IMG/VR virus record: IMGVR_UViG_3300035181_000471
Span: 62,001-126,000 of that record
DNA: 64,000 bases
Strand: one strand, 5' to 3'
Made by a program: the position numbers and the translations under genes
In this document: piece by piece, positions 1-64,000 of the stretch
Layout of the letters: each line of letters opens with the position of its first letter
How positions within the stretch are numbered: the first letter of the stretch is position 1
The notes under the pieces: model-generated
Told to the model about the DNA's origin: nothing
Databases searched by the model: none
Seen by the model: the letters and a program-made list of their open reading frames with translations, nothing else

Positions 1-29
1 AGTGTGCTTACCAAAGCCACTTCAGCCCC
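1..29 (-). tRNA. tRNA, 5' part only (truncated by window edge; isotype unknown)
   Basis: Minus strand reads GGGGCTGAAGTGGCTTTGGTAAGCACACT: acceptor 5' strand plus D-arm with GG, 6 nt downstream of the CCA of tRNA-Ala. Confidence 0.7.
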
Positions 30-35
30 ATATAT

Positions 36-110
36 TGGTGGAGCTACGGGGAGTCGAACCCCGAACTTTTGGATGCCGTCCAAATGTGTTCCCGCTAGCA
101 CTATAGCCCC
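36..110 (-). tRNA. tRNA-Ala(GGC)
   Basis: GGGGCTA/TAGCTCC acceptor with G3:U70, anticodon arm TTTGG-ACGGCAT-CCAAA, GTTCGACTC T-loop, encoded CCA. Confidence 0.93.
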
Positions 111-117
111 ATGATGC

Positions 118-191
118 TGGCTCCAAAAAGGGGAATCGAACCCCTGTCTCTGACTTAACAGGTCAGCATCCTACCATTGGATGATTTTGGA
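118..191 (-). tRNA. tRNA-Asn(GTT)
   Basis: Anticodon arm CTGAC-CTGTTAA-GTCAG, GTTCGATTC, G73, encoded CCA. Confidence 0.93.
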
Positions 192-270
192 ATAGTAAGG
201 TCTCTCCCTTGTCAAGCCTGGATGATTAGCGGCTTTCCCTCCGAGGTTGGGTTGGACAGTGAATCGTTTT

Positions 271-981
271 TTAGATTGCCTTCACTATCTCATTCGCCTG
301 ATTTTTACAAACCCAGGTGTCCAACTTTTTAAGGACTAATTGTCCATGATCAAATTCCCAATGACAGTTGGGGCAAAGACCAACCAGATTATCGGGGGCA
401 TTGATTTCTTTCAGTGTAGCGGAATCTGGGAAACTCATTACTGCTTGAATATGGCAGACCTCCACATGCTTACTATACCCACAATTAAAACAAGAATCGG
501 TCTTGTGGCAAACACTAGCTATTCTTTGAGCGTGTTTTGTTATAACAGACCTAGCTCTCTGCCAATTAGTGCCACCGGATTCAGATTTCCCAAATAACTC
601 TAACTTTGTTACATGGTCTCTTTTCCCTTTTAGGGGGTCTTTCTCTGCTTTAATCTTAACTACTTTTTCCTTTTTAGGTCTAAGTTTGTTATTGTAAGAG
701 GCCGCGCAAGAGGTGGAACAGAAAATCCCGCTTTTAGTCTGAGATGGGACTCTGTGAAACTGCTTGGAACAGTTAAAACAAGAGACCTCTAATCGAGTTA
801 TGTTATGATCGTGAAAGCATCGTTGGGAGCAGAATAATTTGATTTGCCCTCGTCTTTTCGATATAATTAAGTTGGCCTTAGATTGAGTGGTCTCTTTCCC
901 ACACTGCTCACAAACTACAGGAATGCGATCTTTGTATTTCTTGTCCTTATATTCGATCAGCAGCGTTTCTAGTTGAGTCAT
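271..981 (-). CDS. HNH homing-endonuclease-like protein with N-terminal CxxC...FCSxxC zinc-binding repeats, inserted in the tRNA array
   Basis: CFNCG...EVCHI...NLVGLCPNCHWEFD HNH signature; ATG at 981 preceded by GGAG (ORF track starts at TTG 1002); AT-rich. Confidence 0.85.
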   Translation of the reverse strand: MTQLETLLIEYKDKKYKDRIPVVCEQCGKETTQSKANLIISKRRGQIKLFCSQRCFHDHNITRLEVSCFNCSKQFHRVPSQTKSGIFCSTSCAASYNNKLRPKKEKVVKIKAEKDPLKGKRDHVTKLELFGKSESGGTNWQRARSVITKHAQRIASVCHKTDSCFNCGYSKHVEVCHIQAVMSFPDSATLKEINAPDNLVGLCPNCHWEFDHGQLVLKKLDTWVCKNQANEIVKAI

Positions 982-1020
982 AATTTCTCCCTCTATAATC
1001 AAGAGTTAGAAAGTCGATTT

Positions 1021-1095
1021 TGGTTGCGGGAGGTGGAATCGAACCACGCTTTCACTATGAGCTTATGAGACTCTAGGCCAACCTCTGGCCCCGCT
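1021..1095 (-). tRNA. tRNA-Met(CAT), initiator-like acceptor, atypical D-arm
   Basis: AGCGGGG/TCCCGCA-A-CCA with 1:72 mismatch, loop CTCATAA, GTTCGATTC; shortened D-arm. Confidence 0.75.
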
Positions 1096-1105
1096 ATAAT
1101 TTTAT

Positions 1106-1180
1106 TGGTCCTCCAGGCAGGAATTGAACCCGCACTTCATGGTTCGAAGCCATGTGTTCTATCCGTTATACTACTGGAAG
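1106..1180 (-). tRNA. tRNA-Arg(TCG)
   Basis: Anticodon arm CATGG-CTTCGAA-CCATG, GTTCAATTC, encoded CCA. Confidence 0.92.
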
Positions 1181-1308
1181 ATAATTTCTCGGCCTTGGGG
1201 TTGTGGCCCCTCGCTTGCGTCTGACTCCCTGCCATCAGTCAGAACCGTGTATAGAGCCGCTAAGTCTTCCTACCTACTCCATACGGAGAGGGGCTCTCTT
1301 GTGCGGCA

Positions 1309-1396
1309 TGGCGGAAGATACAGGAATCGAACCTGCTTGCCTTTGACAGCCCATGCTTTCCAGGCATGTGTGACGCTCCTACTTCACCGATCTTCC
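1309..1396 (-). tRNA. tRNA-Ser(GGA)
   Basis: CATGC-CTGGAAA-GCATG, long variable arm, G73, CCA. Confidence 0.93.
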
Positions 1397-1525
1397 ATTC
1401 TATACTAGATACTGAAAGTTTTTCAATATCGTTTGGTGGTAATTTTAGAATTATTTTTTGTAAACAACTCAGACCTTTGCTCTTATTATCGGGCGGTCCG
1501 GCGAGAACCAATCTTCGTCTTTATG

Positions 1526-1603
1526 TGGCGAGGCATAGGGGATTCGAACCCCTGATCTCTTCGTAGACAGCGAAGCGGGAACTCCGGACTTCCCCAATAC
1601 CCC
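1526..1603 (-). tRNA. tRNA-Asp(GTC)
   Basis: CTTCG-CTGTCTA-CGAAG, GTTCGAATC, G73, CCA. Confidence 0.92.
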
Positions 1604-1611
1604 ATGATAAT

Positions 1612-1686
1612 TGGTGCCAACAAAGGGATTCGAACCCTTGACAAGAAGCTTATGAGACTTCCCCCTCACCTTTCGGGCTTGCTGGC
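1612..1686 (-). tRNA. tRNA with CAT anticodon (elongator Met or lysidine-modified Ile2)
   Basis: GCCAGCA/TGTTGGC-A-CCA, GAAGT-CTCATAA-GCTTC, GTTCGAATC. Confidence 0.88.
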
Positions 1687-1745
1687 AAAGTGAGAGTTTT
1701 TAACTACCCAGTGGCTCTCACACTGGTCCTGGCCGTCCAAGTCAT

Positions 1746-1832
1746 TGGTACTCCTGACAGGATTCGAACCTGCGTTGGGCTTTCGCCGCACGGTTTCGTA
1801 GACCGTTACTAATCCATCTCAGTTACAGGAGC
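1746..1832 (-). tRNA. tRNA-Arg(ACG) with a long variable arm
   Basis: ACGGT-CTACGAA-ACCGT, extra arm GGC-GAAA-GCC, GTTCGAATC, CCA; 87 nt. Confidence 0.88.
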
Positions 1833-1840
1833 ATAGAATC

Positions 1841-1898
1841 AAGACTCGTCTTTTAGTTTCATCTTAAGTGAAAGGTTTTTAGTTGCTGTGAGAGTCTT
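1841..1898 (-). ncRNA. Candidate small RNA presenting an isolated anticodon-like stem-loop (CT-TAA-GA)
   Basis: Outer stem AAGACTC/GAGTCTT encloses TTTCA-CTTAAGA-TGAAA; lies between tRNA-Tyr CCA and tRNA-Arg 5' end. Confidence 0.45.
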
Positions 1899-1992
1899 TG
1901 GTGACGCATGTAGGAATCGAACCTACTCAGGGCTTACTTGTGTGCCAACGGTTTTACAGACCGCCTCCGCTCTCCTACTCGGACGATGCGCC
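1899..1992 (-). tRNA. tRNA-Tyr(GTA)
   Basis: GCGGT-CTGTAAA-ACCGT, long variable arm, A73, CCA. Confidence 0.93.
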
Positions 1993-2117
1993 ATAGACGA
2001 GGGTTTTTAGGTTCTCCCTCAAACCAATTCACCTGTCAACCCTAAAGTTGTAGATGGTTATCATGTTATTCATTATTTAGTTGTCAGAGAAGAAGAAACA
2101 AGCCTTGACTTGTTCTA

Positions 2118-2191
2118 TGGATGGGGTAGATGGATTTGAACCATCACCTTCGGAGTCAGAGACCGAAATCCTACCGTTAGAAGATACCCCA
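2118..2191 (-). tRNA. tRNA-Gln(CTG)
   Basis: TGGGGTA/TACCCCA acceptor (U1:A72), loop CTCTGAC, GTTCAAATC, CCA. Confidence 0.92.
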
Positions 2192-2221
2192 ATTTGTGAA
2201 AGAACTGAATTTGGTTCCTAG

Positions 2222-2260
2222 AAACCGAAAACCCCGTGGTCTTTGTGGACTCACGGGGTC
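2222..2260 (-). terminator. Intrinsic terminator (putative attenuator) directly upstream of the tRNA array
   Basis: GACCCCGTG-AGTCCACAAAGAC-CACGGGGTT followed by TTCGGTTTC. Confidence 0.75.
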
Positions 2261-2282
2261 AGAGTGAAGCTTTGACTGTGAG

Positions 2283-2387
2283 TTAGTCCCAGGTGATTTC
2301 GCCATTGGCAAAGAGGACTTTGGACATACGCTGGCTATCAGGTGTCCCTGGCTGGCCTAGATAGGTATGTTCTTGAGTGCGTGACAT
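2283..2387 (-). CDS. Putative leader peptide MSRTQEHTYLGQPGTPDSQRMSKVLFANGEITWD (34 aa)
   Basis: GAGGA 9 nt before ATG; TAA about 23 nt before the terminator; below the ORF-track size cutoff. Confidence 0.65.
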   Translation of the reverse strand: MSRTQEHTYLGQPGTPDSQRMSKVLFANGEITWD

Positions 2388-2505
2388 TGAAGGTGGTCCT
2401 CGTTTACATTTTGAGCGTTTTGCTCTCTTACCTACTACTGAAAATTTCGTAAACTTCTTTTACTTTACTTTTCTATCGGGTTTGGTTTCGCTTACCCAAC
2501 ACTAC

Positions 2506-2537
2506 ACTATACTGAGGTGCCACCCGATTTTCTTACC
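2506..2537 (-). promoter_or_regulatory. Putative promoter for leader/tRNA array (GGTA-N22-TATAGT)
   Basis: Variant of the recurring GGTA-N20-21-TATAAT motif. Confidence 0.45.
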
Positions 2538-2542
2538 GTTTT

Positions 2543-2974
2543 CTAAACTTTTTTGAAGGTTGCGATCTGACGAATGGCGGAACTGCTGATATGTCCTAGG
2601 TTACGGTCACAAATAAAATACACGGTGGGGACCGAGATTCCTAGATCTTCGTTCCAATACTGCTGGTTGGTCTCGTATTGAAGGTCGCTCCCATTGCGTA
2701 GCCCACGAATTACACCATCCACGGGCCAGCGTCCATCTTCGTTTAATTCGTTGATGAAGTTCACGAGCAAGCCCTTGAACCCTAACAGTATAACACGGTC
2801 TCCGTATCTTTCTTGAAAATATCTGGCAGAAGGATTGTGGATAGCTCCTTCTTTGGATGGATTCATGCCAACGGCCACCACAACTTTATCGTATACCCTC
2901 AAAGCTTTGTCTAGGATGTCAGTGTGACCATCGTGCCACGGATTGAACGAGCCTGGGTAGATTCCTGTTTTCAT
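2543..2974 (-). CDS. coaD: Phosphopantetheine adenylyltransferase (CoaD-like)
   Basis: IYPGSFNPWHDGH, VIRGLRNGSDLQYE, HISSSAIR motifs. Confidence 0.85.
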   Translation of the reverse strand: MKTGIYPGSFNPWHDGHTDILDKALRVYDKVVVAVGMNPSKEGAIHNPSARYFQERYGDRVILLGFKGLLVNFINELNEDGRWPVDGVIRGLRNGSDLQYETNQQYWNEDLGISVPTVYFICDRNLGHISSSAIRQIATFKKV

Positions 2975-3624
2975 TTGATCCTCGATAGGATCTCAGACTG
3001 ACGCCAAGCGTATTCATTGGTGGCAAACTTACTCTTAGCCCATTCAGTGAATAGATTGTGGGGGATGTGTTCAGATAGGAACACCATCTGGCCCTTAAGC
3101 ATTTCCTGTTCAGTGAAGGACTTTCCGCCGTTTAAGAATTCAAGTTGAAGACCGAGAATAATATGTTCAAACCACTCTGGCTCTAAAACCTGCATCAAGT
3201 CAGCATCACGAATGATCTTCTGCTCAATGGTCTTGGGTGTGTGGATAAACGGATACTGGGTCACTCTAATGGTGTGTTCAATCTGGAGATTATCTAACTC
3301 CACCGTACCATACCCAAAATCCTGGAATCCCTTGACGGCCACTTCAATGTTTTCAGCATCCGTAGACCTTCCGCCTGAATGATTGAAATCATGAAATAGT
3401 GCTGACACACCAATAAGATAGCACTGACGAAAATCCAGATTATAGTATTGAGCGCCTTCGATACAGTTACAAACCATGCAACAGGTGTGAAACCAGTTGT
3501 GGTAGGGAAGAGTATTAGAAAAATTGTTCAATCTTACCTTTTCAAACATAGTATTAAACCCGAAGTCCTTGGACAACTGTTCTGCCTGATCGTATCTTGG
3601 GGAAAAGTAGGTATCCTCAGCCAT
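2971..3624 (-). CDS. HD-superfamily metal-dependent phosphohydrolase (PDEase-like)
   Basis: PYHNWFH...ALFHDFNHSG...IIRDADL. Confidence 0.8.
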   Translation of the reverse strand: MAEDTYFSPRYDQAEQLSKDFGFNTMFEKVRLNNFSNTLPYHNWFHTCCMVCNCIEGAQYYNLDFRQCYLIGVSALFHDFNHSGGRSTDAENIEVAVKGFQDFGYGTVELDNLQIEHTIRVTQYPFIHTPKTIEQKIIRDADLMQVLEPEWFEHIILGLQLEFLNGGKSFTEQEMLKGQMVFLSEHIPHNLFTEWAKSKFATNEYAWRQSEILSRIK

Positions 3625-4381
3625 TTAGTAGCTCCTCAAAAGTTCGGATGTAGTTTGTGTCGATCTCGTATCCAATTGCATTTAAGCCTAGCTCCTTAGC
3701 AGCTAGAAGTGTAGTTCCAATGCCAGCGAAGGGGTCAAGCACAATATCCTCACCAGTGGCCCCAGAGAGCTTAATACAGCGTCTTGGTAGTTCCAATGGG
3801 AAAGTAGCCGGGTGATTACCTCGCTCCTTACTACGGGACTGTATCGTCTTGTAGGGGATGAACCAGGAGTTGCCCTGACAGCGTAGATTATTTTTCGAAG
3901 ACCATCTGGCTACATTACTGGCATCCTCGTAAGGAACACCAATGGCTAAACGATCAATGGGGATATCACCAGTCTTGGTGAGATGGAAAATGAACTCATT
4001 GGTAGGGTTGATGAACCTCTTACTATTGATCGGCTTGAAGTGACCTGAGGACTTTCCATCCACGGTAATGGACTTGACCCAAGTAATGAGATTCTGAAGC
4101 TTGAACACTTTCTGTGCTTCTGCCATCACTTCAAAAGGAATCGTTGGCTTTAGGTTGGTCCCTCCAAGCTGAAGGAAGAAATGTCCATCGTCCTGAAGGA
4201 CTCTGTGAGTTTCGATGAAGATGGAGAGGAGCCAAGATAGGTAGTCGGCTCGTGAATCTGTGTATTCCCCGTAATTAGCACCGATGTTATAGGGAGGTGA
4301 GGTTACGATAACCTTAACGGACTTCGCCTGGAGAGTTTTCATACCCTCCAGGCAATCCATAGCGTGTAAAACTTGGCTCAT
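3617..4381 (-). CDS. N4-cytosine/N6-adenine DNA methyltransferase (beta class)
   Basis: TSPPY, HPATFP, LDPFAGIGTT motif order. Confidence 0.92.
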   Translation of the reverse strand: MSQVLHAMDCLEGMKTLQAKSVKVIVTSPPYNIGANYGEYTDSRADYLSWLLSIFIETHRVLQDDGHFFLQLGGTNLKPTIPFEVMAEAQKVFKLQNLITWVKSITVDGKSSGHFKPINSKRFINPTNEFIFHLTKTGDIPIDRLAIGVPYEDASNVARWSSKNNLRCQGNSWFIPYKTIQSRSKERGNHPATFPLELPRRCIKLSGATGEDIVLDPFAGIGTTLLAAKELGLNAIGYEIDTNYIRTFEELLNG

Positions 4382-5118
4382 TAAGCCTTCTTAGCCTTCA
4401 GACGAGCGAGGCGCTCAGTGGCGGTCTCGTTCATACCAGTCCCAGCAGAAGCGGCGTTTAGAGCGGCCTGAATGTCAGCGTTCTTGGCTGACTCAGGAGT
4501 GTGGAGACCGACCATAGTGCGGTCCACATCAGCCTTGGCCTTGAGGTCAGCGGCCTTCTTATGAAGGGCACCAAGGCTCGTGTCAAGGCCGGAGGTCTTG
4601 ACGGCAGAAGAGATGATCTCCTCAGCACGACGAGTGGACTCAGCGGCCTTCTGATCGGCCTGAGCAGTCTTGAGTTCCATGAGGGCATCAGACGCCTTGT
4701 CATCGAACTTCTTCAGGGCGTCAAGCACCTGATCCTTAGCGGCCTTCATTTCAGTCACGATCTTGAGAGCGGAGTCGGACTCCAACTTTTCCTTGACCAT
4801 GCGTTTTTCGTCCTTCTCGATCTCCTTGGTGAGAATATCGAGAGCTTCGTTCTTGGTGGCGTCAGCGGCCAGGATCTCAGCGGCCTTGTACTTCTGGTCA
4901 ATCTGAGCCTGGAGCTTCACCACATCTTCAACCTCAGCCTTGAGCTTGGTCTCGGCATTGGAGAGTTCGGTGGCGATGATGCGGAGGTTACGCTCCAGTT
5001 CATCACGATCTACCTGGATAGCAAGTTCTGGGTTACGAGCGGCGAGAGCGGCAGAGGCGGCGTCAGTCATGGCCTCCCCCTGCTTACCTAGAAGACCGAA
5101 GAGAGTGCGAAGTGACAT
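4381..5118 (-). CDS. PspA/IM30-family-like coiled-coil protein
   Basis: Amphipathic N-terminal helix MSLRTLFGLLG, NPE motif, long coiled coil, C-terminal ERLARLKAK. Confidence 0.65.
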   Translation of the reverse strand: MSLRTLFGLLGKQGEAMTDAASAALAARNPELAIQVDRDELERNLRIIATELSNAETKLKAEVEDVVKLQAQIDQKYKAAEILAADATKNEALDILTKEIEKDEKRMVKEKLESDSALKIVTEMKAAKDQVLDALKKFDDKASDALMELKTAQADQKAAESTRRAEEIISSAVKTSGLDTSLGALHKKAADLKAKADVDRTMVGLHTPESAKNADIQAALNAASAGTGMNETATERLARLKAKKA

Positions 5119-5220
5119 AGTATTTCTCCTTTTTGGTTAGATTGCGTTTGCTTCTTTAAGACTTCAGAGGGAATGTTGAGTTCTCTTGCTGTTGCCGTTC
5201 TGAGTAATCTAGCATTGTCC

Positions 5221-5934
5221 TTAGTTAGTAGGGATGAACTTGATATCGTTGATATTGAGAGGAATTCCGGTGTAGAATTTTACAGTAGCTTGGTCAGTTT
5301 CAACCATGTCGAAGACTTCAATCAGCACAAATTCACTGGAGTCATCGGTAAGACCTCGCTCCCAAAGCTGATACTCGATTTCTACATCAGCCCCTTTTTC
5401 GCCATCGGCGCTGTAAACTAGGGTGAAGCGTGTCTTGGTCTCACCCATCGTCACTCTATTATACTCGTTCCCTTCGGGATTTGTATAAGTTTCGGAGTTG
5501 AAAGCGTCACGATAATACTGCCAACCTTCATCATCCTGGGGGTAGTCGAAGAAGAAGGAGGAGAAAAGAATGGCCTCATCCACTACAACCTTACCCTCTA
5601 AGTCAGTGTGGGTGAGGATTTGAATGAATTCATTGTCCTCTGGCTGGAGGGTGATATAGGCGCGATAGAGCTTGTGATCACCGATCTTATAGGAACCGAT
5701 TGCCTGAACCTTGGAGTCCTGAGACTTGGCAGAGACATTAATGACCGAGCCAAGAGTTTGAACTACGAGAAGGCGGGACTCAGGGAAAGAGGCTAGGGAA
5801 CCAATTCGAAGATTAAGAGGTAGGTTTGCATCAACTCGCCCCACTTCGATGGTGTGTCCGTCAACCACAGTCTTTGTGGTCTCTTCCTTCTTGATTCCTA
5901 CGGAAGCTTTGAAGAGGTTAAAGAGGCGGCTCAC
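5221..5934 (-). CDS. DUF2491/YjfK-like protein
   Basis: LPLNLRIG, AIG..LYRAY..FIQI, ILF, YNRV, LWERGL..EFVLIE pattern; adjacent to PspA-like gene as in yjfJ-yjfK. Confidence 0.55.
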   Translation of the reverse strand: MSRLFNLFKASVGIKKEETTKTVVDGHTIEVGRVDANLPLNLRIGSLASFPESRLLVVQTLGSVINVSAKSQDSKVQAIGSYKIGDHKLYRAYITLQPEDNEFIQILTHTDLEGKVVVDEAILFSSFFFDYPQDDEGWQYYRDAFNSETYTNPEGNEYNRVTMGETKTRFTLVYSADGEKGADVEIEYQLWERGLTDDSSEFVLIEVFDMVETDQATVKFYTGIPLNINDIKFIPTN

Positions 5935-6875
5935 AGACGATACCTAGAGGAGAAGTTATTACGGCGCTTTCGATTCTGACTCCAGGTGAAAAGGCCGAAA
6001 CCAGCAACGATGAGAGCAGAGATACCAAGGAACCCTAGGAGGATGATTCCAGCCATGCTATCGTCATCAAAGCCATCGCCTTCACCTTCGTTCTGGGTGA
6101 CGGTTTCGTTCTGGATGGTTTCCTGAGGCAAGGTGGCCTCAGCTACCTCAACAGGCATGGCAACAAGAGGATCAATGCCGGGAGTCATGTAGGCGGGGTC
6201 CACGGGGGTTTTAGCCTTCTCAAGCTCCTTTACCTTAGCATCCATAGTGGCAAGCTTGGCGCGGAGTTCAGCGTCAGTTGCGGCCTGCTTATCAGCGTCA
6301 CGCCTCCAATTCTGGTAGTCGGCGTCATTACGGTGATGGTAATACTGATTATAATTCATGTTGTCGAGCATCATCCACATAAACATCGCGTCCATCATGC
6401 CGTAGCGAGGAGCGTAGCTGTACACATAGACTGGGGGATGATAGTTACTGTAGTAAGCCTGACGACTCCCAAGATAACCTCGATAAGTAGTGTGAGGAGC
6501 CGTAGACGAGAAGCTCTTAGCATACACGGGTGAGGACTTGACGCTAGCAACTGTGGGAGCAGGAGCGGCAGGAGCCTTGAACTTGGAGAGCGAAGCCTTG
6601 GCCTGGGTGGACAGTGCTGTTTGCTGTTGCACACGAGCCATAGAAGACTGGGTGGGGCGAGTCACCTGACGAGGCGCAGTGGAGAAGCTACCTCCACCAC
6701 GGCTAGGTGAGGTAGATCGGCTTGGACTAGGGGAGCTATAGCTACGGCTGGGGGAACTGAAGCTCCCAGACCGACTTCCACTAAAACTGCCACCACTTGA
6801 ACGGCCACCTGGACCCGCCATAAGGGTAAGGGCCATGACACTACAAAGTAGAACTGCGGTAATTCGCTTCAGCAT
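5931..6875 (-). CDS. Exported/membrane-anchored protein with Gly/Ser/Arg-rich N-terminus
   Basis: Signal peptide, GRSSGGSFSGS repeats, C-terminal TM helix followed by basic tail. Confidence 0.7.
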   Translation of the reverse strand: MLKRITAVLLCSVMALTLMAGPGGRSSGGSFSGSRSGSFSSPSRSYSSPSPSRSTSPSRGGGSFSTAPRQVTRPTQSSMARVQQQTALSTQAKASLSKFKAPAAPAPTVASVKSSPVYAKSFSSTAPHTTYRGYLGSRQAYYSNYHPPVYVYSYAPRYGMMDAMFMWMMLDNMNYNQYYHHRNDADYQNWRRDADKQAATDAELRAKLATMDAKVKELEKAKTPVDPAYMTPGIDPLVAMPVEVAEATLPQETIQNETVTQNEGEGDGFDDDSMAGIILLGFLGISALIVAGFGLFTWSQNRKRRNNFSSRYRL

Positions 6876-6907
6876 GAAGCCTCCTTCTTTGTGTTTAATA
6901 CTGGTTA

Positions 6908-7603
6908 CTAGACTTCTTTGATTCGAACGATAAGACCATCCTTGTTGGTGATAAGGTAGAAATCATCGTATTCATAGCTAGTTTTGGGATAGAGGGGGTC
7001 ATGGATAGTCGTGGTGCTGAGGTGCGGTCCCAGATGAATCTGTGCATCCTTAATGGAGGTTTCTGACACAGTAATGAGATACATAGAAGGGAGCAACAAG
7101 ATTCTAGAGATCCCGGTTTTCGAGCCTCTCGTATAGAATTTCTCAATTTTAACTGGTTCCACGACTTTAGCACTGAGTTGCTTGGCTGGCTTATTAGCTA
7201 CAGTTGGGACGCGAGACTTAATCGGCAGAGTAGGAAGGATATAACCAGCCAAGCCGTGCTTAACTGCTCCAATTTCCTGCATCACCAGTCCGATATCTGC
7301 CCTACGGAGGGTCATACCGACACTGGTGGAGATATCGTTACAGAACATATGAAGCTGTCTGACATTACGGTTAAGGTAATAGCCGTTCCCGCTAGGAAGC
7401 GGAGAGAACTCTTCAATCACATTTTCCTTAATTTCTTTCAGGACAAGTCGAAAAAGAGCCTCAGTCTTCTTAGCGTCAGCTTGAATGGACTTGGCCTTTT
7501 CCAACTTGGCCTTAGCCTTTACTTCCTCAGCCTGCCACTTAGTAATTAGCTCCTGACAAACAATTGGAGTAGTCCGATTCTTAATACGAGTGCGGGTTCC
7601 CAT
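6908..7603 (-). CDS. Hypothetical protein
   Basis: 231-aa ORF, TAATG-coupled to upstream gene. Confidence 0.7.
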   Translation of the reverse strand: MGTRTRIKNRTTPIVCQELITKWQAEEVKAKAKLEKAKSIQADAKKTEALFRLVLKEIKENVIEEFSPLPSGNGYYLNRNVRQLHMFCNDISTSVGMTLRRADIGLVMQEIGAVKHGLAGYILPTLPIKSRVPTVANKPAKQLSAKVVEPVKIEKFYTRGSKTGISRILLLPSMYLITVSETSIKDAQIHLGPHLSTTTIHDPLYPKTSYEYDDFYLITNKDGLIVRIKEV

Positions 7604-8346
7604 TACCTGACTCCCAAAGTGGAGGTGGCTGTCTTGATGCGACCACGGTTATTCATATCCAGATTTCGACCAGTGGCCTGACCCTTGCTGTAAGCATCAC
7701 GGTCAATGTTACACTTAATAGAAGATGCAGAGCGAAGTTTACCAACGGTATCCTTGATGAAAGTATCAACCTGCTCACCCTGCTTTTCCAGCTTCATCAG
7801 AGCATACTGAGAACCACCCTTGAAGGCTTCTGCCTTAGTGGTGTTCAAGCGAGTGCGAATAGCGGTGGCGGCACCAAGATACCACGAATTTGCGTAAACC
7901 TTGCCCTGTCCAGAAGGAGCAAGGCGGGTAAGCTGGGTGATGGCGTAGGCCAGCAAGAAGCGAACATTGGCGATGTCGCTGGGACGGCCAAAGATCACGG
8001 TCTTTTTGCCACGCTGACCACCCATCTGGAAACCCTGACCACCGTAGTTAACTAGGCGGCAGTTATTGGCGGTAGCCAAAGCGCCTGCAAGAATGGCCTT
8101 CCAGCTAGCGATACGGCCAGCCAGGAAGAGAGGCTCGGCGTCCTGGATAATCGGCTCTTCGAAAGCCTTGGACTCCTCTTCGGAGAGTTCGGCCATCGTG
8201 AGCTTGTGCTTGTGAATGAGGGCTTGAGCCATAGACATGGCGGATTCGGCCTCGTGCTGGTTAGAGCTAGAAGCCGTTGCAAGAAGCTTGTTGATCCGCT
8301 CCTTGATGGTGGTCATATTAGGTGTAGCGGTAGTGGTCTCAGCCAT
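7603..8346 (-). CDS. DUF2786-family protein
   Basis: IKERINKLLATASSSNQHEAESAMSMAQALIHKH N-terminal motif; AYSKGQATG C-terminal motif. Confidence 0.8.
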   Translation of the reverse strand: MAETTTATPNMTTIKERINKLLATASSSNQHEAESAMSMAQALIHKHKLTMAELSEEESKAFEEPIIQDAEPLFLAGRIASWKAILAGALATANNCRLVNYGGQGFQMGGQRGKKTVIFGRPSDIANVRFLLAYAITQLTRLAPSGQGKVYANSWYLGAATAIRTRLNTTKAEAFKGGSQYALMKLEKQGEQVDTFIKDTVGKLRSASSIKCNIDRDAYSKGQATGRNLDMNNRGRIKTATSTLGVR

Positions 8347-8354
8347 GTGGTAGT

Positions 8355-8396
8355 GCCTCCAGAATGATTATACCACTCTGGAGGCTATTCCTTACC
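8355..8396 (-). promoter_or_regulatory. Promoter GGTA-N20-TATAAT with -10 in the loop of an RBS-pairing hairpin
   Basis: GCCTCCAGAGTG-GTATAAT-CATTCTGGAGGC. Confidence 0.7.
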
Positions 8397-8399
8397 AAA

Positions 8400-9539
8400 T
8401 TATTCCGAAATTTCTTCACGATCCTCAAGGGACAGCCACTCAAGAGTGGACTTAGGGCTGGCGTTCTTAAACCAATCCATTGCAGACTCTACACGACCAG
8501 AGCGAAGTGCAAACAAGACCCCGGAGTAGCGGTGCTTAAGAGCTTCAAACGCAAAGTCCTTCTGAGTCTCGATGTCCTTGATCTCACGGTAGGTTTTGTT
8601 GATGTTTTCAACCAACGAAGTGAGAGCGTTCTGGATTACAAGAATCTTATCCTGAACAAACTGAGGGAGAATGGACAGAACATCATCCACCTTCTCAGAA
8701 AGAATCAACTCAAGACGAGCCTTATTGGACTTACCCAGACCGTCACGCTGATGAGACATGAGACAGTATGCGTCACTTTTCAACTTGATACGGTTGAAGT
8801 TAGTATCAACGAGAACGAAGCCCTCAAACTCCAAAGGGTTACGGGTCTGAACATACTCTTTAAGAGCGTCCAGAGAGAAGCCGTCATACAATCTGACCAC
8901 AGGAGTAGGATGCTTAGGGTTCTCGTCCTTCCACACTTCCACATCGACTTCCTGAAGAGTATCAAGGTTGCGGATCGCTGTCAGAACCAACTTACGGTCC
9001 TTGTGGTGAACTACAACTTGATTTTCTGGCGAAAGTAACTCGTAGGCGTATGAAAAATTTGGCTCCATCGAGAAGATAAAGCGGGACCAAGATACCCCCA
9101 TGTCATGCAGGGCCTTGATAACCAAATCTCGATAAGACATACCTGAGTCATCAACCTCGTTAGATCCGTCAGGAATAGAGCGAGTCGAAACCTGCCAACC
9201 AAACTCTTCGTGGTACCATAGCGTGATCAAAGATCCATCCAGCTTCTCGTAGGTCTTGAAGTTCTCCCAATCGAAGCTAGAAGGGCAATGGCTCTCTCCG
9301 TAGTTGAAGAACTTGTTGAAGGCCCAACCCTTAACATCCCAAGTCGTAAGATCCAAGATGAGAGAGCGGCACTCCTGCACGATCTCCTCTCCCATAGGAG
9401 ACTCAATCATGGAGTAATTGAGGCAAGCCACATTCAGCTTCTCGTTTACGCGATAGCCGACATAGAACTCGGACTTGAGATCCTCAAGGGTCTTTCCAGA
9501 TCGAAGATATTCCTGAACCTTTAGCATAACTTCCTCCAA
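8400..9539 (-). CDS. RNA ligase, T4 Rnl1-like
   Basis: ECRSLI, FNKFFNYGE, YEKLDGSLI, YELLSPEN, EGFV, RIKLKS. Confidence 0.92.
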   Translation of the reverse strand: MEEVMLKVQEYLRSGKTLEDLKSEFYVGYRVNEKLNVACLNYSMIESPMGEEIVQECRSLILDLTTWDVKGWAFNKFFNYGESHCPSSFDWENFKTYEKLDGSLITLWYHEEFGWQVSTRSIPDGSNEVDDSGMSYRDLVIKALHDMGVSWSRFIFSMEPNFSYAYELLSPENQVVVHHKDRKLVLTAIRNLDTLQEVDVEVWKDENPKHPTPVVRLYDGFSLDALKEYVQTRNPLEFEGFVLVDTNFNRIKLKSDAYCLMSHQRDGLGKSNKARLELILSEKVDDVLSILPQFVQDKILVIQNALTSLVENINKTYREIKDIETQKDFAFEALKHRYSGVLFALRSGRVESAMDWFKNASPKSTLEWLSLEDREEISE

Positions 9540-9540
9540 T

Positions 9541-9873
9541 TTAGCTGTTTACGAGTGTAGAATACGGGATGTGCTGAACCTTGTAGACATGGTTCTTCAA
9601 GAGATTAACCATGTTCCTGGCCCCCACGATGTTCATAGAGTGGACCACAACCTGATAAGGCGGATTCTCAGAGATGGCCTTAGCCAACTCATAGCCATCG
9701 GGGTAATTAAGACCCAAATCATGGTCCAAAAACATAACATCCCACTTTTCAGCGATACGAACAAGAGCATCGGTACCGTCAGAGTAGTGAATGTCATGAC
9801 CCTGTTTAGACAACATGGCCTCAATCTTCACAAAGCGGGGATGTTCATCGTCAATGACGAGGATACGAGCCAT
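9541..9873 (-). CDS. Receiver-fold protein, cyclic-phosphate-processing receiver-like
   Basis: ILVIDD...FLDHDLG...GYE...VVHSMNIVGARNM; next to RNA ligase. Confidence 0.7.
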   Translation of the reverse strand: MARILVIDDEHPRFVKIEAMLSKQGHDIHYSDGTDALVRIAEKWDVMFLDHDLGLNYPDGYELAKAISENPPYQVVVHSMNIVGARNMVNLLKNHVYKVQHIPYSTLVNS

Positions 9874-9899
9874 GATTACCTCCAGTAGCCTATTATACC

Positions 9900-10046
9900 T
9901 TATTTTGTGGAGTTCTTTTCCAGAATTTCTTTGGCTTCCTCAATTAGTTTGGGGTTAGAGAGTAATTCTAGGAGGCATTTGGACTTATGGATGGTTCCCA
10001 GATAGTCGCTGGTGAGGAGGTGCTTAAGAATGTCTTTCACTTCCAT
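9900..10046 (-). CDS. Small hypothetical protein (48 aa)
   Basis: MEVKDILKHLL...NSTK, GGAGG RBS and TAATG coupling; not in ORF track. Confidence 0.55.
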   Translation of the reverse strand: MEVKDILKHLLTSDYLGTIHKSKCLLELLSNPKLIEEAKEILEKNSTK

Positions 10047-11308
10047 TAGGCCACCTCCTCAATGAGTTCCAGTTTGCAGCGGGTCAGGATGGTCTGGGGG
10101 ACATCCTTGTAGTTGTCCAGCTTCTTGATCTTGCCAGTGATACGAACCTTGCTGAACTTGTGCAGATCGTTGTAGTTGCAGTTCACGAAGTCAAAAGAGC
10201 TAGTGAACCAAGTGGCAACACCCTTTGCACCCTGGACTTTGATCAGATAGGAAACACCAAACTCAGTGCTGAAGGTGGTAGTGAAAGCAATCTCGCCCTC
10301 CAGCGTGACCTTCTCGCCAATCTCACCCAGATACATGAAGGAGCAGATGGGGAGTTCCTGGGTCTCAGTGGGGGCCTTGTCCTTGCCCTCAGCTTCGAAG
10401 CCGACACCGATGAGGGTCAGGTACTTCTGAGCAGCGATAGCAGCCATAGCGGGGGAGCAAGTGCTGTCCACGATGGAGGAGCGCAGGTTGGAGGAGAAGA
10501 GGTCAGTCACAGCGTAACCATTCAGAAAGTAATCCTGAAGGGCAGAGAACTGCTTGTTGATCATTTCCCGATTTTCAGAGAAGAAAGTGTGAAGGGTGGG
10601 GGTTTTCTTAGTGTAGCCAGGAGTGTTAGGAGCCAGGTAATAGCTGGTGAGTTCCAAAGCCTCGTTAGCAGTGGAGTTATCAAACTTACTGCCAACGAAA
10701 CCACGACTCTGAACAGAAGCGAGAGCGGTGAGGATGAAGTAGTTAGCCCACAACATCTCAGCGGCACGGTGATCACGGTAACCACGCTCTTCCTCGCAGA
10801 AGTTGGTGAAGCAGGTCATGGCCTTCAGGAAGTTCTCGATACCGATACCATACCACTCCTTAGCGCAAGTGGCACCGATGGTGACAAGCTTCTCGTCTTT
10901 CTTGAAGATGTAGAGAGCGTTACGGCGGCGATTGGTGTTGCAATGATCGCAGTTGCTCTTGCGGTCCTTGATCATGTTGAACAGGATTTCATCGTATGTG
11001 TCAGAGGTTTCGTCAGCCTTGAAAATACGGTTGCCAGCTTCGTCAGAACCGAAGTCCAGACGAGCGATGAAAGTGGTGCCGTCCACGCCAACGCGATCAA
11101 TGGGAATGATCAGATCGAGCTTGTGGACCAGGACACGGCGATTGCGCTCATTGCCGTTTTCGTCAACCTGCGTGTAGGTGACATATTCTTCGGTGTGATT
11201 GGTCTGTTCGACCTCAGCATACCCGAATTTCACGAGCTTCTTGTTGATTTTGGCACAACGCTCGTTGAAGTGAGTCATCGAGGTGGTTTCAATCTTCACG
11301 ATAGCCAT
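10046..11308 (-). CDS. Phage protein with CDHC..RRR...C zinc motif and C-terminal OB-fold-like domain
   Basis: CDHCNTNRRR, IGATC, GEIGEKV...GKIKK...QTILTR; own promoter and GGAGG. Confidence 0.75.
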   Translation of the reverse strand: MAIVKIETTSMTHFNERCAKINKKLVKFGYAEVEQTNHTEEYVTYTQVDENGNERNRRVLVHKLDLIIPIDRVGVDGTTFIARLDFGSDEAGNRIFKADETSDTYDEILFNMIKDRKSNCDHCNTNRRRNALYIFKKDEKLVTIGATCAKEWYGIGIENFLKAMTCFTNFCEEERGYRDHRAAEMLWANYFILTALASVQSRGFVGSKFDNSTANEALELTSYYLAPNTPGYTKKTPTLHTFFSENREMINKQFSALQDYFLNGYAVTDLFSSNLRSSIVDSTCSPAMAAIAAQKYLTLIGVGFEAEGKDKAPTETQELPICSFMYLGEIGEKVTLEGEIAFTTTFSTEFGVSYLIKVQGAKGVATWFTSSFDFVNCNYNDLHKFSKVRITGKIKKLDNYKDVPQTILTRCKLELIEEVA

Positions 11309-11312
11309 AGGT

Positions 11313-11359
11313 TACTGCCTCCACAAGTATTATACCAGGGGAGGCGGTAGATTTCTACC
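11313..11359 (-). promoter_or_regulatory. Promoter GGTA-N21-TATAAT within RBS-pairing inverted repeat
   Basis: TACCGCCTCC...GGTATAAT...GGAGGCAGTA. Confidence 0.65.
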
Positions 11360-11365
11360 AAAATT

Positions 11366-11644
11366 TTAGGTTTTAGTAACTTCTTTTAATGCACACTTTG
11401 AGCAGCGGCGAACCTTGATGTCACACGGCTTGGGATCTCCAATTTCCACCCCTTGGAAGGTGGGGGTAGTAGTTCCAACTTCGTAGGTGTAGGGAAGCCA
11501 AGTGTGCTGGGTTTCATCACGGATAACCTGATGTAACACTCTCCCACAGTTGCAGACATGCCAAACTTCGTGAACCTGACAGTTGTCAACCTCTTTGAGA
11601 AGGTGGTAGACATGGCGATGAAAAAGGCGATCAAAAATGGTCAT
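11366..11644 (-). CDS. Small Cys/His-rich hypothetical protein
   Basis: 92 aa, CNCG and CSKC motifs. Confidence 0.65.
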   Translation of the reverse strand: MTIFDRLFHRHVYHLLKEVDNCQVHEVWHVCNCGRVLHQVIRDETQHTWLPYTYEVGTTTPTFQGVEIGDPKPCDIKVRRCSKCALKEVTKT

Positions 11645-11929
11645 TTAGTCTCCATAGCGACTCAGAAACGAGTCTGTGATGCTGTCTTCCTTCTTTTCAC
11701 GCTTAAGCTTCTTCAGTTCCACATACTTAGCGGGGAACGGAGGGCTGGAAGGGATGAGGTCTTCGGGCTCACCAAGGGCAAACAAGGCTCGGCGCAAGGC
11801 TCCAATTTCATTTCGGTAAAGCATGGCGAGTTCACCATTGTCCCACTCGGTTTCCAGCTTCACAGTGGCCTTATTGAGATAACAAAGGCGCTTCTGGATG
11901 GTAATTCGGGCGATCTTTTCAGGCATCAT
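11645..11929 (-). CDS. Hypothetical protein
   Basis: 94-aa ORF with GAGGA RBS. Confidence 0.65.
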   Translation of the reverse strand: MMPEKIARITIQKRLCYLNKATVKLETEWDNGELAMLYRNEIGALRRALFALGEPEDLIPSSPPFPAKYVELKKLKREKKEDSITDSFLSRYGD

Positions 11930-11943
11930 GGCATTTCCTCTGG

Positions 11944-12276
11944 TTAAACAAGGCGATCAGGGAAGCAGTTGTCATAAGCTTTACGAACCGTATCAGCCAG
12001 GACATCCACATACACTTCAACGGCTTCGTATTTGTAGTTACGGACTGAGGCGTTCTTACCACGGCCCATCTTGTATGAATTCACTTCGTAGATGTCCTTG
12101 CCAGCGTCCAGAAGGATCTCAACATAAATCCCCTTGGTGCAGACATAGGTAAGACCGTCCATACCCTTGTGGGTCATGGCAATGGACTTTTTGGCACCAA
12201 TGTAGGCACGGCACCAGTAATCGAGAGCGTTGATCTGACGGTTGATCTCGGTTGCTACTTCCAAGGTGTTGGACAT
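11944..12276 (-). CDS. Hypothetical protein
   Basis: ATG 12276 with GGAGG; downstream of promoter. Confidence 0.75.
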   Translation of the reverse strand: MSNTLEVATEINRQINALDYWCRAYIGAKKSIAMTHKGMDGLTYVCTKGIYVEILLDAGKDIYEVNSYKMGRGKNASVRNYKYEAVEVYVDVLADTVRKAYDNCFPDRLV

Positions 12277-12322
12277 TTGTCCCTCCACAGCTATTATACC
12301 GAAGGAGGGACAAATTTCTACC
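12275..12322 (-). promoter_or_regulatory. Promoter GGTA-N20-TATAAT within perfect 12-bp RBS/start-pairing hairpin
   Basis: ATTTGTCCCTCC...GGTATAAT...GGAGGGACAAAT(G). Confidence 0.72.
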
Positions 12323-12323
12323 G

Positions 12324-12725
12324 TTAGAGCTTCATTTCTTCAGTCGTTCCATTTTCACTAAAATAACGAACTTTACGAACCCCGGCCAACTTCATCAAAT
12401 GCTGACAGTTAGCGCACGGCTTAGAGGATGCGGGTCTACCATCCCCCCCGGTGCGCCAGACATACATAATGAGATTGGTATCACCGTCATAGTGTCTACG
12501 GCGAATAAGGGCCATCTGTTCGGCATGGACACAGACATTATACCCGGATTTGTGCTGACTTTGAGGGTGGCTCTTAGTCATTAGATTGAACCCGATGGAG
12601 AGAAGGTTACTACCACTGAACATTGCGGCCCCCATCTTCCAGGGGCTATAAGTCACCTCGGCATGAGCGGAGGCAGCTTCAGCGGCTTCAAATCCCTTTA
12701 CCCACCTTTTTCCTCTTCCGTTCAT
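12324..12725 (-). CDS. Zinc-dependent deaminase (cytidine/dCMP deaminase superfamily)
   Basis: HAE...SKPCANC motifs. Confidence 0.85.
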   Translation of the reverse strand: MNGRGKRWVKGFEAAEAASAHAEVTYSPWKMGAAMFSGSNLLSIGFNLMTKSHPQSQHKSGYNVCVHAEQMALIRRRHYDGDTNLIMYVWRTGGDGRPASSKPCANCQHLMKLAGVRKVRYFSENGTTEEMKL

Positions 12726-12943
12726 TTTTTCTCCTGGGAATTAGTCTACCTTGAAAGATCTTTTTGAAGAGTTCCATCTCTTCCTTTTTAACTTTTTCAG
12801 ACATTTTCTCCCCCAAACGCTCTCTTTCTGAGAGCCAAAATCATTTCTGTTTCAGCCTGTGGTCGGCCTGAGGCTTCAAGCGTAAGACGGAAGTCCTTGT
12901 CTTCAGGATCAGTGACCGGAATTGGATTTTCCATTTGAATCTC

Positions 12944-13459
12944 CTACTTAAGAATCTTGTCGAGAACTTCCCACATAGGTTCGAACACACCAGGAGTGTA
13001 AAGCGAAGCCTTAAACTCCGTGTATTCCTTACGATACATGCTGGTCTTTCCACCAGCTTCAACATTTGCAATTCGGTCACAGAGCTTCAGGAAGACAGCA
13101 GCGTGACTTTCCTTGATCTTGCCGTGAGTGGCTTCGTGACGAGCCCTTCGATTGACTCCAGGCTCATTGGTGACTCGCCAAATCAGTTCGGACACTTCCT
13201 CTCCGAAACGAGCGGTTAGTTCCTGACGAGTAACGCCAGTGTCTTCAATGAGATCGTGGCCCCAAGCCGCCAACACAACCACTTCAGGAGCGGTATTATA
13301 GGGGATATAAGGTAGGAACCGCAGAACCGTGTCACGAACTGCACGAAGATGGTAGGTGTAAGGACGGTCAAGGCTGTAGGTCTGATGCTTGTGATGCTCA
13401 GACGCAAAGGCAATCATGTCGTGTTCAAGGGCTTGGAAAGCGGCTTCAGTGTACTTCAT
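12944..13459 (-). CDS. Small alarmone hydrolase-like HD protein (RelA/SpoT hydrolase domain, Mesh1-like)
   Basis: H..Q.Y...PYTYHL, AAWGHDLIEDT, FGEEV, LKLCDRIAN; ATG 13459 with GGAGG. Confidence 0.87.
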   Translation of the reverse strand: MKYTEAAFQALEHDMIAFASEHHKHQTYSLDRPYTYHLRAVRDTVLRFLPYIPYNTAPEVVVLAAWGHDLIEDTGVTRQELTARFGEEVSELIWRVTNEPGVNRRARHEATHGKIKESHAAVFLKLCDRIANVEAGGKTSMYRKEYTEFKASLYTPGVFEPMWEVLDKILK

Positions 13460-13556
13460 GGCTTCCTCCGAATGGTTTTCAATGACTGGGGCAACAAGCG
13501 TGATCAAAGTTCTCGGACACTATGTCCTCCTTATTTGATTATACCGGGATAAAAGC

Positions 13557-13585
13557 AAAAACCCCCCAAATTTCTTTAGGGGGTT
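13557..13585 (-). terminator. Intrinsic terminator
   Basis: AACCCCC-TAAAGAAATTT-GGGGGGTTTTT. Confidence 0.65.
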
Positions 13586-13821
13586 CACTGTGAAGGGCAA
13601 ATTGGGAGGGAGGAGGCAATGTCTTGCCCTTCATTTTACTACTTCTTTTATTTCTTGTACTTTGACTCTATAATAGTTAGGTCAGGGTCGTGGTCAATGA
13701 GATTGAAATACTGCTCATCGGCCTGCTTGATCCATTCTTTTCGCTTTTCTTGGTCTCTAGGACTTACACCCTGGATTTCTTCTAAGTGATTCATGTTCTT
13801 ACTCCTTACCTAATACTGGGA

Positions 13822-14127
13822 TTAAGGCATTAAGTAAACATGGAGTGCATGAAAAGTTGGTCCCATATAGCTATCGGAGTAAGTTCCGAGGTATACAGCC
13901 TCTTCAGGCATCTCATTGTTATCACGAGTGATCTTCAAAGCGATTTCCTGAGGCTTAACATCCTCGCCAACCTGAACTGGTGCAGAAATATAGCCAGTTG
14001 GAGGGACATGGGAAGAGGTACGATGAAGATGAATCTTCGCCTTGGAAGCGTCAAAGGCAGACGGCCAATTGATAGTGATATTCTCTGGATGGTCTGAAAG
14101 CTTGACCGTTTGAATCATGTATGCCAT
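13822..14127 (-). CDS. Hypothetical protein
   Basis: 101-aa ORF. Confidence 0.65.
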   Translation of the reverse strand: MAYMIQTVKLSDHPENITINWPSAFDASKAKIHLHRTSSHVPPTGYISAPVQVGEDVKPQEIALKITRDNNEMPEEAVYLGTYSDSYMGPTFHALHVYLMP

Positions 14128-14128
14128 T

Positions 14129-14815
14129 TTAGCTCCATATGCTAGAAATTTTTAGTGCGGTATGTAGATCCTGTCTTTCTGACTTCCATCGGGATAGTTC
14201 AGATATAGTAGCTGACATTAGATTATTACTGAGTTTTTTAGCTTTGAGATAAGCGGCTTTTTTAGCGGATATACCAAGAGATGCCAATTCCTTCTTACAA
14301 TCGTCTTGAGCGTAGACATAAGCTATTGAATCTGTGTATAGCCAAGAGAGTCTGAGACCTAAATCAACGGCCCCAGTCCAATTAGTTGGGTCTTCCCAGG
14401 GATTCTTTAGCCACGGAGATTTTTTAAACCCCTGAGATCTGTTTTTAACTCCCCAGTAAAGGGAGTTAAAATCTCGGATACCATCGAATTCTCGCATGAG
14501 AGCCAGAGCGAGGTCCGCCTGATCTTCTTTTGGAGTGTCTGTCAAATGAGCCACTAAATACTTGAATGCGTCCAAATTTTTTGAAATAGAAGGATTTAGC
14601 CAAATAGCCGCAGACTCCCTCAGCGACAAGGGGATATCGAGTTCGGTATCAAGATACGAGAATTGGCATGGGTCTTCTTCATCAAACTTGCGAATCTTGA
14701 TATCAAACTTTTTCTCCAATGCCTTCAAGACAAGAGAGTCCTGACCCACTAAGATATTCATGGGTTTCGGCTTCTTCTTCTCTATGAGAAGACTTAGAGC
14801 TAGTAATGGTTTCAT
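14129..14815 (-). CDS. Hypothetical protein
   Basis: ATG 14815 coupled (TAATG) to upstream gene. Confidence 0.65.
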   Translation of the reverse strand: MKPLLALSLLIEKKKPKPMNILVGQDSLVLKALEKKFDIKIRKFDEEDPCQFSYLDTELDIPLSLRESAAIWLNPSISKNLDAFKYLVAHLTDTPKEDQADLALALMREFDGIRDFNSLYWGVKNRSQGFKKSPWLKNPWEDPTNWTGAVDLGLRLSWLYTDSIAYVYAQDDCKKELASLGISAKKAAYLKAKKLSNNLMSATISELSRWKSERQDLHTALKISSIWS

Positions 14816-15072
14816 TAGAGTAGAAACTTGATAGCGGCAGTTGCGGCTAGGCCACCGATTCCGGTAGCCACGGCATGGGATAAGGATACTCGGCACTTAC
14901 TGGGATTGAAGTAGGCCCATAGTTCCTTAGCTCCCATTACTACGGATACTGCTAAGAGAATGAATAGCCATTCTTCGGTCAGAAAATGGGTGCCTAGTGC
15001 AGTTACAGCACCGGACATGGCATGAAGCTGTAAGGCTTTGTCATCAACGGCGGGGGGATTCCAATTGATCAT
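14815..15072 (-). CDS. Small membrane protein (VanZ-like DKxxH pattern)
   Basis: DDKALQLHA, KELW, three hydrophobic segments. Confidence 0.6.
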   Translation of the reverse strand: MINWNPPAVDDKALQLHAMSGAVTALGTHFLTEEWLFILLAVSVVMGAKELWAYFNPSKCRVSLSHAVATGIGGLAATAAIKFLL

Positions 15073-15241
15073 TTTTTAGTTCCTTTTTCTTTCTTTTCAA
15101 GAAGGCTGAAGAGGCTTGATATCTCTTTCTCTCAGCTAGGATCAAGATTCAAGCGATACTGGGCCACTATTAAATAGAGCTAGCTCAGTCAAGAACTCAG
15201 AGGCACCCAAATAGGAGGATACCTCTGAGACTGGCGGGACA

Positions 15242-15451
15242 CTAGGCGTCCACGCTCTCCACTAACACGAGGCGCTGGCCGTTTTCAAATATAGCAAAGG
15301 TTAGAAGCTGATCATCGGTTTGAGTTTGTCCGATCTGACAAGCTACACCTTCTGGAACCATGCCATCTAGAACAAACCAGTCAAGGTGTCTATTGAAGCT
15401 GGTGGCAGTAGGGTCACCCTCTGGGATATAGGTAGGCTTAAACAGTTGCAT
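15242..15451 (-). CDS. Hypothetical protein
   Basis: ATG 15451 preceded by AGGAG. Confidence 0.55.
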   Translation of the reverse strand: MQLFKPTYIPEGDPTATSFNRHLDWFVLDGMVPEGVACQIGQTQTDDQLLTFAIFENGQRLVLVESVDA

Positions 15452-15662
15452 TGGATCTCCTCTGACGAGCAGCGGCCTTCTTACGACTCCCTTTAGTGGA
15501 GCGGGTGGCTCTCTCTGGATTGGTATAAGGGGTCTTCTTCCACTTACGCTGAGGTGCAAATCCTGTTCTGGACTGACCCTCTGATAATCTGGACGCTACA
15601 AGAAGTGCGTAGACTTCCTGGACTTTCTTTGCTTGACCCTTGCGGTGTTTACTGATAGCCAT
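15438..15662 (-). CDS. Small basic protein
   Basis: 74 aa, K/R-rich, AGGAG RBS. Confidence 0.6.
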   Translation of the reverse strand: MAISKHRKGQAKKVQEVYALLVASRLSEGQSRTGFAPQRKWKKTPYTNPERATRSTKGSRKKAAARQRRSNATV

Positions 15663-16054
15663 TAGTTGGACTCCTTAGTTGGGAACATCAATTGTTTTTG
15701 TAAATCGAGTCTGAGTTGATCCGAAGATCTACCGACTCCTAACTTGGGTAGACGATTGGCACTTCTTTCATAGTCCCCTCCCTCAAGGGGATCGAGATCT
15801 ATGTCTTCCATTGTCACCGAGTTTATTAGGGACTCAACTTCCTTTTCAGAGTAACGGATGAATATTCCGTAAGAGTAGACTGACCCGCTACAACTGAGTG
15901 TAAATTTGAACATTCGGATCATTGGTATCAGGCTCATTGAGTCAAAAGTATCGTTGACATCGAGGTTCCTGAGCCTACCAATAGTGGTGCTTCCAATAGT
16001 AATACTGCGAAGAGAGGTTAGGGTTCTCCACCATCCCAAGAGTTTCATGATCAT
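15662..16054 (-). CDS. Hypothetical protein
   Basis: 130-aa ORF in operon. Confidence 0.6.
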   Translation of the reverse strand: MIMKLLGWWRTLTSLRSITIGSTTIGRLRNLDVNDTFDSMSLIPMIRMFKFTLSCSGSVYSYGIFIRYSEKEVESLINSVTMEDIDLDPLEGGDYERSANRLPKLGVGRSSDQLRLDLQKQLMFPTKESN

Positions 16055-16062
16055 AAGTTCTC

Positions 16063-16959
16063 CTAATATCCGGGTCTTTTACCACTGAGGTCTGTAATTT
16101 TCTGTCGGAGTGAATACTCCTCTGAGCTTAAGTAGATTAGCTCTTTAGTTTTGTTGAGTAGCCAATAAGAAGCAGTTGTTCCTTCCCTGTAATCAGCAAT
16201 AGCAACAGTATCTAGACGATTCCCTGCTCGGATATTTTCAATCAACTGGAACTGCCCAGGAAAGTCTGGATTAAAAACTCCTAGAGTGCATCCTCCAGAA
16301 TCTCTTACTAGGTTAAATGCGAATACATCACTAGGGCCATCGCCTACATAGATCATGGATTCAAGCGGAACTCGCCTTCCACCTTTAGGGATAGACACAG
16401 TGACATCATATCCGTACACATTACAGCCCTTGCTAATCTCGTAGATGGCTCTAGTTTTGCCTATTGGGTCCATGCAAGATGCGATGGAGGTAAGGCCCTT
16501 GGCCCCGCCTTCGTCACAACGGAAATCGCCTGCATAGATACCACTGATTTTGAAGTCTGGATTTCTAGACTCCATTCTGACTCTATCTTCAAGGCCACCG
16601 AGCATAGCTTTAATACCTGCTGACACGATGTAAATCTCTGCTCCTAGTTTGTGTAGCTCGTTAAACATCCAGGTCACTCCTGGATAAAGCTTGATGTCGT
16701 TACCTAGCTTCTTTAGGATAATGTTGTCAAGACCAGCGAATCTACCATCCTTGACATATTGGAGGAAGGTATTCATGTAGTCTAGTTCATTGTGCGTGTG
16801 ACCTAATGTCTGCTCATTGGCTTTTGATCTAGCTCTGCAATCGTTCCAGAACTGATCTTCGTTTACACCGTAGCTCTCAAAGACCACCTTTTGCATGTAG
16901 TTAGGTGATAGGGTCTTATCGAAGTCAAAAATGACAGCTACTTTGGTGGACTTGAACAT
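16063..16959 (-). CDS. HAD-superfamily hydrolase
   Basis: FDFDKTL, IVSAG, YVGDGPSD. Confidence 0.88.
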   Translation of the reverse strand: MFKSTKVAVIFDFDKTLSPNYMQKVVFESYGVNEDQFWNDCRARSKANEQTLGHTHNELDYMNTFLQYVKDGRFAGLDNIILKKLGNDIKLYPGVTWMFNELHKLGAEIYIVSAGIKAMLGGLEDRVRMESRNPDFKISGIYAGDFRCDEGGAKGLTSIASCMDPIGKTRAIYEISKGCNVYGYDVTVSIPKGGRRVPLESMIYVGDGPSDVFAFNLVRDSGGCTLGVFNPDFPGQFQLIENIRAGNRLDTVAIADYREGTTASYWLLNKTKELIYLSSEEYSLRQKITDLSGKRPGY

Positions 16960-16987
16960 CCAGCCTCCTTTTAATCTTTACATAATA

Positions 16988-17560
16988 CTACGGTTTGATC
17001 TGGTCCATTCTCCAATGATTTCGACAAAGTGATATGTATTGGTCATTTCCACCCACACATACTTGCTCCCCGGAGTAGACAACATGACCATCTCTAATTC
17101 TTGCGTTAATAATTGCTTTTTTACCGCACCAGCAGATTGTCTTGAGTTCTTCGATTGTGTCTGCTACGGCCATAAGTTGGGATGAACCTGGGAATAAGTC
17201 GCCAAAAGCATCGGCACGAATACCGTAACAAATCACTGGAACATTGAGTCTATCTACCACTTCGGTAAGTTGCCAAATCTGGTCTTTTGTCAAGAACTGG
17301 GCTTCATCAACTAAAATGCAGTCCGGTTTTTGACACAATTCTACTATTTCTTTTATATTAGAATTTGGGTTAATGAGCCAGTCTACCCGCCTCTCTAAAC
17401 CAATGCGGGGTTTAATTATATCTGCACCCTCTCGATTGTCGATGGATGGCTTTATTACCCACACCTTTTGGTGCCTCTCTTCGTAGTTATAGGCTACTTG
17501 AAGAAGTTGGGTGGATTTACCGGAGTTCATGGCTCCGTAACGAAAGTATAGTTTAGCCAT
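16988..17560 (-). CDS. tdk: Thymidine kinase
   Basis: YGAMNSGKS, LVDEAQFL, KTICWCG, Y.SLCR.H. Confidence 0.96.
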   Translation of the reverse strand: MAKLYFRYGAMNSGKSTQLLQVAYNYEERHQKVWVIKPSIDNREGADIIKPRIGLERRVDWLINPNSNIKEIVELCQKPDCILVDEAQFLTKDQIWQLTEVVDRLNVPVICYGIRADAFGDLFPGSSQLMAVADTIEELKTICWCGKKAIINARIRDGHVVYSGEQVCVGGNDQYISLCRNHWRMDQIKP

Positions 17561-18270
17561 TATACTGCCTTTTTATTAGCTAGTTCCTTGTATACCGTTG
17601 ACATCTCATTAATATACCGCTCTACATCTATGATATGCAAGTATACTCTGATCCCTAGAGGTGTTATGCTGGTTTCAATATTATCTTCCTGCTTATTGAT
17701 CTCGACTAGTCCGTAATCTGCCATAACCTTGGCAATAACTTCCATAAGCAGAGCCACTCTGTTCTTAATGATGCGATCTCTTTGTTCCCCTAGAATCTCT
17801 TTGTTCCCTTTGTCTCTGATGGAGAAATTGAGGTTGTCCATCACTCTCTCCATCATGGAGCGGTCTTCTCCGTCTTCAGGAGAGTAAAGCTCTTTCATCA
17901 CTTTGATAAAAATTGGCTTGACAGATACACTGAATTCGGGGAACGACTCGACTAAGGAGCGCAGAATTACGGTGCCTAGGACTGAGGACACGCCAAAGGA
18001 GCCTCCCCAAGTTGCATCTCTGGTTAAGGTTGGATTTTGCGCGTATTCTGTGAGGGTTGGTAGCGAAGCGTAATTGTGGAAAAGACCTGTCACTCTACGA
18101 ATGATATCATTTGTAGTTGAATCTGAAAATGTCCCATCAGGACCGAGAATTACTGGAACGGCGTCTGAAACTCGTTGGAGTTCTCGCTTAGCTTTTTCAG
18201 TAAATTCTTTCTGCTTCAGTATGTAAGTCTGAAGGTCTTCAAGTGTATCAACTTTTAGTAATTTTGTCAT
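17560..18270 (-). CDS. Hypothetical protein
   Basis: 236-aa ORF in operon. Confidence 0.7.
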   Translation of the reverse strand: MTKLLKVDTLEDLQTYILKQKEFTEKAKRELQRVSDAVPVILGPDGTFSDSTTNDIIRRVTGLFHNYASLPTLTEYAQNPTLTRDATWGGSFGVSSVLGTVILRSLVESFPEFSVSVKPIFIKVMKELYSPEDGEDRSMMERVMDNLNFSIRDKGNKEILGEQRDRIIKNRVALLMEVIAKVMADYGLVEINKQEDNIETSITPLGIRVYLHIIDVERYINEMSTVYKELANKKAV

Positions 18271-18541
18271 AGTTAAGTCCTAGGCTACGGTAGAGGTATG
18301 AGATGAGGGATAGGGGAGTTTTGAATGTTTGGTGAGTTTCGGGTTGAACTAGGGTGTAATAAAAGTCTTTTGAGTAGAAATCTACTACCCATGCTCTTCC
18401 AAAGGTTGTGGCTTCATGACGAATACACAACCTACCTTTCATATTGCGGCGAATTTGAATATTTGGAGGAGTGTCCATAGGGATGTAGCTCTCCAACAGG
18501 AGAAAAAGACTGACCGCATCTCTTTCCACAAGTTTTCTCAT
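18248..18541 (-). CDS. Hypothetical protein
   Basis: 97-aa ORF coupled to helicase stop. Confidence 0.6.
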   Translation of the reverse strand: MRKLVERDAVSLFLLLESYIPMDTPPNIQIRRNMKGRLCIRHEATTFGRAWVVDFYSKDFYYTLVQPETHQTFKTPLSLISYLYRSLGLNYDKITKS

Positions 18542-19995
18542 TAGAAGAAAGTCTCAATGATATCGTCCATTCGTTTGTCTTCAACAAGACAGACTGAGTT
18601 CATATTTGACACCAAACCACAGTTGTTTTGCATCGCTGCCTTGAACACTGGGACACCCTCAGAGCGTCTAGTCTTTGCAGATGAAACCACCAATGCCTTC
18701 TCAGCTTTTAGATCATCGTTCAAGAAGACCGTCAGCATAGTATCAACCGATTTATCGAACTCAGAATACATATTGACACCGTTGATTTCCCATCGACCTT
18801 CGCTCTCCCCAGCCTTCTCCCACCCAGCACGGTTACCCTGAACTGGAGTCATGAAAACCACGCCTCTACCATTGTCGAAGTGTAGGGCGAACTGCTTAGC
18901 GTCTTTGATAACTACTTCCATCTCTTCTTTTTTACCTGTCCTAGTCTCGCAAAGCGTGAGGTAGTCCACCAGAAGAATATCAAGTTGGTCGGTTTGGTTT
19001 GCAATTTCAGCGGTGGTCTTTACGGCATCCCAAGTGGTGCTTTCGATGGGCTGACGAATGAGAAGCTTACCAGGAAGATTGGGAAGATCTGGAATGACTT
19101 CGTTGAATAGGAATGCTTCTTCTTCATCAGTGAAGTTTCCATCATCGAAAGCTTTCTTATCAAGCTTGAAACGACTGCCCCACTTTGGGTGGTAAGAATG
19201 CATGATACCATAGATGATCAACTCTTCTTCATAGGTCTGCTCAAGAGTAATATGGAGAACATTGAAACCGTCTAGGGCTGCATAGTAAGCGATGGAGCGA
19301 CAGAGGGCGGATTTTCTCTGACCCGCATAGCCTAGAACACCTACAAAGTCGCCTCGCTTTACGGCGAGGTGGTCATCAATGCCGTTGATGTGAGTGTAAA
19401 TTCTAAGTCTGCCAGCAAGACGCTCGGATTTGAACTTCTCATAGAGTTCACGAATGTAGCTACCGTTCTCGTTGAGAGATCCGTGAGAATTTTTACTACC
19501 AGTTGCCAGGGTGCCACGCTCAACCTGCTGGAAGAGGTAGCGCATAGCATCTTTTGGACCGGACAGCTTTTTCTTCGTCTTAGGCTCTTCAACTGAACCA
19601 GAGTTGATCTGCCTGACTACCTTCAATACATCAGATAGCCTCTGAGTTTCATACTCTTCAACTCTATCCGCTAAGATTTGATCTAAATCTAGAACAGAGT
19701 GAAGGTTAAGCTCTTCATAAAGCTCTTCATACTCTGTGATTCGTTCAGAAAGTAGGGGAGAAGAGGACTTACGCTCAATAGACTCTTTTAAGATGTCTAT
19801 GCTGGGGGCTTTCTTGTGGGTTGACCAGAAGTTGTAGACGAATCCAATTAGTTCCGCTTCGGTACTGTCAGAAATTTTTCTAATCGTTGACAAATGGTCA
19901 GATAGCCAGTTACAGGCATCCAAAGCTCGTTGAGATTCAGTTGCGCTATCCCCATGTCGGAGTAGATTATGAAAAATTCTATCAAAATTTGCCAC
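18541..19995 (-). CDS. DnaB-like replicative helicase
   Basis: GYAGQRKS Walker A variant, HITLE, LLVDYL Walker B, PVQGNR, KTR arginine finger. Confidence 0.82.
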   Translation of the reverse strand: MANFDRIFHNLLRHGDSATESQRALDACNWLSDHLSTIRKISDSTEAELIGFVYNFWSTHKKAPSIDILKESIERKSSSPLLSERITEYEELYEELNLHSVLDLDQILADRVEEYETQRLSDVLKVVRQINSGSVEEPKTKKKLSGPKDAMRYLFQQVERGTLATGSKNSHGSLNENGSYIRELYEKFKSERLAGRLRIYTHINGIDDHLAVKRGDFVGVLGYAGQRKSALCRSIAYYAALDGFNVLHITLEQTYEEELIIYGIMHSYHPKWGSRFKLDKKAFDDGNFTDEEEAFLFNEVIPDLPNLPGKLLIRQPIESTTWDAVKTTAEIANQTDQLDILLVDYLTLCETRTGKKEEMEVVIKDAKQFALHFDNGRGVVFMTPVQGNRAGWEKAGESEGRWEINGVNMYSEFDKSVDTMLTVFLNDDLKAEKALVVSSAKTRRSEGVPVFKAAMQNNCGLVSNMNSVCLVEDKRMDDIIETFF

Positions 19996-20092
19996 TACTT
20001 ACCTGCCTCTGTCTTTATTACCTGAATTCGATGGACTCCAACCAAACCAACTTTCGATTTCTTGAAACTAGGGGTGAGAGCAAAGAAGGGTG

Positions 20093-22729
20093 TCATCTGA
20101 ATTCCAGTGCCTCTAACCACCATTCTGGTAGCATACCAGAATTAAATAGTCTAATAGTGTCTGAATCCAGAATATAACTTGTTGCATAATCATCCTTTGA
20201 TCTAACTGAACGACCAATACTCTGAACCAAGTGGAGGCAGGCTTGCCAAGTATACCAAGTTTCGTCCATCTCCATTCTGGTTCTAATATACGGATCTGCC
20301 AAACTTCCCCAAGGACACTTAGCTATAACCTGGAATCTAGACAGGTCGTCCCTGAGATCCAGCCCTTCGGTCATAGAGGGGCTTAGAAGGACCGTTGGTT
20401 TGGAGCTAGTCATATGGTAGTCAACAACCATTCCACGGTTTTTAGAGTCATGTGTGAGCAACCTAGCGCCATGTGGGGTTCCAGCAAAATGATCCATGAT
20501 GTGCTGTGAAAGTTTGAACGAATTACAGTGGATGATACCTTTCTCCTCACTATGCTTGGTAAGCACTCTGTCAATTCGCTTTAGGAGTTTGGGTAGTGTA
20601 GTGTCATAGTTCTTGAAGGACATGCTACCCGCTGGGGCAAAGATAACTTGACGGTTTGACACCGGGAATTCTGAGGGTAGACTCATATAACCACACTCTT
20701 TGGGGTTGATTCCTAGATTACGGGTGAAGGTCTTAGGATCTAGGATGGTTGCTGACATCATAACAATGTGTTCGGCTCGACTAAACAAAAGCTCCTCAGC
20801 AAATACATCCCCTCTGAGGGGTTTGATGTTGATCCCGGTCTCAGTCTGGTTAATAAACCACAATAGGGACTCAGATTCCATAAATTTACCCAGATTTTCC
20901 GCAAATTGCTCGTAAGAAGTAAGTCGTTTTGCAATTGGCAACAGCTCTCTCCTGGACCCACCTTTCTCCAGCATTTCCATCTCAAGCTGCCCGATCAAAG
21001 CGGAGATCGCGGGGTTTAAAATGGTATTAATCCAATCTTTAGCTCTCTTAATATCAGTGAATTGAAGAACTCGTTTGGGGGGTTGAACATTTAGTTCACC
21101 CATTCTAATAGAAGAAATGTTGATCTCAGAGTGGCCGACTAAGGATGATTCAGTATTGTGAGCTTCGTCAATAACTAGAACTTTCTTCTTAGGAAGCTTT
21201 TTTGCCTCCTCTTTTTTGTAAGCTGAATCGGTTAAGAAGTAGCTAAAATTGGTAACCCCGTTAGGTTGGGACATAAATGCCGATTTAGCCTGCCTGTAGG
21301 GGCAGACAGAGCAAACATTACCGGAGATTCGGTTAAGTTGTTGACCGATATCACAGGTGGTGTCTTCGTGTTCGGTGCAAGTGTAGTTAGAGGCACCTCT
21401 TAGGTCCATTAGATTTAGGTGTTCAAATTCATTTTGGTATTGCTGTTGAAGGATTTTTTGAGATGTGAGGATCGTCCCTCCAGAGGTGTAGGGTTTACTT
21501 TGGGGTTCCTTAGCTGCGGCTTGAACCACACTCAGGGCTAAGCCAGAGTTATGGGTGACGGTAAAATCCCCCAATAAAAACAACCCGTCCCCGTCCAGAG
21601 TAAAGCCGTAAAATGGCCCGACTCCAGTTGCTTTTACGGAAATCCCAGTCACTAATACATCTTTTTTCTGAAGTCTAGGCTCCTGTCTTTTCCTTGGTAA
21701 CTTAACGGGAATAACACTACAGTCCCCGCTTATTGAAACCCTGTAGTAGTCCCCCACAGTCCCGTGTTGGTCAGATTTCTTACAGGGTGTTACATAAGCG
21801 GCTAAACCTAAGGATCGAGCCACAAATGCTATAGCGTTAGACAGGTTAGGCAATGACGAAATACTTTCGTAGCCTCCCGACACTTTAGAACCATCAGCGT
21901 CTAGGTATCCGGCTAGCAACTCTAATCTAGTGTCTCTGCTTCCAAATTTTAGTAATTCTGGAATAAATTTTGAGTTACTATGTAGGCCAAGGCATTTCAT
22001 GGCATTTAACAAGGGATTCCTACCCGGCTTCCCCCCTGTTATTCCGGTGGTTAGATTATAAGCTACAGCTTTTGAGCCGTTACTCCGAGTTGTCACGACT
22101 AACCCAAACTTGGATGCTAACGAAGTTAGGTAATCAACAATTTCTGAGTCCATCGAGGTAATCTCAGTCGGGGTACTAGTGGTTCCGTCCCCTAGCCAAA
22201 GTCCCACATAATAAGGGTCTACTGGTGAGCTAGCTTGTTTTTGAAAATCAACTCCGACTCTGTATCCCTTAGCACACCATTTAAAGTAGTTGGATTTACT
22301 AAGATAATCTGTAACTTTAATATTTATAACTGAGCCTTTTGTAAACTCCGAAATTTTTCTAGTTGCCCCACTCTGAGTAGTTTTTAGGGACAGTATATGC
22401 TCCTTGTTGACCCTGTAAGACATCCCTTTAACTGGAGTCACTTCATACATCTCATCTAGCCCCTGACTGATAGCTATAACCGTCCTTGGTAGCGAGTCAG
22501 GCCCCATTAGTAGATCACCAATACGGACACTGTTGGCTGGGACTACTTCACCAGAAAACAACATTACTGGGGTTAGAGGGTCCAAACACTTACCTATGCC
22601 TGTCGGGAGTTCAAAAATGGAGAATCGCTTACCCTTCTCAAGATTGGAGGCTAATTTCTCTAGTGCCTTCTCTTGGGATGGTCTAATTTCTGGGAATGGG
22701 AAGCCTGCTTTGAGGCTATCAATGTTCAT
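20093..22729 (-). CDS. DinG/XPD-family helicase containing an intein
   Basis: PTGIGK|S, Fe-S cysteines, IDEAH, MSATI, EGLDL, QSIGRSVR. Confidence 0.92.
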   Translation of the reverse strand: MNIDSLKAGFPFPEIRPSQEKALEKLASNLEKGKRFSIFELPTGIGKCLDPLTPVMLFSGEVVPANSVRIGDLLMGPDSLPRTVIAISQGLDEMYEVTPVKGMSYRVNKEHILSLKTTQSGATRKISEFTKGSVINIKVTDYLSKSNYFKWCAKGYRVGVDFQKQASSPVDPYYVGLWLGDGTTSTPTEITSMDSEIVDYLTSLASKFGLVVTTRSNGSKAVAYNLTTGITGGKPGRNPLLNAMKCLGLHSNSKFIPELLKFGSRDTRLELLAGYLDADGSKVSGGYESISSLPNLSNAIAFVARSLGLAAYVTPCKKSDQHGTVGDYYRVSISGDCSVIPVKLPRKRQEPRLQKKDVLVTGISVKATGVGPFYGFTLDGDGLFLLGDFTVTHNSGLALSVVQAAAKEPQSKPYTSGGTILTSQKILQQQYQNEFEHLNLMDLRGASNYTCTEHEDTTCDIGQQLNRISGNVCSVCPYRQAKSAFMSQPNGVTNFSYFLTDSAYKKEEAKKLPKKKVLVIDEAHNTESSLVGHSEINISSIRMGELNVQPPKRVLQFTDIKRAKDWINTILNPAISALIGQLEMEMLEKGGSRRELLPIAKRLTSYEQFAENLGKFMESESLLWFINQTETGINIKPLRGDVFAEELLFSRAEHIVMMSATILDPKTFTRNLGINPKECGYMSLPSEFPVSNRQVIFAPAGSMSFKNYDTTLPKLLKRIDRVLTKHSEEKGIIHCNSFKLSQHIMDHFAGTPHGARLLTHDSKNRGMVVDYHMTSSKPTVLLSPSMTEGLDLRDDLSRFQVIAKCPWGSLADPYIRTRMEMDETWYTWQACLHLVQSIGRSVRSKDDYATSYILDSDTIRLFNSGMLPEWWLEALEFR
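21548..22588 (-). mobile_element. LAGLIDADG intein (347 aa) in helicase Walker A
   Basis: N-term CLDP, block B VNKEHIL, GLWLGDG and LAGYLDADG, C-term VTHN followed by Ser. Confidence 0.93.
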
Positions 22730-23378
22730 TAATGGCTCGGAAACAGTAGGAACTGCATGAGTAATTGTCTAGGGTCTTGTTGTCGGCTATTTCAACATCA
22801 TCAGGGGTCATGAATTCTTTCAGGGTGTATGCTGCTTGGTTACAGGCGTTCCTGATGGTTTCATCATTCAATCTCTTGGTCATTTGAAGGATGGACTGGA
22901 ATTCCGAAATATGCATCAGGGCTAACTGATGAGGGATGCTACCTTCTGCGGCACATTTCTTAAATAGAGCAATAGCTTCGGTCAATCGAATGTTGGGAGA
23001 ATCTAGGTGAATCTCAATACAACAGAGTTTGAACCAAAGCTTTAGAATATTAGAGAGTTCTTCCCATCTCGGAAAGCCGGTATTGTGGTTACGGTCATCC
23101 AAAACCCCATCAAGCATACCAGTCTGCTCCAAATAGTCCCTATCGTCATCAATCGTTGGCTTTGCAACAAAGGCATGGCGGCGAAGCATCTTCTCTTTGC
23201 GAACTAACCCGCTTGAACACTTGCATGGGCCAGCATTTCCAATGGCGGCTAGATCAAGTTGATGGTATGCCAACTTTTTCAGGGTTTTTCCATCGAATTT
23301 CTGGCCTTTTGCCTTCAACTTCTCTAGTAATGAATAGAAATCCTCATACGACTCCACTGTTCGTCCTCCTAGCCTCAC
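22719..23378 (-). CDS. Hypothetical protein
   Basis: 219-aa ORF; start uncertain. Confidence 0.65.
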   Translation of the reverse strand: MRLGGRTVESYEDFYSLLEKLKAKGQKFDGKTLKKLAYHQLDLAAIGNAGPCKCSSGLVRKEKMLRRHAFVAKPTIDDDRDYLEQTGMLDGVLDDRNHNTGFPRWEELSNILKLWFKLCCIEIHLDSPNIRLTEAIALFKKCAAEGSIPHQLALMHISEFQSILQMTKRLNDETIRNACNQAAYTLKEFMTPDDVEIADNKTLDNYSCSSYCFRAINEH

Positions 23379-23393
23379 CTTATTATACTGGTT

Positions 23394-26300
23394 TTAAGAG
23401 GAAGCTAGGGCAGATTTCTTTCCAGAGTAGACAGGGTAGGCCACAATAATTGGAATAGTGCGAGTTATGGTGGGATCGGCAACGGAGGTTGCGGTGATGT
23501 AGGCTGGGTCACCCAATGGGTGGGCCACCGATGGTGCAGTCCAGTAGATGAAGTTATCTGGGGAGTTGGAGGTGGAAACAGAGAGGTTCCCAACACTACA
23601 GGTCCAACTTACAGAGGTATCTACGCAGTAAGTAGCTGTTGCGCTAATCTTTGTGACAGAATTGACTAGAACAATGGCGGTGTTTGATGCGGCAACACCT
23701 GGAACGGTTGGGCCGTTAAGAATAACGGTTGGGACGGTTACAGTGACATCCACAGAGGTATGATCACCTGCGGCGTTAGTCACAGTCAGGGTGAAGACAT
23801 TAGATTTAGCAGTCAAAGGCCCGGTATCGTAGCCTTGACCACTTCTTATGATGCTGGGGTTTCCAGGGAGTGTTGGAGTGATTGTTGCAGTTCCAGAGGC
23901 AAAAACAGGGGTTAGAACGGCAAATCCACCGTAATTGGGGGAGGTGGCGGAGAACGAGGAGATCTCTCCGGCCCCCACTACGGTAATAACACAATCAGCG
24001 TATTTAGTTGGATCAATGACTGAAGTTGCTCTCAGAACACTGGTCCCGACTGTAGAAGCGTTGTAGGTATTTCCGTTTGAAACAGACCCTACCCCGGATG
24101 CGATAGACCAAGTTACAGAGGTATTAACTGCTCCGGTCACAGTGGCAGGCGTTGTGAAGGTAGTTCCAATCGTCAAGACCTTAGTCGCTAGAACAGTCAC
24201 TACAACGGGAGTCATCGTTACAGTAGCGGAGGCAGACTTGGAGGGATCAGCAACAGAGGTTGCGGTGACAGTCAGCGTATTTCCAGGAACCGAAGTTAGA
24301 GGTGCTGTGAACTGGCCCGAGGCGTTAATTGTGCCATAGGTAGTAGACCAGATGACCGAAGTGTCTACGGCTCCGGTTACAGAGGATGCGAAGGTAGCCG
24401 ACTCTCCTGCTAGTAGGGTCTTCGTTGTAGGTAGGACTGAAACAGAAACAGTCTGAGGAGTTACCGTTAGACTTCGTTGGGTGCTTCCAGAAATGGCATT
24501 TGTAGCGGTGAGAGTGAAAGTAACTGCGGTTAGGGTGGCGGTTCTAGGTGCAGTTGGGGTCCCAGAGGTCACGGCTCCAACACCCTGATTGACAGATCCA
24601 GTTCCTCCAGAGAAGGTGGCGGTTAGGGTGTAGGTTTGGCCGACCTGAGGAGAGACTACGGAACTAGTGAACCCTGAAATTACAGGAAGATTGACCACTG
24701 TGACAGCGGAGGTTCCTGACTTGGCGGGGTTAGCTGTGGATGTGGCCCTAACAGTTGCAATTCCACCCGAGGGTGAGGTAGCTGGGGCAGTATACACACC
24801 ACTAGAGTTAACGGTTCCATAGGTTGCTCCACCATCTACTGACCAAGTGACTCCCTGTAGCCCTACGACTGCACCAGAAACGGTTGGAGTGAGGGTGGTG
24901 GTGCCGTTGATGGCAACAGAGGTAGAGGTTGGTGCTACAGAGACAGTGATGGCACTAACCGTCATGGTGATAGTAGCAGATTTGGTTGCGTCAGCTACGG
25001 ATGTTGCTCTGACTACGGTTCCTGTTCCGGTTCCAGCGGTGTATACACCACCTACGGTGATAGAACCATTAACAGCCGAAGCTCCTCCATCAATGGACCA
25101 AGTTACAGCGGTGTTTACTGCGTTGGTGACGGTTGCTGAGCAGTTAGTTGTCTCTCCGGCAAGAAGAGTGGTTTTTACTGCGGAAGCAGAGATGGTGACG
25201 GTTGGAATGGTGATTACACAAGTGGCGTTCTTTGTAGGATCAGACACGGATGCGGCATAGATGGTGTAAGTTCCTGGTACGGCTGGTGCTACGAAAACAG
25301 CGGTGGTGGCACTAGGCGTTAGACCACTCCCTACAGTGGCTACAGACCAAGTTACGGTGTTGTCTGTAGCCCCTGTTACCGTTGCGGTTAAATTGACGGT
25401 TCCGCCAACTTGAGGTGAGGCGGTAGTTGGGGACACGGCCACTGACACGGTTTGAGGAGTGATGGTAACGGATGGAGCATCATAAACAACCCCAGCTAAG
25501 CTGGTAACCCTCAAATAGTAGGTGATGGGAGAAGTAAATCCGCCAGTCTGAACAGCGATGCTAACACCAGTTGCGGCATTAGCAGAAATGTCGCTCCCAC
25601 CTAAGGTAGTTCCAATAATCGCAGAAGAACCGTTGTGAGTTGGAGTGATGGTTACATTGGTAGCACCTCTTAGCGGAGCTAGGGTTGAAGCGGCTAGAGA
25701 TCCAGTTGGAGATGCGGCTGTGACAACAGTTAGATCACCAGTTCCGCTATTGGAGCTATTTTTAGCGGCGTTGGCAACAGAGGTGGCACGGATTGTGGCG
25801 GTTCCGGTTGAAGTGGGAGTGAATTGGTTTCCAACCCAACTTCCAGTTACGCCTGTGTGGGACCAAGTTACGGTGGTATCCACGGCTCCAGTCACGGTTG
25901 CACTGTAGGACTTAGTGGTATTGACTCCAATGGCCCCAGCAGGAGTAGGAGTCCCTACAACTACAAGCTGAGGGGTGATAGTTACAGATGCAGTCGTAGA
26001 GGCACCGACTACATTAGTCACTGTTAGAGTGTAAGTGATGGGCGCAGACCCAGATTGAACAGGGTTTGTAGGTAGAGTTGGAGTGGCCTTGTCAACACCA
26101 GAAGAGATTGCACCAATTCCGTTATCGACAGTTGCAGTTCCACCACCAGGAGCGGTGTATACGCCGTTCAAGTTTACTGAAGCACCATGCAAGGGAGTTA
26201 AGGAGGAGGAGGTGAAGCTAGAAATGGTGGGTGGTGCCCAAGCCGTTACGGTCACAGTTCTAGTTACAGAAGTTCCTGCGGCATTTGTGGCCGTTAAAGT

Positions 26301-28865
26301 GTATGTGGTTGCGGCACTACTTGGAGGAGTGACAATCGTACTGGAATTAACTCCGACAGACCCGACACCCTGATTGATAGAGGCCGAAGTAGCTCCGGTA
26401 GTAGTCCAAACCAAGGTAACGGTGGTTCCATCAGTAACAGCGGCTAGAGAAGTAGTAAAGGTTGGGATTGTAGGTGCGGCGACAACGGTGATAGTGACAT
26501 TCTGAGTCACTGAATAGCCAGCAGGATTGGTTACAGTCAGAGTGAAGGTTGTGGTGGAAGCTGGAGAAACTACATATCCAGAACCCGAGGTTACGGCTCC
26601 AACACCATTGTCGATGCTACCAGTTCCACTAGAGAATGTTGGAGTAATAGTTACACTAGACCCTGCGGTAATGGTCGTGGAAGTGGAGGTCAGAGAGCTT
26701 GCGACAGGCATAGCGTAGACTGTCACAGCAGTTGTGGTCTGTGCTGTGGCCCCAACGGGGTTGGTAACAGTTAAGGTGAAGGTAACAACGCCTGGAGTGT
26801 TCAATGCTCCGCTAGAAACACCAGAACCCGAGGTTACGGCTCCTAAACTTCCGCTAGATACCCCAGAAAAAACAACCGCTCCAGTTCCGTTAGAGAATGT
26901 TGGAGTAATGGTGGTGGATTGACCCACAGTTAGCTTACTACCAGGCGAAGAGTTGGTTAGTGAAGAGGCAGCAGGAAGCGGATATACAGTTACGGTAGCG
27001 TTAGCTGTGGTTGTTGTCCCTGCCCCGTTATCTACAGTAAGGGTGTAGGTAGTGGTGGTAGTGATATTGGTGACGGATTTTCCGACACCGGAAGTTACGG
27101 CTCCAACACTTTGATTAATAGATCCAGTTCCTCCCGTGAAAGATCCGGTCAAAGTAGAGGAAGATCCTGCGGAAATGCTAGATGGAGAAGCTGTGAAGGA
27201 GGAAATGGAGGGGTTTGGAATTACAGTCACATTCACGGTTGAAGTGGCTGTTTGACCAGCTTGGTTAGTAACAGTTAGAGTGTAGGTAGTGGAGGAGGTT
27301 GGATAAACACTGTAGGAGGTTCCTGAAGAGACTGCACCAATTCCATTGTCAATACTTCCGGTTCCGTTTGAAAAGGTCGGGGTTAGGACTACCTGAGATC
27401 CGGTAGTGGAAGTGGTTTTATTGGTTGTAAAGGATGAGATGGCTGGTGCGGCGACAACGGTAATCGTAGTTTGTACAGTTGCTCCGTTAACTGCGTAAGC
27501 GGTGAAGGTTGCAACACCTGGGAGTCCTGCGGTGAAAGTGGTGTTAGCCCCACTTGCTGTTGTGGTTGGAGATACTGATCCGGTGTTTACAGTCCAATTC
27601 ACATTAGTATTTACGGCACCTGTTACGGTTGTGGAGAGGGTTCTAGTGTAGCCTGTGGTTACATAACCCCCTCCACCAGTGATAGCGGCAATAGCGGGGG
27701 TCTGAACACTTACAGTTGCGGAGGCATCAACAGAAGTGCCTGCGCCATTGGTCACGCGAACCCATGCGGTGAGAGTGCCAGTTAATGAAGATGTAATCCC
27801 GTAGAGGGTGCCGGAAGTGGCCCCGTTTACCCAATCGGAGGCACCCTGAGAGGAGCCGATGACGGCGGTTCCGCCAGAGAAGGTTGCAGTAACCCCTTCC
27901 CAAGTTCCGTAGGGCACAGTCCCAGCACTGCTCCATACAATCGAGGCCGTTGGAACTGGTAGAACAGTAATCTGAACCTGCGCGGTAGCCGTAGCCCCAG
28001 CCGCATTGGTAACTGTCATATAGTAAATAGTGGTAGTGCCTGGAGTAACTGAATAACTTGATCCACTTGAGGCATTAGCAGTAATTTGGGTTCCGCCAGG
28101 AGAAGTTCCGATATAGCAAGTGCCACCTGAAAAAGTGGGGACTAAGTTCGAAGTTGCACCAGCGGTAATTGGAGAGGGCGAAGCTGTAAATGAGGAGATG
28201 CTGGGTGCAGCAACCACTATAACAGTGGTGGAGGAGGTAGCAGTATCCCCTGCGGCATTTGTTACAGTTAGAGTGTAGGTGGTGTTTGAAGTAGGGGAAA
28301 CATTGAAGGAGGTTCCAGAAGTGACTGAGATGCTTCCGGGTTGAACTACTCCGGTCCCCCCTGTGAATGAGGGAGTTAGGGGGCAGGAACCACCGTTTGT
28401 AATGGTGACCCCACCAGTTAACGAAGCGGTGGGTGCAGCAACAACAGTTACCCATGTACCATTGGAAGAAACAACTCCGAGCGATCCTGAGGAATAATCA
28501 TTGGAGACTAAATATGTACCTGGGGTGGAGGGGGCGGTCCATTGAACAGTGGTTGCATTCATCACCAATAAAGTGCCGTAACCATGTGCATTCCATGAAA
28601 GCACGGGGGAGTAGACATCTAGTGCGCCGCCTTGACTGAACATGGCTAGTCCATTGACGGTCATATAGGTAGGGCCGGAAGGAGGGTTGGCCCCTGGACT
28701 TAAAACCCTAATTTCAATTCTTTTTGTGTCTCCCCCAGGCTGAACCGTCAAATCATAATAATTTGTTCCTGGATGAGTAGCTGTTGTATAGTAATTTGTG
28801 CCACTAACGGGGTTAGTGACCAGTGTAGTGGTTAGATTGGGTGGGGAGGGAGGAGGAACTGGCAT
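23394..28865 (-). CDS. Giant Thr/Ser/Gly/Val-rich tandem Ig-like repeat protein (probable virion adhesin/fibre)
   Basis: About 20 repeats of two types: PxIxSF...FSGGTGSI..GVGAVTSG...TYTLTVTN and VxVxP...VTGA.NT.VTWS...ATSVADPxKS; no signal peptide. Confidence 0.8.
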   Translation of the reverse strand: MPVPPPSPPNLTTTLVTNPVSGTNYYTTATHPGTNYYDLTVQPGGDTKRIEIRVLSPGANPPSGPTYMTVNGLAMFSQGGALDVYSPVLSWNAHGYGTLLVMNATTVQWTAPSTPGTYLVSNDYSSGSLGVVSSNGTWVTVVAAPTASLTGGVTITNGGSCPLTPSFTGGTGVVQPGSISVTSGTSFNVSPTSNTTYTLTVTNAAGDTATSSTTVIVVAAPSISSFTASPSPITAGATSNLVPTFSGGTCYIGTSPGGTQITANASSGSSYSVTPGTTTIYYMTVTNAAGATATAQVQITVLPVPTASIVWSSAGTVPYGTWEGVTATFSGGTAVIGSSQGASDWVNGATSGTLYGITSSLTGTLTAWVRVTNGAGTSVDASATVSVQTPAIAAITGGGGYVTTGYTRTLSTTVTGAVNTNVNWTVNTGSVSPTTTASGANTTFTAGLPGVATFTAYAVNGATVQTTITVVAAPAISSFTTNKTTSTTGSQVVLTPTFSNGTGSIDNGIGAVSSGTSYSVYPTSSTTYTLTVTNQAGQTATSTVNVTVIPNPSISSFTASPSSISAGSSSTLTGSFTGGTGSINQSVGAVTSGVGKSVTNITTTTTYTLTVDNGAGTTTTANATVTVYPLPAASSLTNSSPGSKLTVGQSTTITPTFSNGTGAVVFSGVSSGSLGAVTSGSGVSSGALNTPGVVTFTLTVTNPVGATAQTTTAVTVYAMPVASSLTSTSTTITAGSSVTITPTFSSGTGSIDNGVGAVTSGSGYVVSPASTTTFTLTVTNPAGYSVTQNVTITVVAAPTIPTFTTSLAAVTDGTTVTLVWTTTGATSASINQGVGSVGVNSSTIVTPPSSAATTYTLTATNAAGTSVTRTVTVTAWAPPTISSFTSSSLTPLHGASVNLNGVYTAPGGGTATVDNGIGAISSGVDKATPTLPTNPVQSGSAPITYTLTVTNVVGASTTASVTITPQLVVVGTPTPAGAIGVNTTKSYSATVTGAVDTTVTWSHTGVTGSWVGNQFTPTSTGTATIRATSVANAAKNSSNSGTGDLTVVTAASPTGSLAASTLAPLRGATNVTITPTHNGSSAIIGTTLGGSDISANAATGVSIAVQTGGFTSPITYYLRVTSLAGVVYDAPSVTITPQTVSVAVSPTTASPQVGGTVNLTATVTGATDNTVTWSVATVGSGLTPSATTAVFVAPAVPGTYTIYAASVSDPTKNATCVITIPTVTISASAVKTTLLAGETTNCSATVTNAVNTAVTWSIDGGASAVNGSITVGGVYTAGTGTGTVVRATSVADATKSATITMTVSAITVSVAPTSTSVAINGTTTLTPTVSGAVVGLQGVTWSVDGGATYGTVNSSGVYTAPATSPSGGIATVRATSTANPAKSGTSAVTVVNLPVISGFTSSVVSPQVGQTYTLTATFSGGTGSVNQGVGAVTSGTPTAPRTATLTAVTFTLTATNAISGSTQRSLTVTPQTVSVSVLPTTKTLLAGESATFASSVTGAVDTSVIWSTTYGTINASGQFTAPLTSVPGNTLTVTATSVADPSKSASATVTMTPVVVTVLATKVLTIGTTFTTPATVTGAVNTSVTWSIASGVGSVSNGNTYNASTVGTSVLRATSVIDPTKYADCVITVVGAGEISSFSATSPNYGGFAVLTPVFASGTATITPTLPGNPSIIRSGQGYDTGPLTAKSNVFTLTVTNAAGDHTSVDVTVTVPTVILNGPTVPGVAASNTAIVLVNSVTKISATATYCVDTSVSWTCSVGNLSVSTSNSPDNFIYWTAPSVAHPLGDPAYITATSVADPTITRTIPIIVAYPVYSGKKSALASS

Positions 28866-28866
28866 A

Positions 28867-29325
28867 TTAGTTGTTGGGGTTCACATAGGTATTAGTGATA
28901 GTGCCACTAGTTTGATTGACAAATTGACCATTTAGGGTTAGCGGAGTCCCAAATAACACATTTTGAGGGTCTGGGGTGGGAGATAAGGTGAATGAAGTAA
29001 TTTTGGCTGGAATTGTAACAGTTATCGAGGCTGGCCCATCCCCATAGTCAGAGGATATTACCGAATCGTCATACTTATCAACTATCTCCCAGTACCAATA
29101 CACATGCATGTTATATGTAGTGGTAGTGGTAGGGTAAAATGTACCATGATCCCCGGTAATACTGGTGATTTCTGAATAAAAGAGTTCGTTCGTCCCCGAA
29201 GTCCCGTATTCAAAGGTTAGCTCGGCGCTGATATCTACTGCTGCACCAGAAACCCACCCACTAGCGGGTGAGGCAGTACCATAGGCCCCAGATACGGCGA
29301 CAGGAACATTGGTATAAGCAGGCAT
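28867..29325 (-). CDS. Beta-rich putative virion protein
   Basis: Contains partial copies of the Ig-like repeat (PTTTTTY, KITSFT). Confidence 0.6.
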   Translation of the reverse strand: MPAYTNVPVAVSGAYGTASPASGWVSGAAVDISAELTFEYGTSGTNELFYSEITSITGDHGTFYPTTTTTYNMHVYWYWEIVDKYDDSVISSDYGDGPASITVTIPAKITSFTLSPTPDPQNVLFGTPLTLNGQFVNQTSGTITNTYVNPNN

Positions 29326-29335
29326 TTAAAACTCC

Positions 29336-30556
29336 TTAAGCATATTGCTCGATATCAAGTTGGACCGTTACTTTACTCGCAGTTCCAGCACCCGTTACTG
29401 CAATGCTGATAATGTCCCCAACTGCCAAAGTGGTTTCAGTGAATCCAGATTTTGTAACGAATCCAGTGTCTCCACCCGATAGTGACAGGGTAGAAAGCGT
29501 GGTTCCGTTTCTGTAGATCACAATAGTCCCAGTCCCGGTGCTTCCAGGAGGAGCGTAGTAACGAATGGCTACAATCTTCCCAGCGGCGTCAATTCTCAGG
29601 GCTGGCTGTTGGTCTGTGAGGGCTAGAGGGGTCTCAAAGAAATAGCGAATAGGTGATTTTACAGCGTTTTTGGGGTGAACATGGTTCTCCCTAGCGGCAA
29701 ATAGTGAGTCCCCTACTGCGGCTACACCATCAGGTAATGGGACAGCACCACCACCGTCAGCTAGAAGGCGCTGTAGAGTGGTGTTAGTGACATCTGGATG
29801 AACATGGTCTAAGGGTGCGGCATAGGGAGATCCGCCTAGTGCGGCAGTTCCTAGAGCCACTGGGACACCAGTAGTGGCTAGCTGGAGGCCATTGGAGTTG
29901 TCGATCTTACTCCAAGAAGTTCCGCTGGATAGAACCCAGTCACCGGGATTCCATACATTAATCCCACCGATTGAAGTGTTACCCTGGACCGAGACTACAT
30001 AGTACCAGCCCTTACTTCCACCAGGAGGTGTATTTGTGAGGGCGGGGTTATTGATGGAGGCATCCCAGGTGCCCTTATAGGTTAGTGTATCCTGGGGAGT
30101 GATGAAAGAGGGTTTGAAGGCCACTTCCATAGTGGTTGTTCCAACTCCAATAACTTCACCAATTCTCTGGAAGTTAGAGGCCGAGGGAAGAATTTTGGTC
30201 AATTTACCTGCATTGGTATTGTCGAGATAGACGGAGACACCAAGATCTGCGGAAGTGAAAGTATACCCACCCCCCGCTCCATCACCCTGATAAATAGGAA
30301 CCTCTTTGTTAATACCGCTTGTGAACACAGTGGCTAGATTAGTGGCGGTAGAAAGGACATATCCGGTAGCGAAGTGGTTGGATGCGGCGTCAGCTAGACG
30401 AATCTTTCTAACTCCGGCGTCATTATACACGCTTACGAAATTGCCAGCGAGAAGAGCCACATCAGATTTAGCTTCAAATGGTGCGCTGGACCCAGTTGGG
30501 TCTTCTACTACAAGTCTAGTATCTGGATCAAATACGACTGGAATTTTTAGAGTCAT
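29336..30556 (-). CDS. Putative virion/fibre-associated protein
   Basis: YKGTWDAS.N.P...GWYYVVS...GDW....W.KIDN and A..DHVHP repeats seen in phage fibre proteins. Confidence 0.65.
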   Translation of the reverse strand: MTLKIPVVFDPDTRLVVEDPTGSSAPFEAKSDVALLAGNFVSVYNDAGVRKIRLADAASNHFATGYVLSTATNLATVFTSGINKEVPIYQGDGAGGGYTFTSADLGVSVYLDNTNAGKLTKILPSASNFQRIGEVIGVGTTTMEVAFKPSFITPQDTLTYKGTWDASINNPALTNTPPGGSKGWYYVVSVQGNTSIGGINVWNPGDWVLSSGTSWSKIDNSNGLQLATTGVPVALGTAALGGSPYAAPLDHVHPDVTNTTLQRLLADGGGAVPLPDGVAAVGDSLFAARENHVHPKNAVKSPIRYFFETPLALTDQQPALRIDAAGKIVAIRYYAPPGSTGTGTIVIYRNGTTLSTLSLSGGDTGFVTKSGFTETTLAVGDIISIAVTGAGTASKVTVQLDIEQYA

Positions 30557-30559
30557 GTC

Positions 30560-30817
30560 TTAGTCCCTTTTTGTCTTCATCATGCGCTGAGGGGTCTCAG
30601 GAGTGTTGTTAAGCTTAGCTTTGTTGTCCAAATCATGCTGGTTGGACATCGCTTCTTGGGCCACATTGGTTCTGTCATTAGGTGGCATGGATCGGTATTG
30701 AGGGTTAGTATCGTCCTTGGTTTCCCCGGAGATATCTAAGCCGTAACCCTTTTTGGTCAGAAACTTTGCTCTAAATAACAAGAAGACCCCTCTCAATAAG
30801 GGGTCTAAAAGTTTCAT
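30560..30817 (-). CDS. Hypothetical protein
   Basis: 85-aa ORF. Confidence 0.55.
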   Translation of the reverse strand: MKLLDPLLRGVFLLFRAKFLTKKGYGLDISGETKDDTNPQYRSMPPNDRTNVAQEAMSNQHDLDNKAKLNNTPETPQRMMKTKRD

Positions 30818-30829
30818 TTGAAGGTTAGG

Positions 30830-31342
30830 TTAAGAAGTTGTTTCACAAAGAACATGAAACTTCTCCATCAGGTTCCAGCGGAAACTTCGAACAGGCTGGA
30901 TCAGAGGCATTCCTGCCTCGTCAGGAGTTCTGTCGGCCTTCTTCTGGTTACACTTGAAGCAACACGCAACCAAGTTACCAGGGTTGCTACCACCTCCACG
31001 GCTACGAGGGATAACATGGTCAATTGTAGTAGCCTTAGGGCCATCGGGACCGCAATATTGGCAGATGTGCTTGTCACGCTCCAGGATTCCACGGAAACCT
31101 CGACCAACAGTGATCTTCGACTCCTTCACAGCCTGGGCGTGAGGATAGATGATCACCTTGAAGTCTGAGAAGGTGTCCATTTCGGACCATGCAGATCGAG
31201 ACCAGCTAGGTAGGTTTAGAACCTCTGCTCTTTCTGTAACTAGAGCCTTAACTGCGTGTCTACGAGTAACGGTCATCATGGGAATGAAATTCCGGTCCAC
31301 GGCGATGATCTGCTCTCCCATATTTTTCTTCCGCTTGTCCAT
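30830..31342 (-). CDS. HNH endonuclease (McrA-like)
   Basis: ILERDKHICQYCG...TIDHVIPRSRGG...NLVACCFKCNQKK; ATG 31342 with GAGG. Confidence 0.92.
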   Translation of the reverse strand: MDKRKKNMGEQIIAVDRNFIPMMTVTRRHAVKALVTERAEVLNLPSWSRSAWSEMDTFSDFKVIIYPHAQAVKESKITVGRGFRGILERDKHICQYCGPDGPKATTIDHVIPRSRGGGSNPGNLVACCFKCNQKKADRTPDEAGMPLIQPVRSFRWNLMEKFHVLCETTS

Positions 31343-31345
31343 AGA

Positions 31346-31433
31346 GTTACCTCGTTCTCTTTTAAAGGAGAACTCCAAAGTCGATCTTTGGAGCCTCTAT
31401 CTATTATACCAAGGCTCCAAAGATTTTCTTACC
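31346..31433 (-). promoter_or_regulatory. Promoter GGTA-N21-TATAAT in a 13-bp inverted repeat, followed by alternative hairpins over the HNH RBS
   Basis: ATCTTTGGAGCCT/AGGCTCCAAAGAT at 31412-31424 and 31384-31396. Confidence 0.65.
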
Positions 31434-32508
31434 TGTCGAAGCCTACGGATTGTTTTCCTTGCAGTTTTTCTGATGAAATGAGCTTTTTCTGGTCTTTTAG
31501 ACGCTTCAAAGTCTCCTCAAATGAGTAGTTAAAGCATGTTACGCTTACGATGATTTCCTTGAGATGGGCGATTCCGAAGTCCTTAGTGGCCTTGGCCCAC
31601 TCTAGAAGGGTGTCCTTGTCGATACCGGGAGCCTTTGCGGTCAGGTAGAAGAGTCGATCCTCTAGGGAGGGTAGGCCCACGGTCACAATCTGGTCAAAGC
31701 GGCTGGGACGGTCTAGGAAACGCTTGTCGATGTCCTCAGGATAGTTGGTGGTAGCCACATAAACCACATGGTCAATGGACTTTTCGCCATCGAATAGGCT
31801 TAGATAATCTGCTTCTTCGTAGTTCTTGATGAGGGAGTCGAAATCCTCAAGAATGCAGATGATTTTTCTATCGGGTTCAATAGAGCGGATCATTCTGAGA
31901 CAGGAGTAACCGATGTTGGGGTTTTCCAGGTAAAGCACGATTCCATCAAAGTTGTCAACTAGGCTCTTAGAGAGTAGTTGAATGATAGAGGTCTTACCGG
32001 AACCTGGAGGTCCAACGAGGAAGAACCCTCGCTTGTGTAGGAACCCGTTGACCTTGAAGGTCTCTTCTAGAGACCAGAATCGTTCAAATTCTGCAATTAG
32101 GGAGACAGTTCTGGAATCGGGGAGGGTTAAGAGGTCATCCGTAACTGGAGTTTCATTGACCAGATAGGGCTGACCGTTGTTGGTAATGCCAGTGGAGTAA
32201 ACCCCAGGACGGAGATTAGGGCGAAATTCCTGAACAGAAAAAACGGTTCCATCTTTGTCGGCCCAACCGGAGTTAGCGGTGGCTGGAGCGAATAGACCAG
32301 TGAATTGAGCGGCCAAGCGATCATTGCCGTCACTGATAAGGACTCTTGCGACCTTATTGAGCATCTCAAGGCGTTCTCGATCCATTCCACCACGAAGCTT
32401 GGGCTTAAAGCTGTCTTCTGAGTCACACGAGGTCACATCAGGCTCACCGCAAGGCTTACTGAACATAGAAATTAAACCTGGATTTTGACCTTCAACTGGT
32501 TTAGTCAT
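31429..32508 (-). CDS. AAA+ ATPase
   Basis: GPPGSGKT, ILEDFD, ATTNYPEDID, DRPSRFD. Confidence 0.92.
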   Translation of the reverse strand: MTKPVEGQNPGLISMFSKPCGEPDVTSCDSEDSFKPKLRGGMDRERLEMLNKVARVLISDGNDRLAAQFTGLFAPATANSGWADKDGTVFSVQEFRPNLRPGVYSTGITNNGQPYLVNETPVTDDLLTLPDSRTVSLIAEFERFWSLEETFKVNGFLHKRGFFLVGPPGSGKTSIIQLLSKSLVDNFDGIVLYLENPNIGYSCLRMIRSIEPDRKIICILEDFDSLIKNYEEADYLSLFDGEKSIDHVVYVATTNYPEDIDKRFLDRPSRFDQIVTVGLPSLEDRLFYLTAKAPGIDKDTLLEWAKATKDFGIAHLKEIIVSVTCFNYSFEETLKRLKDQKKLISSEKLQGKQSVGFDR

Positions 32509-32660
32509 TATTTCCTCACTTTACCTAATACTCAGAGTTATGTCGTCTTGTCGCACTTTAGACAGCGAATTTGCCTGTAAACATGATAGGGTGACTCCAC
32601 AATTTAGGCAGATTACATGCTTGACCGCTAATGGGTTTGGGACTGAATTAACAACCTGAA

Positions 32661-33260
32661 TCATAGTAGTACCTCAAATTGATCGGCAGGAACAGTGGAG
32701 CGCAGTTTTTCAATCCAAGCTTGATTCTTTACTTTGAACATGATAGGCGAGTGGCTGGCTTTTGCTCTGGAGGCTTTGCAAACAACACCTTCGAATGTCA
32801 TCCCCTCAAGATTACCTGTTTTTACTGCCTCAACAAATTCTCTATTGCAGTTGCCGTAGTAAAGCATTCCAGCTTTAGGAATCTCTTTGAATGATTTATT
32901 GAAATCCCCAGGATTCATAAAACCTTTTTTGTAAATAGAGACATCAATTAAGGATACTCGATGAGTTTCATCATAATGGGTTCCTGCAAAAGAGCTAGCA
33001 CCAAAAAATTCGAAAAAGAGCGTGGCTCCCTCGGCTCCCATATCTCGTAGTTCCTTGTGAATAGCTTCGCTGTGTTGATTGATGAGGCCGATTGCTTCTC
33101 CTAGAGGAGAGGTTTCATCAATCAACTGTGTGCGAGATCCAAATTTCCACAGGCCCTTCTTAGGGTGCCATTCTGTACGAATGTTGGACCCATCCAATTT
33201 GTCGAAAGCGTAGACTGGAATATTCTGTAGCTCTCGTGGAATAGAAGGATACTGCTTCAT
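32661..33260 (-). CDS. Minimal RNA-ligase-family nucleotidyltransferase
   Basis: YPSIP, DKLDGSNIR, FFEFFG, FEGVVCK, MFKVK. Confidence 0.75.
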   Translation of the reverse strand: MKQYPSIPRELQNIPVYAFDKLDGSNIRTEWHPKKGLWKFGSRTQLIDETSPLGEAIGLINQHSEAIHKELRDMGAEGATLFFEFFGASSFAGTHYDETHRVSLIDVSIYKKGFMNPGDFNKSFKEIPKAGMLYYGNCNREFVEAVKTGNLEGMTFEGVVCKASRAKASHSPIMFKVKNQAWIEKLRSTVPADQFEVLL

Positions 33261-34294
33261 TAATCTCCCTTTTTAAGTAGGAATTTATTGCTAATGGCTT
33301 TGAAGCTGACGGTCTCACCATTAATGAGATTACAGCTTTTGTATACTAGGCCCTCACGAATAGCGGCCTTGAGGCTTGGTCCATCGGCATGAGCTAGGAG
33401 CTTGTCAACTGTGTCATAGACTTGGAAGATGGCAATGGCCTTCTCGGTTACAGGAACTTCCTTGATGCCTGGAATTTGAGCTAGGATGTCTCTGCGCTCG
33501 TCAGGGGTGCAGTACCTTCGGTTGTCGATGTCCCAAATGTCGAAGACATAGAAGTCCTGACCCTTGATACCTTCATGATTTCCTTGGATACCCTCGCCAA
33601 TAAGCTCACCCTGGATGGCAATGTTCTTACCGATAGCCATCAGCTTATCACGGAGATTCAGCTTGTTTGCCATGTCCCAGAACGAGTTGCCTTCGGTCTC
33701 TTTTAGGTTGAGGTTGCGGCTACAGACACCGAAGTCCCCATCATTCTTGTAGACCGTCATCGAGGAGCCATCTAGTTTGATGGATTCTTCAAATAGCTCA
33801 TCCTTGTAAGTGTCAAAATAGCGTAGAAGGTTCTGAATTCTTTCCTGGTCAGTCTTACGAATGAAGGCTGGGAACATACCTTTTGCCTGTCCAGCAAGCT
33901 GAGCGGGTAGCGGGGCTTCCCACTTCTGGATACCCAGTAGCTCAGTGAGGTCTGTGCCCTCTTCAAGACCTTGAACCTTGTCCTTGATGGTCTCCTCCCA
34001 AAGTGGTAGTAGGAGACCCTGAGAGACCTGTCCACGAAGCTTGACGGTCTTTAAACGCTCACCTTCAACCTCGTTGAACACCTTTGGAGAGTGTTCTGGC
34101 TTGGTTAGGAATGGAGCTACTTTGGTTGGGATAAAGCTATCAATTTCAAAGTACACCACCAAGTCACCAACGGCATAAAGGCCCTTCTGACACACGATCT
34201 TCCAACCCTGAACAGTAGCGACCTCGATACGATCCGCACCCTCAATTGGGTCTAGGGCTAGAACTCTTTGAATACTGGCTAGTTTTCTTTCCAT
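33260..34294 (-). CDS. RNA ligase, DRB0094 family
   Basis: RKLASIQ..PIEGAD.IE, LRGQVSQGL, KTDQERIQN, KLDGSS, REGLVYK, SFKAISNKFLL. Confidence 0.93.
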   Translation of the reverse strand: MERKLASIQRVLALDPIEGADRIEVATVQGWKIVCQKGLYAVGDLVVYFEIDSFIPTKVAPFLTKPEHSPKVFNEVEGERLKTVKLRGQVSQGLLLPLWEETIKDKVQGLEEGTDLTELLGIQKWEAPLPAQLAGQAKGMFPAFIRKTDQERIQNLLRYFDTYKDELFEESIKLDGSSMTVYKNDGDFGVCSRNLNLKETEGNSFWDMANKLNLRDKLMAIGKNIAIQGELIGEGIQGNHEGIKGQDFYVFDIWDIDNRRYCTPDERRDILAQIPGIKEVPVTEKAIAIFQVYDTVDKLLAHADGPSLKAAIREGLVYKSCNLINGETVSFKAISNKFLLKKGD

Positions 34295-34377
34295 GTTACT
34301 CTCCTCTAAATTCTTCTCGGATTCTCATTAGAATTTTTACATGATACTGAGTTATTCGTTCGTCTGGCACATGGGCC

Positions 34378-34968
34378 TCAAAAAGAGTAATTCTTGGTTG
34401 GTTTGCGGCATTTTACTTGCCATCCTGCATTGGTTCCTTCTTTGTAGCATGGAAGGAGAGTGGCCTTGGGGTCTTTGAGAACGATACCTTCGTCCTCTAT
34501 TTTAGTAATACCGTTAAAAATCTCAACAAAACCACACTCAAACCACCGAGCTACCCAAAGATTTTTGTGGACTTCGAAATGGGAGTAGTGAACCTTCTGG
34601 ATAGGCCAAAGGGTGTGAAGGATGGCTCTTCGCTCCATGAGGGTCATCCCAGTTAGCATCTTACCCTGATACTTTAGGATGTCGAACACATACAGGGTGT
34701 CCTTAACTCCGACACCCTTAGAGTGGAGTAGTTCAGCCACAAAATAGGAGTCCTCAATCTTCAAAAGCATGTCTTTTGCCGGAAACTCGTTTATATTCCA
34801 GGCTTTATGGGGTTCATTGTGCCGTGTCCAGGACTTGAGACCATCATCGGTTTCAATAGTTGTGCAAGTCCCGTTCTTTTTGTATTCGGCAGAGAAACCC
34901 ATACCCTCAAACACAGGAAGGTGGCCGGGAATGACAGCTCTCTCAGGTCGAGGTGGGTAAAGGAACAT
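34378..34968 (-). CDS. Minimal ATP-dependent ligase/capping-enzyme-like nucleotidyltransferase
   Basis: EYKKNG, FVAEL, VFDIL, ERRAIL, EGIVLK, WQVKCR. Confidence 0.72.
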   Translation of the reverse strand: MFLYPPRPERAVIPGHLPVFEGMGFSAEYKKNGTCTTIETDDGLKSWTRHNEPHKAWNINEFPAKDMLLKIEDSYFVAELLHSKGVGVKDTLYVFDILKYQGKMLTGMTLMERRAILHTLWPIQKVHYSHFEVHKNLWVARWFECGFVEIFNGITKIEDEGIVLKDPKATLLPCYKEGTNAGWQVKCRKPTKNYSF

Positions 34969-34999
34969 TGTGCCTCCACACCATTATACCTGACTGTTC

Positions 35000-35200
35000 T
35001 TAGTTTAACACCAATTTTATCGAAGAAGTATCACCTTCTTTAAGATTGGTAAGTGTTTGAATCACCACGAGATTCCCCTCTAGTCTGGCTAATTCAAGGA
35101 AAATTTCTTTGTGCTTCAGCACATAAGCAGCCATTCTGCGTTTCCTCTCCGTACGGAAGACCTCAAAAGCCTTTATTACTCGCTGATCATCAGTAGCCAT
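35000..35200 (-). CDS. Hypothetical protein
   Basis: 66 aa, AGGAGG RBS. Confidence 0.6.
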   Translation of the reverse strand: MATDDQRVIKAFEVFRTERKRRMAAYVLKHKEIFLELARLEGNLVVIQTLTNLKEGDTSSIKLVLN

Positions 35201-35234
35201 TCCGCCCTCCTTATGTCTACAAAAAGGATTCTAT

Positions 35235-35268
35235 AAAAGTAAAAGCCCTCAATAGGGCTTTTACTTTG
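35235..35268. terminator. Intrinsic terminator, possibly bidirectional
   Basis: AAAGTAAAAGCCCT-CAAT-AGGGCTTTTACTTT. Confidence 0.75.
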
Positions 35269-35282
35269 TTTTTTCTTGGATT

Positions 35283-35504
35283 TTACTCTCCGATTACGCC
35301 TTCAGCAATGACCTTAGTGACACCACGACCTCGCCAGGGGATCTGGACCACACGATAGCAATCCTTACCTTCCTCATTCTGGTAAAGGACCGTATTGATG
35401 GCCCCATTCCAAGATGCGGCTGTAGTGCTTAGACCGGAATTCTTGGTCCCACAACGAGTGGTTTCACCACGACTACCCTGCATCAATCCGTAAAAGTGAC
35501 TCAT
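35283..35504 (-). CDS. Hypothetical protein
   Basis: 73 aa, GGAG RBS. Confidence 0.65.
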   Translation of the reverse strand: MSHFYGLMQGSRGETTRCGTKNSGLSTTAASWNGAINTVLYQNEEGKDCYRVVQIPWRGRGVTKVIAEGVIGE

Positions 35505-35734
35505 GATTTCTCCGTTTCTGTTTTAGGCGGAAGGGTTCGATGATCGAACTTTGTTGCGACTGACCACTTGCTCTTGTAATCATCTGGGTGAGTGATTGTT
35601 GAAAGAACCTGCATACAGTGGGAACACTCCATGAACCTCAAAAGTGAAAGATGGTCGTTCTCATCCTTGGGTTCAATCCACCGCTCCATCAGAAGACGAT
35701 ACTGGTGGCCCTTAACATAGCACAAAAGTCTCAT
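35501..35734 (-). CDS. Small Cys/His protein
   Basis: LLCYVKGH...CSHC. Confidence 0.6.
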   Translation of the reverse strand: MRLLCYVKGHQYRLLMERWIEPKDENDHLSLLRFMECSHCMQVLSTITHPDDYKSKWSVATKFDHRTLPPKTETEKS

Positions 35735-35807
35735 TACTTGCTCCCGTAAAGAAGGATGTAAGCTTCCTGTTGTTCCTTAGTGAGAGATACCCACCACATG
35801 AGCATCA

Positions 35808-36494
35808 TTATTTGGCCTCCTTAGCCTTAAGGGTAACACCAGCGGCCTCAAGCATCGAGACAGCCTCACTCAGAGTCCCATCAAACTTGGGCTTGATGGA
35901 GAGAACACCAACAGTAGGGAGGAGAGATTCGGCATCTTCCTCGTTCTCGGTCAGCATGAAGACCTGATCCAACGAATCCTCGTGGATGATCTTCTTCACT
36001 TCGCGCTCCTGGTGGAGAATGGGAGCGATGCCGCCGAAGTCAATCTTGCTCAGAGCGTCACTGACCTTCTTGCGAAGCACGGGATCAAGCAGAATAGCCT
36101 GATTGAACAGATAAGCCTCAGGGCGAACTTCCTTTTCATCCAGTTTGATGCCCTTTTCAGTCAGCATCGCGGCCTCTTCAGCGGTCAGAACCGAAGTGCT
36201 AGCTCGTTTCTTGAGTTCGCACGAAGCAGTAGACACACTACCCGTGCCTTCGAAGTTGGCAGGACGCTTGTGAGCTTCGGTCCCCATGTTGGCGAAGAGC
36301 TTGAGCATGTTGGCCTTGACCTTAGCCTCGTAAATAGCCGAGACACCTTCAAGAGACTTGATGACAGCCGTAGCCGCCGAAAGATTGTCGAGGTCGGAGC
36401 CGAGAACGACAGTCTCCTTCTCCTTCTTACCAGCCTTCTTAGTGGGGGTAGCGGCGACTTTCTCAGCGGTAGCGAACATATCCATTTTAGCCAT
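35808..36494 (-). CDS. Hypothetical protein (probably highly expressed early gene)
   Basis: ATG 36494 with GGAGG, own promoter at 36514-36543, strong C/G-ending codon bias. Confidence 0.78.
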   Translation of the reverse strand: MAKMDMFATAEKVAATPTKKAGKKEKETVVLGSDLDNLSAATAVIKSLEGVSAIYEAKVKANMLKLFANMGTEAHKRPANFEGTGSVSTASCELKKRASTSVLTAEEAAMLTEKGIKLDEKEVRPEAYLFNQAILLDPVLRKKVSDALSKIDFGGIAPILHQEREVKKIIHEDSLDQVFMLTENEEDAESLLPTVGVLSIKPKFDGTLSEAVSMLEAAGVTLKAKEAK

Positions 36495-36513
36495 GTGTAT
36501 TGCCTCCATAGTC

Positions 36514-36543
36514 ATTATACCAGGGTGGCCCCAGAATCCTACC
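36514..36543 (-). promoter_or_regulatory. Promoter GGTA-N20-TATAAT
   Basis: GGTAGGATTCTGGGGCCACCCTGGTATAAT. Confidence 0.65.
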
Positions 36544-36548
36544 AAATT

Positions 36549-37091
36549 TCAAACACGAATTTTACGGACCATCTGACCATCACGAATAGTGGTCGAGTCC
36601 TTGTCGGGTAGGCAGTCATCAAACAAGATAAAATCGGTCTCAGGGAACTGGCGAGTCCACAGATCAAACATCTTGTCCTTACCGTAGAGATTGACGATTT
36701 CCCACTTCTGGAGATCGGACCTCAGCCTAACGAGAGCCTCAAAATCGGACCAGCAGGGAACCCACTTATCATCAACTTCGATGTTCCGTCCTGTATGAGA
36801 AGCAAGGTTACGGCCAATTTGACGCTCGTGTGGATGATCAATGGCGAAACTGAAGACTCCGAACTTGGGAGCATTATGCATTTCACGGTCTGTAGCTAGG
36901 AAAGAATTGATGAATGAGTTCATGTAGCCTATTTTCTTAGGTAGGGGACATGCGGAGTGCCAACTGTCAACGACAGTAGCCTCCAAGTCAAACATTACCA
37001 TCAAATCACGCATATTAACCCCTGTAGCCAGAAGGTCAGGTTGGTCTTCGGAGAGATTGTAGGTTCGATTGAGTTCCGAGAATTTGGACAT
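36549..37091 (-). CDS. Degenerate HAD-like protein
   Basis: VMFDLEATVV and ILFDD resemble HAD motifs I and IV. Confidence 0.5.
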   Translation of the reverse strand: MSKFSELNRTYNLSEDQPDLLATGVNMRDLMVMFDLEATVVDSWHSACPLPKKIGYMNSFINSFLATDREMHNAPKFGVFSFAIDHPHERQIGRNLASHTGRNIEVDDKWVPCWSDFEALVRLRSDLQKWEIVNLYGKDKMFDLWTRQFPETDFILFDDCLPDKDSTTIRDGQMVRKIRV

Positions 37092-37129
37092 ATGAATACC
37101 TCCAACCCTATTATACCGAACCTAAATAC

Positions 37130-37169
37130 AAATTGCCCCAAGAATTTTTAGGTTCTTGGGGCAATTTTT
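37130..37169. terminator. Intrinsic terminator-like hairpin
   Basis: AAATTGCCCCAAGAA-TTTTTAGG-TTCTTGGGGCAATTT. Confidence 0.7.
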
Positions 37170-37182
37170 AGACTAAATGCTG

Positions 37183-37386
37183 TTACTTCTTGACTTCAGC
37201 CTTAGGAGCGGTCTTCTTGACAGCCTTCTTGTGCTTCTTGGCCTTCTTGACTTCTGCCTTAGCAGGAGCGGCAGGGGCCTTCACCTCAGCCTTGACAGCG
37301 GGAGCGGCCTTGGCGGTCTCGTGAGGAGCCTGAGCGAAAGCTAGGGTGCTGGTGGCGAGTAGTGCGGCGAGTAGGGTATTCTTCAT
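37183..37386 (-). CDS. Small secreted Lys/Ala-rich protein (acid-shock-protein-like composition)
   Basis: MKNTLLAALLATSTLAFA signal peptide, KAEVK repeats, AGGAG RBS. Confidence 0.75.
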   Translation of the reverse strand: MKNTLLAALLATSTLAFAQAPHETAKAAPAVKAEVKAPAAPAKAEVKKAKKHKKAVKKTAPKAEVKK

Positions 37387-37439
37387 TGGGTGGCTCTCCT
37401 TAAATTGGCGCATGGGCCGTAGAGTCTGATTACTTATAC

Positions 37440-37455
37440 TGCGATTTTGGTGCCA
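37440..37455 (-). promoter_or_regulatory. Possible sigma-54 (-24/-12) promoter
   Basis: TGGCAC-CAAAA-TCGCA: GG and GC separated by 10 nt. Confidence 0.4.
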
Positions 37456-37616
37456 ACTTACATTTTCTTTATTTTCCTGTGCTTCCTAGGCCACCTTCAC
37501 CTCTAGGGATGCCTTTAATGTGGCATTTTGCAATAGCTAGAGGTGCAAAAACCATCTGAGCAATGTGATAAAGGTGAGGTCATTTCAACATAAAGACTAC
37601 ACAAATAGTTTGAAAC

Positions 37617-38885
37617 TCAGCTTCCGGTACTTCCAAATCCCCCGATTCCTCTATTTGTGACTTCAAGCGATTCTACTTCCTCAATCTCAAAATGGGATGC
37701 AGGCATTGGAACTATTTGTGCGATCTTTAGTGGTAATTCCAAATCGGGGGCAAGTTTATCTACTTTTCTAAGCGCCACAATTATGTTTCCTGTGTAGCTC
37801 TGGTCAATTACCCCAAGATTATTAGCTAGCATGTAACCTGTTTTTGAGATTGAACTTCTAGGAACGAGAGCCAACCACCAACCTGGGGCTGGTTGAATTT
37901 TGATACCCGTGTCAAAAAACTCTACATCTCCAATTGTTTTTAGCTTAGAAATGATTGTAACATCATACCCAGAGTCAGAGATGTTGGTTTTACTGGGAAT
38001 TTTAGCTTCAGAGCTTGTTCTCACACATTTAAAGGTGGCTAAGGTTGTGCCGGGACCAAAAGAAGGAAGCCATGCAGCTAGTTTTTTAAAAAGTTGGTAT
38101 TTTCTTTCTAACTTGAATGGGGTAATGCTGTAAATTCTACCTAAAATATCAAGAGCGTTGGACCCTGCATACTCTAAGTGATTACAGGCCCCTTTAGCTA
38201 TAGACGAGGAAACTCCTAGAAAAGATTGAATACTTTCAAGAAACTCCAACGATCCAGAGGCAAAGTTGCATCGAGGATAATTGTAAAATTCACTATCTTG
38301 AGTCACACAACCATCTCCATCAAAGAATCCTGCTATGAAGGAGAGAGTCAGTTCCGGGGGAAGCAAGGGAAACTTAATATCAAAACACTTTTTACCATAG
38401 GAACTCAATCCAAGGTGGGAGGCAACATCTGTGACAATCTGAGTTGAGTTAAATGTTATTCCACAAATATCCTTGTTTTTCTTTGAGGTAACGGGACCAC
38501 ATTGAGACCACTTGGCAATAGAGGTAAGAAGGTTAAAACTGGACTCATCTGATTCTTTTAAGGAGATGTTAACCACCCCCCTCCCTATAGAACCATCTGC
38601 GGCAATTAATCCTAGGACATAGGCTTTTTCATGTGTATCTATAACAGAAAAAAGGTTGTCATCGAGCGGGTATTTCATACTGGGGTTTCCCCTTCCAGAG
38701 AATTTAAGGGTTCTTGAGCAAAATAAGCATATATCCTTGCCATTATTGCTATTTCTAAATCTAAGGGCATCCTTATAGGGGTAACTGTATTGGCCCCTAC
38801 ATTTATTGGATACCCCAAAGTCACAAGTCACAGTGACTACTGCGTGTGATCCTTTGGTTAGGAATTTTATTTCTTCTTTTATCAT
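37617..38885 (-). CDS. dut: LAGLIDADG endonuclease-dUTPase fusion
   Basis: LGLIAADG and IAGFFDGDG; C-terminal SGYD, PRSS, GVIDQSY, IAQ, RGIGGFGSTG trimeric dUTPase motifs. Confidence 0.88.
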   Translation of the reverse strand: MIKEEIKFLTKGSHAVVTVTCDFGVSNKCRGQYSYPYKDALRFRNSNNGKDICLFCSRTLKFSGRGNPSMKYPLDDNLFSVIDTHEKAYVLGLIAADGSIGRGVVNISLKESDESSFNLLTSIAKWSQCGPVTSKKNKDICGITFNSTQIVTDVASHLGLSSYGKKCFDIKFPLLPPELTLSFIAGFFDGDGCVTQDSEFYNYPRCNFASGSLEFLESIQSFLGVSSSIAKGACNHLEYAGSNALDILGRIYSITPFKLERKYQLFKKLAAWLPSFGPGTTLATFKCVRTSSEAKIPSKTNISDSGYDVTIISKLKTIGDVEFFDTGIKIQPAPGWWLALVPRSSISKTGYMLANNLGVIDQSYTGNIIVALRKVDKLAPDLELPLKIAQIVPMPASHFEIEEVESLEVTNRGIGGFGSTGS

Positions 38886-38927
38886 TTCCAGCCCCTATCA
38901 ATAGCCCCTAGGGGGCTGGTAAGTTGG

Positions 38928-41546
38928 CTAACCACACTTACTATTACTGAAGTTACAAGAGGTGCAGAACTCAACCAAGCATCCCGATTCGCGTCTAAAA
39001 TCAAGGGCCTCTCCGCACTCAGGACAGGGTTTCCCTTTGGCCTTCTCCTTAGAAATGACTTCTTCGTCAGGAATATACTGCTTGAGAACACGAGCGAATA
39101 CGGCTGGAGCATCATATAGTGAAGATGCGGCCTTATTAAGCTGGTCCACGATATCCCCAACGCTAATGCCATTGCGGAGAGATAAACTCAACATTCTAGT
39201 TAGGGTCATAACATCCTGGGCTGGAAATCTAGCTCCGATGTTATTGACCTTGAGAACATCCTCTTCATCCTCAGAAAGCTGGATCTCAAGAGTGTAGTGA
39301 CCTCTGGATTTCTTGGTTAGAGTGGCAGAGTGGTAATGAGTTGGAAGACTCAATCCTGCTTCCTCACCACCAAAGATTTCGATGGCCTTACCCTCGTGCT
39401 TACCGACAAGGATCATGTAATTCTTTTCCTTGTACTTGGTCTTGTGAACATCCACTTCTGTCTTCTTAGGTCTCTCAACCTTGTCGCCAGTGACTACTTT
39501 AGGCTTGATCGCATTCAATACACCAGTTCTGCAACCATCGCGGTAGACTGTGAATCCCTTGCAACCATACTCATGAGCCATCTCATAGAGATCTCTCACT
39601 TCCTCAACGGTAGCAGTAGATTTTAGGTTGGTGGTGATGGAGATAGCGGAGTCAATGAACTTTTGCATAACACCCTGTAGACGAACTCGCATTCTGGGAT
39701 TGATGTCACCAGCTTCAACGAAGATGGCTTCAATTTGATCCTTAGTCCAACCAGCGTCCATAGCGTCCTGAATGGCCTGATGATAGATGGTGTACTGAAC
39801 TACTTCATTGGTGCCATTGATCTTGACATTGCGAGTGCTAGCACGAAGGAATGTAGGCTCTGAACCCGAGGAGCAATTTCTCATTTCGATACTCATGCTA
39901 CCGTTTGGAGCCTGGGTGAGAAGGGCTACATTGCGAATACCGTACTTCTTGATGTCATTCTGAATTGCCTTTGGAAGTCTCTGAATGAAGGGACTGTTCT
40001 TATGTTTCTCCCAGTTAAAGGCTAGGAATGAACCCTTTTCCTTAGCGAGATTGACGGATTCAGAGTAAGCGACATCACGAAGATATGCATAAAGCTTCTC
40101 AACGAATTCGATAGCGGCTTCGGTATCGTAGCGAATGCCAAGTGAGGCCATGCAGTCAGAAAGACCTGTGTTACCTAGACCGATGCGGCGAAGAAGAATA
40201 GCCATAGCTCTCTGGCTGGGAATTGATAGACTCATGGCATCAATTCCCTTGATATTGTCCTGCGCTCTCACGGCAATGCGAAGCACACGGCCATATTCTT
40301 CGTAATCGAATGAAGCGGCAGAGGTCCAAGGATTTGTGACGAAGGCGGGTAGGTAGTGAGTTCCCAAGCAACAGCTATCATCAGCAGGTAGCGGCTGTTC
40401 TCCACAAGGATTAGTAGCGGATACACGGAAGTCCATGAAGGGGAGGATCTTCACTTCACCAGTCATAGGATCAGTGAATTCAAAGTTTTCCAACTGGCCG
40501 TAATAGTCGGAAGTGGATTCTCTGGCAATGTTATCCCAGAATAGAATTCCAGGCTCAGCCGACTTCCAAGCAGACTGCATCAATGTAGACCAGATGGATT
40601 CAGCACTGACCATCTTAGACATAGGGGCATACTTGCTAGCATCACCAACGAAAGTAAATCTCTGCTCGTAGTCTGTTCCATTTTTCACAGCATCCATGAA
40701 CTCGTCAGAAACCATTACAGACACATTGGCGAAGGAAGTGGACTTGAGCCTGTCAGCGATGGGAGCATAACGCCAATCGTTAATGTCAATCCCAGCTTCA
40801 GCCAATTCACTAAAGAAAGGCTGTAGAGGCTTGTCTGTCTTCATCTCAATGAAACGGACGATATCGGGGTGATGGACGGTCATGCATTCCATCAAGGCTC
40901 CACGGCGACCTTCCTGACCGATCATTCCAGTCACATAGGAGTAAAAATCCATGAAGCTAGCGGCACCAGTAGAGGTTTTAGCCGCATTGTTTGTTAGCGC
41001 ACCGTAAGGACGAAGGTAATTGAAGTTGATACCGACTCCACCACGACTAGCGTAGGTTCTAGCCATGTATTTAGCGGTGTCGAAGATGGACTCCAGGTTG
41101 TCCTTAGGGGGAGGAGCTACGAAGCAATTGCTGACAGAAGCCTTTACATGGGGGTTCCCGAGGGCATACATTCCACTACCCTGAGGGGAGTACTTCCAGT
41201 CTCTTAGGGCAGAAATGAACTCGTTATACCAGTAGTTGTAGTCCTTGTTGGTAGGGTTGGTTCTGACTTCCTCTAGGGCCATCGCAACGGCTTCACGATC
41301 CCAGGTATCTGCGGGAGTAGATTCTAGACAAGTCCCATCCGAATCATGTAGGGCATATTTGTTAACCCAGACATCGGAAGCGATTGCGGCAGTATTTTCA
41401 GTAACTTTTTGGTTTTCTAGATACCACTCGTAGCAGGTAGCATAGGATTCTGCCTTACTAAGTTGTTGTGGAGTTGGGTCTAAAAACCCTTTATCTGATA
41501 GGAATTTCGCTACCAGGGTATCGTGACTGGAAATATCTGCTGACAT
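38928..41546 (-). CDS. nrdJ: Class II (adenosylcobalamin-dependent) ribonucleotide reductase
   Basis: SNCFV, GGVG, RRGA, ANVSV, EPG, TNPCGEQPL, RRIGLG, KGFTVYRDG, C-terminal CxxC...CxxC; no small subunit adjacent. Confidence 0.88.
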   Translation of the reverse strand: MSADISSHDTLVAKFLSDKGFLDPTPQQLSKAESYATCYEWYLENQKVTENTAAIASDVWVNKYALHDSDGTCLESTPADTWDREAVAMALEEVRTNPTNKDYNYWYNEFISALRDWKYSPQGSGMYALGNPHVKASVSNCFVAPPPKDNLESIFDTAKYMARTYASRGGVGINFNYLRPYGALTNNAAKTSTGAASFMDFYSYVTGMIGQEGRRGALMECMTVHHPDIVRFIEMKTDKPLQPFFSELAEAGIDINDWRYAPIADRLKSTSFANVSVMVSDEFMDAVKNGTDYEQRFTFVGDASKYAPMSKMVSAESIWSTLMQSAWKSAEPGILFWDNIARESTSDYYGQLENFEFTDPMTGEVKILPFMDFRVSATNPCGEQPLPADDSCCLGTHYLPAFVTNPWTSAASFDYEEYGRVLRIAVRAQDNIKGIDAMSLSIPSQRAMAILLRRIGLGNTGLSDCMASLGIRYDTEAAIEFVEKLYAYLRDVAYSESVNLAKEKGSFLAFNWEKHKNSPFIQRLPKAIQNDIKKYGIRNVALLTQAPNGSMSIEMRNCSSGSEPTFLRASTRNVKINGTNEVVQYTIYHQAIQDAMDAGWTKDQIEAIFVEAGDINPRMRVRLQGVMQKFIDSAISITTNLKSTATVEEVRDLYEMAHEYGCKGFTVYRDGCRTGVLNAIKPKVVTGDKVERPKKTEVDVHKTKYKEKNYMILVGKHEGKAIEIFGGEEAGLSLPTHYHSATLTKKSRGHYTLEIQLSEDEEDVLKVNNIGARFPAQDVMTLTRMLSLSLRNGISVGDIVDQLNKAASSLYDAPAVFARVLKQYIPDEEVISKEKAKGKPCPECGEALDFRRESGCLVEFCTSCNFSNSKCG

Positions 41547-41633
41547 AACACCTCTCAAAAAATGTAGTTTTCCGCTAAAACCGTTCCGGTTCATTGGGGG
41601 AGTAAATTAGCTTCACCAAGTTGTCTTACTTGA

Positions 41634-42479
41634 TCACTTTTCACCATCTAAAAGTGAATCCAAATCTGGAATACCGAAGTCTGACTTTTCAAAGGTCATG
41701 GATGTGGCGTTGTTAGGATCATACATACTTTCTAGGATGAAAGTAATTAAACTATCCTCATACTCCATGATTTTCGGGTCAAATAAAAAGGGATCAACTC
41801 CCATAAATCCTAAGGCCCTAAATCCTTGGTAACCTTGAGACAATTCAATCCCTCTCTCCTCTTCGGCTTTGGCCTTTAGAAGATCGTCAAGGAAAGTATC
41901 TGCGGCGGCAACATTGGGGACCGTGAAAGCCTTGCCAATCTTCTTACCATTACCGATGGCATAAGTCAACCACTCGGGTTCAACCTCAAGAGTGTGCTTC
42001 TTTACATAGGATAGTGTGTCAGAAATCAGGATTGATACCTGATCAGACGGAGACAACTCAAGGTCTGAGTTAAGTGAAGGGCCATTACTTCTTAGCTTAG
42101 ATAGCTCTGTTAATAGTGCATATCTATCGTGGTAACTTGGGGTCTGATTGAGTGGAAGGAAGTCGGCTTCAGCGGTATACTGCTCGTTCTTCTCAGCCTC
42201 GGTCCCGAACATCAGAATAAAATCTCGCCTCAGATTAGCAGTTGTCATGTCCAGAGTTGCGGTGTCAAACGATTGCCCAGTTGAGAAGAATTCTCGTATG
42301 GACTCCAAGATCCTCTTTCGAAAACGCCAAGAGCAATTCATCAAGGCTTTTCTAAATATGTGGTCATTACACTTGGAGAATGCGGCACCTCTAAAATGAT
42401 AGAAGTTCTTTTTGCCTACTGTTCCAACTGGTTTAAGACCTGCATGTAGGGATAGATCCGACACTGTTAAATTCCTCAC
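41634..42479 (-). CDS. Hypothetical protein
   Basis: 281-aa ORF. Confidence 0.7.
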   Translation of the reverse strand: MRNLTVSDLSLHAGLKPVGTVGKKNFYHFRGAAFSKCNDHIFRKALMNCSWRFRKRILESIREFFSTGQSFDTATLDMTTANLRRDFILMFGTEAEKNEQYTAEADFLPLNQTPSYHDRYALLTELSKLRSNGPSLNSDLELSPSDQVSILISDTLSYVKKHTLEVEPEWLTYAIGNGKKIGKAFTVPNVAAADTFLDDLLKAKAEEERGIELSQGYQGFRALGFMGVDPFLFDPKIMEYEDSLITFILESMYDPNNATSMTFEKSDFGIPDLDSLLDGEK

Positions 42480-45178
42480 TCCTTCCCTAATACTTCATTC
42501 CACAGATTTTTGACAGCTTCAATGACGGTTGAAGTCTGAAGTTGAGCCATACAGCCATGTTTGGGGAAGTCATAGGTCTGACCGGGAGGATTGTCGCAGG
42601 GTCCAAGAGGGTGGATGGTCATGCGAGGATCTTCCTTAAAGCAAGGTTGACAGGGTAAGCCCACGGATAGGTTCGTGTTCTGTTCATAGCCTGCGGCTGA
42701 CGGCTGTGTGGAACCCCACAGGATGACGGCTGGGGTCTTAACCATGTTAGTCACATGGTTGGAGAAAGAGTCGATGCCTACATGGATTGTAGCGTTGGCA
42801 ATGAGCTTCACGGAATCCATTAAGGGGTTACCTAGGAAGCTGTGGACGGCTCCAGGAATCTTGGGGTCGTTCTCTGCACCAATCTGAATAAAAGTGATCT
42901 CAGGGCAAGCGGCTACTACCTCAGCCCAACGCTCTTGTGACCAATCCTTATAGTGAGACCAGCCAGCCTTGGTGTGAAGGGTTGCGTATTTCTTAGTGCT
43001 TGGGAGCGGGTACTTGGCTTCCAGTGAGTAGATCTTAGGTTCGATTCCCACTTCATCAGAGAAGTACTCTAGGAGGTGTCGCTTCATAGGTGTGTATGGG
43101 TAGTTCTCGTGAAGAGGGTATCCGACAAGGTTGATTGCCTTATCAAACTTAGAGGCATCAAATTCATTGAAGTCTCTAACCTCGTCTACTCCAGCGTCTT
43201 TCATAAGTTCAAACAAGGCAGAGCCGATGGAAGGGTGACAGAAGTAGGAGATCTTCTGTCCTGGATTTTGCTTTTTCAACTCGGGAATTAGGTTTAGGGT
43301 CATGATGATGTCCCCAATAGCGCCGGGACGATTTAAAGCTATGCCATTCAACTTCTTTACCACCTTAGACTTGAGATAGTCGAGGTGCTGGTCCCAACTG
43401 GCGTCCTCTACTCCGATGGCTTCCTTAGCCTGCTCCGCGCAATTGATGGCGTCTTGGGTTTTCCCAAGGTTATCGTAGCAGAAAGTCATGATTCGGAGAG
43501 GCTGATCAGTGTATTTATTCATTTCCCTCCAAAGTTGTGTTGGAGCGGGTTTGTTATTTTTTGCCATCAAACATGCGGAAATGCACTTCTCCCACTCGCC
43601 TGAATCGGAGAAGATGTAAGCTAGTTCCATCCAGAATTCAGACCAATCGGGTTGATGACTGATGGCTTCATAGAGGGTGGCGGTAGCTCCAGCTACATCA
43701 CGATTTGCTCTCTGGCATCTAGCTTTGTAGAGATAGGAAAACAGCCACTCATCGTAGAAAAAATGGCCCATCTTGATGCGCTCAGTGTAATATTGAACAG
43801 CTTCGGGCCATCTACCAGCGTCCTTATGGGTGTTAGCTAGATAGAATGCGGTTCTTGAGTTGGGATTCTCCTCCCATTCTTTTTCAAGAATGCGAAGGTT
43901 TCTCTGGTTGGAAGACTCACCTGGATTTGGTGCGCCATCGTGATGAATTATACAATCGCTGATGACGAAAGTGTGACTGTCCCCAAGAACGGGATACTCA
44001 TGAATAGCACCTTCAAAATGAATGCCCTTACGAGTTTTCCACATGCGATGATGAACCCATTTGACATCAGTCTCCATCATTACTCCGAAGGCATCATACT
44101 CATTTAAGTATAAAGCTCTCTTGAGATTCTGGGGAGTCTTGAGAATGTCATCAGCGTCCATCCAAAGAAGGTAGTCGGCATCAGGATAGGAGTCAATGAT
44201 GTTTACAAACTCGTTTCTGGCCTTGGCGAAGTCCCAGAGCTTCCAATCGCGCTTGGTGTCCAGCTTAGAGGCACCTAGATATTGAGTTACAAAAGCTCCT
44301 CTTTCCCTAGCTACCTGAACTGTCCTATCGGTTGAACCCGTGTCGATGATAACCACACCATCCGTCACATTTTTGATAGAGTCAAGGCACTTTGGAAGGT
44401 CTCTCTCTTCATTCTTGACAATCATTCCGGTGTAGAGCTTTGGCTTCTTCTTCAAGGGTTTCAGAACTATATCACCCTGACCAGCACCATCCATAGGACC
44501 ATACCACTCAATTGTGAACTGATCTTGAGCCTGAACTAGCAACTCAAGAATACTAGAGAAGGAATGGAAGAATGGATGGATGGTGAAGTGGCCTGAGGTT
44601 AGGTCTCTCTCAAAGCCGCTGACATTGTGCTGAGGCAATCTGAGGAACAGAATACCATCATCGGTCAGAAGCTTCTTTAACTTCTTGAGAGTCTCTAAGG
44701 GGTTATACATATGCTCAAAACAATGAATCATTGTGATGAGATCAAACTTATTTGTCTTCGTCCAATCCGTTATGGTTTCCTCTGAAATTTGCTCAAAGTC
44801 GGCCATTAACATTGGGACATCTAGCTCCTTTGAATACTCAGGAACTATCTCGATGTTATCCATGCCGTAGGCTTCACAACCTCTGTTTTTGAAGCAATGA
44901 GCTAGGTAGGGATACTTGGAACCAATGTCGAGTGTTTTGATGGGTTGATTGTTGAACCAGCGTTCCAGAATGCTTCCGGCAAGCCAATCGTTTACACCCT
45001 TTTCGTAATCTGACATAAGGTGTCCAGCGAAATCCCCATTGACTTTTTCGTGGTCAGCTTCATAAACCTTTTCGGTCATCGGCTGTTGATACCAGCAATC
45101 GCAGGAGGGACAAACCCAGTAAGGTGTGTCCTGAAACTTAGCGGTAGATTCTGTTCTACAAATGGGGCAAATACCCAT
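42476..45178 (-). CDS. Multidomain SAM methyltransferase / GT2 glycosyltransferase / TPR / GT9 glycosyltransferase
   Basis: CPIC..CPSC, LDIGS, HCFEH; MIVKNEE, DTGSTD, DFAKARN, MDADD; TPR helices; GAIGDII, KDWS, GIDSFSNH, LWGST. Confidence 0.85.
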   Translation of the reverse strand: MGICPICRTESTAKFQDTPYWVCPSCDCWYQQPMTEKVYEADHEKVNGDFAGHLMSDYEKGVNDWLAGSILERWFNNQPIKTLDIGSKYPYLAHCFKNRGCEAYGMDNIEIVPEYSKELDVPMLMADFEQISEETITDWTKTNKFDLITMIHCFEHMYNPLETLKKLKKLLTDDGILFLRLPQHNVSGFERDLTSGHFTIHPFFHSFSSILELLVQAQDQFTIEWYGPMDGAGQGDIVLKPLKKKPKLYTGMIVKNEERDLPKCLDSIKNVTDGVVIIDTGSTDRTVQVARERGAFVTQYLGASKLDTKRDWKLWDFAKARNEFVNIIDSYPDADYLLWMDADDILKTPQNLKRALYLNEYDAFGVMMETDVKWVHHRMWKTRKGIHFEGAIHEYPVLGDSHTFVISDCIIHHDGAPNPGESSNQRNLRILEKEWEENPNSRTAFYLANTHKDAGRWPEAVQYYTERIKMGHFFYDEWLFSYLYKARCQRANRDVAGATATLYEAISHQPDWSEFWMELAYIFSDSGEWEKCISACLMAKNNKPAPTQLWREMNKYTDQPLRIMTFCYDNLGKTQDAINCAEQAKEAIGVEDASWDQHLDYLKSKVVKKLNGIALNRPGAIGDIIMTLNLIPELKKQNPGQKISYFCHPSIGSALFELMKDAGVDEVRDFNEFDASKFDKAINLVGYPLHENYPYTPMKRHLLEYFSDEVGIEPKIYSLEAKYPLPSTKKYATLHTKAGWSHYKDWSQERWAEVVAACPEITFIQIGAENDPKIPGAVHSFLGNPLMDSVKLIANATIHVGIDSFSNHVTNMVKTPAVILWGSTQPSAAGYEQNTNLSVGLPCQPCFKEDPRMTIHPLGPCDNPPGQTYDFPKHGCMAQLQTSTVIEAVKNLWNEVLGKE

Positions 45179-45237
45179 GAAAACTCCTTTAATTTTTCAG
45201 GCTTAACTAATCCTGGGGACTTTGTGGCTCTAGTTCC

Positions 45238-45266
45238 ATTATACTATTACCCACTATTTTGTCCAA
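45238..45266 (-). promoter_or_regulatory. Sigma70-like promoter TTGGAC-N17-TATAAT
   Basis: Canonical spacing upstream of glycosyltransferase operon. Confidence 0.65.
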
Positions 45267-45471
45267 CCCCCGCATCCTGTGGTGCGTGACCCTCCATTTC
45301 AGAAGGGGAAGGCGGTTTCCTGTCTGAGATTCCCACTCAAACTTGGATACCCTGTGATCACACCCGCAAGGTTGCAGGCACTATCCATCGCAATCCAGGT
45401 GTAAAAATGGACCTGGAAGGCTTACATAGTCAGGGTCTATGTCGAAAGACAGAAGTCTTTTGCTGTACTTT
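45266..45471 (-). ncRNA. Candidate omegaRNA-like structured RNA overlapping the 3' end of the TnpB-like gene
   Basis: At least six consecutive hairpins; ends AGGAAACCGCCTTCC...GGAGGGTCAC, resembling IS200/IS605 right ends. Confidence 0.45.
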
Positions 45472-46836
45472 TTCTTTACGGCGATCCAACCTTTTTCGGA
45501 CTGTGCGACAGGTTCCACGATCCATGAATGTAGCACCGTGCCACATATCATATTTCGCCAAAGCCAGTTGGAGAGCATAGTTAGCCATAGTTTCCGGCAA
45601 AACCTTGGTCCCAGTATGGGAAATCAGGCCGTTACAGGTATACTTGACTAGAACTTGCGCTCCAGTTAATCCCATGATTGTAGCAAACTCCTCGTTTTCA
45701 GCTAGTAGTTTACGCTCCCACACTTTTAGGTGCTTGGAATCGTAGAACGGCGTATCTTTCGGATATTGCTCCCCAAGTGAGACAAGTCTTGGAGTTAAGT
45801 AGAATTCTATAGCACCCACCGCCTTTAGAACTCCACATCTGCGAGTGAATTCTTTATGAATCCCCAGGAGATTTTTAGGTGTAACGCTAGATCCGTCTAG
45901 ACTTAGGGATCTGACCTTACCCTTGATTTCTTTGAAGAACTTGTCAAGGAAGTTCTTCACATTTTCTAATAATGCAGGACTTATAGTGTAAAACTCTCGA
46001 TCTTCGAAGGCGTTTTGAACAACGATGCTCAAGCCTTTCTCAGAGAACGAGCAACCGATGTCAACAAGTCTTGGATCTCGGCAAAAATTGATGGAACTAT
46101 CTTCTAAGTTCACTTCCCTCACTACATCGGGAGCTGTGAAGGTGAATGATACCAAGAATCGCTTGTCAGATTTCCTAACCAAGCGAGTTGAGACCACTCG
46201 CCTGAGATCTGAGCCTACTGACTTGAGGTAGAGGGCAACTTCAGATTGAATACCTGGGTAGTTTCTCAAATCCAACGGTACGGTGTTCAGACGGTGGAGC
46301 CTCTTATGCCTCAGGGGGCTTGAAGAGCGACCTCTGCGCTTCAGATACTCTTTCAAGGCTCTGAGCGTGTAGAAGGGGCTTTCTGCGAAGGCACGGGCTA
46401 GGTTAGAGTCGGTCTTCAGGAGACCGCGACCTAACTGGATACCCTTTTGGTCCAGGTCCACGAGTAGGTTCCAAGCCTTCAAGTAGTCTTGGAACATGGC
46501 TTCCATGCCGATTATGTCCTTCAAGCCAATAGACTTACGGTGGCGGATTTTCTTGATAGAAAACTCTTCTTTGCAGAACTCAGAGGAAAATGCTATCTTA
46601 TCCCCTTCGATGGAATAGTCCGTGTGCTTACGCTCACAAGGAGCAATGCCTTTCAGGAGGCCGGAGCCCCCGGAGGTGGCACCACGGGACCAAACAGAGC
46701 CATCCCACCACTCGGCATCCATCATCACGGACTTGTATCGGCGGAACTCCCCCTTCTGGAAGAAAGGCATAGGCTCGGGGAAGACCCTAGGTAGGTCACT
46801 CGTAGCCTTGATAGTCTTCACGGTGAAGGTGGTCAT
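45430..46836 (-). CDS. Highly diverged TnpB/Cas12f-like protein, RuvC motifs degenerate, about 90-aa N-terminal extension
   Basis: Colinear weak matches to TnpB blocks (see findings); GAGGA RBS. Confidence 0.5.
   Translation of the reverse strand: MTTFTVKTIKATSDLPRVFPEPMPFFQKGEFRRYKSVMMDAEWWDGSVWSRGATSGGSGLLKGIAPCERKHTDYSIEGDKIAFSSEFCKEEFSIKKIRHRKSIGLKDIIGMEAMFQDYLKAWNLLVDLDQKGIQLGRGLLKTDSNLARAFAESPFYTLRALKEYLKRRGRSSSPLRHKRLHRLNTVPLDLRNYPGIQSEVALYLKSVGSDLRRVVSTRLVRKSDKRFLVSFTFTAPDVVREVNLEDSSINFCRDPRLVDIGCSFSEKGLSIVVQNAFEDREFYTISPALLENVKNFLDKFFKEIKGKVRSLSLDGSSVTPKNLLGIHKEFTRRCGVLKAVGAIEFYLTPRLVSLGEQYPKDTPFYDSKHLKVWERKLLAENEEFATIMGLTGAQVLVKYTCNGLISHTGTKVLPETMANYALQLALAKYDMWHGATFMDRGTCRTVRKRLDRRKEKVQQKTSVFRHRP
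45445..45471. repeat. 27-bp direct repeat, copy 1
   Basis: AAAGACAGAAGTCTTTTGCTGTACTTT identical to 46975-47001. Confidence 0.92.
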
Positions 46837-46974
46837 CCAGAAATAGTCCTCAAAGGTTTGTTACTCTATTCTGGGGAATCGGAAGCGGATTTCTTTTTCC
46901 TGGTTTCATAGGGGGTCTGAAAACCATAAAGAGAAGAAAAGATATTATACATATATATGTCTTTTTTAAGTACA

Positions 46975-47001
46975 AAAGACAGAAGTCTTTTGCTGTACTT
47001 T
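46975..47001. repeat. 27-bp direct repeat, copy 2, abutting a TATAAT (47002-47007, minus strand)
   Basis: Identical to 45445-45471; part of hairpin AAGTACA-AAAGAC-AGAA-GTCTTT-TGC-TGTACTT. Confidence 0.92.
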
Positions 47002-47196
47002 ATTATAGGAAACGAGGCCCCTATACACTTCGAATGGACCCTAAGTTGTTGAAAACATTAGCCTGTCAACTTTCGAACACCCCTCAAAATGGTCCAAAAC
47101 CTGAAAAAACTCTAATTTTCCGGTGTGAGTTTGTTTTCCTTGAGTTGTAAGCGAATTTCGTCAGATGGGTTTCAGTGCCCTAGATAGGAGAGGGAG

Positions 47197-47718
47197 ATGG
47201 CGGATTGGAAACCTATGAGAGATTTAATGGCATTCCTGAAGAGGATGGTTTCAGACGATAACGGTATGCCGAGTTCGTCTAGGGTCATTGGGATAATGAT
47301 CTTCACCCTCCTAGTAGTCTCCGTTGGGAGCATCACAGGTGTATTCCTGTGGAAGTTATATTGGACTCAGGATGCTAATGTAGTTAAAATCCTGGTTGAA
47401 GGCATCAATAAGTTCTCTTGGTTCTACATGATTCTAGCGGCCACGGCTCTAAGTTTATATGGAATCAATGTTTGGAAATACATCGCTCAGATAAAGAGCG
47501 GTGGTATAATGGGTGGAGGGAGCAGTATTAATGATAGTGATGCTGACTATTCCAAGCCTTTGAAGCCTTCAGGTGTCACTGGGCTACCACCCTCAGGGGT
47601 TCCATCCACTCAGGCAATCAAGATTCCAATCCAGACTGGGCGAAAGGTTGCTGAGAAACCACATCCAGTTCCACCACCAGTTAAAACTAGTATTCCAGGG
47701 CAAGGATCGGACGATTAA
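47197..47718 (+). CDS. Holin-like membrane protein
   Basis: SDDNGMPSSSRVIG, two TM helices, Pro-rich tail; first gene of plus-strand block. Confidence 0.55.
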   Translation: MADWKPMRDLMAFLKRMVSDDNGMPSSSRVIGIMIFTLLVVSVGSITGVFLWKLYWTQDANVVKILVEGINKFSWFYMILAATALSLYGINVWKYIAQIKSGGIMGGGSSINDSDADYSKPLKPSGVTGLPPSGVPSTQAIKIPIQTGRKVAEKPHPVPPPVKTSIPGQGSDD

Positions 47719-48221
47719 TGCTACCTCCAGTGAAGGAAGAGATACCCATCGAGCTTAAGGGCTACAAATTCATATTCAGGCGTATGACCTGGAAGGAGTC
47801 TCTATCCAACACCAAGAAGTTTTCTAAGTTGGAGGTGATGGCTACCGCCCTTCACTCTGTAGCCGGGACTCCGATGAACTACGAGGACGCATTCAAGGTC
47901 TTGAAGTCCTTACCCATCCCCATTCAAGAGAGGCTTTACATCATCTACATGGGCTCCCAGGATGACAGACGCCTTCTTACTGCCCCAATCCCTTGGTCGG
48001 CACCTGAAGCCGTGGAATTCAAGGCTGAGTTGGAAAGGGAAGAGGCGCAGAAGGATGAAATGCTCAGTGATGTAGAAGAGAGCTTTGCCAAACAGTTCGG
48101 GAAGCAGGCGTTGAAGGACGAAATGGAACTCAGTCGTGAGATCATCAGGAACTCCGGTTACAAGGGTGCAGTTTTGAAGGAAAAGTCGGAATTGAATAAT
48201 GATGGGTGGAGCGATGAGTAG
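47718..48221 (+). CDS. Putative tail assembly chaperone-like protein
   Basis: Position before tape measure; FIFRRMTWKE. Confidence 0.5.
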   Translation: MLPPVKEEIPIELKGYKFIFRRMTWKESLSNTKKFSKLEVMATALHSVAGTPMNYEDAFKVLKSLPIPIQERLYIIYMGSQDDRRLLTAPIPWSAPEAVEFKAELEREEAQKDEMLSDVEESFAKQFGKQALKDEMELSREIIRNSGYKGAVLKEKSELNNDGWSDE

Positions 48222-49296
48222 TCTCGGCACCGATTTCATGAAAGAGATCAACGAAGGTAGGGTAGCTGTCAGAAGCTCTGCCTTCGCAGAAGAGGTCAAG
48301 ATTAAGACTACGGATGCCATGTCAGAACTAATAACCTTTGGAGCTAGGGTTAGGCCCTTGAGCCTGAAGGGTGAACAGATTGGTTGGGTTAAGGCCCTAC
48401 CCTTCAATGAAAAGAAACAGCTTGACATCTGGTATCCTGATGAGAACACAAGAATCGAACAATTACTGCTTCACACCACTACCTTGACTTCGGAGGAGGT
48501 CAATGACCTTGATAGCGTGGAGTTAAACACCATTCTACGAGTCATTCTGAGCCTTAACCTAGCTGACTTAAGTCTCTACCCTTATGTCTCAGCCTTTGTG
48601 TCTACCAATACCTCCTTTAGATTATCTGCGTCCCACTCCTCCGATCTTTTGGCTCCTAAGCGTATTGTTCTACCTGATGGTAAAGAGTTAAAGCAGTTAT
48701 CTTCCCCTGACATCCTCCAGCTTTGGGTCTCCCTTTGCCGAATTCGTGAGACTACCATTGAGAGGCTTGAGAACGCTCAAAACGCTGGAACCATAGCCAA
48801 GGCTTTCGTGGGGAAGGGTGCTGACAACTACAATAATGCCATCTCCCAGGCCCTAGCTTCGCTGAGAACCGACTCAATTGAGCCCTGGATGGATGTTATC
48901 AACTTCCTCAGCGTCAAAACTGACCAAAATTTACATGATGGCTACGGTCACTCCCACCAGGATAACTCTACCGAGGGTCTAATGAGGGAGATGAGAGGGA
49001 TGAACGAGGGTGACAAGCACGAACAGCTAATGGACGCCTTTCACCAGTCACAACTACGAGAAGAAGAGGAAAAACGCAGAAGAGTGGATGAACTCATCGC
49101 TAGACGCCGAGAAATCCTTGAAGCCGCAGATGCCAATGAAATTATGGTGGTGAGAACCGAGGCAGAGGTCAAGAAGAGGGAGCGAGAGATTCATACCCAG
49201 AAGTATGGATGGATTCAAGAGAAGCAAAAGCGAGACTTACTTAATCAAGCAGACGAAGAGGCACCTGTTGAGACCCGACTCAGTAAGTATGTGTAA
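48214..49296 (+). CDS. Putative tail assembly protein
   Basis: Position; charged coiled-coil C-terminus. Confidence 0.5.
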   Translation: MSSLGTDFMKEINEGRVAVRSSAFAEEVKIKTTDAMSELITFGARVRPLSLKGEQIGWVKALPFNEKKQLDIWYPDENTRIEQLLLHTTTLTSEEVNDLDSVELNTILRVILSLNLADLSLYPYVSAFVSTNTSFRLSASHSSDLLAPKRIVLPDGKELKQLSSPDILQLWVSLCRIRETTIERLENAQNAGTIAKAFVGKGADNYNNAISQALASLRTDSIEPWMDVINFLSVKTDQNLHDGYGHSHQDNSTEGLMREMRGMNEGDKHEQLMDAFHQSQLREEEEKRRRVDELIARRREILEAADANEIMVVRTEAEVKKREREIHTQKYGWIQEKQKRDLLNQADEEAPVETRLSKYV

Positions 49297-49340
49297 ATAA
49301 AATAACCCAAATTGGCGATCCAATTTTAGAAGGAGTTTTA

Positions 49341-49937
49341 ATGGCAACGAAGAAGGCAATCGTAAAACCTAAGAAGGTCGAAGAGGTTCAACCTGAACCA
49401 GTGACCCTTAGTGTGGACGAGATTATTGCAGGATTACAGGGATTCGGTATTGAAGACACCGAAGAACTCATCAAACTGACTGTGGATGGCAAGACCGTCA
49501 GCCTCCGTCTATCCAATATTCCCTCTGAGGCTGAAATTCAGTCCCTATACAGTGCCGAAGAGCTAAAAGGACACGCCTGGGTAACCAGAATCAAGTGCGA
49601 GGTTCTCTCCAGAGCTATCAGTTGGATTAATGGCATCTCCTTAAAGGACGCCACCTCAATCTTCATCGTAAACCCCATTACTGGGAACGAAGGTAACATC
49701 CGTCCCATCCTAAGAGATTTACTTATGGGTTGGGGTCAGGAAACCGTCAATGTTCTGTGGAAGATCCTAATGGTCCACTGTCAGAGAATTGAAGACAGAC
49801 TTTATGAGTCTCTACCAGACGCCGCCATCATGACGGATGTAGAAAAGAGATTCTTCCAGAAGGCTCTAGAAGAGATTGAAGAAATTAACCGTGAAGTTGT
49901 AAAGGATTCCATCAAAGAGATGAGAGATTCCGACTAA
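49341..49937 (+). CDS. Putative tail assembly chaperone
   Basis: Directly precedes tape measure; LSRAISWING. Confidence 0.55.
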   Translation: MATKKAIVKPKKVEEVQPEPVTLSVDEIIAGLQGFGIEDTEELIKLTVDGKTVSLRLSNIPSEAEIQSLYSAEELKGHAWVTRIKCEVLSRAISWINGISLKDATSIFIVNPITGNEGNIRPILRDLLMGWGQETVNVLWKILMVHCQRIEDRLYESLPDAAIMTDVEKRFFQKALEEIEEINREVVKDSIKEMRDSD

Positions 49938-49945
49938 GGTAAATA

Positions 49946-52900
49946 ATGGCCTCAAACGCTCAACAGATCAAAGACCTAACCGCCGCAGTAGCCACTTTGC
50001 ACACCAACTCAGCGGCTATCAGCACATCTCTAGCTGAATTTACGAAGGGGTTCAAAGAGTCCATTGACCCCGCTAAGAAACTTAGCGATCATGTTAAGCG
50101 TTTAGGTGACAATCTGAAGGACACCCTAGCTGACACTGAAGATATGAGTGCTTTGTTAAAGACTCTTGGCAAATCTGCTAAGGATCTCGCTAGAACTGAT
50201 TGGTCTGCCCCAGGCGCTATAGACAAGGCCAATGAAGCATTAAAGAAGATGATTAAAAATGCAGAGGATTTGAGGAAAACAAAGAACCTCACTCTAGAGA
50301 CTGAGAAGGCATTAACAAAGCAGATTGAGGCGATGACAACAGCCCAAGTTAAGCTAGCTAGCGGAGTTATGCTTCTTGACGATGAGTGGGAGAAGTTGGA
50401 AGATACCGTCAATAGTGTAGTCAAGGGTGTGGATTCTATTGATTTCAAAAAAGCCAAGGCTGGAATGACCAGCTTAGGCTCCGCCTTAGGTTCCGTAGCT
50501 AGTGTATTCAAGGATATCAATGCATTCCAGTTCAAGAACATTACTGACGCTTTCTCAAAAATGAGAACTGATGCCAAAGAGATGAAGAAACACATGGCCG
50601 AAGGAGGAGCCGGGTGGAAGGCTCAGCAAGATGCTAGAAAAATTTTAAGTGGTGATGACAAAGATGCCAAGAGGAAGCTATTGGCTGATGGCTTTGAGGC
50701 TTCTGGGAAGAGTAGAATGAACCCTATGGGTTGGATTGACAAGGGTCTTGCAAAGGTGATGGCTAGACAAGTGGCAAACGGGGGAGGTCAGACCCTTACC
50801 AAAATGTTTGCTCAAGGTGGTGGGTCTATTACCGCTGGTGGTGGTATGGATGTCATGTCAATGATGGGGAAGATGTCTCCAATGATCACTGTATTCTCAA
50901 CTCTTCTAGAGGCTGTGGGTTCTGTAGCAAAGAGGAAAAATGACATTTACCAGGGACTTGGTAAGGGTGGGCTCCTAGCCGGAAACACTGATGTTCGTGG
51001 TGTTTATAGTGGTATGATTGACAAGTTAACACCAGAAAAGCCCTTATCTTTTTCTACCTCCGTTATGGGGATGAACTTTGATAAAAATCTAGAGATCATG
51101 AAGAGTCTCGTAGAAAATGGTATTGGCATCAGAGGTATGGGAACAGGTCAGTCTGCACAAGGAGCCTTGGAGGGAGGACAAGCTACGACTGCTATGGGTG
51201 GTATCATGCGTAACTCATATATTTTTGGTAGCAACCTCGGGATGAGTAACCAGGAGTCGGTCGCACTCACAGCTAAAGCCATCACCGAGTTCAACCAGTC
51301 ATTCCAGCAGACAGAAGACCTATTCATTAATATCAACAAGGGTGTTTCCGCCACTGGTTTGACAACAACTAAGTACCTCGGATTGATTGATCAGATCACT
51401 GGACAGTTTAGTAGATTTAATAAAACACTTGCCGACACCGTTGCCGTCATCACAGCAATGGGTAAGTCGGGGAAATACACAGCGGAGTATATGTCTGAAA
51501 TGATGAAGGCCGTTTCTGGTGGGGAGAAGAGCTTTGAACAGAGAGCCTTTGCCTATGACACTATGTCGAAAGACGATAGAAAAGGTCTACTTGATAACTA
51601 CAGAAGGCAGTCTCAAGCTTCTGGAGATGCACTAGCTGGGCAACTAGGTATCAAGAGTTCTGACCTAGAGAAGATGTCTGACGCAGACATTAACGAGTTG
51701 GTTAATAAAAAGATTGAGGGCATGTCAGATCTTGACAAGAAGCAGTATGGTAGTTTACAGAGTCAGTACTTAAACAATAGAAGCAATCTATCAGCTAGAG
51801 AAAGAGCATTCAAGTCTGGTGATGTAGTTGCAATGGCTGGCGTGGACATGAGTGTTGGTGCTACAAGAGAAGGTGAAACTGCTCAGCAGATGGCGCTTCT
51901 AAATGTTCTTGTTAAGAACATGGGTGGGAAAGATATTTCGGATTTTTCAGATAGAGAAAAACGAGCCAAGATCATATCAAACCCTGGATTCAGTTTGATG
52001 GCACAACAGTTAGGAATCTCTGATGTAAAGGGGTTAACAGGGGCCTTACCCGCTGCCCAGATGCAATTAGCCAAGGAATTTCAGAATACCAAGCCTGGGA
52101 TGAAAGGTAAATCCCTCGATCAAGTTATGCAATCTCCAGAATTCCAGAAGTTCTTGTCTAGTGGTGCTGGCGCTAATAAGATGGCCGAAGTAATCACCAA
52201 AGAAATGCGTGATGCAGAAGAGAAGAAATCAGCCGACAACTACAAGTCGATCACTGACCCACTCTCCATCATTAAAAACACACTTAAGGCCCTTCTCGAC
52301 AACATCATTAAGATGCTATCCGTAGTAGTAGATATCTTCACCTTTAGTATATTCAAGAGTGACGCAGAAAGTAACAAAAAGGGAATCGAAATCGCTGATG
52401 CGTACGGTCACACTGGAACTCAAGGAGAGCGCGACTTCTACAGATCCCAAGCTGATGAAGCTTTTAAAAAGGTAGATTCGGACAAGTCAATTGAAGACGC
52501 AGGCATGAGGGATGCCCTAAAATCGCGCATCACTCAAGCCAGAGATGAGTATGAAATGTTGAGTAAAGCCAAAGAGGAAAAAACTCTAACTGAGGATATG
52601 GGGAAGAGACTAGCTGTTCTAGGTAGCCAGATGAATAGGTTCCAATCAGGAACCGCTATGGACGGCCTGACAGTGTTTGATACTAACGCTAAGTTTACAC
52701 AGGCTGATATTGACAAACATAAAAAAGCTTTAAACGGTGGACCCGTAAAGGCCACCACACTTTCTGATGTCAATGCTCAAGATCAAGCTGTTGATAGTGC
52801 AGTTACCGCCACTCTCAGTAAACTAGATAGCGGTGATTTCTCAGGATTCCTAAAGAATGGCGCAGTTGCAGGGGACACCCTTGGTAGGGATCTAATCGCT

Positions 52901-53071
52901 GATATCAAGAAATACCAGGATGACATTAAAGCCGCCAGCACCGATGCAGAAAGAGCTAAGGTGGATACCGAATTCAAAGCTAACATCACAAATAACTACA
53001 CCAATGTTGATGCGTCCACAGTGCTTGGTGCCATCAAAGGCACTAATGTAGCTGGAGAAACGGCTAAGTAA
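49946..53071 (+). CDS. Tape measure protein
   Basis: 1041 aa, helical, A/K/M/G-rich, very few aromatics and cysteines. Confidence 0.75.
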   Translation: MASNAQQIKDLTAAVATLHTNSAAISTSLAEFTKGFKESIDPAKKLSDHVKRLGDNLKDTLADTEDMSALLKTLGKSAKDLARTDWSAPGAIDKANEALKKMIKNAEDLRKTKNLTLETEKALTKQIEAMTTAQVKLASGVMLLDDEWEKLEDTVNSVVKGVDSIDFKKAKAGMTSLGSALGSVASVFKDINAFQFKNITDAFSKMRTDAKEMKKHMAEGGAGWKAQQDARKILSGDDKDAKRKLLADGFEASGKSRMNPMGWIDKGLAKVMARQVANGGGQTLTKMFAQGGGSITAGGGMDVMSMMGKMSPMITVFSTLLEAVGSVAKRKNDIYQGLGKGGLLAGNTDVRGVYSGMIDKLTPEKPLSFSTSVMGMNFDKNLEIMKSLVENGIGIRGMGTGQSAQGALEGGQATTAMGGIMRNSYIFGSNLGMSNQESVALTAKAITEFNQSFQQTEDLFININKGVSATGLTTTKYLGLIDQITGQFSRFNKTLADTVAVITAMGKSGKYTAEYMSEMMKAVSGGEKSFEQRAFAYDTMSKDDRKGLLDNYRRQSQASGDALAGQLGIKSSDLEKMSDADINELVNKKIEGMSDLDKKQYGSLQSQYLNNRSNLSARERAFKSGDVVAMAGVDMSVGATREGETAQQMALLNVLVKNMGGKDISDFSDREKRAKIISNPGFSLMAQQLGISDVKGLTGALPAAQMQLAKEFQNTKPGMKGKSLDQVMQSPEFQKFLSSGAGANKMAEVITKEMRDAEEKKSADNYKSITDPLSIIKNTLKALLDNIIKMLSVVVDIFTFSIFKSDAESNKKGIEIADAYGHTGTQGERDFYRSQADEAFKKVDSDKSIEDAGMRDALKSRITQARDEYEMLSKAKEEKTLTEDMGKRLAVLGSQMNRFQSGTAMDGLTVFDTNAKFTQADIDKHKKALNGGPVKATTLSDVNAQDQAVDSAVTATLSKLDSGDFSGFLKNGAVAGDTLGRDLIADIKKYQDDIKAASTDAERAKVDTEFKANITNNYTNVDASTVLGAIKGTNVAGETAK

Positions 53072-54480
53072 TGGGTAAATCTCCTTCTCCATCCCCATCA
53101 GTTCGTGATGCGATCACTTCTGGTGCAAGAACTTGGAAGCAAGATCCTAAGGTCATGCTTGCGTTTGCACAGGTGGAATCTTCGTTTAATCCAGCACCTA
53201 AGCCATCCGATGAGAAGGAATCTACCGGACTTTTTCAAATTAGGAGAGAGACCTGGGCTGGCCTAGTCAAAGATAAGCTGATTACTGGTGATTATTCAAC
53301 CAATCCTGCTGAACAGAGTAGAGCCGCCGCCGCACTAGTATCTCAACTAACAACTGAGATGAATGGGGACATGAAGGCTGTGGCAGTAGCCTACAACGCT
53401 GGCCCTAAAGCTGGTCTCCGTTTTAAGGCGCTCGTAGCTCAAGGGTGGTCAGATGTCGAAGCTAATAAGCAAGCAGTCCTAGAGGCTGGAAGGGGAGACC
53501 CTTCCTACATCGTAAAATGGACTAAGGCCGCTGGGATGCAAGCCTCGACTGGTGGAACTCACACGGCAGGCTCAAATACATCCGAAGCTTCATCTACCTC
53601 ACAAACCGTCACAGAAGGTCCGCCATCTGACTATGTTCCACTGGTTTCTGATTCGGTAGAAGCCTCCATCGTTACAGAAGGGAACACCCGCTCTCTCTTC
53701 ATTGACGAGGGTCTAGACTCTCTCCCCTGGTACGAAGACCAAGATCTTCTAGTTGGTAATCCGCACCTTAAGAAACTTCAGTACCCCGTTACCTTCTCCA
53801 TCAATCTAAAGGAATTTGCTTCACCTTTAATGGCAACAAAGGACTCACCCCTTACTGTAAAGCTCAATTGTAGCCTTGATTCCGAAACTATCAATATGAA
53901 ACACATTATCAATAAATCTAACACAAGAACCGGGTTCCACATGACTTTCTGGGGGATGGAGCCAGACACAATTACCGGCTCTGGTTCTACTGGTGTGTTC
54001 ATGAACCAGTTTGGAGTTACGGACTTGATGAGTCTTGCTGTTACTCCAGACGAGCTATTTGACGCCGCAGAAGAGGCAGGACAGGGCGCTCCACTTCTGA
54101 ACACACCAAGAAACTCCAGACTTCGCGTAGCCGCTCAAGATGCCTTTGTGGAGCTTCTATCCCTATTCAGAAACAACGGCATCACCCGCTACAAGAGAGA
54201 TAACTACGAAGATGGGGATTCCGTGACTATTAATCGTGACCAAATCCAGCAATCTGTGTGGTCCGAGAAATATGGAGACACCTCTTACACTAGAAATGCT
54301 AGAAACAACGATGTTATGGTTAAAGGTAATGTCGTGATGAAGTTTAAGAGTAATTACTACCACGGGTATTTCAAATCCCTTTCATGGACAATGGACGCTG
54401 AGAATCCATTCCAGTGGAAGTTTGATTTCACCTTCCAAGTCCAGAAGACCGTTTCCTTTGTATTCTACCCCAGAGCCTAA
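53071..54480 (+). CDS. Lytic transglycosylase (SLT) fused to tail-tube-initiator-like domain
   Basis: AQVESSFNP, GLFQI, AYNAGP; C-terminal ITGSGSTG...YHGYFKSLSW...PFQWKFDFTF. Confidence 0.8.
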   Translation: MGKSPSPSPSVRDAITSGARTWKQDPKVMLAFAQVESSFNPAPKPSDEKESTGLFQIRRETWAGLVKDKLITGDYSTNPAEQSRAAAALVSQLTTEMNGDMKAVAVAYNAGPKAGLRFKALVAQGWSDVEANKQAVLEAGRGDPSYIVKWTKAAGMQASTGGTHTAGSNTSEASSTSQTVTEGPPSDYVPLVSDSVEASIVTEGNTRSLFIDEGLDSLPWYEDQDLLVGNPHLKKLQYPVTFSINLKEFASPLMATKDSPLTVKLNCSLDSETINMKHIINKSNTRTGFHMTFWGMEPDTITGSGSTGVFMNQFGVTDLMSLAVTPDELFDAAEEAGQGAPLLNTPRNSRLRVAAQDAFVELLSLFRNNGITRYKRDNYEDGDSVTINRDQIQQSVWSEKYGDTSYTRNARNNDVMVKGNVVMKFKSNYYHGYFKSLSWTMDAENPFQWKFDFTFQVQKTVSFVFYPRA

Positions 54481-55452
54481 ATGTCAGATATTCTATTCCC
54501 AACAGATTATGACCTAACCACCGCGCAAAGAGTGGGGCTACTTCCCATTCGTGGGGAAAAGAGAATCATTCCCGTTGATGTTGGAGTGACAGGGGAGGAT
54601 GATGAAACGGCCATTAGTGCCATTTCCAATGTAAAGGCCACCCTAACCGACTATGTGACCGTCAGACTCCTAAACAGAAAAGGTGAAAACTATGTCTACC
54701 GTTTCCTAGTCAACCCTAAAACTATTTCAGTCGCTCACCAGACCTTAGACTCACATTCCATGACCAGAGCCGGGTGGCAGTTTGGGGTATGGGGGGAGGA
54801 CACCATCGACCTCCACATCTCTGGCTCCACCGCAGGGCAATACCACTTCAACGGAACCACTGACGCATTTGAAGAATTCAGTATTAGTTATAGAAACATC
54901 ATGGAGTTAATGAATCTTTTTGAAAACAATGGCTATACCTTTGAAGGAGATGATCTTAACTCAACGAATGTATTTGCCGCCGACTTTACTAGACGAAGAA
55001 TTAAATATCACCAGGATGTTGAATTAAAAGTTGGAAACTTCATCTGGAGAGGGATGTTCACTACTATGAGTCTCTCTAGCACAGCCGACACCCCCTACTA
55101 CAACAAGTTTGATCTCGGTTTTCTAGCTTGGAAGGAAGACTATAAGAAGGAATCTCCTTGGAGAAGTCCCATCGTAAATAGTGTCTACAGAGGCCACTCC
55201 AAAGAAGTTCTTGATATGCTAGAAGCAAAAGCACAGCAAGAGGCGGAATACGCTGCTGATGCCGCCGCCAAAGAAGAATCTGCAAAGCAGTCAGATGCCG
55301 CCATTCAAAACGAGATTCTAACTCAAGGTATTCAACAAGGTATCGTGGACCCAAGAACCGCCTTTGGTCAAACATCCTACAACAATCAAACCCCTCTCAT
55401 CGCAGACGCATTAGTTCGTATGCAGTTATTTGGGTCAGAAGGAAACTTATAA
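54481..55452 (+). CDS. Baseplate/tube-initiator-like protein (paralogous to C-terminal domain of preceding gene)
   Basis: FLVNP, TRAGW..WGE..ISGSTAG, WRGMF..S..ADTPY. Confidence 0.65.
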   Translation: MSDILFPTDYDLTTAQRVGLLPIRGEKRIIPVDVGVTGEDDETAISAISNVKATLTDYVTVRLLNRKGENYVYRFLVNPKTISVAHQTLDSHSMTRAGWQFGVWGEDTIDLHISGSTAGQYHFNGTTDAFEEFSISYRNIMELMNLFENNGYTFEGDDLNSTNVFAADFTRRRIKYHQDVELKVGNFIWRGMFTTMSLSSTADTPYYNKFDLGFLAWKEDYKKESPWRSPIVNSVYRGHSKEVLDMLEAKAQQEAEYAADAAAKEESAKQSDAAIQNEILTQGIQQGIVDPRTAFGQTSYNNQTPLIADALVRMQLFGSEGNL

Positions 55453-58058
55453 TGACTCAAATCAGAAACATCATTCAATCCGCGCCTAGTAGAGAGATCA
55501 TCAAGACCGCTCCTGATATGGTTGTGTATATTGATGGGCTTCCATTTTTCATTAACCCTTATTTGAAGGATGAGTCTAACAACTACACCACCGTAAACTT
55601 CAATGACTATGTTACTGCAATAGCAACAAACTATGGTGTTGATAATTTAATCCCATCAGGCTCCATCAATCTTTCAGTTCCTAACGGCTCCAAGCAGTTG
55701 TTCATGGCTCCAGGCGGGGGGCTACTCATTGACACAATGAGTGAGGTGAGGATCTATGCAAAGTCATACTTCTTCAGCCCAACAGGTAATACCGTTTACA
55801 GAAGAATTTTTAATGGGATGATTAAGTCAGTAGACTACAATGAGAACAATACTTCTCTTGAAATCGCAATTTCCGTGGTGGGAATTCTTCATTTGATGGA
55901 GTTGATGCAGACTGATCGCGCACCAGCAACCATGTCTAATTCCTCTGAGAGTCAGACTCCAATGCAAACGGTGGACTCTAACAAGAACGCTTACCAAGTT
56001 ATTGTGGCGACCTTCAGACGAGCGATGGATTACTCCGGTTTTTTGAAGACTGCCATTGGGACCAAGGAAGAAAAAATCAAAGACTCGGCTCTTGCGGCCA
56101 GTCTTAAGGCTAACTTCATAGCCAAGTGGCAAGAACGCTTGACCGATTTGAGAAAGTATGTCCACCTATTTGGTTACAAGGAAACAGTAGCTCAGCCAGA
56201 TAGTGTAGACGCTAAGTCACAAGATGTGAAGAACACCAAGGACACCACCAAGGCTTCTGGAGCAGAGGCTTCCAGTGTAGAGAGTCAGGCAAACAACTAC
56301 CTGACAAACTCTATCAGAAGGCACCTACCTGAGTTTGCTCTAGGATCTATCCAATTGTTCCAGGGTAAGATCATGCCTAGACTTGAGATCGTTAGAGCCG
56401 CCATTGAGTCCATTGGCTATGAGGGTTATCAGGATGTAGACGGGTCTATCATCATTAAACCGCCTCTCTACAACCTAGATTCCACCATCATTGGGGATAC
56501 CTCCAAGATCAAGGATGAGAACCTATCCGAGTATTCTAACCCATTCATCATTCACCTATCCGAAGTTTTAGGTGAGAACTACATGGAAGATGAGTCGGCC
56601 ATTAGAAGAACCAGAATGACGGTTCAGGGTGGGTTTAATCCCGCTGGCTGGCAAATGGGAATGGCAAACAGCCTGAAGGCTGTAGGCTCCTTCATTGATG
56701 TAAACCTAGTTCGTAAATTTGGTGTTCGTGATGAAGCTCCTAGACAGCTTAATTTCTTGTCACACAATTCAAAGGCTATCTTCGCCTTTGCCGCTATGGA
56801 GTTGGTGAAACTTAACAAAAACTTCAGAACTTATCATGTCACCATACCTCTCAGACCTGAGATGAGGTTAGGCTTCCCAATCTTCATTCCACACCTTGAT
56901 ATGTATGCTTATGTCTCTGGGATAGGGGTCTCATACAATGTTGGTGGTCGCGCAGATATGTCGCTAACCTGTAACTTCATCCGTAAAAGACCACAATTTC
57001 CTACTTATCAGAAGACTGAGAAAGGGGAACCCATCATCGTGTACGCCTCCCAGCCTAATCTAGTTCACAAGTGGACTAAGAGCGGAGGGTCAACTGTATT
57101 CAACAGTGATCAGATGAAAGCAGATCAGCTAGGATTGTTGGTCACTGGTTCCCCAGCTACTATCCATAACCCCTTTAAGCCTTCGGATGAGCAAAATGCC
57201 ATAGATTCCTATGTTAAGAAGAAACTTGGAAACCTATTCGAAACTCATACCGACTCTAAGGACATGAACTGGACCGTCCAGAAAGATGATGAAAAGTTCT
57301 TTGGAGATGAATTTGATATTGATAACATCAGCACTGAGCGTCCAGCCGGAAAGAAGGTGGTTTCCAACAATGGAGTTTACATTGATAAACTAACTTCAGC
57401 CCAGCCTTTCACAGATGAAAAGGGCTATGAAGTTATGACTCCATTTGCTTGGGGTCGATACTCCTCCGTGAGCGAAGCCATTTATGAGTTTACTAGAGGC
57501 GGAACAATTGAAGACACTAGAGGAATTGAAACTAAAACCGCTGAGAGTAAAGCCCTCCTAAAGACCTCCTCTGCCTTCCTCTACGCTGGTATGGCAACTC
57601 CAGTTCTAGCTCCAACAAGTGCTTCTCAATTGCGAACAGTTACGGAAAAGACTGGTGGAGATGCCGCTAAAATTGTGGATGAATTGCAGTTATTTGATCG
57701 CTCTAATGTCATTTCGTTTGAGATGGACTTCACTGGAGGTAATAGACTTAACAATGATTCTACTCAGCTACAAGCTATGGCTGACTCCGCAGATTTCTCC
57801 AATGTTGTCGATGTGACTCCTCCACCCGTGTCTCCTACAAGTGATCAATCCGCCCTACAAAGAGCCGAGTCTTTCCTTGCTGGCACACAAGATTATCTAA
57901 AATCAGTTCTTAACGAAGGCAGTAATAGTAATAGTGATGTGTCTCTATTGCCACAAAACACCGATCTAGGAACTTACGCAACCCCAGGCTCAATCTCTTC
58001 AAGCCTGTCAAAGCTTCAAGCGACTTGGGTTAACCTAGGGAAAGGGACGGTTGAGTAA
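55452..58058 (+). CDS. Baseplate hub-like protein
   Basis: YQDVDGSIIIKPPLYN, IPLRPEMRLGFP, YVSGI; position. Confidence 0.65.
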   Translation: MTQIRNIIQSAPSREIIKTAPDMVVYIDGLPFFINPYLKDESNNYTTVNFNDYVTAIATNYGVDNLIPSGSINLSVPNGSKQLFMAPGGGLLIDTMSEVRIYAKSYFFSPTGNTVYRRIFNGMIKSVDYNENNTSLEIAISVVGILHLMELMQTDRAPATMSNSSESQTPMQTVDSNKNAYQVIVATFRRAMDYSGFLKTAIGTKEEKIKDSALAASLKANFIAKWQERLTDLRKYVHLFGYKETVAQPDSVDAKSQDVKNTKDTTKASGAEASSVESQANNYLTNSIRRHLPEFALGSIQLFQGKIMPRLEIVRAAIESIGYEGYQDVDGSIIIKPPLYNLDSTIIGDTSKIKDENLSEYSNPFIIHLSEVLGENYMEDESAIRRTRMTVQGGFNPAGWQMGMANSLKAVGSFIDVNLVRKFGVRDEAPRQLNFLSHNSKAIFAFAAMELVKLNKNFRTYHVTIPLRPEMRLGFPIFIPHLDMYAYVSGIGVSYNVGGRADMSLTCNFIRKRPQFPTYQKTEKGEPIIVYASQPNLVHKWTKSGGSTVFNSDQMKADQLGLLVTGSPATIHNPFKPSDEQNAIDSYVKKKLGNLFETHTDSKDMNWTVQKDDEKFFGDEFDIDNISTERPAGKKVVSNNGVYIDKLTSAQPFTDEKGYEVMTPFAWGRYSSVSEAIYEFTRGGTIEDTRGIETKTAESKALLKTSSAFLYAGMATPVLAPTSASQLRTVTEKTGGDAAKIVDELQLFDRSNVISFEMDFTGGNRLNNDSTQLQAMADSADFSNVVDVTPPPVSPTSDQSALQRAESFLAGTQDYLKSVLNEGSNSNSDVSLLPQNTDLGTYATPGSISSSLSKLQATWVNLGKGTVE

Positions 58059-60403
58059 TGAGTGAAGATCCCACAATCTACAGACAGCTTCCAGAAAAGC
58101 AGGCCGTATCTCAGCGTAGCCGTGAGGCCGAGCAGTTTGCTGGATTTCTTGTCGTTGTAAGACGAGTAGACTACGAAAGCAAGATCCTAACCGTAGAGGA
58201 TACTCGCACCAACATCGTCTACAACCAAGTAAAGATCTTCCCCACCGTTGCCTCTTCACCAGAGTCTACTGATGAGGTGATGGTTCAAGAGGGTGCCATA
58301 GGTTTAGCCTTCTTCCTAGAAGGTCATGGATCAATGGCAGAACTAGCCATCTCAACCTGGATTGTTACCGACACACTACGAGCTATTGATGCCATCGCAA
58401 CTCGTCCCATGACCGCTAAGGATAGCCTTCATGGGTGGACCAATAGAAATCGTGGTGTATATCGCAAGGCTTATCCAGGTCAGAAGGTGTCCACGCTATC
58501 CGCTGGCTTCACCGAGAAGATGGATGAGGGTTGGGACAGAACATCCTCTGACTTCTCTAGAGAGAAGCTTGATTCATTCAAGAGAACAAAGTTCGGAGTC
58601 ACTGGTAGAACTGTGAACTACACTGACGCTGGCTTGACCTTTGAAGGTCCAGTCAATCGTCCTAATGCCTCCACTGACGATGTAACACCCAGACTCATGC
58701 CTGACGGTTCAAATGAGTGGGTAGTCTATCTATCCTCTAAGAGCAGTAAGCTATCAGACAAATACAAGAAGGGTACTCAAGATCTTCTACCTATTGTTGA
58801 ACGCACTGAAAAGATCCAGGAATTCGCGTTAGACTTCCCTCTACCCCTTGAGGTGCTTGAGTCCGACTATTTAGACAAGGTGCTTGGGTTATCTAAAACT
58901 TCTGATGAATGGTGGTCTAGAACCTCCGTAAAAGATCTTGGTGACAAGTTCAAAGTAGCTTATGAGGATCAATCCTACATGGTTGATCAAGGATGGGATC
59001 ACCCTCTAAACTCTTCAACCCCCATTGGACCTACTACCAGTGACGGACCCTCGCCTAGACGCAGGGGTTGGATCATTGAAAAATCCGAAGGAACTTTGGT
59101 GGGGTCTAATTCCTTCGACAAGACCACCTATGGCAAAGTTTTGAAGCCCACTATCTTTCCTTACACCAAGGAAGGTAGATTTGGAACTAGTGTAGAATCC
59201 GGGTATATCCCTGTAGTGAAGAAGTCAGATCAGGTGGAAACCCGCATGGCCGCTTCCGCATGGTCATTGAGATTCCCTTATGAATACAACACCACTCGTT
59301 TTGATATTACCAAAGAAGGTCATATTCAATTCGAAGTCGGGTCTACTATCCCCAAAGAAAACATTGCATGGGATGGACAGTCCTATGAGCATCCATACGG
59401 TGCTGGTAGGTCATTAGACGGTCACTTCCTTGGAAGCGTTAGATTAGTAATTGGAAAGAATAGGGATGATGAAGACTCGTTAGATCTCACCACTTTAGGC
59501 GGAACCGTTCTTCGCCTAGGAGCAGATGATACATCCCTCCCAACTACTAGAAGAGCAGTAAACACTCAGATCAGAGGCAAAAAGGATAGTATTCAGGCCC
59601 GTGATATCCAGTTCTGGGGTAAGTCCAAGTTCAAATCAATGGGTGACGCTGGTGATCTAAATTCTAAGATTGCTGGAGAAAATGTATCTCTTCGCGCCTC
59701 CCTGGACGGCGGTATGCTTCTTCGCCTAGGAGCGAGAGACAAGGCTTCGCGCCGTAAGCACCTCCGTAACGGCTACGAAGACGGACAAGGAAGGGCACAA
59801 CAGTCACCATTTGATGCAACACGCCAGGACTCCAGAAGCAAGGGTAGGCCCATCTACGGAGTCGGAGACAGTCACTACAGATTCCATGATCTCGCTAAAG
59901 CCGGATCTCCAGTTCAGAAAGTGCAACCCTACTCTTGGTCAGGTGACGCCGTTGGAGATATGGACACCACTGGCCTATCCGCTGATATTCACGCTGTCAG
60001 AGACATTCTAATTCGTATTGGAGCCAACGAGCAAAATGGTCAGTCACTACTCGCTGATTTGGCTGGTGGTATCGTTGCCGCAGTTGGTAAGGACAAGCAG
60101 GGTAGATCTTTAACAGCCGCATTCGATGGTGGTATTGAAGCCACTATCGGCTCTAATAACGAGAAGAAAGGACTCAGATTGGAGATCAACGGAGATGTTG
60201 ATATTGCCATCCGAGGAAACCTACACTTGAATGTTACAGGTGATATCTCAATTGAATCTGTCCGATCCACTCATGTAGCCAAGATTATGATGGTGAACAA
60301 GTCACTATCCATTATTGACCGAGCTTCAGTAGTTCACACCACAGAAGCTCCAGAAATTATTCATAACCAAGGATTCTACGATTCTCCCGCCGATTCGAAC
60401 TAA
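58058..60403 (+). CDS. Central spike (gp5/VgrG-like) protein
   Basis: N-terminal OB-like segment, C-terminal beta-helix repeats LEINGDVDIAIRGNLHLNVTGD. Confidence 0.65.
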   Translation: MSEDPTIYRQLPEKQAVSQRSREAEQFAGFLVVVRRVDYESKILTVEDTRTNIVYNQVKIFPTVASSPESTDEVMVQEGAIGLAFFLEGHGSMAELAISTWIVTDTLRAIDAIATRPMTAKDSLHGWTNRNRGVYRKAYPGQKVSTLSAGFTEKMDEGWDRTSSDFSREKLDSFKRTKFGVTGRTVNYTDAGLTFEGPVNRPNASTDDVTPRLMPDGSNEWVVYLSSKSSKLSDKYKKGTQDLLPIVERTEKIQEFALDFPLPLEVLESDYLDKVLGLSKTSDEWWSRTSVKDLGDKFKVAYEDQSYMVDQGWDHPLNSSTPIGPTTSDGPSPRRRGWIIEKSEGTLVGSNSFDKTTYGKVLKPTIFPYTKEGRFGTSVESGYIPVVKKSDQVETRMAASAWSLRFPYEYNTTRFDITKEGHIQFEVGSTIPKENIAWDGQSYEHPYGAGRSLDGHFLGSVRLVIGKNRDDEDSLDLTTLGGTVLRLGADDTSLPTTRRAVNTQIRGKKDSIQARDIQFWGKSKFKSMGDAGDLNSKIAGENVSLRASLDGGMLLRLGARDKASRRKHLRNGYEDGQGRAQQSPFDATRQDSRSKGRPIYGVGDSHYRFHDLAKAGSPVQKVQPYSWSGDAVGDMDTTGLSADIHAVRDILIRIGANEQNGQSLLADLAGGIVAAVGKDKQGRSLTAAFDGGIEATIGSNNEKKGLRLEINGDVDIAIRGNLHLNVTGDISIESVRSTHVAKIMMVNKSLSIIDRASVVHTTEAPEIIHNQGFYDSPADSN

Positions 60404-60412
60404 GGAATACTA

Positions 60413-63400
60413 ATGCCAGAACTATTTCCAGTCCAAGCTAAAGGCCCAGCAATCACTAGGCCGGAGCTTCCTTCTGCCTTAGTTAAAGTTCAAAAGAATT
60501 ACCATAAGGCTATGGAGCAGGGACGCTTTCTTGAAAGCTCCATCGGTGACGCTACTTTTTGGGCCAAGAACGCCAAAAAAGACCTGGAAGACAAGATTAA
60601 ACTCTGGATCAAGCTTCAGCTATTAGGTGTAGACGGACAGCAGGGTGATAAGGTTCGTCCCTTCCTTTACATCAAGGATGTAATTGAAATCATCAAGGAA
60701 ATGAAGGCCCTAATGGATGAGGTCATTGGGGTCATCCAAGCTCTGATCCAGATAGTTCAGCTTCTTATCGCCATTAAAAATAAAATGCAGGCCATGATCC
60801 AGGGAATTCTAAATGCCCTAGCAACTTTAATCGCTGAGATCTGCAACTGGAAACTACCTGACCTCCCCTCCCTTCCCAACCTCTTCGGAGATTTAGTTTG
60901 GGGCTGGAACGGGTTCAATCTAAACTTTAATTTTAACACAAAATTCACTTTTGACACCAAATTTGCCTTCGGGAACTGCAAAGTTGTGCCTCCCAACCTA
61001 GACATATTCAGGAACTACCCAAAGAATTTAAACATCGGTGGCGTCACCTACGGCAATCAGGTATTTAACCCTCCAATCGGAGGAATTATTCCAACCATGA
61101 ACCAGCTTAATAGCAAAGATTATTACGATTCATTTGTTGCCCCAGCCTCACAAACTAGCCCAGTTCTTTCCCCAGATTTCAATCCTAACTCGGATATGGC
61201 CGGATCTCTACCAAAGGCAGAGATCGTGGTATCAAATTTCTCCATGCCACCCTCCATGTTTGAAGAAAATGTTGTAGCCCTCATTCTTCCCGAAGCCGTG
61301 CCTCAGGTGGATGACCCTGACTACAACGACATCCAAGTTCCAAACAACGGCCTAAGCTCTCCTAATGCCTCCACACAGGCTAGAAGACTGGATCTATACA
61401 ACCTGTTCTCCAAGGAAATCACATTAGCAAAAATCATCGACAACAACTTTGATTTAAACCGAGCCGCCGCCTGGGTTCTATACCTGAAGAATGCAAGAAC
61501 CTTGAGAAAGGGTTTGTGGATTCCTGAATTCCAGCATGTTTTTGAAGAATTTATTCAACCTACTATCGCGTATCTAGAAGCTAATCCTGTTCCTTATAAT
61601 TCCTTCGAAGGGGAAGTAAAGCGTGGACCTAAGTCCCTCCCACTCATTGATAAGTTTATTTCGTTTGCTAACGCAGATGACGCCAACCACACCTATTGGA
61701 TGCTATCGTTCATTGAAGCTGGGCTACTTGGGTATACTAGAGAGGTCAGATGGGATTCCTATGCTTCTGATGACTATCTATCGAGAGTTACCCTTGATGA
61801 TTTGGACTTCTTCCCTGCAACCTACAATTCCACATTTACTAGCATCGTAGAGTCATCAAACGGGAAAGCCAACTACCCTCAACTCATAAAATTACCTTCT
61901 CTTACAATTGATCTAGTCAACCAAGCCGTAGCTAAGGGAGAGGTTGACATTGAAAATCACACTACCTGGAGAACTTCTAGAACCCAATACAAGTTCGTTT
62001 ATGATCAGTTTGCAAATGCCACCGAAGTAGATAGATACTCCCAGTTCTGGAGAGAGTGGTCTGGAAATTTTGACTCACTGATGCAAGAAGATGGTTATGT
62101 TCCTTATGTAATGAACTACTGGCTCATCCTTGATTCTGCCGTAAGTCCTCTTGCGAGTGGTGAATTATTCTCTTATTTAAAGACCGATTACATGACTCGT
62201 GACTTGGGATGGAAGCCCGGAGATGGACTACTTAATCTACCCAAAGCCGTCTACTTCAATATTGATCCAGGTTGGAGACCCGATGATTCAAACAACGGAT
62301 GGAGTGCAGATGGCAAGACCTTTGATGAACAAGCCTTCATCTCTCGTCCTGATATCCTGGCTCTACCTATTCCAACACAGATGGCGATGATGGATTTAAA
62401 TAAGTCCTATGCCACTGTCCTAAAATTCCGTGATACTATGTCAGCCGCTATCGACAGTGAGATAACAGCTATTCAAGCAACCATTGACGAAGCCTCTTCT
62501 GTAGTCGGATTCCAAGTCTCCACCTCGGACAAACTCACGCTTCTCACTAATGAACCTTATGTGATTTCCTTCCCCACTATAGTATTCGACCACACTAAGA
62601 ATGTTGCAGACCCAACCAAGTTCATTGTCAAAAAGACTGGGGACTACACTGTGGCTGGAGCCTTCTACACTAGCACCTCTTCTACCCCAGCCACTAGAAA
62701 AGTTGAGATTCTAGTTAACGGGAAAACCCTACTCTCCAACACCTCAGACAAAACTACCAATGAGGCTTTAATTGGTTTGAGTGGTGCGCTCCCATTAGTC
62801 GAGAACGATGAGGTTCAGATCTTTATATCTCAAGACGGTGTTAACCCCGTAGAGCTACTTCAGGACTCTACAGTGTCCTTCATGGTCACAGTGTCCGATC
62901 CAACAGTTGTGGCCGCTCAGAGTGCCTCCTACGGCTACCCGGTGGGTATTGGCTCCATCTTAAACCTCACCGCCTCATTCATCTCCACCAGCGGTAAAAT
63001 TCTCCCCATTCACCCTGAATTGGATGTTTCTACTCCGCCTTGGTTCGATGGTATCACTTTAAAGCCTGGAAAAGCTGATGAATCCGTGCCACTAGCTATG
63101 GAATACGGCAAGGTCTACTCAATTGATGAGCCTGTCTTAAGCCCAGGAATGGTAATGTTTGCTGGACCAAACGGAGTAATTAACCAGGACTACAACACCA
63201 CAGCCGCATCTTGTAGGTGGATTGTAGTGGTAGGCAAGGCCATCTCTCCAACTGAGTTTGTATTCCAGCCCCATCTACCCACTGACCAAGCCAAGTCCGG
63301 TGGAGGAGCCTCAGTGAACGATTCCAACTATGTCCATGAACAGACTACACCATCTAGTGCCTGGGTGGTCCACCACAATCTAGGTAAGTATGTCTCGGTT

Positions 63401-63532
63401 GATTTGGCCTATGACAACGGTCAGCAATTTGATGCAAACATCATCTACGGAACCGATGCAGATCCCAATGATCTCAACACTGTTAGGGTGTTCATGACTC
63501 GCGCCATCACGGGTAAGGCCATCTGTAATTAA
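60413..63532 (+). CDS. Large virion structural protein with C1q-like segment and C-terminal HNLG domain
   Basis: FPTIVFD..KFIVKKTGDY..LVENDEVQI; YVHEQ..WVVHHNLG. Confidence 0.6.
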   Translation: MPELFPVQAKGPAITRPELPSALVKVQKNYHKAMEQGRFLESSIGDATFWAKNAKKDLEDKIKLWIKLQLLGVDGQQGDKVRPFLYIKDVIEIIKEMKALMDEVIGVIQALIQIVQLLIAIKNKMQAMIQGILNALATLIAEICNWKLPDLPSLPNLFGDLVWGWNGFNLNFNFNTKFTFDTKFAFGNCKVVPPNLDIFRNYPKNLNIGGVTYGNQVFNPPIGGIIPTMNQLNSKDYYDSFVAPASQTSPVLSPDFNPNSDMAGSLPKAEIVVSNFSMPPSMFEENVVALILPEAVPQVDDPDYNDIQVPNNGLSSPNASTQARRLDLYNLFSKEITLAKIIDNNFDLNRAAAWVLYLKNARTLRKGLWIPEFQHVFEEFIQPTIAYLEANPVPYNSFEGEVKRGPKSLPLIDKFISFANADDANHTYWMLSFIEAGLLGYTREVRWDSYASDDYLSRVTLDDLDFFPATYNSTFTSIVESSNGKANYPQLIKLPSLTIDLVNQAVAKGEVDIENHTTWRTSRTQYKFVYDQFANATEVDRYSQFWREWSGNFDSLMQEDGYVPYVMNYWLILDSAVSPLASGELFSYLKTDYMTRDLGWKPGDGLLNLPKAVYFNIDPGWRPDDSNNGWSADGKTFDEQAFISRPDILALPIPTQMAMMDLNKSYATVLKFRDTMSAAIDSEITAIQATIDEASSVVGFQVSTSDKLTLLTNEPYVISFPTIVFDHTKNVADPTKFIVKKTGDYTVAGAFYTSTSSTPATRKVEILVNGKTLLSNTSDKTTNEALIGLSGALPLVENDEVQIFISQDGVNPVELLQDSTVSFMVTVSDPTVVAAQSASYGYPVGIGSILNLTASFISTSGKILPIHPELDVSTPPWFDGITLKPGKADESVPLAMEYGKVYSIDEPVLSPGMVMFAGPNGVINQDYNTTAASCRWIVVVGKAISPTEFVFQPHLPTDQAKSGGGASVNDSNYVHEQTTPSSAWVVHHNLGKYVSVDLAYDNGQQFDANIIYGTDADPNDLNTVRVFMTRAITGKAICN

Positions 63533-63564
63533 AGACTTCCTGCTTCTTCTTTGAGGAATGTTGA

Positions 63565-64000
63565 ATGGCTCGTCCCCTAGAAGATAATTTAGATCTTAAC
63601 CTAAATCAAGCCCAGAATTTACTGATGGAGAAGCTAGCCTCCGACCCTTCAGTATTGACTGAGGCTAGATTATGGTATAATACCACCGAAAAAGTTGGTA
63701 AGTATTGGAATGGGACAAGTTTAATCCTTCTAGATGGTCTCGGAGGTGGTGGAACACCACCCTACATTACCACCATCGGTGACGCTACAAATGCTACTTT
63801 CGTCCTGACACACGGCTTAGGGACCACTCATGTAGCCGTGTCCATTTTTGAAACCACAGGCTTCAAACGAAAAGTTGACGCTGGCATTGAAATTCGTGCT
63901 ACAAGTGCCAATCAGATCACACTTCTTTTCGCAGTTCCACCAGCCGTAAATTCCTATGAAGTAATTGTATTCATAGCAGGTAGTGGTGCCAGTGTCATTG
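63565..64000 (+). CDS. Tail fibre/structural protein, runs off window end
   Basis: Open frame MARPLEDNLDLNLNQ...LWYNTTEK...LTHGLGT; GAGGA RBS. Confidence 0.75.
   Translation, partial: MARPLEDNLDLNLNQAQNLLMEKLASDPSVLTEARLWYNTTEKVGKYWNGTSLILLDGLGGGGTPPYITTIGDATNATFVLTHGLGTTHVAVSIFETTGFKRKVDAGIEIRATSANQITLLFAVPPAVNSYEVIVFIAGSGASVI

Follow-up and report, generated by a model that had tools for sequence, protein, structure and literature searches.

Organisation of the locus

The stretch of DNA analysed here, referred to as the window, comprises 64,000 nucleotides within a 221-kb contig of an uncultured phage, and all coordinates refer to its minus strand. Table 1 lists the elements of a leader unit that lies downstream of a cytidylyltransferase-like gene (2974-2543) and upstream of the gene for tRNA-Gln(CUG). 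The genome island that holds the unit also encodes, upstream on the same strand, a T4 Rnl1-like RNA ligase (9539-8400), a DUF2786/DUF7168 protein, a DNA methylase and an HD phosphohydrolase, followed by the cytidylyltransferase-like gene. Because T4 Rnl1 mends tRNA that has been cleaved by an anticodon nuclease, this neighbourhood fits, on circumstantial grounds, a theme of tRNA repair and replacement.

Table 1. Elements of the leader unit and of the beginning of the tRNA array, in the order of transcription
Feature	Position	Strand	Remarks
Candidate -10 promoter element CAGTATAGT	2506..2514	-	Pattern match; between cytidylyltransferase-like gene and leader
A-rich block, then TCAGTA..AGGTAAG	2427..2470	-	Near-invariant in 5 of 6 lineages
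Small 5' hairpin GAGC-AAAAC-GCUC	2413..2425	-	RNA folds
Shine-Dalgarno sequence GAGGA	2397..2401	-	9 nt 5' of ATG
Leader ORF, 34 codons + TAA	2283..2387	-	ATG 2387-2385, TAA 2285-2283
Intra-ORF hairpin, base ACAUAC with GUAUGU	2324..2370	-	RNA folds
Putative antiterminator 5' strand, ACUCAC (overlaps stop) + GUCA	2273..2283	-	ACUCAC invariant
Putative antiterminator 3' strand, UGAC..GUGAGU	2249..2261	-	Overlaps terminator 5' arm and loop
Intrinsic-terminator-like hairpin (2260-2230) + T-run UUUUCGGUUUC	2221..2260	-	Folds, compensatory changes
Small hairpin / 14-nt DNA near-palindrome GGUUUCUAGGAACC	2213..2226	-	Invariant; directly 3' of T-run
tRNA-Gln(CUG), first tRNA after leader	2118..2191	-	ARAGORN
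AU-rich hairpin, then U/C-rich run	2096..2115	-	3' of tRNA-Gln; stem covaries among five lineages
Promoter-like block CTGACA-16-CATGAT	2060..2087	-	Sigma-70-like; conserved in five lineages

Conservation of the unit in related phages

Relatives of the unit were reached by synteny, starting from the HD-domain gene that lies two genes upstream of it. The comparison covered six lineages of freshwater phages, all uncultured: the window itself, L020, L009, L010, L017/L018 and L023. The L010 lineage includes L014, L016 and a close variant, the P0128 variant (L032-L037), while L020 is the most abundant lineage, with 25-27 contigs of up to 240 kb. All relatives come from metagenomes, and the source names that can be identified point to lakes. 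The upstream gene set described above was found again in L017 and L020. The order of the parts is identical in all six lineages, tRNA-Gln(CUG) is the gene directly after the leader in each, and the leader is single-copy at each locus. The expectation that relatives would carry the same arrangement of leader ORF, terminator and antiterminator 5' of their tRNA arrays was therefore borne out in six lineages. The tRNA-Gln(CUG) gene of L017/L018 was not called by ARAGORN and was identified by reading the sequence. Both the tRNA-Gln sequences and the genes that follow vary between lineages; downstream of the leader the window's phage has at least 30 tRNA genes, and the arrays of L012 and L023 hold 30 each.

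Searches for more distant relatives gave little. A search with a profile of the leader peptide among 1.84 billion protein representatives returned only four peptide clusters and one extra lineage. Exact and gapped DNA patterns of the leader matched only three known lineages in viral contigs; in metagenomes they hit two near-identical L010 copies and two chance matches, and in a genome collection seven chance matches, none of which was supported by the leader profile. Among isolated phages neither Megablast nor blastn found a relative of the leader, the sole match being to the portion of the query that contains tRNA-Gln. The cytidylyltransferase-like gene was also followed by synteny, but the six relatives reached in this way had no tRNAs nearby, and distant relatives of the HD protein (48-57% identity) had no tRNAs within 6 kb. 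Rfam 15 gave no match in the leader (2192-2545) at E<=1; its matches in positions 1-4000 of the window were tRNAs and weak sub-threshold hits that overlapped tRNA genes or a tRNA spacer.

As for the region 5' of the ORF, a GGTAAGAAA-N-AGTATnAT layout also precedes the leader in L018 and L023, and CAGTATAGT may be a promoter element. CAGTATAAT was considered as a phage promoter motif and rejected, since its 15 matches in the window against 12.8 expected do not amount to enrichment. The A-rich block with the TCAGTA..AGGTAAG that follows it (2470-2427) has one copy in the window and could be either a promoter or the 5' portion of the leader RNA. The stem of the small 5' hairpin becomes GGAGC/GCUCC in L009 and L010 and GGGG/CCCC in L023. 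The leader as a whole is more stable than shuffled sequences (z about -2.4), and the terminator hairpin dominates every regional fold.

The leader ORF

The original prediction described an ORF of 34 codons with a ribosome binding site, encoding 19 of the 20 amino acids (no Cys) with 29 distinct codons, and all of these particulars were confirmed in the sequence. The ORF is open in all six lineages, with 33-36 codons, and its ATG and TAA are retained; the chance of such a 34-codon open frame is about 0.25 per lineage. GAGG is kept at the same distance from the ATG in five of the six lineages, the Shine-Dalgarno sequence of L020 being weak. The two alternative frames hold one to three stops each in the lineages. 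When the distances from ATG to GAU, from GAU to CGU and from CGU to the stop were compared, all five length differences between lineages turned out to be multiples of three. From the conserved Shine-Dalgarno sequence, start and stop, the open frame, the indels in multiples of three and the closure of the other frames, we infer that the leader ORF is translated.

A conventional protein product, by comparison, is argued against by the way in which the ORF evolves. Its pN/pS lies between 0.45 and 0.86 in the L009/L010/L018 group, and in distant lineages the non-coding flanks (76-83% identical in most comparisons with the window) are better conserved than the ORF. Peptide identity to that of the window is 25% for the L009 group and 50% for L020, with four invariant columns only. 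Two peptide motifs, P-x-x-x-R-M/L and F-x-L-S-A-S-x-N-T, recur in deep lineages, and the serine codons of the latter are swapped between TCC and AGC when L020 is compared with L009.

Divergence at synonymous sites is 5-10 times lower in the ORF than in the neighbouring gene: within the L009/L010/L018 group pS is 0.08-0.23 for the leader ORF, as against 0.72-0.92 for the adjacent HD gene, or 0.72-0.79 when identical pairs are compared. The unit thus forms an island of conservation in which the codons are constrained at the nucleotide level. This low synonymous divergence points to a constraint on the RNA, for which the attenuator model proposed below does not call. An equivalent of the intra-ORF hairpin is present in every lineage. 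Its base helix reads CAUAC:GUAUG in the window and L020 and CAGAU:GUCUG in the L009 group, which represents one compensatory pair. A CCUC within the ORF was considered as a means of sequestering the Shine-Dalgarno sequence and discarded; its position fits, but shuffled ORFs reach equally good energies (P 0.11-0.47).

Putative terminator and antiterminator

About 25 nt beyond the end of the ORF lies the hairpin GACCCCGUG-A-GUC / GAC-CACGGGGUU (2260-2230), which is followed by the tail UUUUCGGUUUC and has a predicted energy of about -19 to -23 kcal/mol. In the window it consists of 12 pairs and one bulge, and because of the bulge a simple terminator scan of the window did not call it. Pairing was scored on an alignment of the lineages starting at ACUCAC. 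The nine aligned terminator pairs are paired in 98% of the cells, whereas shifting the partners against each other by one to three columns lowers pairing to at most 60%. Compensatory changes occur at two of the nine pairs, one from C-G to A-U and the other a C-G versus U-A split of 3:3. The intrinsic terminator that had been proposed between the ORF and the first tRNA is consequently supported both by its G+C-rich hairpin with T-run and by compensatory changes in relatives, and the element (2260-2221) probably terminates transcription.

From the terminator to tRNA-Gln is a distance of about 30-40 nt, of which the last 21 follow the near-palindrome GGUUUCUAGGAACC, and no promoter-like site was seen in between. 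As there is no room for a promoter in this gap, tRNA-Gln would have to be reached through the terminator. The situation is different further downstream. The AU-rich hairpin at 2115-2096 might act as a weak terminator or mark a site of processing. It is followed by the promoter-like block at 2087-2060, which has TTGACA in L010 and L020, and a second promoter-like site lies 5' of tRNA-Ser. Since the rest of the array may in this way escape control by the unit, the unit may gate tRNA-Gln and whatever is reached by read-through, and not the whole array.

The bases at and just after the stop codon had been proposed to pair with the 5' arm of the terminator, and this was confirmed. ACUCAC (2283-2278), which shares one A with the stop, is perfectly complementary to GUGAGU (2254-2249), and in the window only, GUCA (2276-2273) can also pair with UGAC (2261-2258). 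In the six lineages the first base of the stop codon and the start of ACUCAC are 2-10 nt apart. Neither ACUCAC nor GUGAGU changes in any lineage or in the P0128 variant, whereas the 17-23 nt that separate them do. The loop of the terminator holds three of the six GUGAGU bases, namely AGU, and these are likewise constant. A plain terminator imposes no constraint on its loop, so that the invariance of AGU favours an antiterminator.

As long as the 3' arm of the terminator has not been transcribed, ACUCAC and GUGAGU of the nascent RNA are predicted to pair with a probability of 0.9-1.0 in all six lineages (dG -7.5 to -11.2 kcal/mol), and the helix is 6-8 pairs long across the lineages. The suggested comparison of folds with and without a mask 3' of the stop was made in silico: a mask of 12 nt, counted from the first base of the stop, abolishes the dominant antiterminator fold in all six lineages (dG -0.2 to -4.3 kcal/mol), whereas a 9-nt mask destabilises it in only two of the six. 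In L009, L010 and L018 a terminating ribosome would cover only about 2-4 bases of the antiterminator helix (GACUCACA in L010, ACUCACA in L009), so that a 9-nt footprint would be insufficient there. At equilibrium the terminator is 4-11 kcal/mol more stable than the antiterminator. The barrier on the direct path from antiterminator to terminator is 9-14 kcal/mol, a pseudoknot-free value that may be an overestimate; calculated in the same way, the barrier for E. coli trpL in its switch from 2:3 to 3:4 is 5.8. CCCC in the antiterminator loop could form a pseudoknotted intermediate with GGGG.

Covarying terminators and antiterminators had been expected in relatives. The expectation held for the terminator, as described above, but no covariation was found in ACUCAC:GUGAGU among the aligned lineages, because neither strand ever varies. 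This invariance leaves the pairing short of proof, and a role of both motifs in sequence-specific binding would explain it equally well. It is probably the alternative pairing of ACUCAC with GUGAGU that decides the outcome. No clear anti-antiterminator (1:2) was found 5' of the antiterminator in folds of the leader, and the conserved intra-ORF hairpin does not pair with ACUCAC. A small hairpin with ACUCAC in its loop was discarded, as it has another register in the window, is absent from L020 and is broken in L018 and the P0128 variant.

Codon composition of the leader

No tandem run of codons for one amino acid exists in the leader ORFs of the six lineages; their codon use is, on the contrary, unusually diverse (Table 2). 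Two null models were used. In the first, codons were drawn from the genes of this phage (phage-usage null), and in the second the ORF's own bases were shuffled and the frame was kept open (shuffled-open null). The 29 distinct codons of the window are exceptional under the first null and not under the second (P=0.11), and the occurrence of 19 amino acids has a P of about 0.01.

Table 2. Diversity of codons and of NNY/NNR decoding classes in the leader ORFs
Lineage	Distinct codons	P, codons (phage-usage null)	Decoding classes (of 32)	P, classes (shuffled-open null)
Window	29/34	0.025	25	0.026
L020	25/33	0.42	23	0.16
L009	32/36	0.002	25	0.07
L010	34/36	about 2e-5	25	0.09
L018	31/36	0.008	25	0.065
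L023	29/35	0.05	25	0.04
P0128 variant	32/36			

It had been noted that repeated residues in the window mostly switch between synonymous codons. Given the peptide, this switching is not significant in the window (P=0.19), and among the lineages it is so in L010 and L009 only. Many of the switches are between NNC and NNU, which are read by one tRNA, and for this reason the 32 NNY/NNR decoding classes were counted as well. Against the phage-usage null the number of classes has a P of 0.003-0.034 in each lineage (0.003 in the window). Combination of the three deep lineages by Fisher's method gave about 1e-4 with the phage-usage null and about 0.01 with the shuffled-open null. The excess of decoding classes is found in frame 0 only, the other frames holding 18-22 classes. 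The run of all-different residues at the C-terminus exists as well; it extends over 16 residues and not 14 as first stated. Such runs reach 15-16 residues in the window and the L009 group, a length that none of about 3,100 gene windows attains, the longest there being 14.

The claim that codons for most of the window's tRNAs occur in the leader proved correct. In the window the leader samples 20 of the phage's 25 distinct anticodons, as against 15.1 expected (P 0.01); for the L023 leader the count is 19 of 24 against 13.9 expected (P 0.007). Codons readable by the phage tRNAs are not enriched in the leader (25/34 compared with a null of 25.4). Two simpler forms of codon specificity were rejected. 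A CAI-like index is lowish and makes L020 alone an outlier, which speaks against rare-codon enrichment, and the one to three Gln codons per ORF are unenriched and have no conserved position, which speaks against a Gln-specific leader.

The effect of codon diversity is therefore real but moderate and uneven. It exceeds the phage-usage null and is specific to the frame, but in comparison with random open sequence it is modest. A diversity no greater than random, named beforehand as grounds for refuting the proposal, is thus not what was observed. Conservation of this diversity in relatives, also foreseen, is found in L009, L010 and L018 (31-34 of 36 codons) and, at the level of decoding classes, in all six lineages (23-25 of 32); L020, with its 25 of 33 codons, is ordinary and the exception at the codon level.

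A model for the control of the tRNA genes

We consider it moderately probable that the unit is a ribosome-dependent, or leader-peptide, transcription attenuator that heads the phage tRNA array. This explanation draws on the parts and their conservation, the maintenance of the frame, the covariation of the terminator and the energetics. Transcription would begin upstream and a ribosome would load on the leader ORF. A fast ribosome would finish the 34 codons and sit at the TAA, where its footprint would hide ACUCAC. GUGAGU would then be free, the terminator would form and transcription would stop before tRNA-Gln(CUG). If, however, the ribosome were delayed anywhere in the ORF, ACUCAC could pair with GUGAGU as soon as the latter was made. 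This would tie up part of the 5' arm of the terminator, and RNA polymerase would continue into tRNA-Gln and possibly beyond. The probable direction of the response is that slow translation turns the phage tRNA genes on. The idea of an attenuator gating the tRNA array is partly supported: the unit directly precedes tRNA-Gln, but the remaining tRNA genes may be freed from it by the promoter-like block that follows.

What the ribosome would be measuring is a separate question. The non-repetitive codons suggest that the ORF samples overall decoding capacity and not the supply of one amino acid, and this is the weakest step of the argument. In its full form the proposal is that the ORF has been selected for a maximal number of decoding classes, so that shortage of almost any tRNA would switch on the replacement tRNAs; we regard this as possible but doubtful. 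The shortage might arise from anticodon nucleases, from other tRNA-targeting defences or from decay of the host pool during infection, and the unit would switch off once decoding had recovered. It would then provide a self-regulating supply of tRNA induced by damage.

Alternative explanations

Among the other explanations the one that survives best, although we think it rather unlikely, is that the leader acts as a structured non-coding RNA, or as a small RNA, and that its ORF is of secondary importance or incidental. A phage or host protein, or an RNA, would recognise the A-rich block, ACUCAC, GUGAGU and GGUUUCUAGGAACC, all taken as invariant, and so set read-through, processing or stability, either by factor-dependent antitermination or through a signal for the processing of the tRNA precursor. 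This would account for motifs that are invariant instead of covarying, for the strong constraint on synonymous sites, and for the stability of the folded leader together with the conserved intra-ORF hairpin and its one compensatory pair. The near-palindromic tail GGUUUCUAGGAACC resembles a protein operator, and L020 is without a good Shine-Dalgarno sequence. Without translation, however, it is hard to explain why the frame is maintained, why indels come in multiples of three and why five of six lineages keep the Shine-Dalgarno sequence, or why stops and low codon diversity are confined to the other two frames. Nor does the leader match any Rfam family at E<=1, and the pairing of Shine-Dalgarno with anti-Shine-Dalgarno sequence is no better than in shuffles.

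Less likely still is an independent small gene that produces a functional peptide of 33-36 residues from its own promoter, the hairpin being merely its terminator and the tRNAs being transcribed partly by leakage through it and partly from promoters within the array. Promoter-like blocks are indeed present in the array, the peptide is already listed by gene callers in public data, and such a gene would explain why Shine-Dalgarno sequence, ATG, frame and stop are conserved and why some peptide positions recur across deep lineages. But the combination of the pN/pS values and the low peptide identity (25-50%) with the better conserved flanks is the reverse of the pattern of a protein gene, and the peptide lacks the hydrophobic, cysteine-rich or charged character of known kinds of small proteins. 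A small gene also leaves unexplained the invariance of ACUCAC and GUGAGU, the conservation of AGU in the terminator loop, and the fixed site directly 5' of tRNA-Gln without room for a promoter.

A spurious ORF beside the ordinary terminator of the upstream operon is highly improbable: a 34-codon open frame is about 25% likely and the codon diversity of the window is marginal against random open sequence (P=0.11), but the unit is a conserved island between diverged flanks in six lineages, its pS within the L009/L010/L018 group does not come near that of the HD gene, and 280 nt separate the terminator from the stop of the upstream gene.

Comparison with known systems

The attenuator that we favour is most readily compared with those of the trp, his, leu, thr, ilv and pheA operons of enterobacteria. 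As in these, a short ORF led by a Shine-Dalgarno sequence is followed by an intrinsic terminator; the putative antiterminator shares bases with the 5' arm of the terminator and starts within the ribosome footprint of the stop, and it would be the first to form while the terminator is the more stable. There are also clear differences. In place of consecutive codons for a single amino acid the leader shows an unusually non-repetitive codon use, and no clear 1:2 anti-antiterminator is present. Of the 8-9 bases of the terminator arm, the antiterminator would tie up no more than 3-4, or 6 in the window, and the controlled genes are phage tRNA genes and not genes for biosynthetic enzymes. Because the codon run is missing, because both antiterminator strands are invariant and because no clear anti-antiterminator was found, we describe the unit as working like the trp/his attenuators and do not call it a member of that group.

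Term-seq has uncovered leaders of antibiotic-resistance genes which, like that of tet(M), have a short upstream ORF without a codon run, and in which the speed of translation decides between terminator and antiterminator. There, as in our model, the signal is the state of translation and not a single metabolite. In those leaders ribosome-targeting drugs induce resistance genes, whereas here the output would be a supply of tRNA, which would close a feedback loop on decoding.

T-box riboswitches likewise tie a terminator/antiterminator leader to the status of tRNA, but they recognise uncharged tRNA by direct binding and lack a leader ORF, which the present unit has. A T-box was rejected: there is no match to the Rfam T-box, and the conserved T-box sequence and the specifier-loop architecture are absent. 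The string GGGUGGCACC, at about 2515-2506, is not kept by relatives, and its distance to the terminator is 250 nt. Attenuators of the pyrBI/pyrE type resemble the unit in that the distance between ribosome and RNA polymerase decides termination and no amino acid specificity is involved. In these, however, the leader ORF crosses the terminator and the ribosome disrupts the hairpin directly. Here the ORF ends about 25 nt before the hairpin, so that a closely following ribosome would favour termination.

Biological significance

Phage tRNA genes are now viewed as a counter-measure to bacterial defences that cleave tRNA. To our knowledge, essentially nothing is known about the control of their expression, and a search of the literature found no report of a leader-peptide attenuator 5' of a phage tRNA array. 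If the model is correct, this would be the first case in which translation speed itself controls tRNA genes, and the leader would be the first of an attenuator to sample many codons rather than repeating one. With a length of about 200 nt the unit is self-contained and could act as a general reporter of decoding capacity.

Conserved elements within the tRNA array

The element GGTTTCTAGGAACC, directly 3' of the terminator T-run of the proposed attenuator (the leader), was invariant in all six phage lineages that carry this leader, apart from a C to T exchange at one loop position in lineage L020. As DNA it is a near-palindrome, and as RNA it forms a hairpin of five pairs, the closing pair of which was broken in the population variant L037. 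Features of the array and of its upstream side are listed in the table.

Positions of features in the window or, where a lineage is named, in that lineage
Feature	Position	Strand	Remarks
HNH endonuclease gene	271-1002	-	within tRNA array; N-terminal part zinc-finger-like
tRNA-like gene, CAT anticodon	about 1022-1096	-	called by neither ARAGORN nor Rfam
tRNA-like gene, CAT anticodon	1615-1686	-	Rfam match (54 bits); not called by ARAGORN
tRNA-Arg(ACG)	1746-1832	-	87 nt
tRNA-Tyr	1899-1992	-	94 nt
GAGGG..CCCUC hairpin	1996-2040	-	before tRNA-Tyr
Promoter-like block	2060-2087	-	3' of AU-rich hairpin
AU-rich hairpin	2096-2115	-	after tRNA-Gln
GGTTTCTAGGAACC element	2213-2226	-	
Cytidylyltransferase-like protein gene	2543-2974	-	
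HD/PDE-like phosphohydrolase gene	2971-3624	-	
N6/N4 DNA methylase gene	3617-4381	-	
DUF2786/DUF7168 gene	7603-8346	-	
T4 Rnl1-like RNA ligase	8400-9539	-	PF09511, phrog_562
HNH gene, L009	6271-6789		within array
HNH gene, L032	2121-2675		within array
Predicted four-base anticodon (GTAA) tRNA, L023	2695-2772		
Hydrophobic peptide gene, L009	5441-5539		upstream of leader
Hydrophobic peptide gene, L010	1758-1865		upstream of leader

Conserved elements were also present in the spacers between the tRNA genes. The AU-rich hairpin, whose stem covaries in five lineages, may be a terminator or a processing site, and the near-invariant sigma-70 promoter-like block TGACAACTAAATAATGAATnACATGAT that follows may act as an internal promoter of the array. 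The hairpin preceding tRNA-Tyr is a conserved structured spacer element; in L018 both sides were altered, giving GAGGA..UCCUC.

Both tRNA-like genes in the table carry the anticodon CAT. In the one at about 1022-1096 the T arm and the acceptor stem were good but the D arm was odd. The length of tRNA-Arg(ACG) is unusual for an arginine tRNA. L018 and L023 shared the lengths of both tRNA-Arg(ACG) and tRNA-Tyr with the window, and tRNA-Gln of L009 measured 83 nt; these lengthy tRNAs may possess long extra arms or inserts. The GTAA tRNA, predicted by ARAGORN within the 30-tRNA array of L023, could be a frameshift-suppressor-like tRNA or else a prediction artefact.

Because the HNH genes of relatives occupy other array positions, the distribution of these genes suggests that mobile endonucleases shuffle the tRNA array.

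Genes upstream of the tRNA array

In L009 and L010 the leader was preceded by a gene for a hydrophobic peptide of 32-35 residues with C-terminal KYW. Its SD is strong, and a TATAAT-like site lies upstream of it; this gene was absent from the window. A conserved island of five genes, from the ligase to the cytidylyltransferase-like gene, adjoins the array on its upstream side, and its ligase, DUF2786, methylase and HD genes were also carried by L017 and L020. The island may represent a tRNA repair module located beside a tRNA replacement module, the array itself.

What the first reader, a model, noticed from the sequence alone, without database searches (positions are those of the whole stretch)
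8355..12322. Recurrent hairpins that place the -10 box in the loop and pair the promoter spacer with the downstream RBS
Seen (minus strand): 8385-8355 GCCTCCAGAGTG-GTATAAT-CATTCTGGAGGC (12 bp, one GU); 11349-11313 TACCGCCTCC...GGAGGCAGTA (9 of 10); 12315-12275 ATTTGTCCCTCC...GGAGGGACAAAT (perfect 12 bp, covers GGAGG and AT of ATG); weaker cases at 9880-9912 and 36502-36529. The stems differ in sequence, so pairing is what is retained. Established: T4 uses such hairpins at a few genes (e, soc, I-TevI) so that only transcripts from the internal promoter are translated. Inference: here it is used systematically, silencing these genes on long read-through transcripts and giving promoter-specific translation; cruciform-dependent promoter control is an alternative.
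Basis: partly seen in the sequence, partly recalled or inferred. Interest (0 to 1): 0.68.

Follow-up and report, generated by a model that had tools for sequence, protein, structure and literature searches.

The report
Promoter hairpins that hide ribosome sites
In an uncultured jumbo phage, a few compact promoter cassettes are built as hairpins with the -10 box in the loop, so that long read-through transcripts probably hide the ribosome binding site; this is a real and selected feature, but it follows a design already known from phage T4 and is used at a minority of promoters.

Summary
The three main hairpins are in the sequence exactly as described. The window is part of a 221-kb metagenomic jumbo-phage record.

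Against shuffled controls, three of the ten leftward TATAAT promoters in the window have very strong pairing across the -10 box. These are 8355-8385, 12275-12315 and a new one at 31384-31424, with z about -4.5. Two more are marginal (11313-11349 and 23368-23409).

Pairing is under selection:
- A 91%-identical relative carries a compensatory U-A to C-G change in the 12275-12315 stem.
- The 6-bp anti-SD:SD core at the DUF2786 gene is kept in relatives with about 35-40% protein identity.

Use is not systematic, because most cassettes show no excess pairing. The strongest new hairpin brackets the -10 box but not the ribosome site of its gene, an HNH endonuclease.

The best reading is a T4 gene e / soc / I-TevI-type device sitting inside PeSL-like shuffling promoter cassettes. 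It would silence translation on read-through RNA. No RNA data exist, so transcript starts are predicted, not mapped. I rate it a new member of a known kind, of moderate interest.

The parts
8355..8385 (-). Hairpin 1, upstream of the DUF2786 gene. The 5' arm is 8385-8374 in the promoter spacer, the -10 TATAAT is 8372-8367 in the loop, and the 3' arm is 8366-8355 and contains SD GGAGG at 8360-8356.
   Evidence: -25.5 kcal/mol, z -4.1, 0 of 200 shuffles; z -4.7. In relatives L084 and L085 the arms are intact while the -10 changes.
7603..8346 (-). Gene served by hairpin 1: a 247-aa DUF2786/DUF7168 protein, with ATG at 8346.
11313..11349 (-). Hairpin 2 (marginal), upstream of the 420-aa gene. The 5' arm is 11349-11340, the -10 is 11334-11329, and the 3' arm is 11322-11313 with the SD. 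The ATG is at 11308.
   Evidence: z -1.9; only a 6-bp core in the MFE; P 0.05. It is absent at the orthologous promoter of L070/L079, L071 and L078, and present as 8 bp with two G-U in L072.
12275..12315 (-). Hairpin 3, upstream of a 110-aa gene of unknown function. The 5' arm is 12315-12304, the -10 is 12298-12293, and the 3' arm is 12286-12275, covering the SD and the first two letters of the ATG at 12276. The whole 47-nt intergenic space 12277-12323 is this one cassette.
   Evidence: (-26.5 kcal/mol, z -5.6). A compensatory U-A to C-G change is seen in L083.
31384..31424 (-). Hairpin 4 (new): a perfect 13-bp stem. The 5' arm is 31424-31412 in the spacer, the -10 is 31408-31403, and the 3' arm is 31396-31384. 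The 3' arm is not the SD of the downstream HNH gene (SD about 31353, ATG 31342). It can instead pair with 31380-31372 in a transcript started at this promoter.
   Evidence: z -4.4.
23368..23409 (-). Hairpin 5 (marginal): 9 bp with one G-U, arms at 23409-23401 and 23376-23368, TATAAT at 23387-23382 in a 24-nt loop. The 3' arm abuts the SD of the gene that starts at 23357.
   Evidence: P 0.06. It has no good -35-like element, so the promoter call is weaker.
9880..9912 (-). Cassette promoter (TATAAT 9897-9892) upstream of the cREC receiver gene. Only 5 bp of cross pairing, at chance level.
   Evidence: P 0.59.
36502..36529 (-). Cassette promoter (TATAAT 36519-36514). Cross pairing is at chance level.
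   Evidence: P 0.39.
13537..13586 (-). Intrinsic terminator (13586-13559) followed by promoter GGTATAAT (13545-13538). This is the likely start of the long leftward unit whose read-through would cross hairpins 3, 2 and 1. No other strong terminator lies on this strand down to 7000.

Best explanation
The leftward (non-structural) half of this jumbo phage uses compact promoter-plus-RBS cassettes. Each has a -35-like TAGAAA/TAAGAA element, a 16-18 nt spacer, (G/A)GTATAAT, 6 nt, GGAGG, 5-9 nt and a start codon.

In a minority of cassettes the spacer carries an anti-SD stretch (CCTCC or CCTTC plus gene-specific flanks) that is complementary to the SD region. RNA that reads through from an upstream promoter contains both arms, so it folds into a -24 to -26 kcal/mol hairpin that buries the SD (and in one case the AUG), and the gene is not translated from it. 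RNA started at the cassette's own promoter begins about 6-8 nt after the -10 box. That point is at or inside the 3' arm, so this RNA lacks the 5' arm and is translated.

The effect is to tie translation of that module to its own promoter. This is insulation from read-through. It would become a delay if the cassette promoters need a phage factor. Untranslated read-through RNA may in addition be cut short by Rho.

What is shown: the hairpins, their excess over chance, selection on pairing, the absence of terminators upstream, and the differential folds. What is inferred: the transcript start, the existence of read-through RNA, and the translational effect.
For: - Stems are far beyond shuffled controls at 8372, 12298 and 31408.
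- TATAAT in loops of perfect stems occurs 5 times against 0.25 expected.
- Among predicted gene starts, SD-containing upstream helices are longer at cassette genes than at other genes: mean 7.3 vs 3.9 bp, Mann-Whitney P 0.001.
- Hairpin 3 has a compensatory U-A to C-G change in a 91% relative.
- In hairpin 1, the arms are unchanged and the stem is lengthened by one pair in 94% relatives, even though the -10 itself changed to TATACT.
- The 6-bp anti-SD:SD core of hairpin 1 is kept (with C-G to U-G) in L071 and L072, whose proteins are only about 35-40% identical. The rest of the spacer is not kept, and the distance from the core to the -10 varies from 4 to 8 nt.
- Other cassettes in relatives also pair beyond chance: L071 14100 P 0.003 and L072 9978 P 0.007. 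Fisher's combined test without the two best sites gives P 0.006.
- Long RNAs fold with the SD paired, and short RNAs with the SD free.
- There is no strong intrinsic terminator between promoter 13543 and position 7000 on this strand.
- The mechanism is established for T4 e, soc, 49, I-TevI and mobE (PMC3014915, PMC2988022). Promoter-encoded CT-rich insulators are established in sigma-54 promoters (bioRxiv 10.1101/086108).
Against: - No RNA run holds this phage, so no transcript start, read-through RNA or translation effect has been observed.
- Hairpin 4 (31384-31424) brackets the -10 but not the SD. Because the SD sits only 6 nt after the -10 in short-leader cassettes, SD inclusion could be a by-product of any selection for a hairpin around the -10.
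- Loop promoters and upstream promoters look like one class, so the T4 temporal logic is not evident.
- Strong stems are not conserved at orthologous promoters of more distant relatives.
- Most cassettes have none.
- The sense versus antisense energy comparison does not tell RNA from DNA pairing (P 0.75).
Confidence: 0.5

Rival explanations
1. PeSL-type element. The stem-loop is an attenuator, transcription insulator or 3'-end stabiliser for the upstream unit, and the repeated cassette mainly serves as a recombination site for shuffling gene modules. Overlap with the SD is incidental to the tight -10 to SD spacing.
For: - PeSLs of T4-type phages are sigma-70-like promoters with a stem-loop that often overlaps the -10 box, and they end in an SD and a start codon. 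One such stem-loop cut reporter expression like a strong terminator (PMC2839356; PMC4122927).
- Here the cassettes sit at module boundaries that differ between close relatives. An R2K gene is inserted at the site of hairpin 3 in the P0002 contig.
- L086 is 99.3% identical up to 9559. It then replaces the RNA ligase, hairpin 1 and DUF2786 with another cassette plus a DUF2786 paralogue.
- The order of the RNA ligase and DUF2786 genes differs in L071 and L072, while each gene keeps its own promoter.
- Hairpin 4 does not touch an SD.
Against: - No U-tract follows the 3' arm on the sense strand at any of the sites.
- The phage has canonical terminators elsewhere.
- The conserved part of hairpin 1 across distant relatives is exactly the anti-SD:SD core.
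- Recombination needs sequence similarity, not intramolecular pairing, so it does not explain the compensatory change.
Confidence: 0.22
2. DNA-level control. The inverted repeat extrudes as a cruciform under negative supercoiling, or forms a hairpin in single-stranded DNA. This presents or hides the -10 box, so the promoter senses topology. The selected feature is '-10 in the loop', not RBS pairing.
For: - The one feature shared by all three strongest hairpins, including the one that does not touch an SD, is that they bracket the -10 box.
- The stems are nearly perfect Watson-Crick inverted repeats, equally stable on both strands.
Against: - Loops of 7-24 nt are unfavourable for cruciform extrusion.
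- Wobble pairs occur in hairpin 1 and in the conserved cores of relatives; these would be A-C mismatches on the other strand.
- No known sigma-70-type promoter works this way.
- N4 virion-polymerase hairpin promoters have 5-7 bp stems and 3-nt loops, which these sites do not.
Confidence: 0.07
3. No function. The stems arose by chance or by templated (quasi-palindrome) mutation, seeded by a C-rich spacer facing the GGAGG box.
For: - Strong stems are confined to this lineage and absent from about 60 kb of homologous DNA of more distant relatives.
- Set-level statistics are modest (P 0.048).
- Most cassettes have none.
Against: - Three stems of 12-13 bp occur at promoters, where simulated genomes have 0-3 such stems anywhere.
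- A compensatory change is present.
- The anti-SD core is conserved across distant relatives in an otherwise unconserved spacer.
Confidence: 0.1

Closest known systems
T4-type RBS-sequestering hairpins with an internal promoter (genes e, soc, 49, I-TevI/II/III, segB; mobE of Aeh1)
   Same: A stable helix buries the SD and/or AUG on long upstream-initiated RNAs. A promoter placed in the DNA that encodes the 5' part of the structure gives RNAs that lack the 5' arm and are translated (PMC3014915, PMC2988022). One of the sites here also precedes a free-standing HNH endonuclease gene.
   Different: In T4 the internal promoter is a late one (TATAAATA, gp55), so the device delays expression. Here it is a TATAAT promoter of the same class as the upstream ones. 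The HNH-gene hairpin does not cover the RBS; it resembles the seg43(25) hairpin of Aeromonas phage 25, which also lies upstream of a free RBS (PMC2988022). The phage shows no recognisable kinship to T4: there is no nucleotide match in cultured phages, and a Gp23 profile search was blank, though its controls were also blank.
PeSLs (promoter-early stem-loops) of T4-type phages
   Same: These are compact intergenic cassettes: an upstream stop codon, an A/T-rich stretch, a sigma-70-like -35 and -10, a stem-loop often between or overlapping the boxes, and then an SD and start codon. They are repeated many times among small genes and lie at the borders of indels and replacements between close relatives (PMC2839356, PMC4122927). 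All of this holds here.
   Different: PeSL stems are family-wide motifs (G-run/C-run and similar), read as terminators and not reported to pair with the SD. Here each stem has its own letters around a shared CCTCC/GGAGG core, encloses the -10, and has no U-tract. Only a minority of cassettes carry one.
Promoter-encoded CT-rich insulators in sigma-54 promoters (Levy et al., bioRxiv 10.1101/086108)
   Same: A short CT-rich anti-SD motif inside the promoter, within about 25 nt upstream of the SD, silences translation of the downstream gene on read-through transcripts.
   Different: Those are 3-5 nt motifs in bacterial sigma-54 promoters, shown with synthetic libraries. Here the stems are 6-13 bp, in sigma-70-type phage promoters, and untested.

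Membership tests
T4-type promoter-embedded RBS-occluding hairpin | A stable helix includes the SD and/or start codon of the regulated gene. | tested here: met
   Hairpins 1 and 3 meet it, and hairpin 2 meets it with a 6-bp core. Hairpin 4 does not.
T4-type promoter-embedded RBS-occluding hairpin | Transcripts from the internal promoter start downstream of the 5' arm. | not testable with these tools
   This is predicted from the -10 in the loop and the -35-like box 16-18 nt upstream. No RNA run holds the phage.
T4-type promoter-embedded RBS-occluding hairpin | Upstream-initiated transcripts read through the site. | tested here: inconclusive
   No strong intrinsic terminator lies between promoter 13543 and position 7000 on the minus strand. 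The RNA itself was not observed.
T4-type promoter-embedded RBS-occluding hairpin | The internal promoter belongs to a later temporal class than the upstream promoters. | tested here: not met
   Loop promoters and upstream promoters share the (G/A)GTATAAT box. Only the presence of the -35-like box differs.
PeSL cassette | An intergenic cassette made of a sigma-70-like promoter, a stem-loop, an SD and a start codon. | tested here: met
   The 47-nt intergenic space 12277-12323 is exactly one such cassette.
PeSL cassette | Repeated among variable small genes and located at indel or replacement borders between close relatives. | tested here: met
   (L086, L084 and the P0002 contig). Gene order is shuffled in L071 and L072.
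PeSL cassette | The stem-loop terminates or attenuates upstream transcription. | not testable with these tools
   No U-tract follows the sense-strand stems. No RNA data exist.
Intrinsic terminator | A GC-rich stem followed directly by a U-run on the transcribed strand. | tested here: not met
   None of hairpins 1-5 is reported by the terminator scan on the minus strand, and by eye no T-run follows them. The two other TATAAT-in-loop stems in the genome (47944 and 215869) do meet it on the opposite strand.
N4-type hairpin promoter | A 5-7 bp stem with a 3-nt loop of conserved sequence, recognised by a virion RNA polymerase. | tested here: not met
   Stems here are 9-13 bp with loops of 7-24 nt that contain a sigma-70-type -10. 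The feature definition is from my own knowledge.
Known RNA family (Rfam) | A match to a curated covariance model. | tested here: not met
   Only tRNAs reach the gathering score in the window.

The most novel reading that the evidence does not exclude
The selected feature is '-10 box in the loop', not RBS occlusion. Hairpins bracket the -10 even where the RBS is 45 nt away (31384-31424), so the stems might act on the promoter itself. One possibility is a supercoil-driven cruciform that exposes or hides the -10. Another is nascent read-through RNA that shields the promoter from occlusion. Either would make these cassettes self-insulating, topology-sensing promoters of a jumbo-phage clade.
Probability: 0.1. 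Interest if true: 0.75.

Novelty: new member of a known kind. Interest (0 to 1): 0.42.

Why it matters
The result extends the T4 'translate only from my own promoter' device. That device is so far documented for late genes and homing endonucleases of T-even phages. Here it appears with sigma-70-type cassette promoters in an unrelated, uncultured jumbo-phage lineage from mats, sediments and lakes.

Together with the fixed -10 to SD spacing and the module shuffling seen between relatives, this suggests gene modules that carry their own promoter, RBS and read-through insulator. Such a design would let modules move between genomic contexts without changing their expression, and it is a natural counterpart of synthetic insulators.

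The sites are short, well defined and directly testable with reporters.

Tried and rejected
- Nucleotide search of cultured phages found no match.
- A pattern search for the cassette in IMG/VR gave 68 single hits, all apparently chance.
- Single-protein locus searches in IMG/VR returned only the same phage.
- Profile searches added only the 37% and 57% groups.
- DNA of the 90% relative (the P0002 contig) could not be fetched.
- No RNA runs exist. Laying contigs of four DNA runs on 8200-12500 (4301 letters, within the operators' limit) showed identical strains plus a 91% relative. Its differences at the hairpins were not listed, so I recovered that relative through cluster members instead.
- The sense versus antisense energy test, meant to tell RNA from DNA pairing, showed no difference.
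- The genome hairpin at 215869-215910 first looked like a fourth RBS-type case. It is a plus-strand terminator after a 34-aa ORF, with no minus-strand gene downstream.
- An operator for a dimeric repressor is rejected because the arms differ between sites.
- RNase III sites are rejected as too short, and T7-like or N4-like promoters as not matching.
- No late-promoter consensus was evident by eye in the rightward structural block.
- The Gp23 profile search was blank, but so were its controls, so it says nothing.
Full report
**What the window is.** The window is bases 62001-126000 of a 221-kb IMG/VR virus record rated 77% complete. It has 47% G+C and no nucleotide match among cultured phages. 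Protein matches to known phages are only distant.

Runs that hold the sequence come from microbial mat, sediment and aquatic metagenomes, and none is RNA. A crude gene call shows a leftward block of small, nucleotide-metabolism and replication genes from 1 to about 108.8 kb. A rightward block of large structural genes follows from about 109 to 215 kb. The finding lies in the leftward block.

**The promoter cassette.**
- GGTATAAT occurs 12 times in the window against 1.3 expected, and 10 of these are on the minus strand.
- Genome-wide listing of TATAAT and of its downstream context shows a recurrent compact cassette in intergenic spaces.
- The cassette is a -35-like TAGAAA/TAAGAA box, a 16-18 nt spacer, (G/A)GTATAAT, usually exactly 6 nt, GGAGG, 5-9 nt and the start codon.
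- The consensus scan independently pairs TAGAAA with TATAAT at 16-17 nt for two of the sites.
- Two cassettes directly follow canonical terminators (13543 and 37115), where a new transcript must begin.
- The same cassette, with the same 6-nt spacing between -10 and SD, is used in related phages L070, L071 and L072-L076.

I therefore accept these as promoters. Their transcripts are predicted to start at or next to the SD. That start is an inference.

I measured the best duplex between the 30 nt upstream and the 30 nt downstream of each -10 box, against 1000 shuffles of the upstream arm.

| -10 site (window) | Duplex energy (kcal/mol) | Against shuffles |
|---|---|---|
| 8372 | -25.7 | z -4.7 |
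| 12298 | -25.0 | z -4.3 |
| 11334 | -18.3 | P 0.05 |
| 23387 | -19.4 | P 0.06 |
| 13543, 34988, 37115 | -7.0 to -8.9 | P 0.49-0.86 |

- Whole-region folds agree: z -4.1 for site 8372, -5.6 for 12298, -1.9 for 11334 and -3.1 for 31408.
- For 15 short-leader cassettes of the genome, swapping downstream partners gives a mean only slightly weaker than the true pairs (P 0.048). The signal therefore sits in a few sites.
- An unbiased search finds 50 perfect stems of 9 bp or more in 221 kb; first-order simulated genomes give 19-30.
- Eleven of these stems are 12 bp or longer, against 0-3 in the simulations.
- Five of the 50 have TATAAT in the loop against 0.25 expected.
- Of the five, three are the promoter hairpins above. 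The other two (genome 47944 and 215869) are terminators of genes on the other strand.
- Among predicted gene starts, SD-containing upstream helices are longer at cassette genes than elsewhere (mean 7.3 vs 3.9 bp, P 0.001).

**Evidence for selection on pairing.** Cluster members of the window's proteins led to close relatives whose DNA could be fetched.
- L083 is 91% identical over 826 nt and keeps the cassette of hairpin 3 without gaps. It has two changes in the arms, and they are the two partners of one pair, turning U-A into C-G. By my estimate, two substitutions placed at random in 24 arm positions would do this about 3% of the time. The tool's shuffle control has no power with three rows.
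- L084 and L085 are 94% identical and keep both arms of hairpin 1 unchanged. Their -10 box became TATACT, and a flanking change adds a thirteenth pair.
- The orthologous DUF2786 promoters of L071 and L072 come from phages whose proteins are only about 35-40% identical. They keep the six core pairs between a GCCT(C/T)C stretch in the spacer and the GGAGGC of the RBS, with one C-G to U-G change. The rest of the spacer is unrelated.
- The distance of that stretch from the -10 varies from 4 to 8 nt among cassettes. This fits pairing better than a fixed protein contact.
- Two other cassettes in relatives pair beyond chance: the RNA ligase gene of L071 (P 0.003) and the 420-aa gene of L072 (P 0.007). 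Combining all cassettes without the two best gives P 0.006.

**Limits of the pattern.**
- Strong stems are not conserved. The promoter of the 420-aa gene has no stem in L070/L079, L071 or L078.
- About 60 kb of non-redundant homologous DNA from more distant relatives has no perfect promoter-loop stem of 8 bp or more.
- Most cassettes have no excess pairing, so the device is recurrent but not systematic.
- Hairpin 4 lies between an AAA ATPase gene and a free-standing HNH endonuclease gene. Its 5' arm is again in the spacer and its 3' arm starts at the predicted transcript start. The RBS of the HNH gene lies about 30 nt beyond the 3' arm and is not differentially paired.
- In a transcript started at the hairpin-4 promoter, the 3' arm can pair with a third copy of the motif just downstream, giving a 5'-terminal hairpin.
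- In short-leader cassettes the SD sits 6 nt after the -10. Any hairpin around the -10 would therefore include it, which keeps promoter-centred readings alive.

**How it most likely works.** Long RNAs containing both arms fold so that the SD is buried, and in hairpin 3 the AUG as well. RNAs starting just after the -10 have a free SD. No strong terminator separates promoter 13543 from hairpins 3, 2 and 1, so read-through RNA is expected. This is the design proven for T4 gene e, where translation drops about 100-fold, and for soc, 49, I-TevI and mobE (PMC3014915, PMC2988022).

The difference from T4 is that the loop promoter is not of a visibly later class. The likely role is therefore insulation: each module is translated only from its own promoter. 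This matches the CT-rich insulators found in sigma-54 promoters (bioRxiv 10.1101/086108). A delay is possible if the box-bearing promoters need a phage factor, while the two terminator-proximal promoters lacking the box do not. That is speculation.

**Relation to PeSLs.** The cassette as a whole matches the PeSLs of T4-type phages: an upstream stop codon, an A/T-rich stretch, a sigma-70-like promoter, a stem-loop often overlapping the -10, and an SD and start. PeSLs are repeated among variable genes and sit at recombination borders (PMC2839356, PMC4122927). Here too the cassettes mark module borders:
- An R2K gene is inserted at the place of hairpin 3 in one relative.
- L086 is 99.3% identical up to 9559 and then carries a different cassette with a DUF2786 paralogue, in place of the RNA ligase, hairpin 1 and DUF2786.
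- The order of the RNA ligase and DUF2786 genes differs in L071 and L072, while each keeps its promoter.

PeSL stems are read as terminators. The stems here lack a U-tract on the sense strand, whereas the phage has canonical terminators elsewhere.

**What could not be settled.** RNA-level and DNA-level pairing cannot be separated, because sense and antisense duplex energies do not differ. Transcript starts, read-through RNA and any translational effect are unobserved. No known RNA family matches.

**Verdict.** Its claim of systematic use is not supported, and the HNH-gene hairpin does not fit it. The principle is known, so this is a new member of a known kind, of moderate interest.

Noticed in passing
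window 13591-13633 (minus strand); L071 8804-8840; L072 6257-6293: A hairpin lies just upstream of the terminator at 13559-13586, with a loop rich in CCTCC-like letters. The same element sits at the same place in two distant relatives with different stem letters (covarying stems, similar loop). It may be an anti-SD-bearing 3'-UTR element or a small RNA.
   Followed up: partly
window 10013-10061 (minus strand): A perfect 10-bp stem pairs the SD of a 48-aa ORF with a CCTCC stretch inside that ORF. The ORF's ATG at 10046 overlaps the stop of the 420-aa gene. This is an SD-sequestering hairpin of the opposite polarity, with no promoter in the loop.
   Followed up: no
window-wide cassettes, e.g. 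8355-8372, 12281-12298, 34978-34988, 36508-36519; also L070-L074: The distance from TATAAT to GGAGG is fixed at 6 nt (range 4-8) in most cassettes of this phage and its relatives. The mRNAs are therefore predicted to begin with the SD itself.
   Followed up: partly
G000:C1:215869-215910 (outside the window): A 12-bp perfect stem has a promoter-like TATAAT in its loop on the minus strand and a T-run after it on the plus strand, just after a 34-aa very basic ORF. It is probably a plus-strand terminator, and possibly also an antisense promoter. There is no minus-strand gene downstream.
   Followed up: partly
G000:C1 about 3403-3445 (outside the window): A 13-bp helix (with G-U pairs) buries the SD of the gene at 2843-3400, with no TATAAT in the loop.
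   Followed up: no
window 37617-38885 and 30830-31342: The dUTPase gene carries a LAGLIDADG endonuclease domain in its first half (intein-like), and a free-standing HNH endonuclease gene follows the AAA ATPase gene. A helicase of relative L071 also carries intein-type domains.
   Followed up: no
window 9559 and leftwards; L086 8316-9340: A 99.3%-identical strain diverges abruptly at the end of the cREC gene. It lacks the RNA ligase gene and carries a different promoter cassette and a DUF2786 paralogue. L084 and L085 replace the 231-aa gene at 6908-7603 with a 78-aa ORF.
   Followed up: partly
window 12537-12544 (minus strand): A GGTATAAT lies inside the dCMP deaminase reading frame (12324-12725). 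It could be an internal promoter or chance.
   Followed up: no
window 36-2191 (minus strand): A cluster of eight tRNA genes: Ala, Asn, Arg (two), Ser, Asp, Tyr and Gln.
   Followed up: no

What the first reader, a model, noticed from the sequence alone, without database searches (positions are those of the whole stretch)
45266..46836. Diverged, probably nuclease-dead TnpB-like protein with an omegaRNA-like RNA at the early/late junction
Seen: the 468-aa ORF shows TnpB-like blocks in the correct order: KIRHRK...MEAMFQDYLKAWN (cf. KYRLYP...FG..RFVWN), ALKEYLKRRGRSSSPLRHKR (cf. AYKNFF..GFPKFK), VVSTRLVRKSDKRFLVSF (cf. IKSATI.R..GWYVSF), VDIGCSFS (RuvC-I GIDLG, degenerate), EFATIMGLTGAQVLVKYT (cf. 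YKA..G..V..VDP.YTS), ETMANYALQL (cf. RD.NAA.NI, Asp lost); no zinc ribbon, about 90 extra N-terminal residues, no TnpA nearby. Overlapping its 3' end is a 200-nt run of hairpins (AAAGAC/GTCTTT, ACATAG/CTATGT, TCCAGGT/ACCTGGA, GCCTGCAA/TTGCGGGT inside GGATA/TATCC, TGAG/CTCA, CCTTCC/GGAGGG) ending in GGAGGGTCAC at 45286. Established: TnpB omegaRNAs overlap the gene 3' end and finish at TCAA/TCAC right ends, with the guide immediately after; nuclease-dead derivatives (TldR) act as RNA-guided regulators. Inference: a domesticated RNA-guided DNA-binding regulator of a lytic jumbo phage, predicted guide GCACCACAGGATGCGGGGGT (45285-45266), with a possible effector in the N-terminal extension.
Basis: partly seen in the sequence, partly recalled or inferred. 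Interest (0 to 1): 0.85.

Follow-up and report, generated by a model that had tools for sequence, protein, structure and literature searches.

The report
Self-targeting RNA-guided TnpB-like phage regulator
A core gene of a group of giant freshwater phages encodes a very diverged, probably non-cutting relative of the TnpB/Cas12 RNA-guided enzymes, and its built-in guide RNA appears to be aimed at the gene's own promoter, which would make it a natural RNA-guided self-regulating switch.

Summary
The 468-aa ORF (45430-46836, minus strand) is real. By fold it belongs to the TnpB/Cas12 superfamily: Foldseek gives Cas12k and giant-virus TnpB-type 'transposases', and TnpB itself for a zinc-ribbon-bearing relative. 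No sequence profile detects this (Pfam, PHROGs, PDB, hhalign). The third RuvC carboxylate and the zinc-ribbon cysteines are missing, and about 93 residues are added at the N-terminus.

The proposed TCAC boundary and 20-nt guide are not supported.

The family-wide RNA signal lies further upstream. A roughly 95-nt scaffold sits inside the ORF's 3' end, with frozen synonymous sites and a hairpin that covaries within coding sequence. A 27-nt segment (45471-45445) follows it directly and is repeated exactly at 47001-46975, abutting the TATAAT of the gene's own promoter.

The two copies co-vary in 8 genomes. Four further diverged clades keep the same arrangement with unrelated sequences, and where the scaffold can be aligned the repeat starts at the same position.

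Best reading: a TldR-like RNA-guided DNA binder hard-wired to its own promoter at the head of the leftward operon. I score it a new variant of a known kind, of high interest. Binding, RNA ends and nuclease inactivity are all untested.

The parts
45430..46836 (-). 468-aa TnpB/Cas12-fold protein. Residues 1-93 are a clade-specific N-terminal extension. Then come a WED strand (94-104), REC helices (111-168), WED strands (185-239), RuvC strands 1-3 (258-285, D259), strand 4 (308-313, D314), a degenerate zinc ribbon (385-406) and the last RuvC helix (414-428), with M417 where the third Asp is expected.
   Evidence: ORF. 12 close and 18 remote homologues. AF2 model with pLDDT 78 and its secondary structure. 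Foldseek PDB top hit Cas12k 7n3o_A, prob 0.96. Foldseek BFVD: 12 hits with E<=1e-3, best 1e-6, giant-virus 'transposases'. Relative P0026 gives TnpB 8h1j_A as top hit. The domain and catalytic-residue assignment is my inference from strand order and alignment A2.
45472..45565 (-). Proposed guide-RNA scaffold embedded in the last ~31 codons. It holds the long hairpin SL1 (45562-45513), a short helix (about 45503-45487) and an invariant single-stranded 3' end (...GGATCGCCGTAAAGAA).
   Evidence: The identical-codon fraction rises from ~0.4 to 0.75-0.87 from residue ~430 onwards. SL1 has 20 pairs, 6 with changes on both sides, 93% paired, and 0 of 500 shuffles reach it. Covariance model R1 finds the same element at the gene 3' end of the distant loci L027 (E 2.7e-7) and L139 (5.5e-5).
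45445..45471 (-). Proposed guide: the downstream copy of the 27-nt repeat (AAAGTACAGCAAAAGACTTCTGTCTTT). It starts exactly where scaffold conservation ends. It is translated incidentally as the non-conserved C-terminal tail.
   Evidence: Identity with the upstream copy starts at alignment column 97 in 7 genomes, 96 in L139 and 92 in L008. For L027 I estimate about 98, because the script reported 108 for the stretch after its single mismatch. The ORF stops before, inside or after the repeat in different relatives.
46975..47001 (-). Proposed DNA target: the upstream copy of the 27-nt repeat, at the start of the gene's transcribed leader.
   Evidence: It is 100% identical to the downstream copy, and these are the only two copies in the window and in the 221-kb contig. 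The copies co-vary in 8 genomes.
47002..47007 (-). TATAAT directly 5' of the target. It is a candidate -10 box of the gene's promoter and a candidate TAM-like flank. The self copy has AAAGAA at this place.
   Evidence: The flank YCTATAAT is invariant in all window-clade genomes, while the self flank is GTAAAGAA. Promoter and TAM roles are inferred.
46937..46965 (-). Leader hairpin after the target: purine-rich arm, AT-rich loop, pyrimidine-rich arm. The pattern is conserved after the target in every clade.
   Evidence: Alignment A9 and folds of ten leaders. Its role is unknown.
45286..45444 (-). It holds several hairpins with compensatory changes. It is clade-specific and of unknown role; it may be a 3' end or stability module of the precursor.
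   Evidence: It is absent in L008 and different in L004 and in L023-25.
45266..45285 (-). Not supported.
   Evidence: It is absent in L009 and identical in window, L010 and L011. There is no second match.
45238..45265 (-). Sigma-70-type promoter (TGGACA-16-TATAAT) of the downstream methyltransferase/glycosyltransferase gene.
   Evidence: 11 of 12 consensus matches. It is conserved in window, L010 and L009.

Best explanation
The ORF encodes a TnpB/Cas12-fold RNA-guided DNA-binding protein that has probably lost DNA cleavage. Its guide RNA is made from the 3' end of its own transcript. About 95 nt inside the last codons form the protein-binding scaffold, and the next 27 nt (45471-45445), or their first part, act as the guide. 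The guide is identical to the non-template strand at 47001-46975, directly downstream of the TATAAT of the gene's own promoter. The complex is therefore predicted to pair with the template strand there, using the TATAAT-side flank as a TAM-like signal that the self copy lacks, and to block RNA polymerase. This promoter sits at the divergent junction and heads the leftward gene array, so the result would be RNA-guided negative feedback, a pulse or shut-off of that transcription unit. Shown: the fold, the conserved scaffold, the co-varying repeat pair and its fixed position. Inferred: the RNA ends, DNA binding, the TAM, repression and nuclease inactivity.
For: Fold. Remote zinc-ribbon relatives are linked by HMMER at E 8.5e-9 to 5e-5 against 1.8 billion proteins and aligned. 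Scaffold: synonymous freeze, SL1 covariation inside coding sequence, and the CM hits in distant clades. Guide and target: a perfect 27-nt pair, the only copies in the genome. Both copies change together in 8 genomes across roughly 10 variable positions, with one internal mismatch, in L025. The same layout, one copy at the gene's 3' end and one upstream of the gene, recurs with unrelated sequences: L027/L028 (20 nt, 1 mismatch), L139 (18 nt), L013 (26 nt) and L014-16 (23 nt, 1 mismatch). The repeat starts at the same scaffold position. The upstream copy abuts or overlaps a -10-like box in the phage clades. The size matches known TldR guide RNAs, a ~97-nt scaffold plus a 16-nt guide (10.1101/2023.11.30.569447). 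The gene has been inherited vertically in conserved synteny, so the matching copies have been maintained rather than recently created.
Against: No RNA ends, binding or repression data exist. In the window clade the guide contains a 6-bp hairpin, which is unusual for a guide. The single mismatches between copies fall at guide positions 10 (L027) and 12 (L014), inside what would be a TnpB seed. The candidate TAM differs between clades. D259 and D314 are conserved, so residual catalysis is not excluded. The TldR authors warn that single-residue RuvC changes often mislead. The covarying 160-nt trailer after the guide is unexplained. A regulator whose only visible target is itself needs a further rationale. 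Fold-search E-values against solved structures are marginal (2e-3 and 8e-4), and no sequence method links the family to TnpB.
Confidence: 0.55

Rival explanations
1. One reading: the scaffold is the hairpin run 45470-45286, ending in TCAC, and the guide is 45285-45266, aimed at an unknown phage or host site.
For: The hairpin run is real and covaries. Its 3' part (GGGTATCC...CCGCCTTCCC) is invariant among four genomes with 64-83% protein identity. The 20-mer is identical in three of them.
Against: The run is not family-wide: it is absent in L008 and different in L004 and L023-25. The 20-mer and TCAC are deleted in L009. There is no conservation boundary at TCAC. The 20-mer overlaps the next promoter's -35. 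No target was found in the window or the 221-kb contig. This model does not explain the co-varying repeat pair.
Confidence: 0.1
2. The two repeat copies are RNA-level sites, not guide and target. The protein binds this segment within its guide-RNA scaffold, and the identical segment at the 5' end of its mRNA acts as a mimic for translational or stability autoregulation, or as a shared processing site.
For: The upstream copy probably lies in the transcribed leader, just after the -10. In the window clade it forms a hairpin. A conserved leader hairpin follows it in all clades.
Against: The repeat sequence is unrelated between clades and has no hairpin in L027, L139 or L013. A protein-recognised motif should be conserved along with the protein. 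Full identity over 18-30 nt, loop and flanks included, is more than protein recognition needs.
Confidence: 0.15
3. The repeats are DNA scars or sites of a mobile cassette (target duplication, att-like sites, or RNA-guided homing next to the matching site as in CRISPR-associated transposons), kept identical by gene conversion.
For: The geometry X-[leader-ORF-scaffold]-X is what integration of a circle at X would give. Cas12k is the best solved-structure match. A serine recombinase gene lies near the copy in L014.
Against: The gene sits in the same synteny in all the phage clades down to about 28% identity. No empty site or second location was seen. No transposase or Tn7-like genes are nearby. 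Repeat length varies from 18 to 30 nt. Old scars would have drifted apart, yet the copies co-vary.
Confidence: 0.08
4. The complex binds the upstream site as in the best explanation, but the purpose is not repression. The R-loop next to the AT-rich leader marks a site for another DNA transaction, such as replication initiation, packaging, or recruitment through the N-terminal extension.
For: An AT-rich tract flanked by purine and pyrimidine runs follows the target in every clade. The phage clades add a conserved 93-residue N-terminal extension. The site lies at the divergent junction of the genome.
Against: There is no direct evidence. The composition profile shows no clear skew switch at this point. 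The extension matches nothing known.
Confidence: 0.1

Closest known systems
TldR (TnpB-like nuclease-dead repressors; fliC- and oppF-associated; Wiegand et al., 10.1101/2023.11.30.569447; Xiao et al., 10.64898/2026.09.22.753285)
   Same: TnpB fold with a degraded RuvC/zinc-finger end. Immobile, with no TnpA. The guide RNA is encoded at and after the gene's 3' end, with a ~95-nt scaffold followed by the guide. The predicted target is at a promoter. Some TldRs are phage-encoded.
   Different: TnpB sequence profiles do not detect this family. The target is its own promoter rather than a host gene. It is a syntenic core gene of lytic-looking jumbo phages rather than prophage cargo. It carries a 93-residue N-terminal extension. 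Only one of the three RuvC carboxylates is lost in the phage clades.
TnpB with omegaRNA of IS200/IS605 elements (ISDra2; PDB 8h1j, 8exa)
   Same: Domain order is WED-REC-WED-RuvC-Zn ribbon-RuvC. The RNA scaffold overlaps the ORF 3' end and the guide follows immediately. A flank-dependent (TAM) self/non-self logic is plausible.
   Different: No TnpA, no LE/RE hairpin pair in most clades, single copy, fixed location. The guide matches a site upstream of the same gene, which a cutting enzyme could not tolerate.
Cas12k of type V-K CRISPR-associated transposons (PDB 7n3o, 7pla)
   Same: It is the best solved-structure match. It is naturally nuclease-dead. CAST elements carry a guide that matches a site just outside the element.
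   Different: No CRISPR array, tracrRNA or TnsB/TnsC/TniQ genes here, and no sign of mobility.
Cas9 autoregulation by the long-form tracrRNA (10.1101/2020.05.21.102756)
   Same: An RNA-guided effector directed to its own promoter for negative feedback.
   Different: That is a side function of an active nuclease using a truncated guide. Here self-targeting appears to be the only hard-wired guide of a dead TnpB-like protein.
dCas12f-sigmaE RNA-guided transcription (PMC13472631)
   Same: An exapted miniature Cas12/TnpB-like protein acting on transcription through a partner.
   Different: That system activates through an ECF sigma factor. No sigma partner was identified here, and the target geometry (on or next to the -10) suggests repression.

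Membership tests
TnpB/Cas12 superfamily (fold level) | WED - REC - WED - RuvC (RNase H fold) - zinc ribbon/TNB - final RuvC helix, in that order, in one chain | tested here: met
   AF2 model, pLDDT 78. Foldseek PDB top hit Cas12k over 472 columns, prob 0.96, E 2e-3. BFVD: 12 hits with E<=1e-3, best 1e-6, prob 1.0, over 400-530 columns, to TnpB-type viral 'transposases'. Relative P0026: TnpB 8h1j_A E 8.4e-4, then Cas12f and Cas12k. The domain order is read from DSSP and alignment A2.
TnpB (Pfam OrfB_IS605 / OrfB_Zn_ribbon) | Significant match to the curated sequence profiles | tested here: not met
   No hit even at E<=10 for the query or for 24 family members. hhalign against E. coli InsQ gave probability 0.1. 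PDB profile searches were empty.
TnpB (active nuclease) | Intact RuvC D-E-D triad | tested here: inconclusive
   D259 (strand 1) and D314 (end of strand 4) are conserved. The position two residues before the invariant N419 is M, R or L in all members. Residue mapping is by topology, not superposition. Activity is not testable here.
TnpB / TldR | Zinc ribbon (CxxC..CxxC) between RuvC-II and RuvC-III | tested here: not met
   The cysteines are absent in the phage clades. They are present in remote relatives P0024, P0026, P0027 and P0029 at the aligned segment.
TnpB / TldR guide RNA | Conserved structured RNA overlapping the ORF 3' end, with a sharp scaffold/guide junction | tested here: met
   Synonymous freeze. 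SL1 covariation. CM hits in distant clades. The junction lies at column 96-98. No Rfam family matches.
TldR | Guide complementary to a promoter-proximal DNA target next to a TAM, causing repression | tested here: inconclusive
   A co-varying match to the gene's own promoter region was found in five clades. Flank differences between target and self copies are consistent with a TAM. Binding and repression are not testable with these tools.
IS200/IS605 or IS607 transposon | TnpA gene, LE/RE ends, multiple or variable genomic locations | tested here: not met
   Neighbours have no transposase domains. Single copy per genome. Conserved synteny.
Type V CRISPR-Cas / CAST (Cas12k) | CRISPR array and, for CAST, TnsB/TnsC/TniQ | tested here: not met
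   No tandem or spaced repeats at 40-52 kb. Neighbouring ORFs have no such domains.

The most novel reading that the evidence does not exclude
A deep, sequence-orphan branch of the TnpB/Cas12 superfamily whose members, in giant phages and in other elements, all carry a single hard-wired guide aimed at their own upstream region. In the phages, the R-loop made at this fixed site next to an AT-rich leader would not merely feed back on the gene. It would serve as a landmark for a genome-level process, such as the early-to-late switch at the divergent junction, replication initiation or packaging, executed through the conserved N-terminal extension.
Probability: 0.12. Interest if true: 0.95.

Novelty: new variant of a known kind. 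Interest (0 to 1): 0.8.

Why it matters
RNA-guided transcription factors derived from TnpB (TldRs) are a recent discovery, and the described clades act on host genes. This locus points to a separate branch that profile searches cannot see. It is fixed as a syntenic core gene in giant lytic-type phages, and its guide seems to be kept matched to its own promoter over long evolutionary distances.

If confirmed, it would be a natural, minimal, self-contained RNA-guided feedback circuit of protein, guide and target within 1.6 kb. It would also extend the known sequence space of compact RNA-guided DNA binders, and it would give a handle on how jumbo phages time their divergent gene blocks.

The co-varying guide and target pairs across clades also give a ready-made comparative data set for TAM and seed rules.

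Tried and rejected
- Pfam, PHROGs and Rfam scans of the ORF and region found nothing meaningful. BLAST of the DNA and protein against GenBank phages found no match. PDB sequence searches with profiles A1 and A2 gave only noise.
- hhalign of the family profile against E. coli InsQ gave no signal. The homologue search seeded with InsQ returned only near-identical E. coli proteins, so no diverse TnpB profile could be built. That search was wasted.
- A degenerate DNA pattern for the upstream site in IMG/VR returned about 110 chance hits, also wasted. A scan of bacterial and archaeal genomes for the zinc-ribbon clade found nothing.
- The RNAalifold long-range pairings between the ORF spacer and the trailer (CCTGTC:GACAGG and TTGGAT:ATCCAA) are invariant in clade 1 and have no counterpart in clade 2. 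I do not rely on them.
- I considered the repeat as an intrinsic terminator or operator palindrome. I rejected this as the general explanation because other clades keep the repeat without any dyad symmetry.
- I considered the repeat as LE/RE hairpins of an IS200/IS605 element and rejected it for the same reason, and because there is no TnpA and no mobility.
- I considered the downstream copy as an internal promoter. Its -10-like hexamers (TAAAGA, TGTAAA) lack the final T, so this is unlikely but not excluded.
- Partial matches of the guide elsewhere in the window (2456-2471 and 55228-55243) have no TATAAT flank and look like chance.
- The N-terminal 95 residues were searched alone against PDB and gave noise.
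Full report
**1. What is at the coordinates**

The minus strand carries an ATG-started 468-aa ORF at 45430-46836. It lies at a divergent junction. To its right, genes run on the plus strand from 47197. One of them resembles an internal virion protein with an endolysin domain. To its left a long minus-strand array follows, including a methyltransferase/glycosyltransferase fusion, ribonucleotide reductase and a dUTPase fusion.

The window belongs to a 221-kb IMG/VR viral contig and carries eight tRNA genes. No match exists in GenBank phages at the DNA or protein level.

**2. The protein**

Sequence profiles see nothing: Pfam, PHROGs, PDB sequences, and hhalign against E. coli InsQ. The large protein collections hold 12 close homologues with 32-83% identity. 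An exhaustive HMMER search adds remote relatives down to E about 5e-5.

Four of these, 400-455 aa long, carry a CxxC..CxxC zinc ribbon. It sits exactly where the query has GLTGAQVLVKY...G.KV.

An AlphaFold2 model built on 23 sequences has pLDDT 78 and pTM 0.60. Its strand and helix order reads as:
- a WED strand;
- a REC helical bundle;
- a WED hairpin;
- RuvC strands 1-3;
- a helix;
- strand 4;
- a helix;
- strand 5;
- a small beta unit;
- a final helix.

The fold searches support the TnpB/Cas12 assignment:
- Foldseek against PDB puts Cas12k-sgRNA first, over 472 columns with prob 0.96 and E 2e-3. LaTranC, Cas12n and other RuvC folds follow.
- Foldseek against BFVD gives 12 hits at E<=1e-3, best 1e-6, prob 1.0, over 400-530 columns. 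The named hits among them are mostly the TnpB-type 'transposases' of giant viruses and phages.
- An independent model of the zinc-ribbon relative P0026 (pLDDT 81) returns the TnpB-omegaRNA-DNA complex 8h1j_A as top hit (E 8.4e-4). Cas12f, Cas12k and dCas12f follow.

I conclude that the family is a sequence-orphan branch of the TnpB/Cas12 superfamily.

D259 (VDIG, strand 1) and D314 (end of strand 4) are conserved in the phage clades. The residue two positions before the invariant N419, where TnpB has its third Asp, is M, R or L in every member. Nuclease loss is therefore likely but not proven. The TldR authors note that single RuvC substitutions are an unreliable criterion.

Residues 1-93 are conserved and modelled with low confidence. 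They are absent from shorter relatives and match nothing known.

**3. The gene is not mobile**

In every phage relative the gene sits at the same divergent junction. This holds even for the ~36% and ~28% identity clades (L027 from a 313-kb contig, and L139). There, the divergent 167-aa neighbour and the ~280-aa downstream gene are recognisably homologous.

Neighbours have no transposase or Tn7-like domains, and there is no repeat array.

**4.

The 160 nt after the stop codon (45444-45286) fold significantly better than shuffles and keep helices through compensatory changes. RNAalifold gives -79.1 against -41.9 +/- 4.5. There are 13 compensatory pairs against a mean of 3.2 and a maximum of 10 in shuffles. 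Nine are fully kept, against 0-2 when partners are slid.

Two are replaced by a covarying long stem.

The element is clade-specific, however. L008 (39% identity) lacks it, and L004 and L023-25 have different versions.

The TCAC 'right end' is not a conservation boundary. The 20-nt 'guide' is identical in three genomes and deleted in L009, and it merges with the -35 of a strong sigma-70-like promoter for the next gene. It has no other match in the window or the whole contig.

**5. Where the family-wide RNA signal is**

Codon-aligned comparison shows that the fraction of identical codons at conserved residues is about 0.3-0.5 along the gene. It rises to 0.75-0.87 over the last ~35 codons, from about 45550-45565.

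Within this stretch a long hairpin, SL1 (45562-45513), is kept by compensatory substitutions that even change amino acids on both arms. It has 20 pairs, 6 of them with double changes, and is 93% paired. None of 500 shuffles reach it, and slid controls pair at 35-49%.

A covariance model of this region finds the same element at the 3' end of the gene in the distant loci L027 (E 2.7e-7) and L139 (5.5e-5). Part of that score reflects protein homology.

The nucleotide conservation ends abruptly at ...GTAAAGAA.

**6. The repeat**

Exactly at that junction begins a 27-nt segment (45471-45445). It recurs, 100% identical and in the same orientation, at 47001-46975, 1530 nt upstream. These are the only two copies in the 221-kb contig.

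In eight genomes of the window clade both copies are present. They differ between genomes in the 5' part, the loop, one stem base and the last base. Within each genome they are identical, apart from one internal mismatch in L025.

The upstream copy always follows YCTATAAT. The downstream (self) copy follows GTAAAGAA.

The ORF ends before, within or after the repeat in different relatives. The repeat is therefore not conserved as protein.

The same layout recurs with unrelated sequences in four further clades:

| Clade | Repeat | Notes |
|---|---|---|
| L027/L028 | 20 nt, 1 mismatch | upstream copy follows a TATAT(A) box |
| L139 | 18 nt | |
| L013 (zinc-ribbon clade) | 26 nt | |
| L014-16 | 23 nt, 1 mismatch | |

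The identity starts at the same scaffold alignment column: 97 in seven genomes, 96 in L139, and 92 in L008. For L027 I estimate about 98. I did not map the repeat start onto the scaffold alignment for the two zinc-ribbon clades.

Outside the window clade the repeat has no dyad symmetry. By my estimate, not computed, a chance exact repeat of 18 nt or more within 2.5 kb has a probability of order 1e-4 or less per locus. Five independent clades at the same position cannot be chance.

After the upstream copy, all clades share a leader with a purine-rich arm, an AT-rich loop and a pyrimidine-rich arm (TTCTTTTCTT-like). It folds as a hairpin.

**7. Interpretation**

A conserved ~95-nt scaffold overlapping the ORF end, followed by a variable segment, is the signature of TnpB and TldR guide RNAs. 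Mature TldR RNAs have a ~97-nt scaffold plus a 16-nt guide.

The variable segment here has a co-evolving twin at the gene's own promoter. The simplest reading is that it is the guide and the twin is its DNA target. The differing 5' flanks would provide self/non-self discrimination.

A cutting enzyme could not coexist with such a target next to its own gene. This agrees with the missing third RuvC residue, and with the loss of at least two RuvC carboxylates in the zinc-ribbon clade.

The predicted outcome is an R-loop on the template strand from +1 of the promoter, and repression. That is negative feedback on the first promoter of the leftward array, which would give a pulse of expression.

I put 0.55 on this whole chain. 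I put more, about 0.7, on the narrower claim that the 27-mer is the guide and the upstream copy its target.

**8. Rivals**

- The two copies as RNA-level protein or processing sites, with a leader mimic: 0.15. The lack of sequence conservation between clades counts against it.
- Mobile-cassette scars or homing sites: 0.08. Deep synteny and co-variation count against it.
- Binding as proposed, but for a non-transcriptional purpose: 0.1.

The covarying trailer, the leader hairpin and the N-terminal extension remain unexplained by any of them.

**9. Comparison with the known, and novelty**

The locus works like a TldR, with Cas9's tracrRNA-mediated self-repression as a functional analogue. It fails the sequence-profile membership test for TnpB and TldR, lacks the zinc ribbon, adds an N-terminal domain, and targets itself.

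Literature searches found no TnpB-like system of jumbo phages and no TnpB-family protein with a self-promoter guide.

I classify it as a new variant of a known kind, with interest 0.8.

Noticed in passing
L024:2247-2897, L025:2121-2828, and the P0008 contig: In some relatives a homing-type endonuclease gene (HNH, or Endonuclease_7) is inserted between the TnpB-like gene and the methyltransferase/glycosyltransferase gene. This intergenic spot seems to be an insertion hot spot.
   Followed up: no
window 47010-47196: The divergent intergenic region holds two blocks conserved across clades: CACACCGGAAAATTAGAGTTTTTTC and GGGTGTTCGAAAGTTGACAGGCTAATG..AACAACTTA (alignment A10). They are candidate phage-specific promoters or operators.
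   Followed up: partly
window 46937-46965 and the equivalent place in L004, L008, L013, L014, L027, L139: A leader hairpin directly after the upstream repeat copy (purine-rich arm, AT-rich loop, pyrimidine-rich arm) is conserved in pattern across all clades, even in GC-rich loci.
   Followed up: partly
window 42476-45178 (-): A 900-aa fusion protein with SAM-methyltransferase, GT2, TPR and GT9 (heptosyltransferase-like) domains. It is split into two genes in some relatives.
   Followed up: no
window 36-2191 (-): A cluster of eight tRNA genes: Ala, Asn, Arg x2, Ser, Asp, Tyr, Gln.
   Followed up: no
window 45297-45311 vs 46747-46761: The 5' arm of the last trailer hairpin is 87% complementary over 15 nt to codons 26-31 of the ORF. 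This could be chance or an antisense contact.
   Followed up: no
L013:830-1090: Many degenerate ~22-nt repeats (GGATCCCGAAGG-like) lie between the upstream repeat copy and the gene start of a zinc-ribbon-clade relative.
   Followed up: no
L027:4274-4294 vs 2951-2971: A second, weaker direct repeat (16 of 21) links the sequence right after the guide to the start-codon region of the same gene.
   Followed up: no
L014:5892-6644 (-): A serine recombinase (Resolvase domain) gene lies about 670 nt from the upstream repeat copy of a zinc-ribbon-clade relative, next to imuB/dnaE2-like genes. The context of the non-phage clade is unexplored.
   Followed up: no
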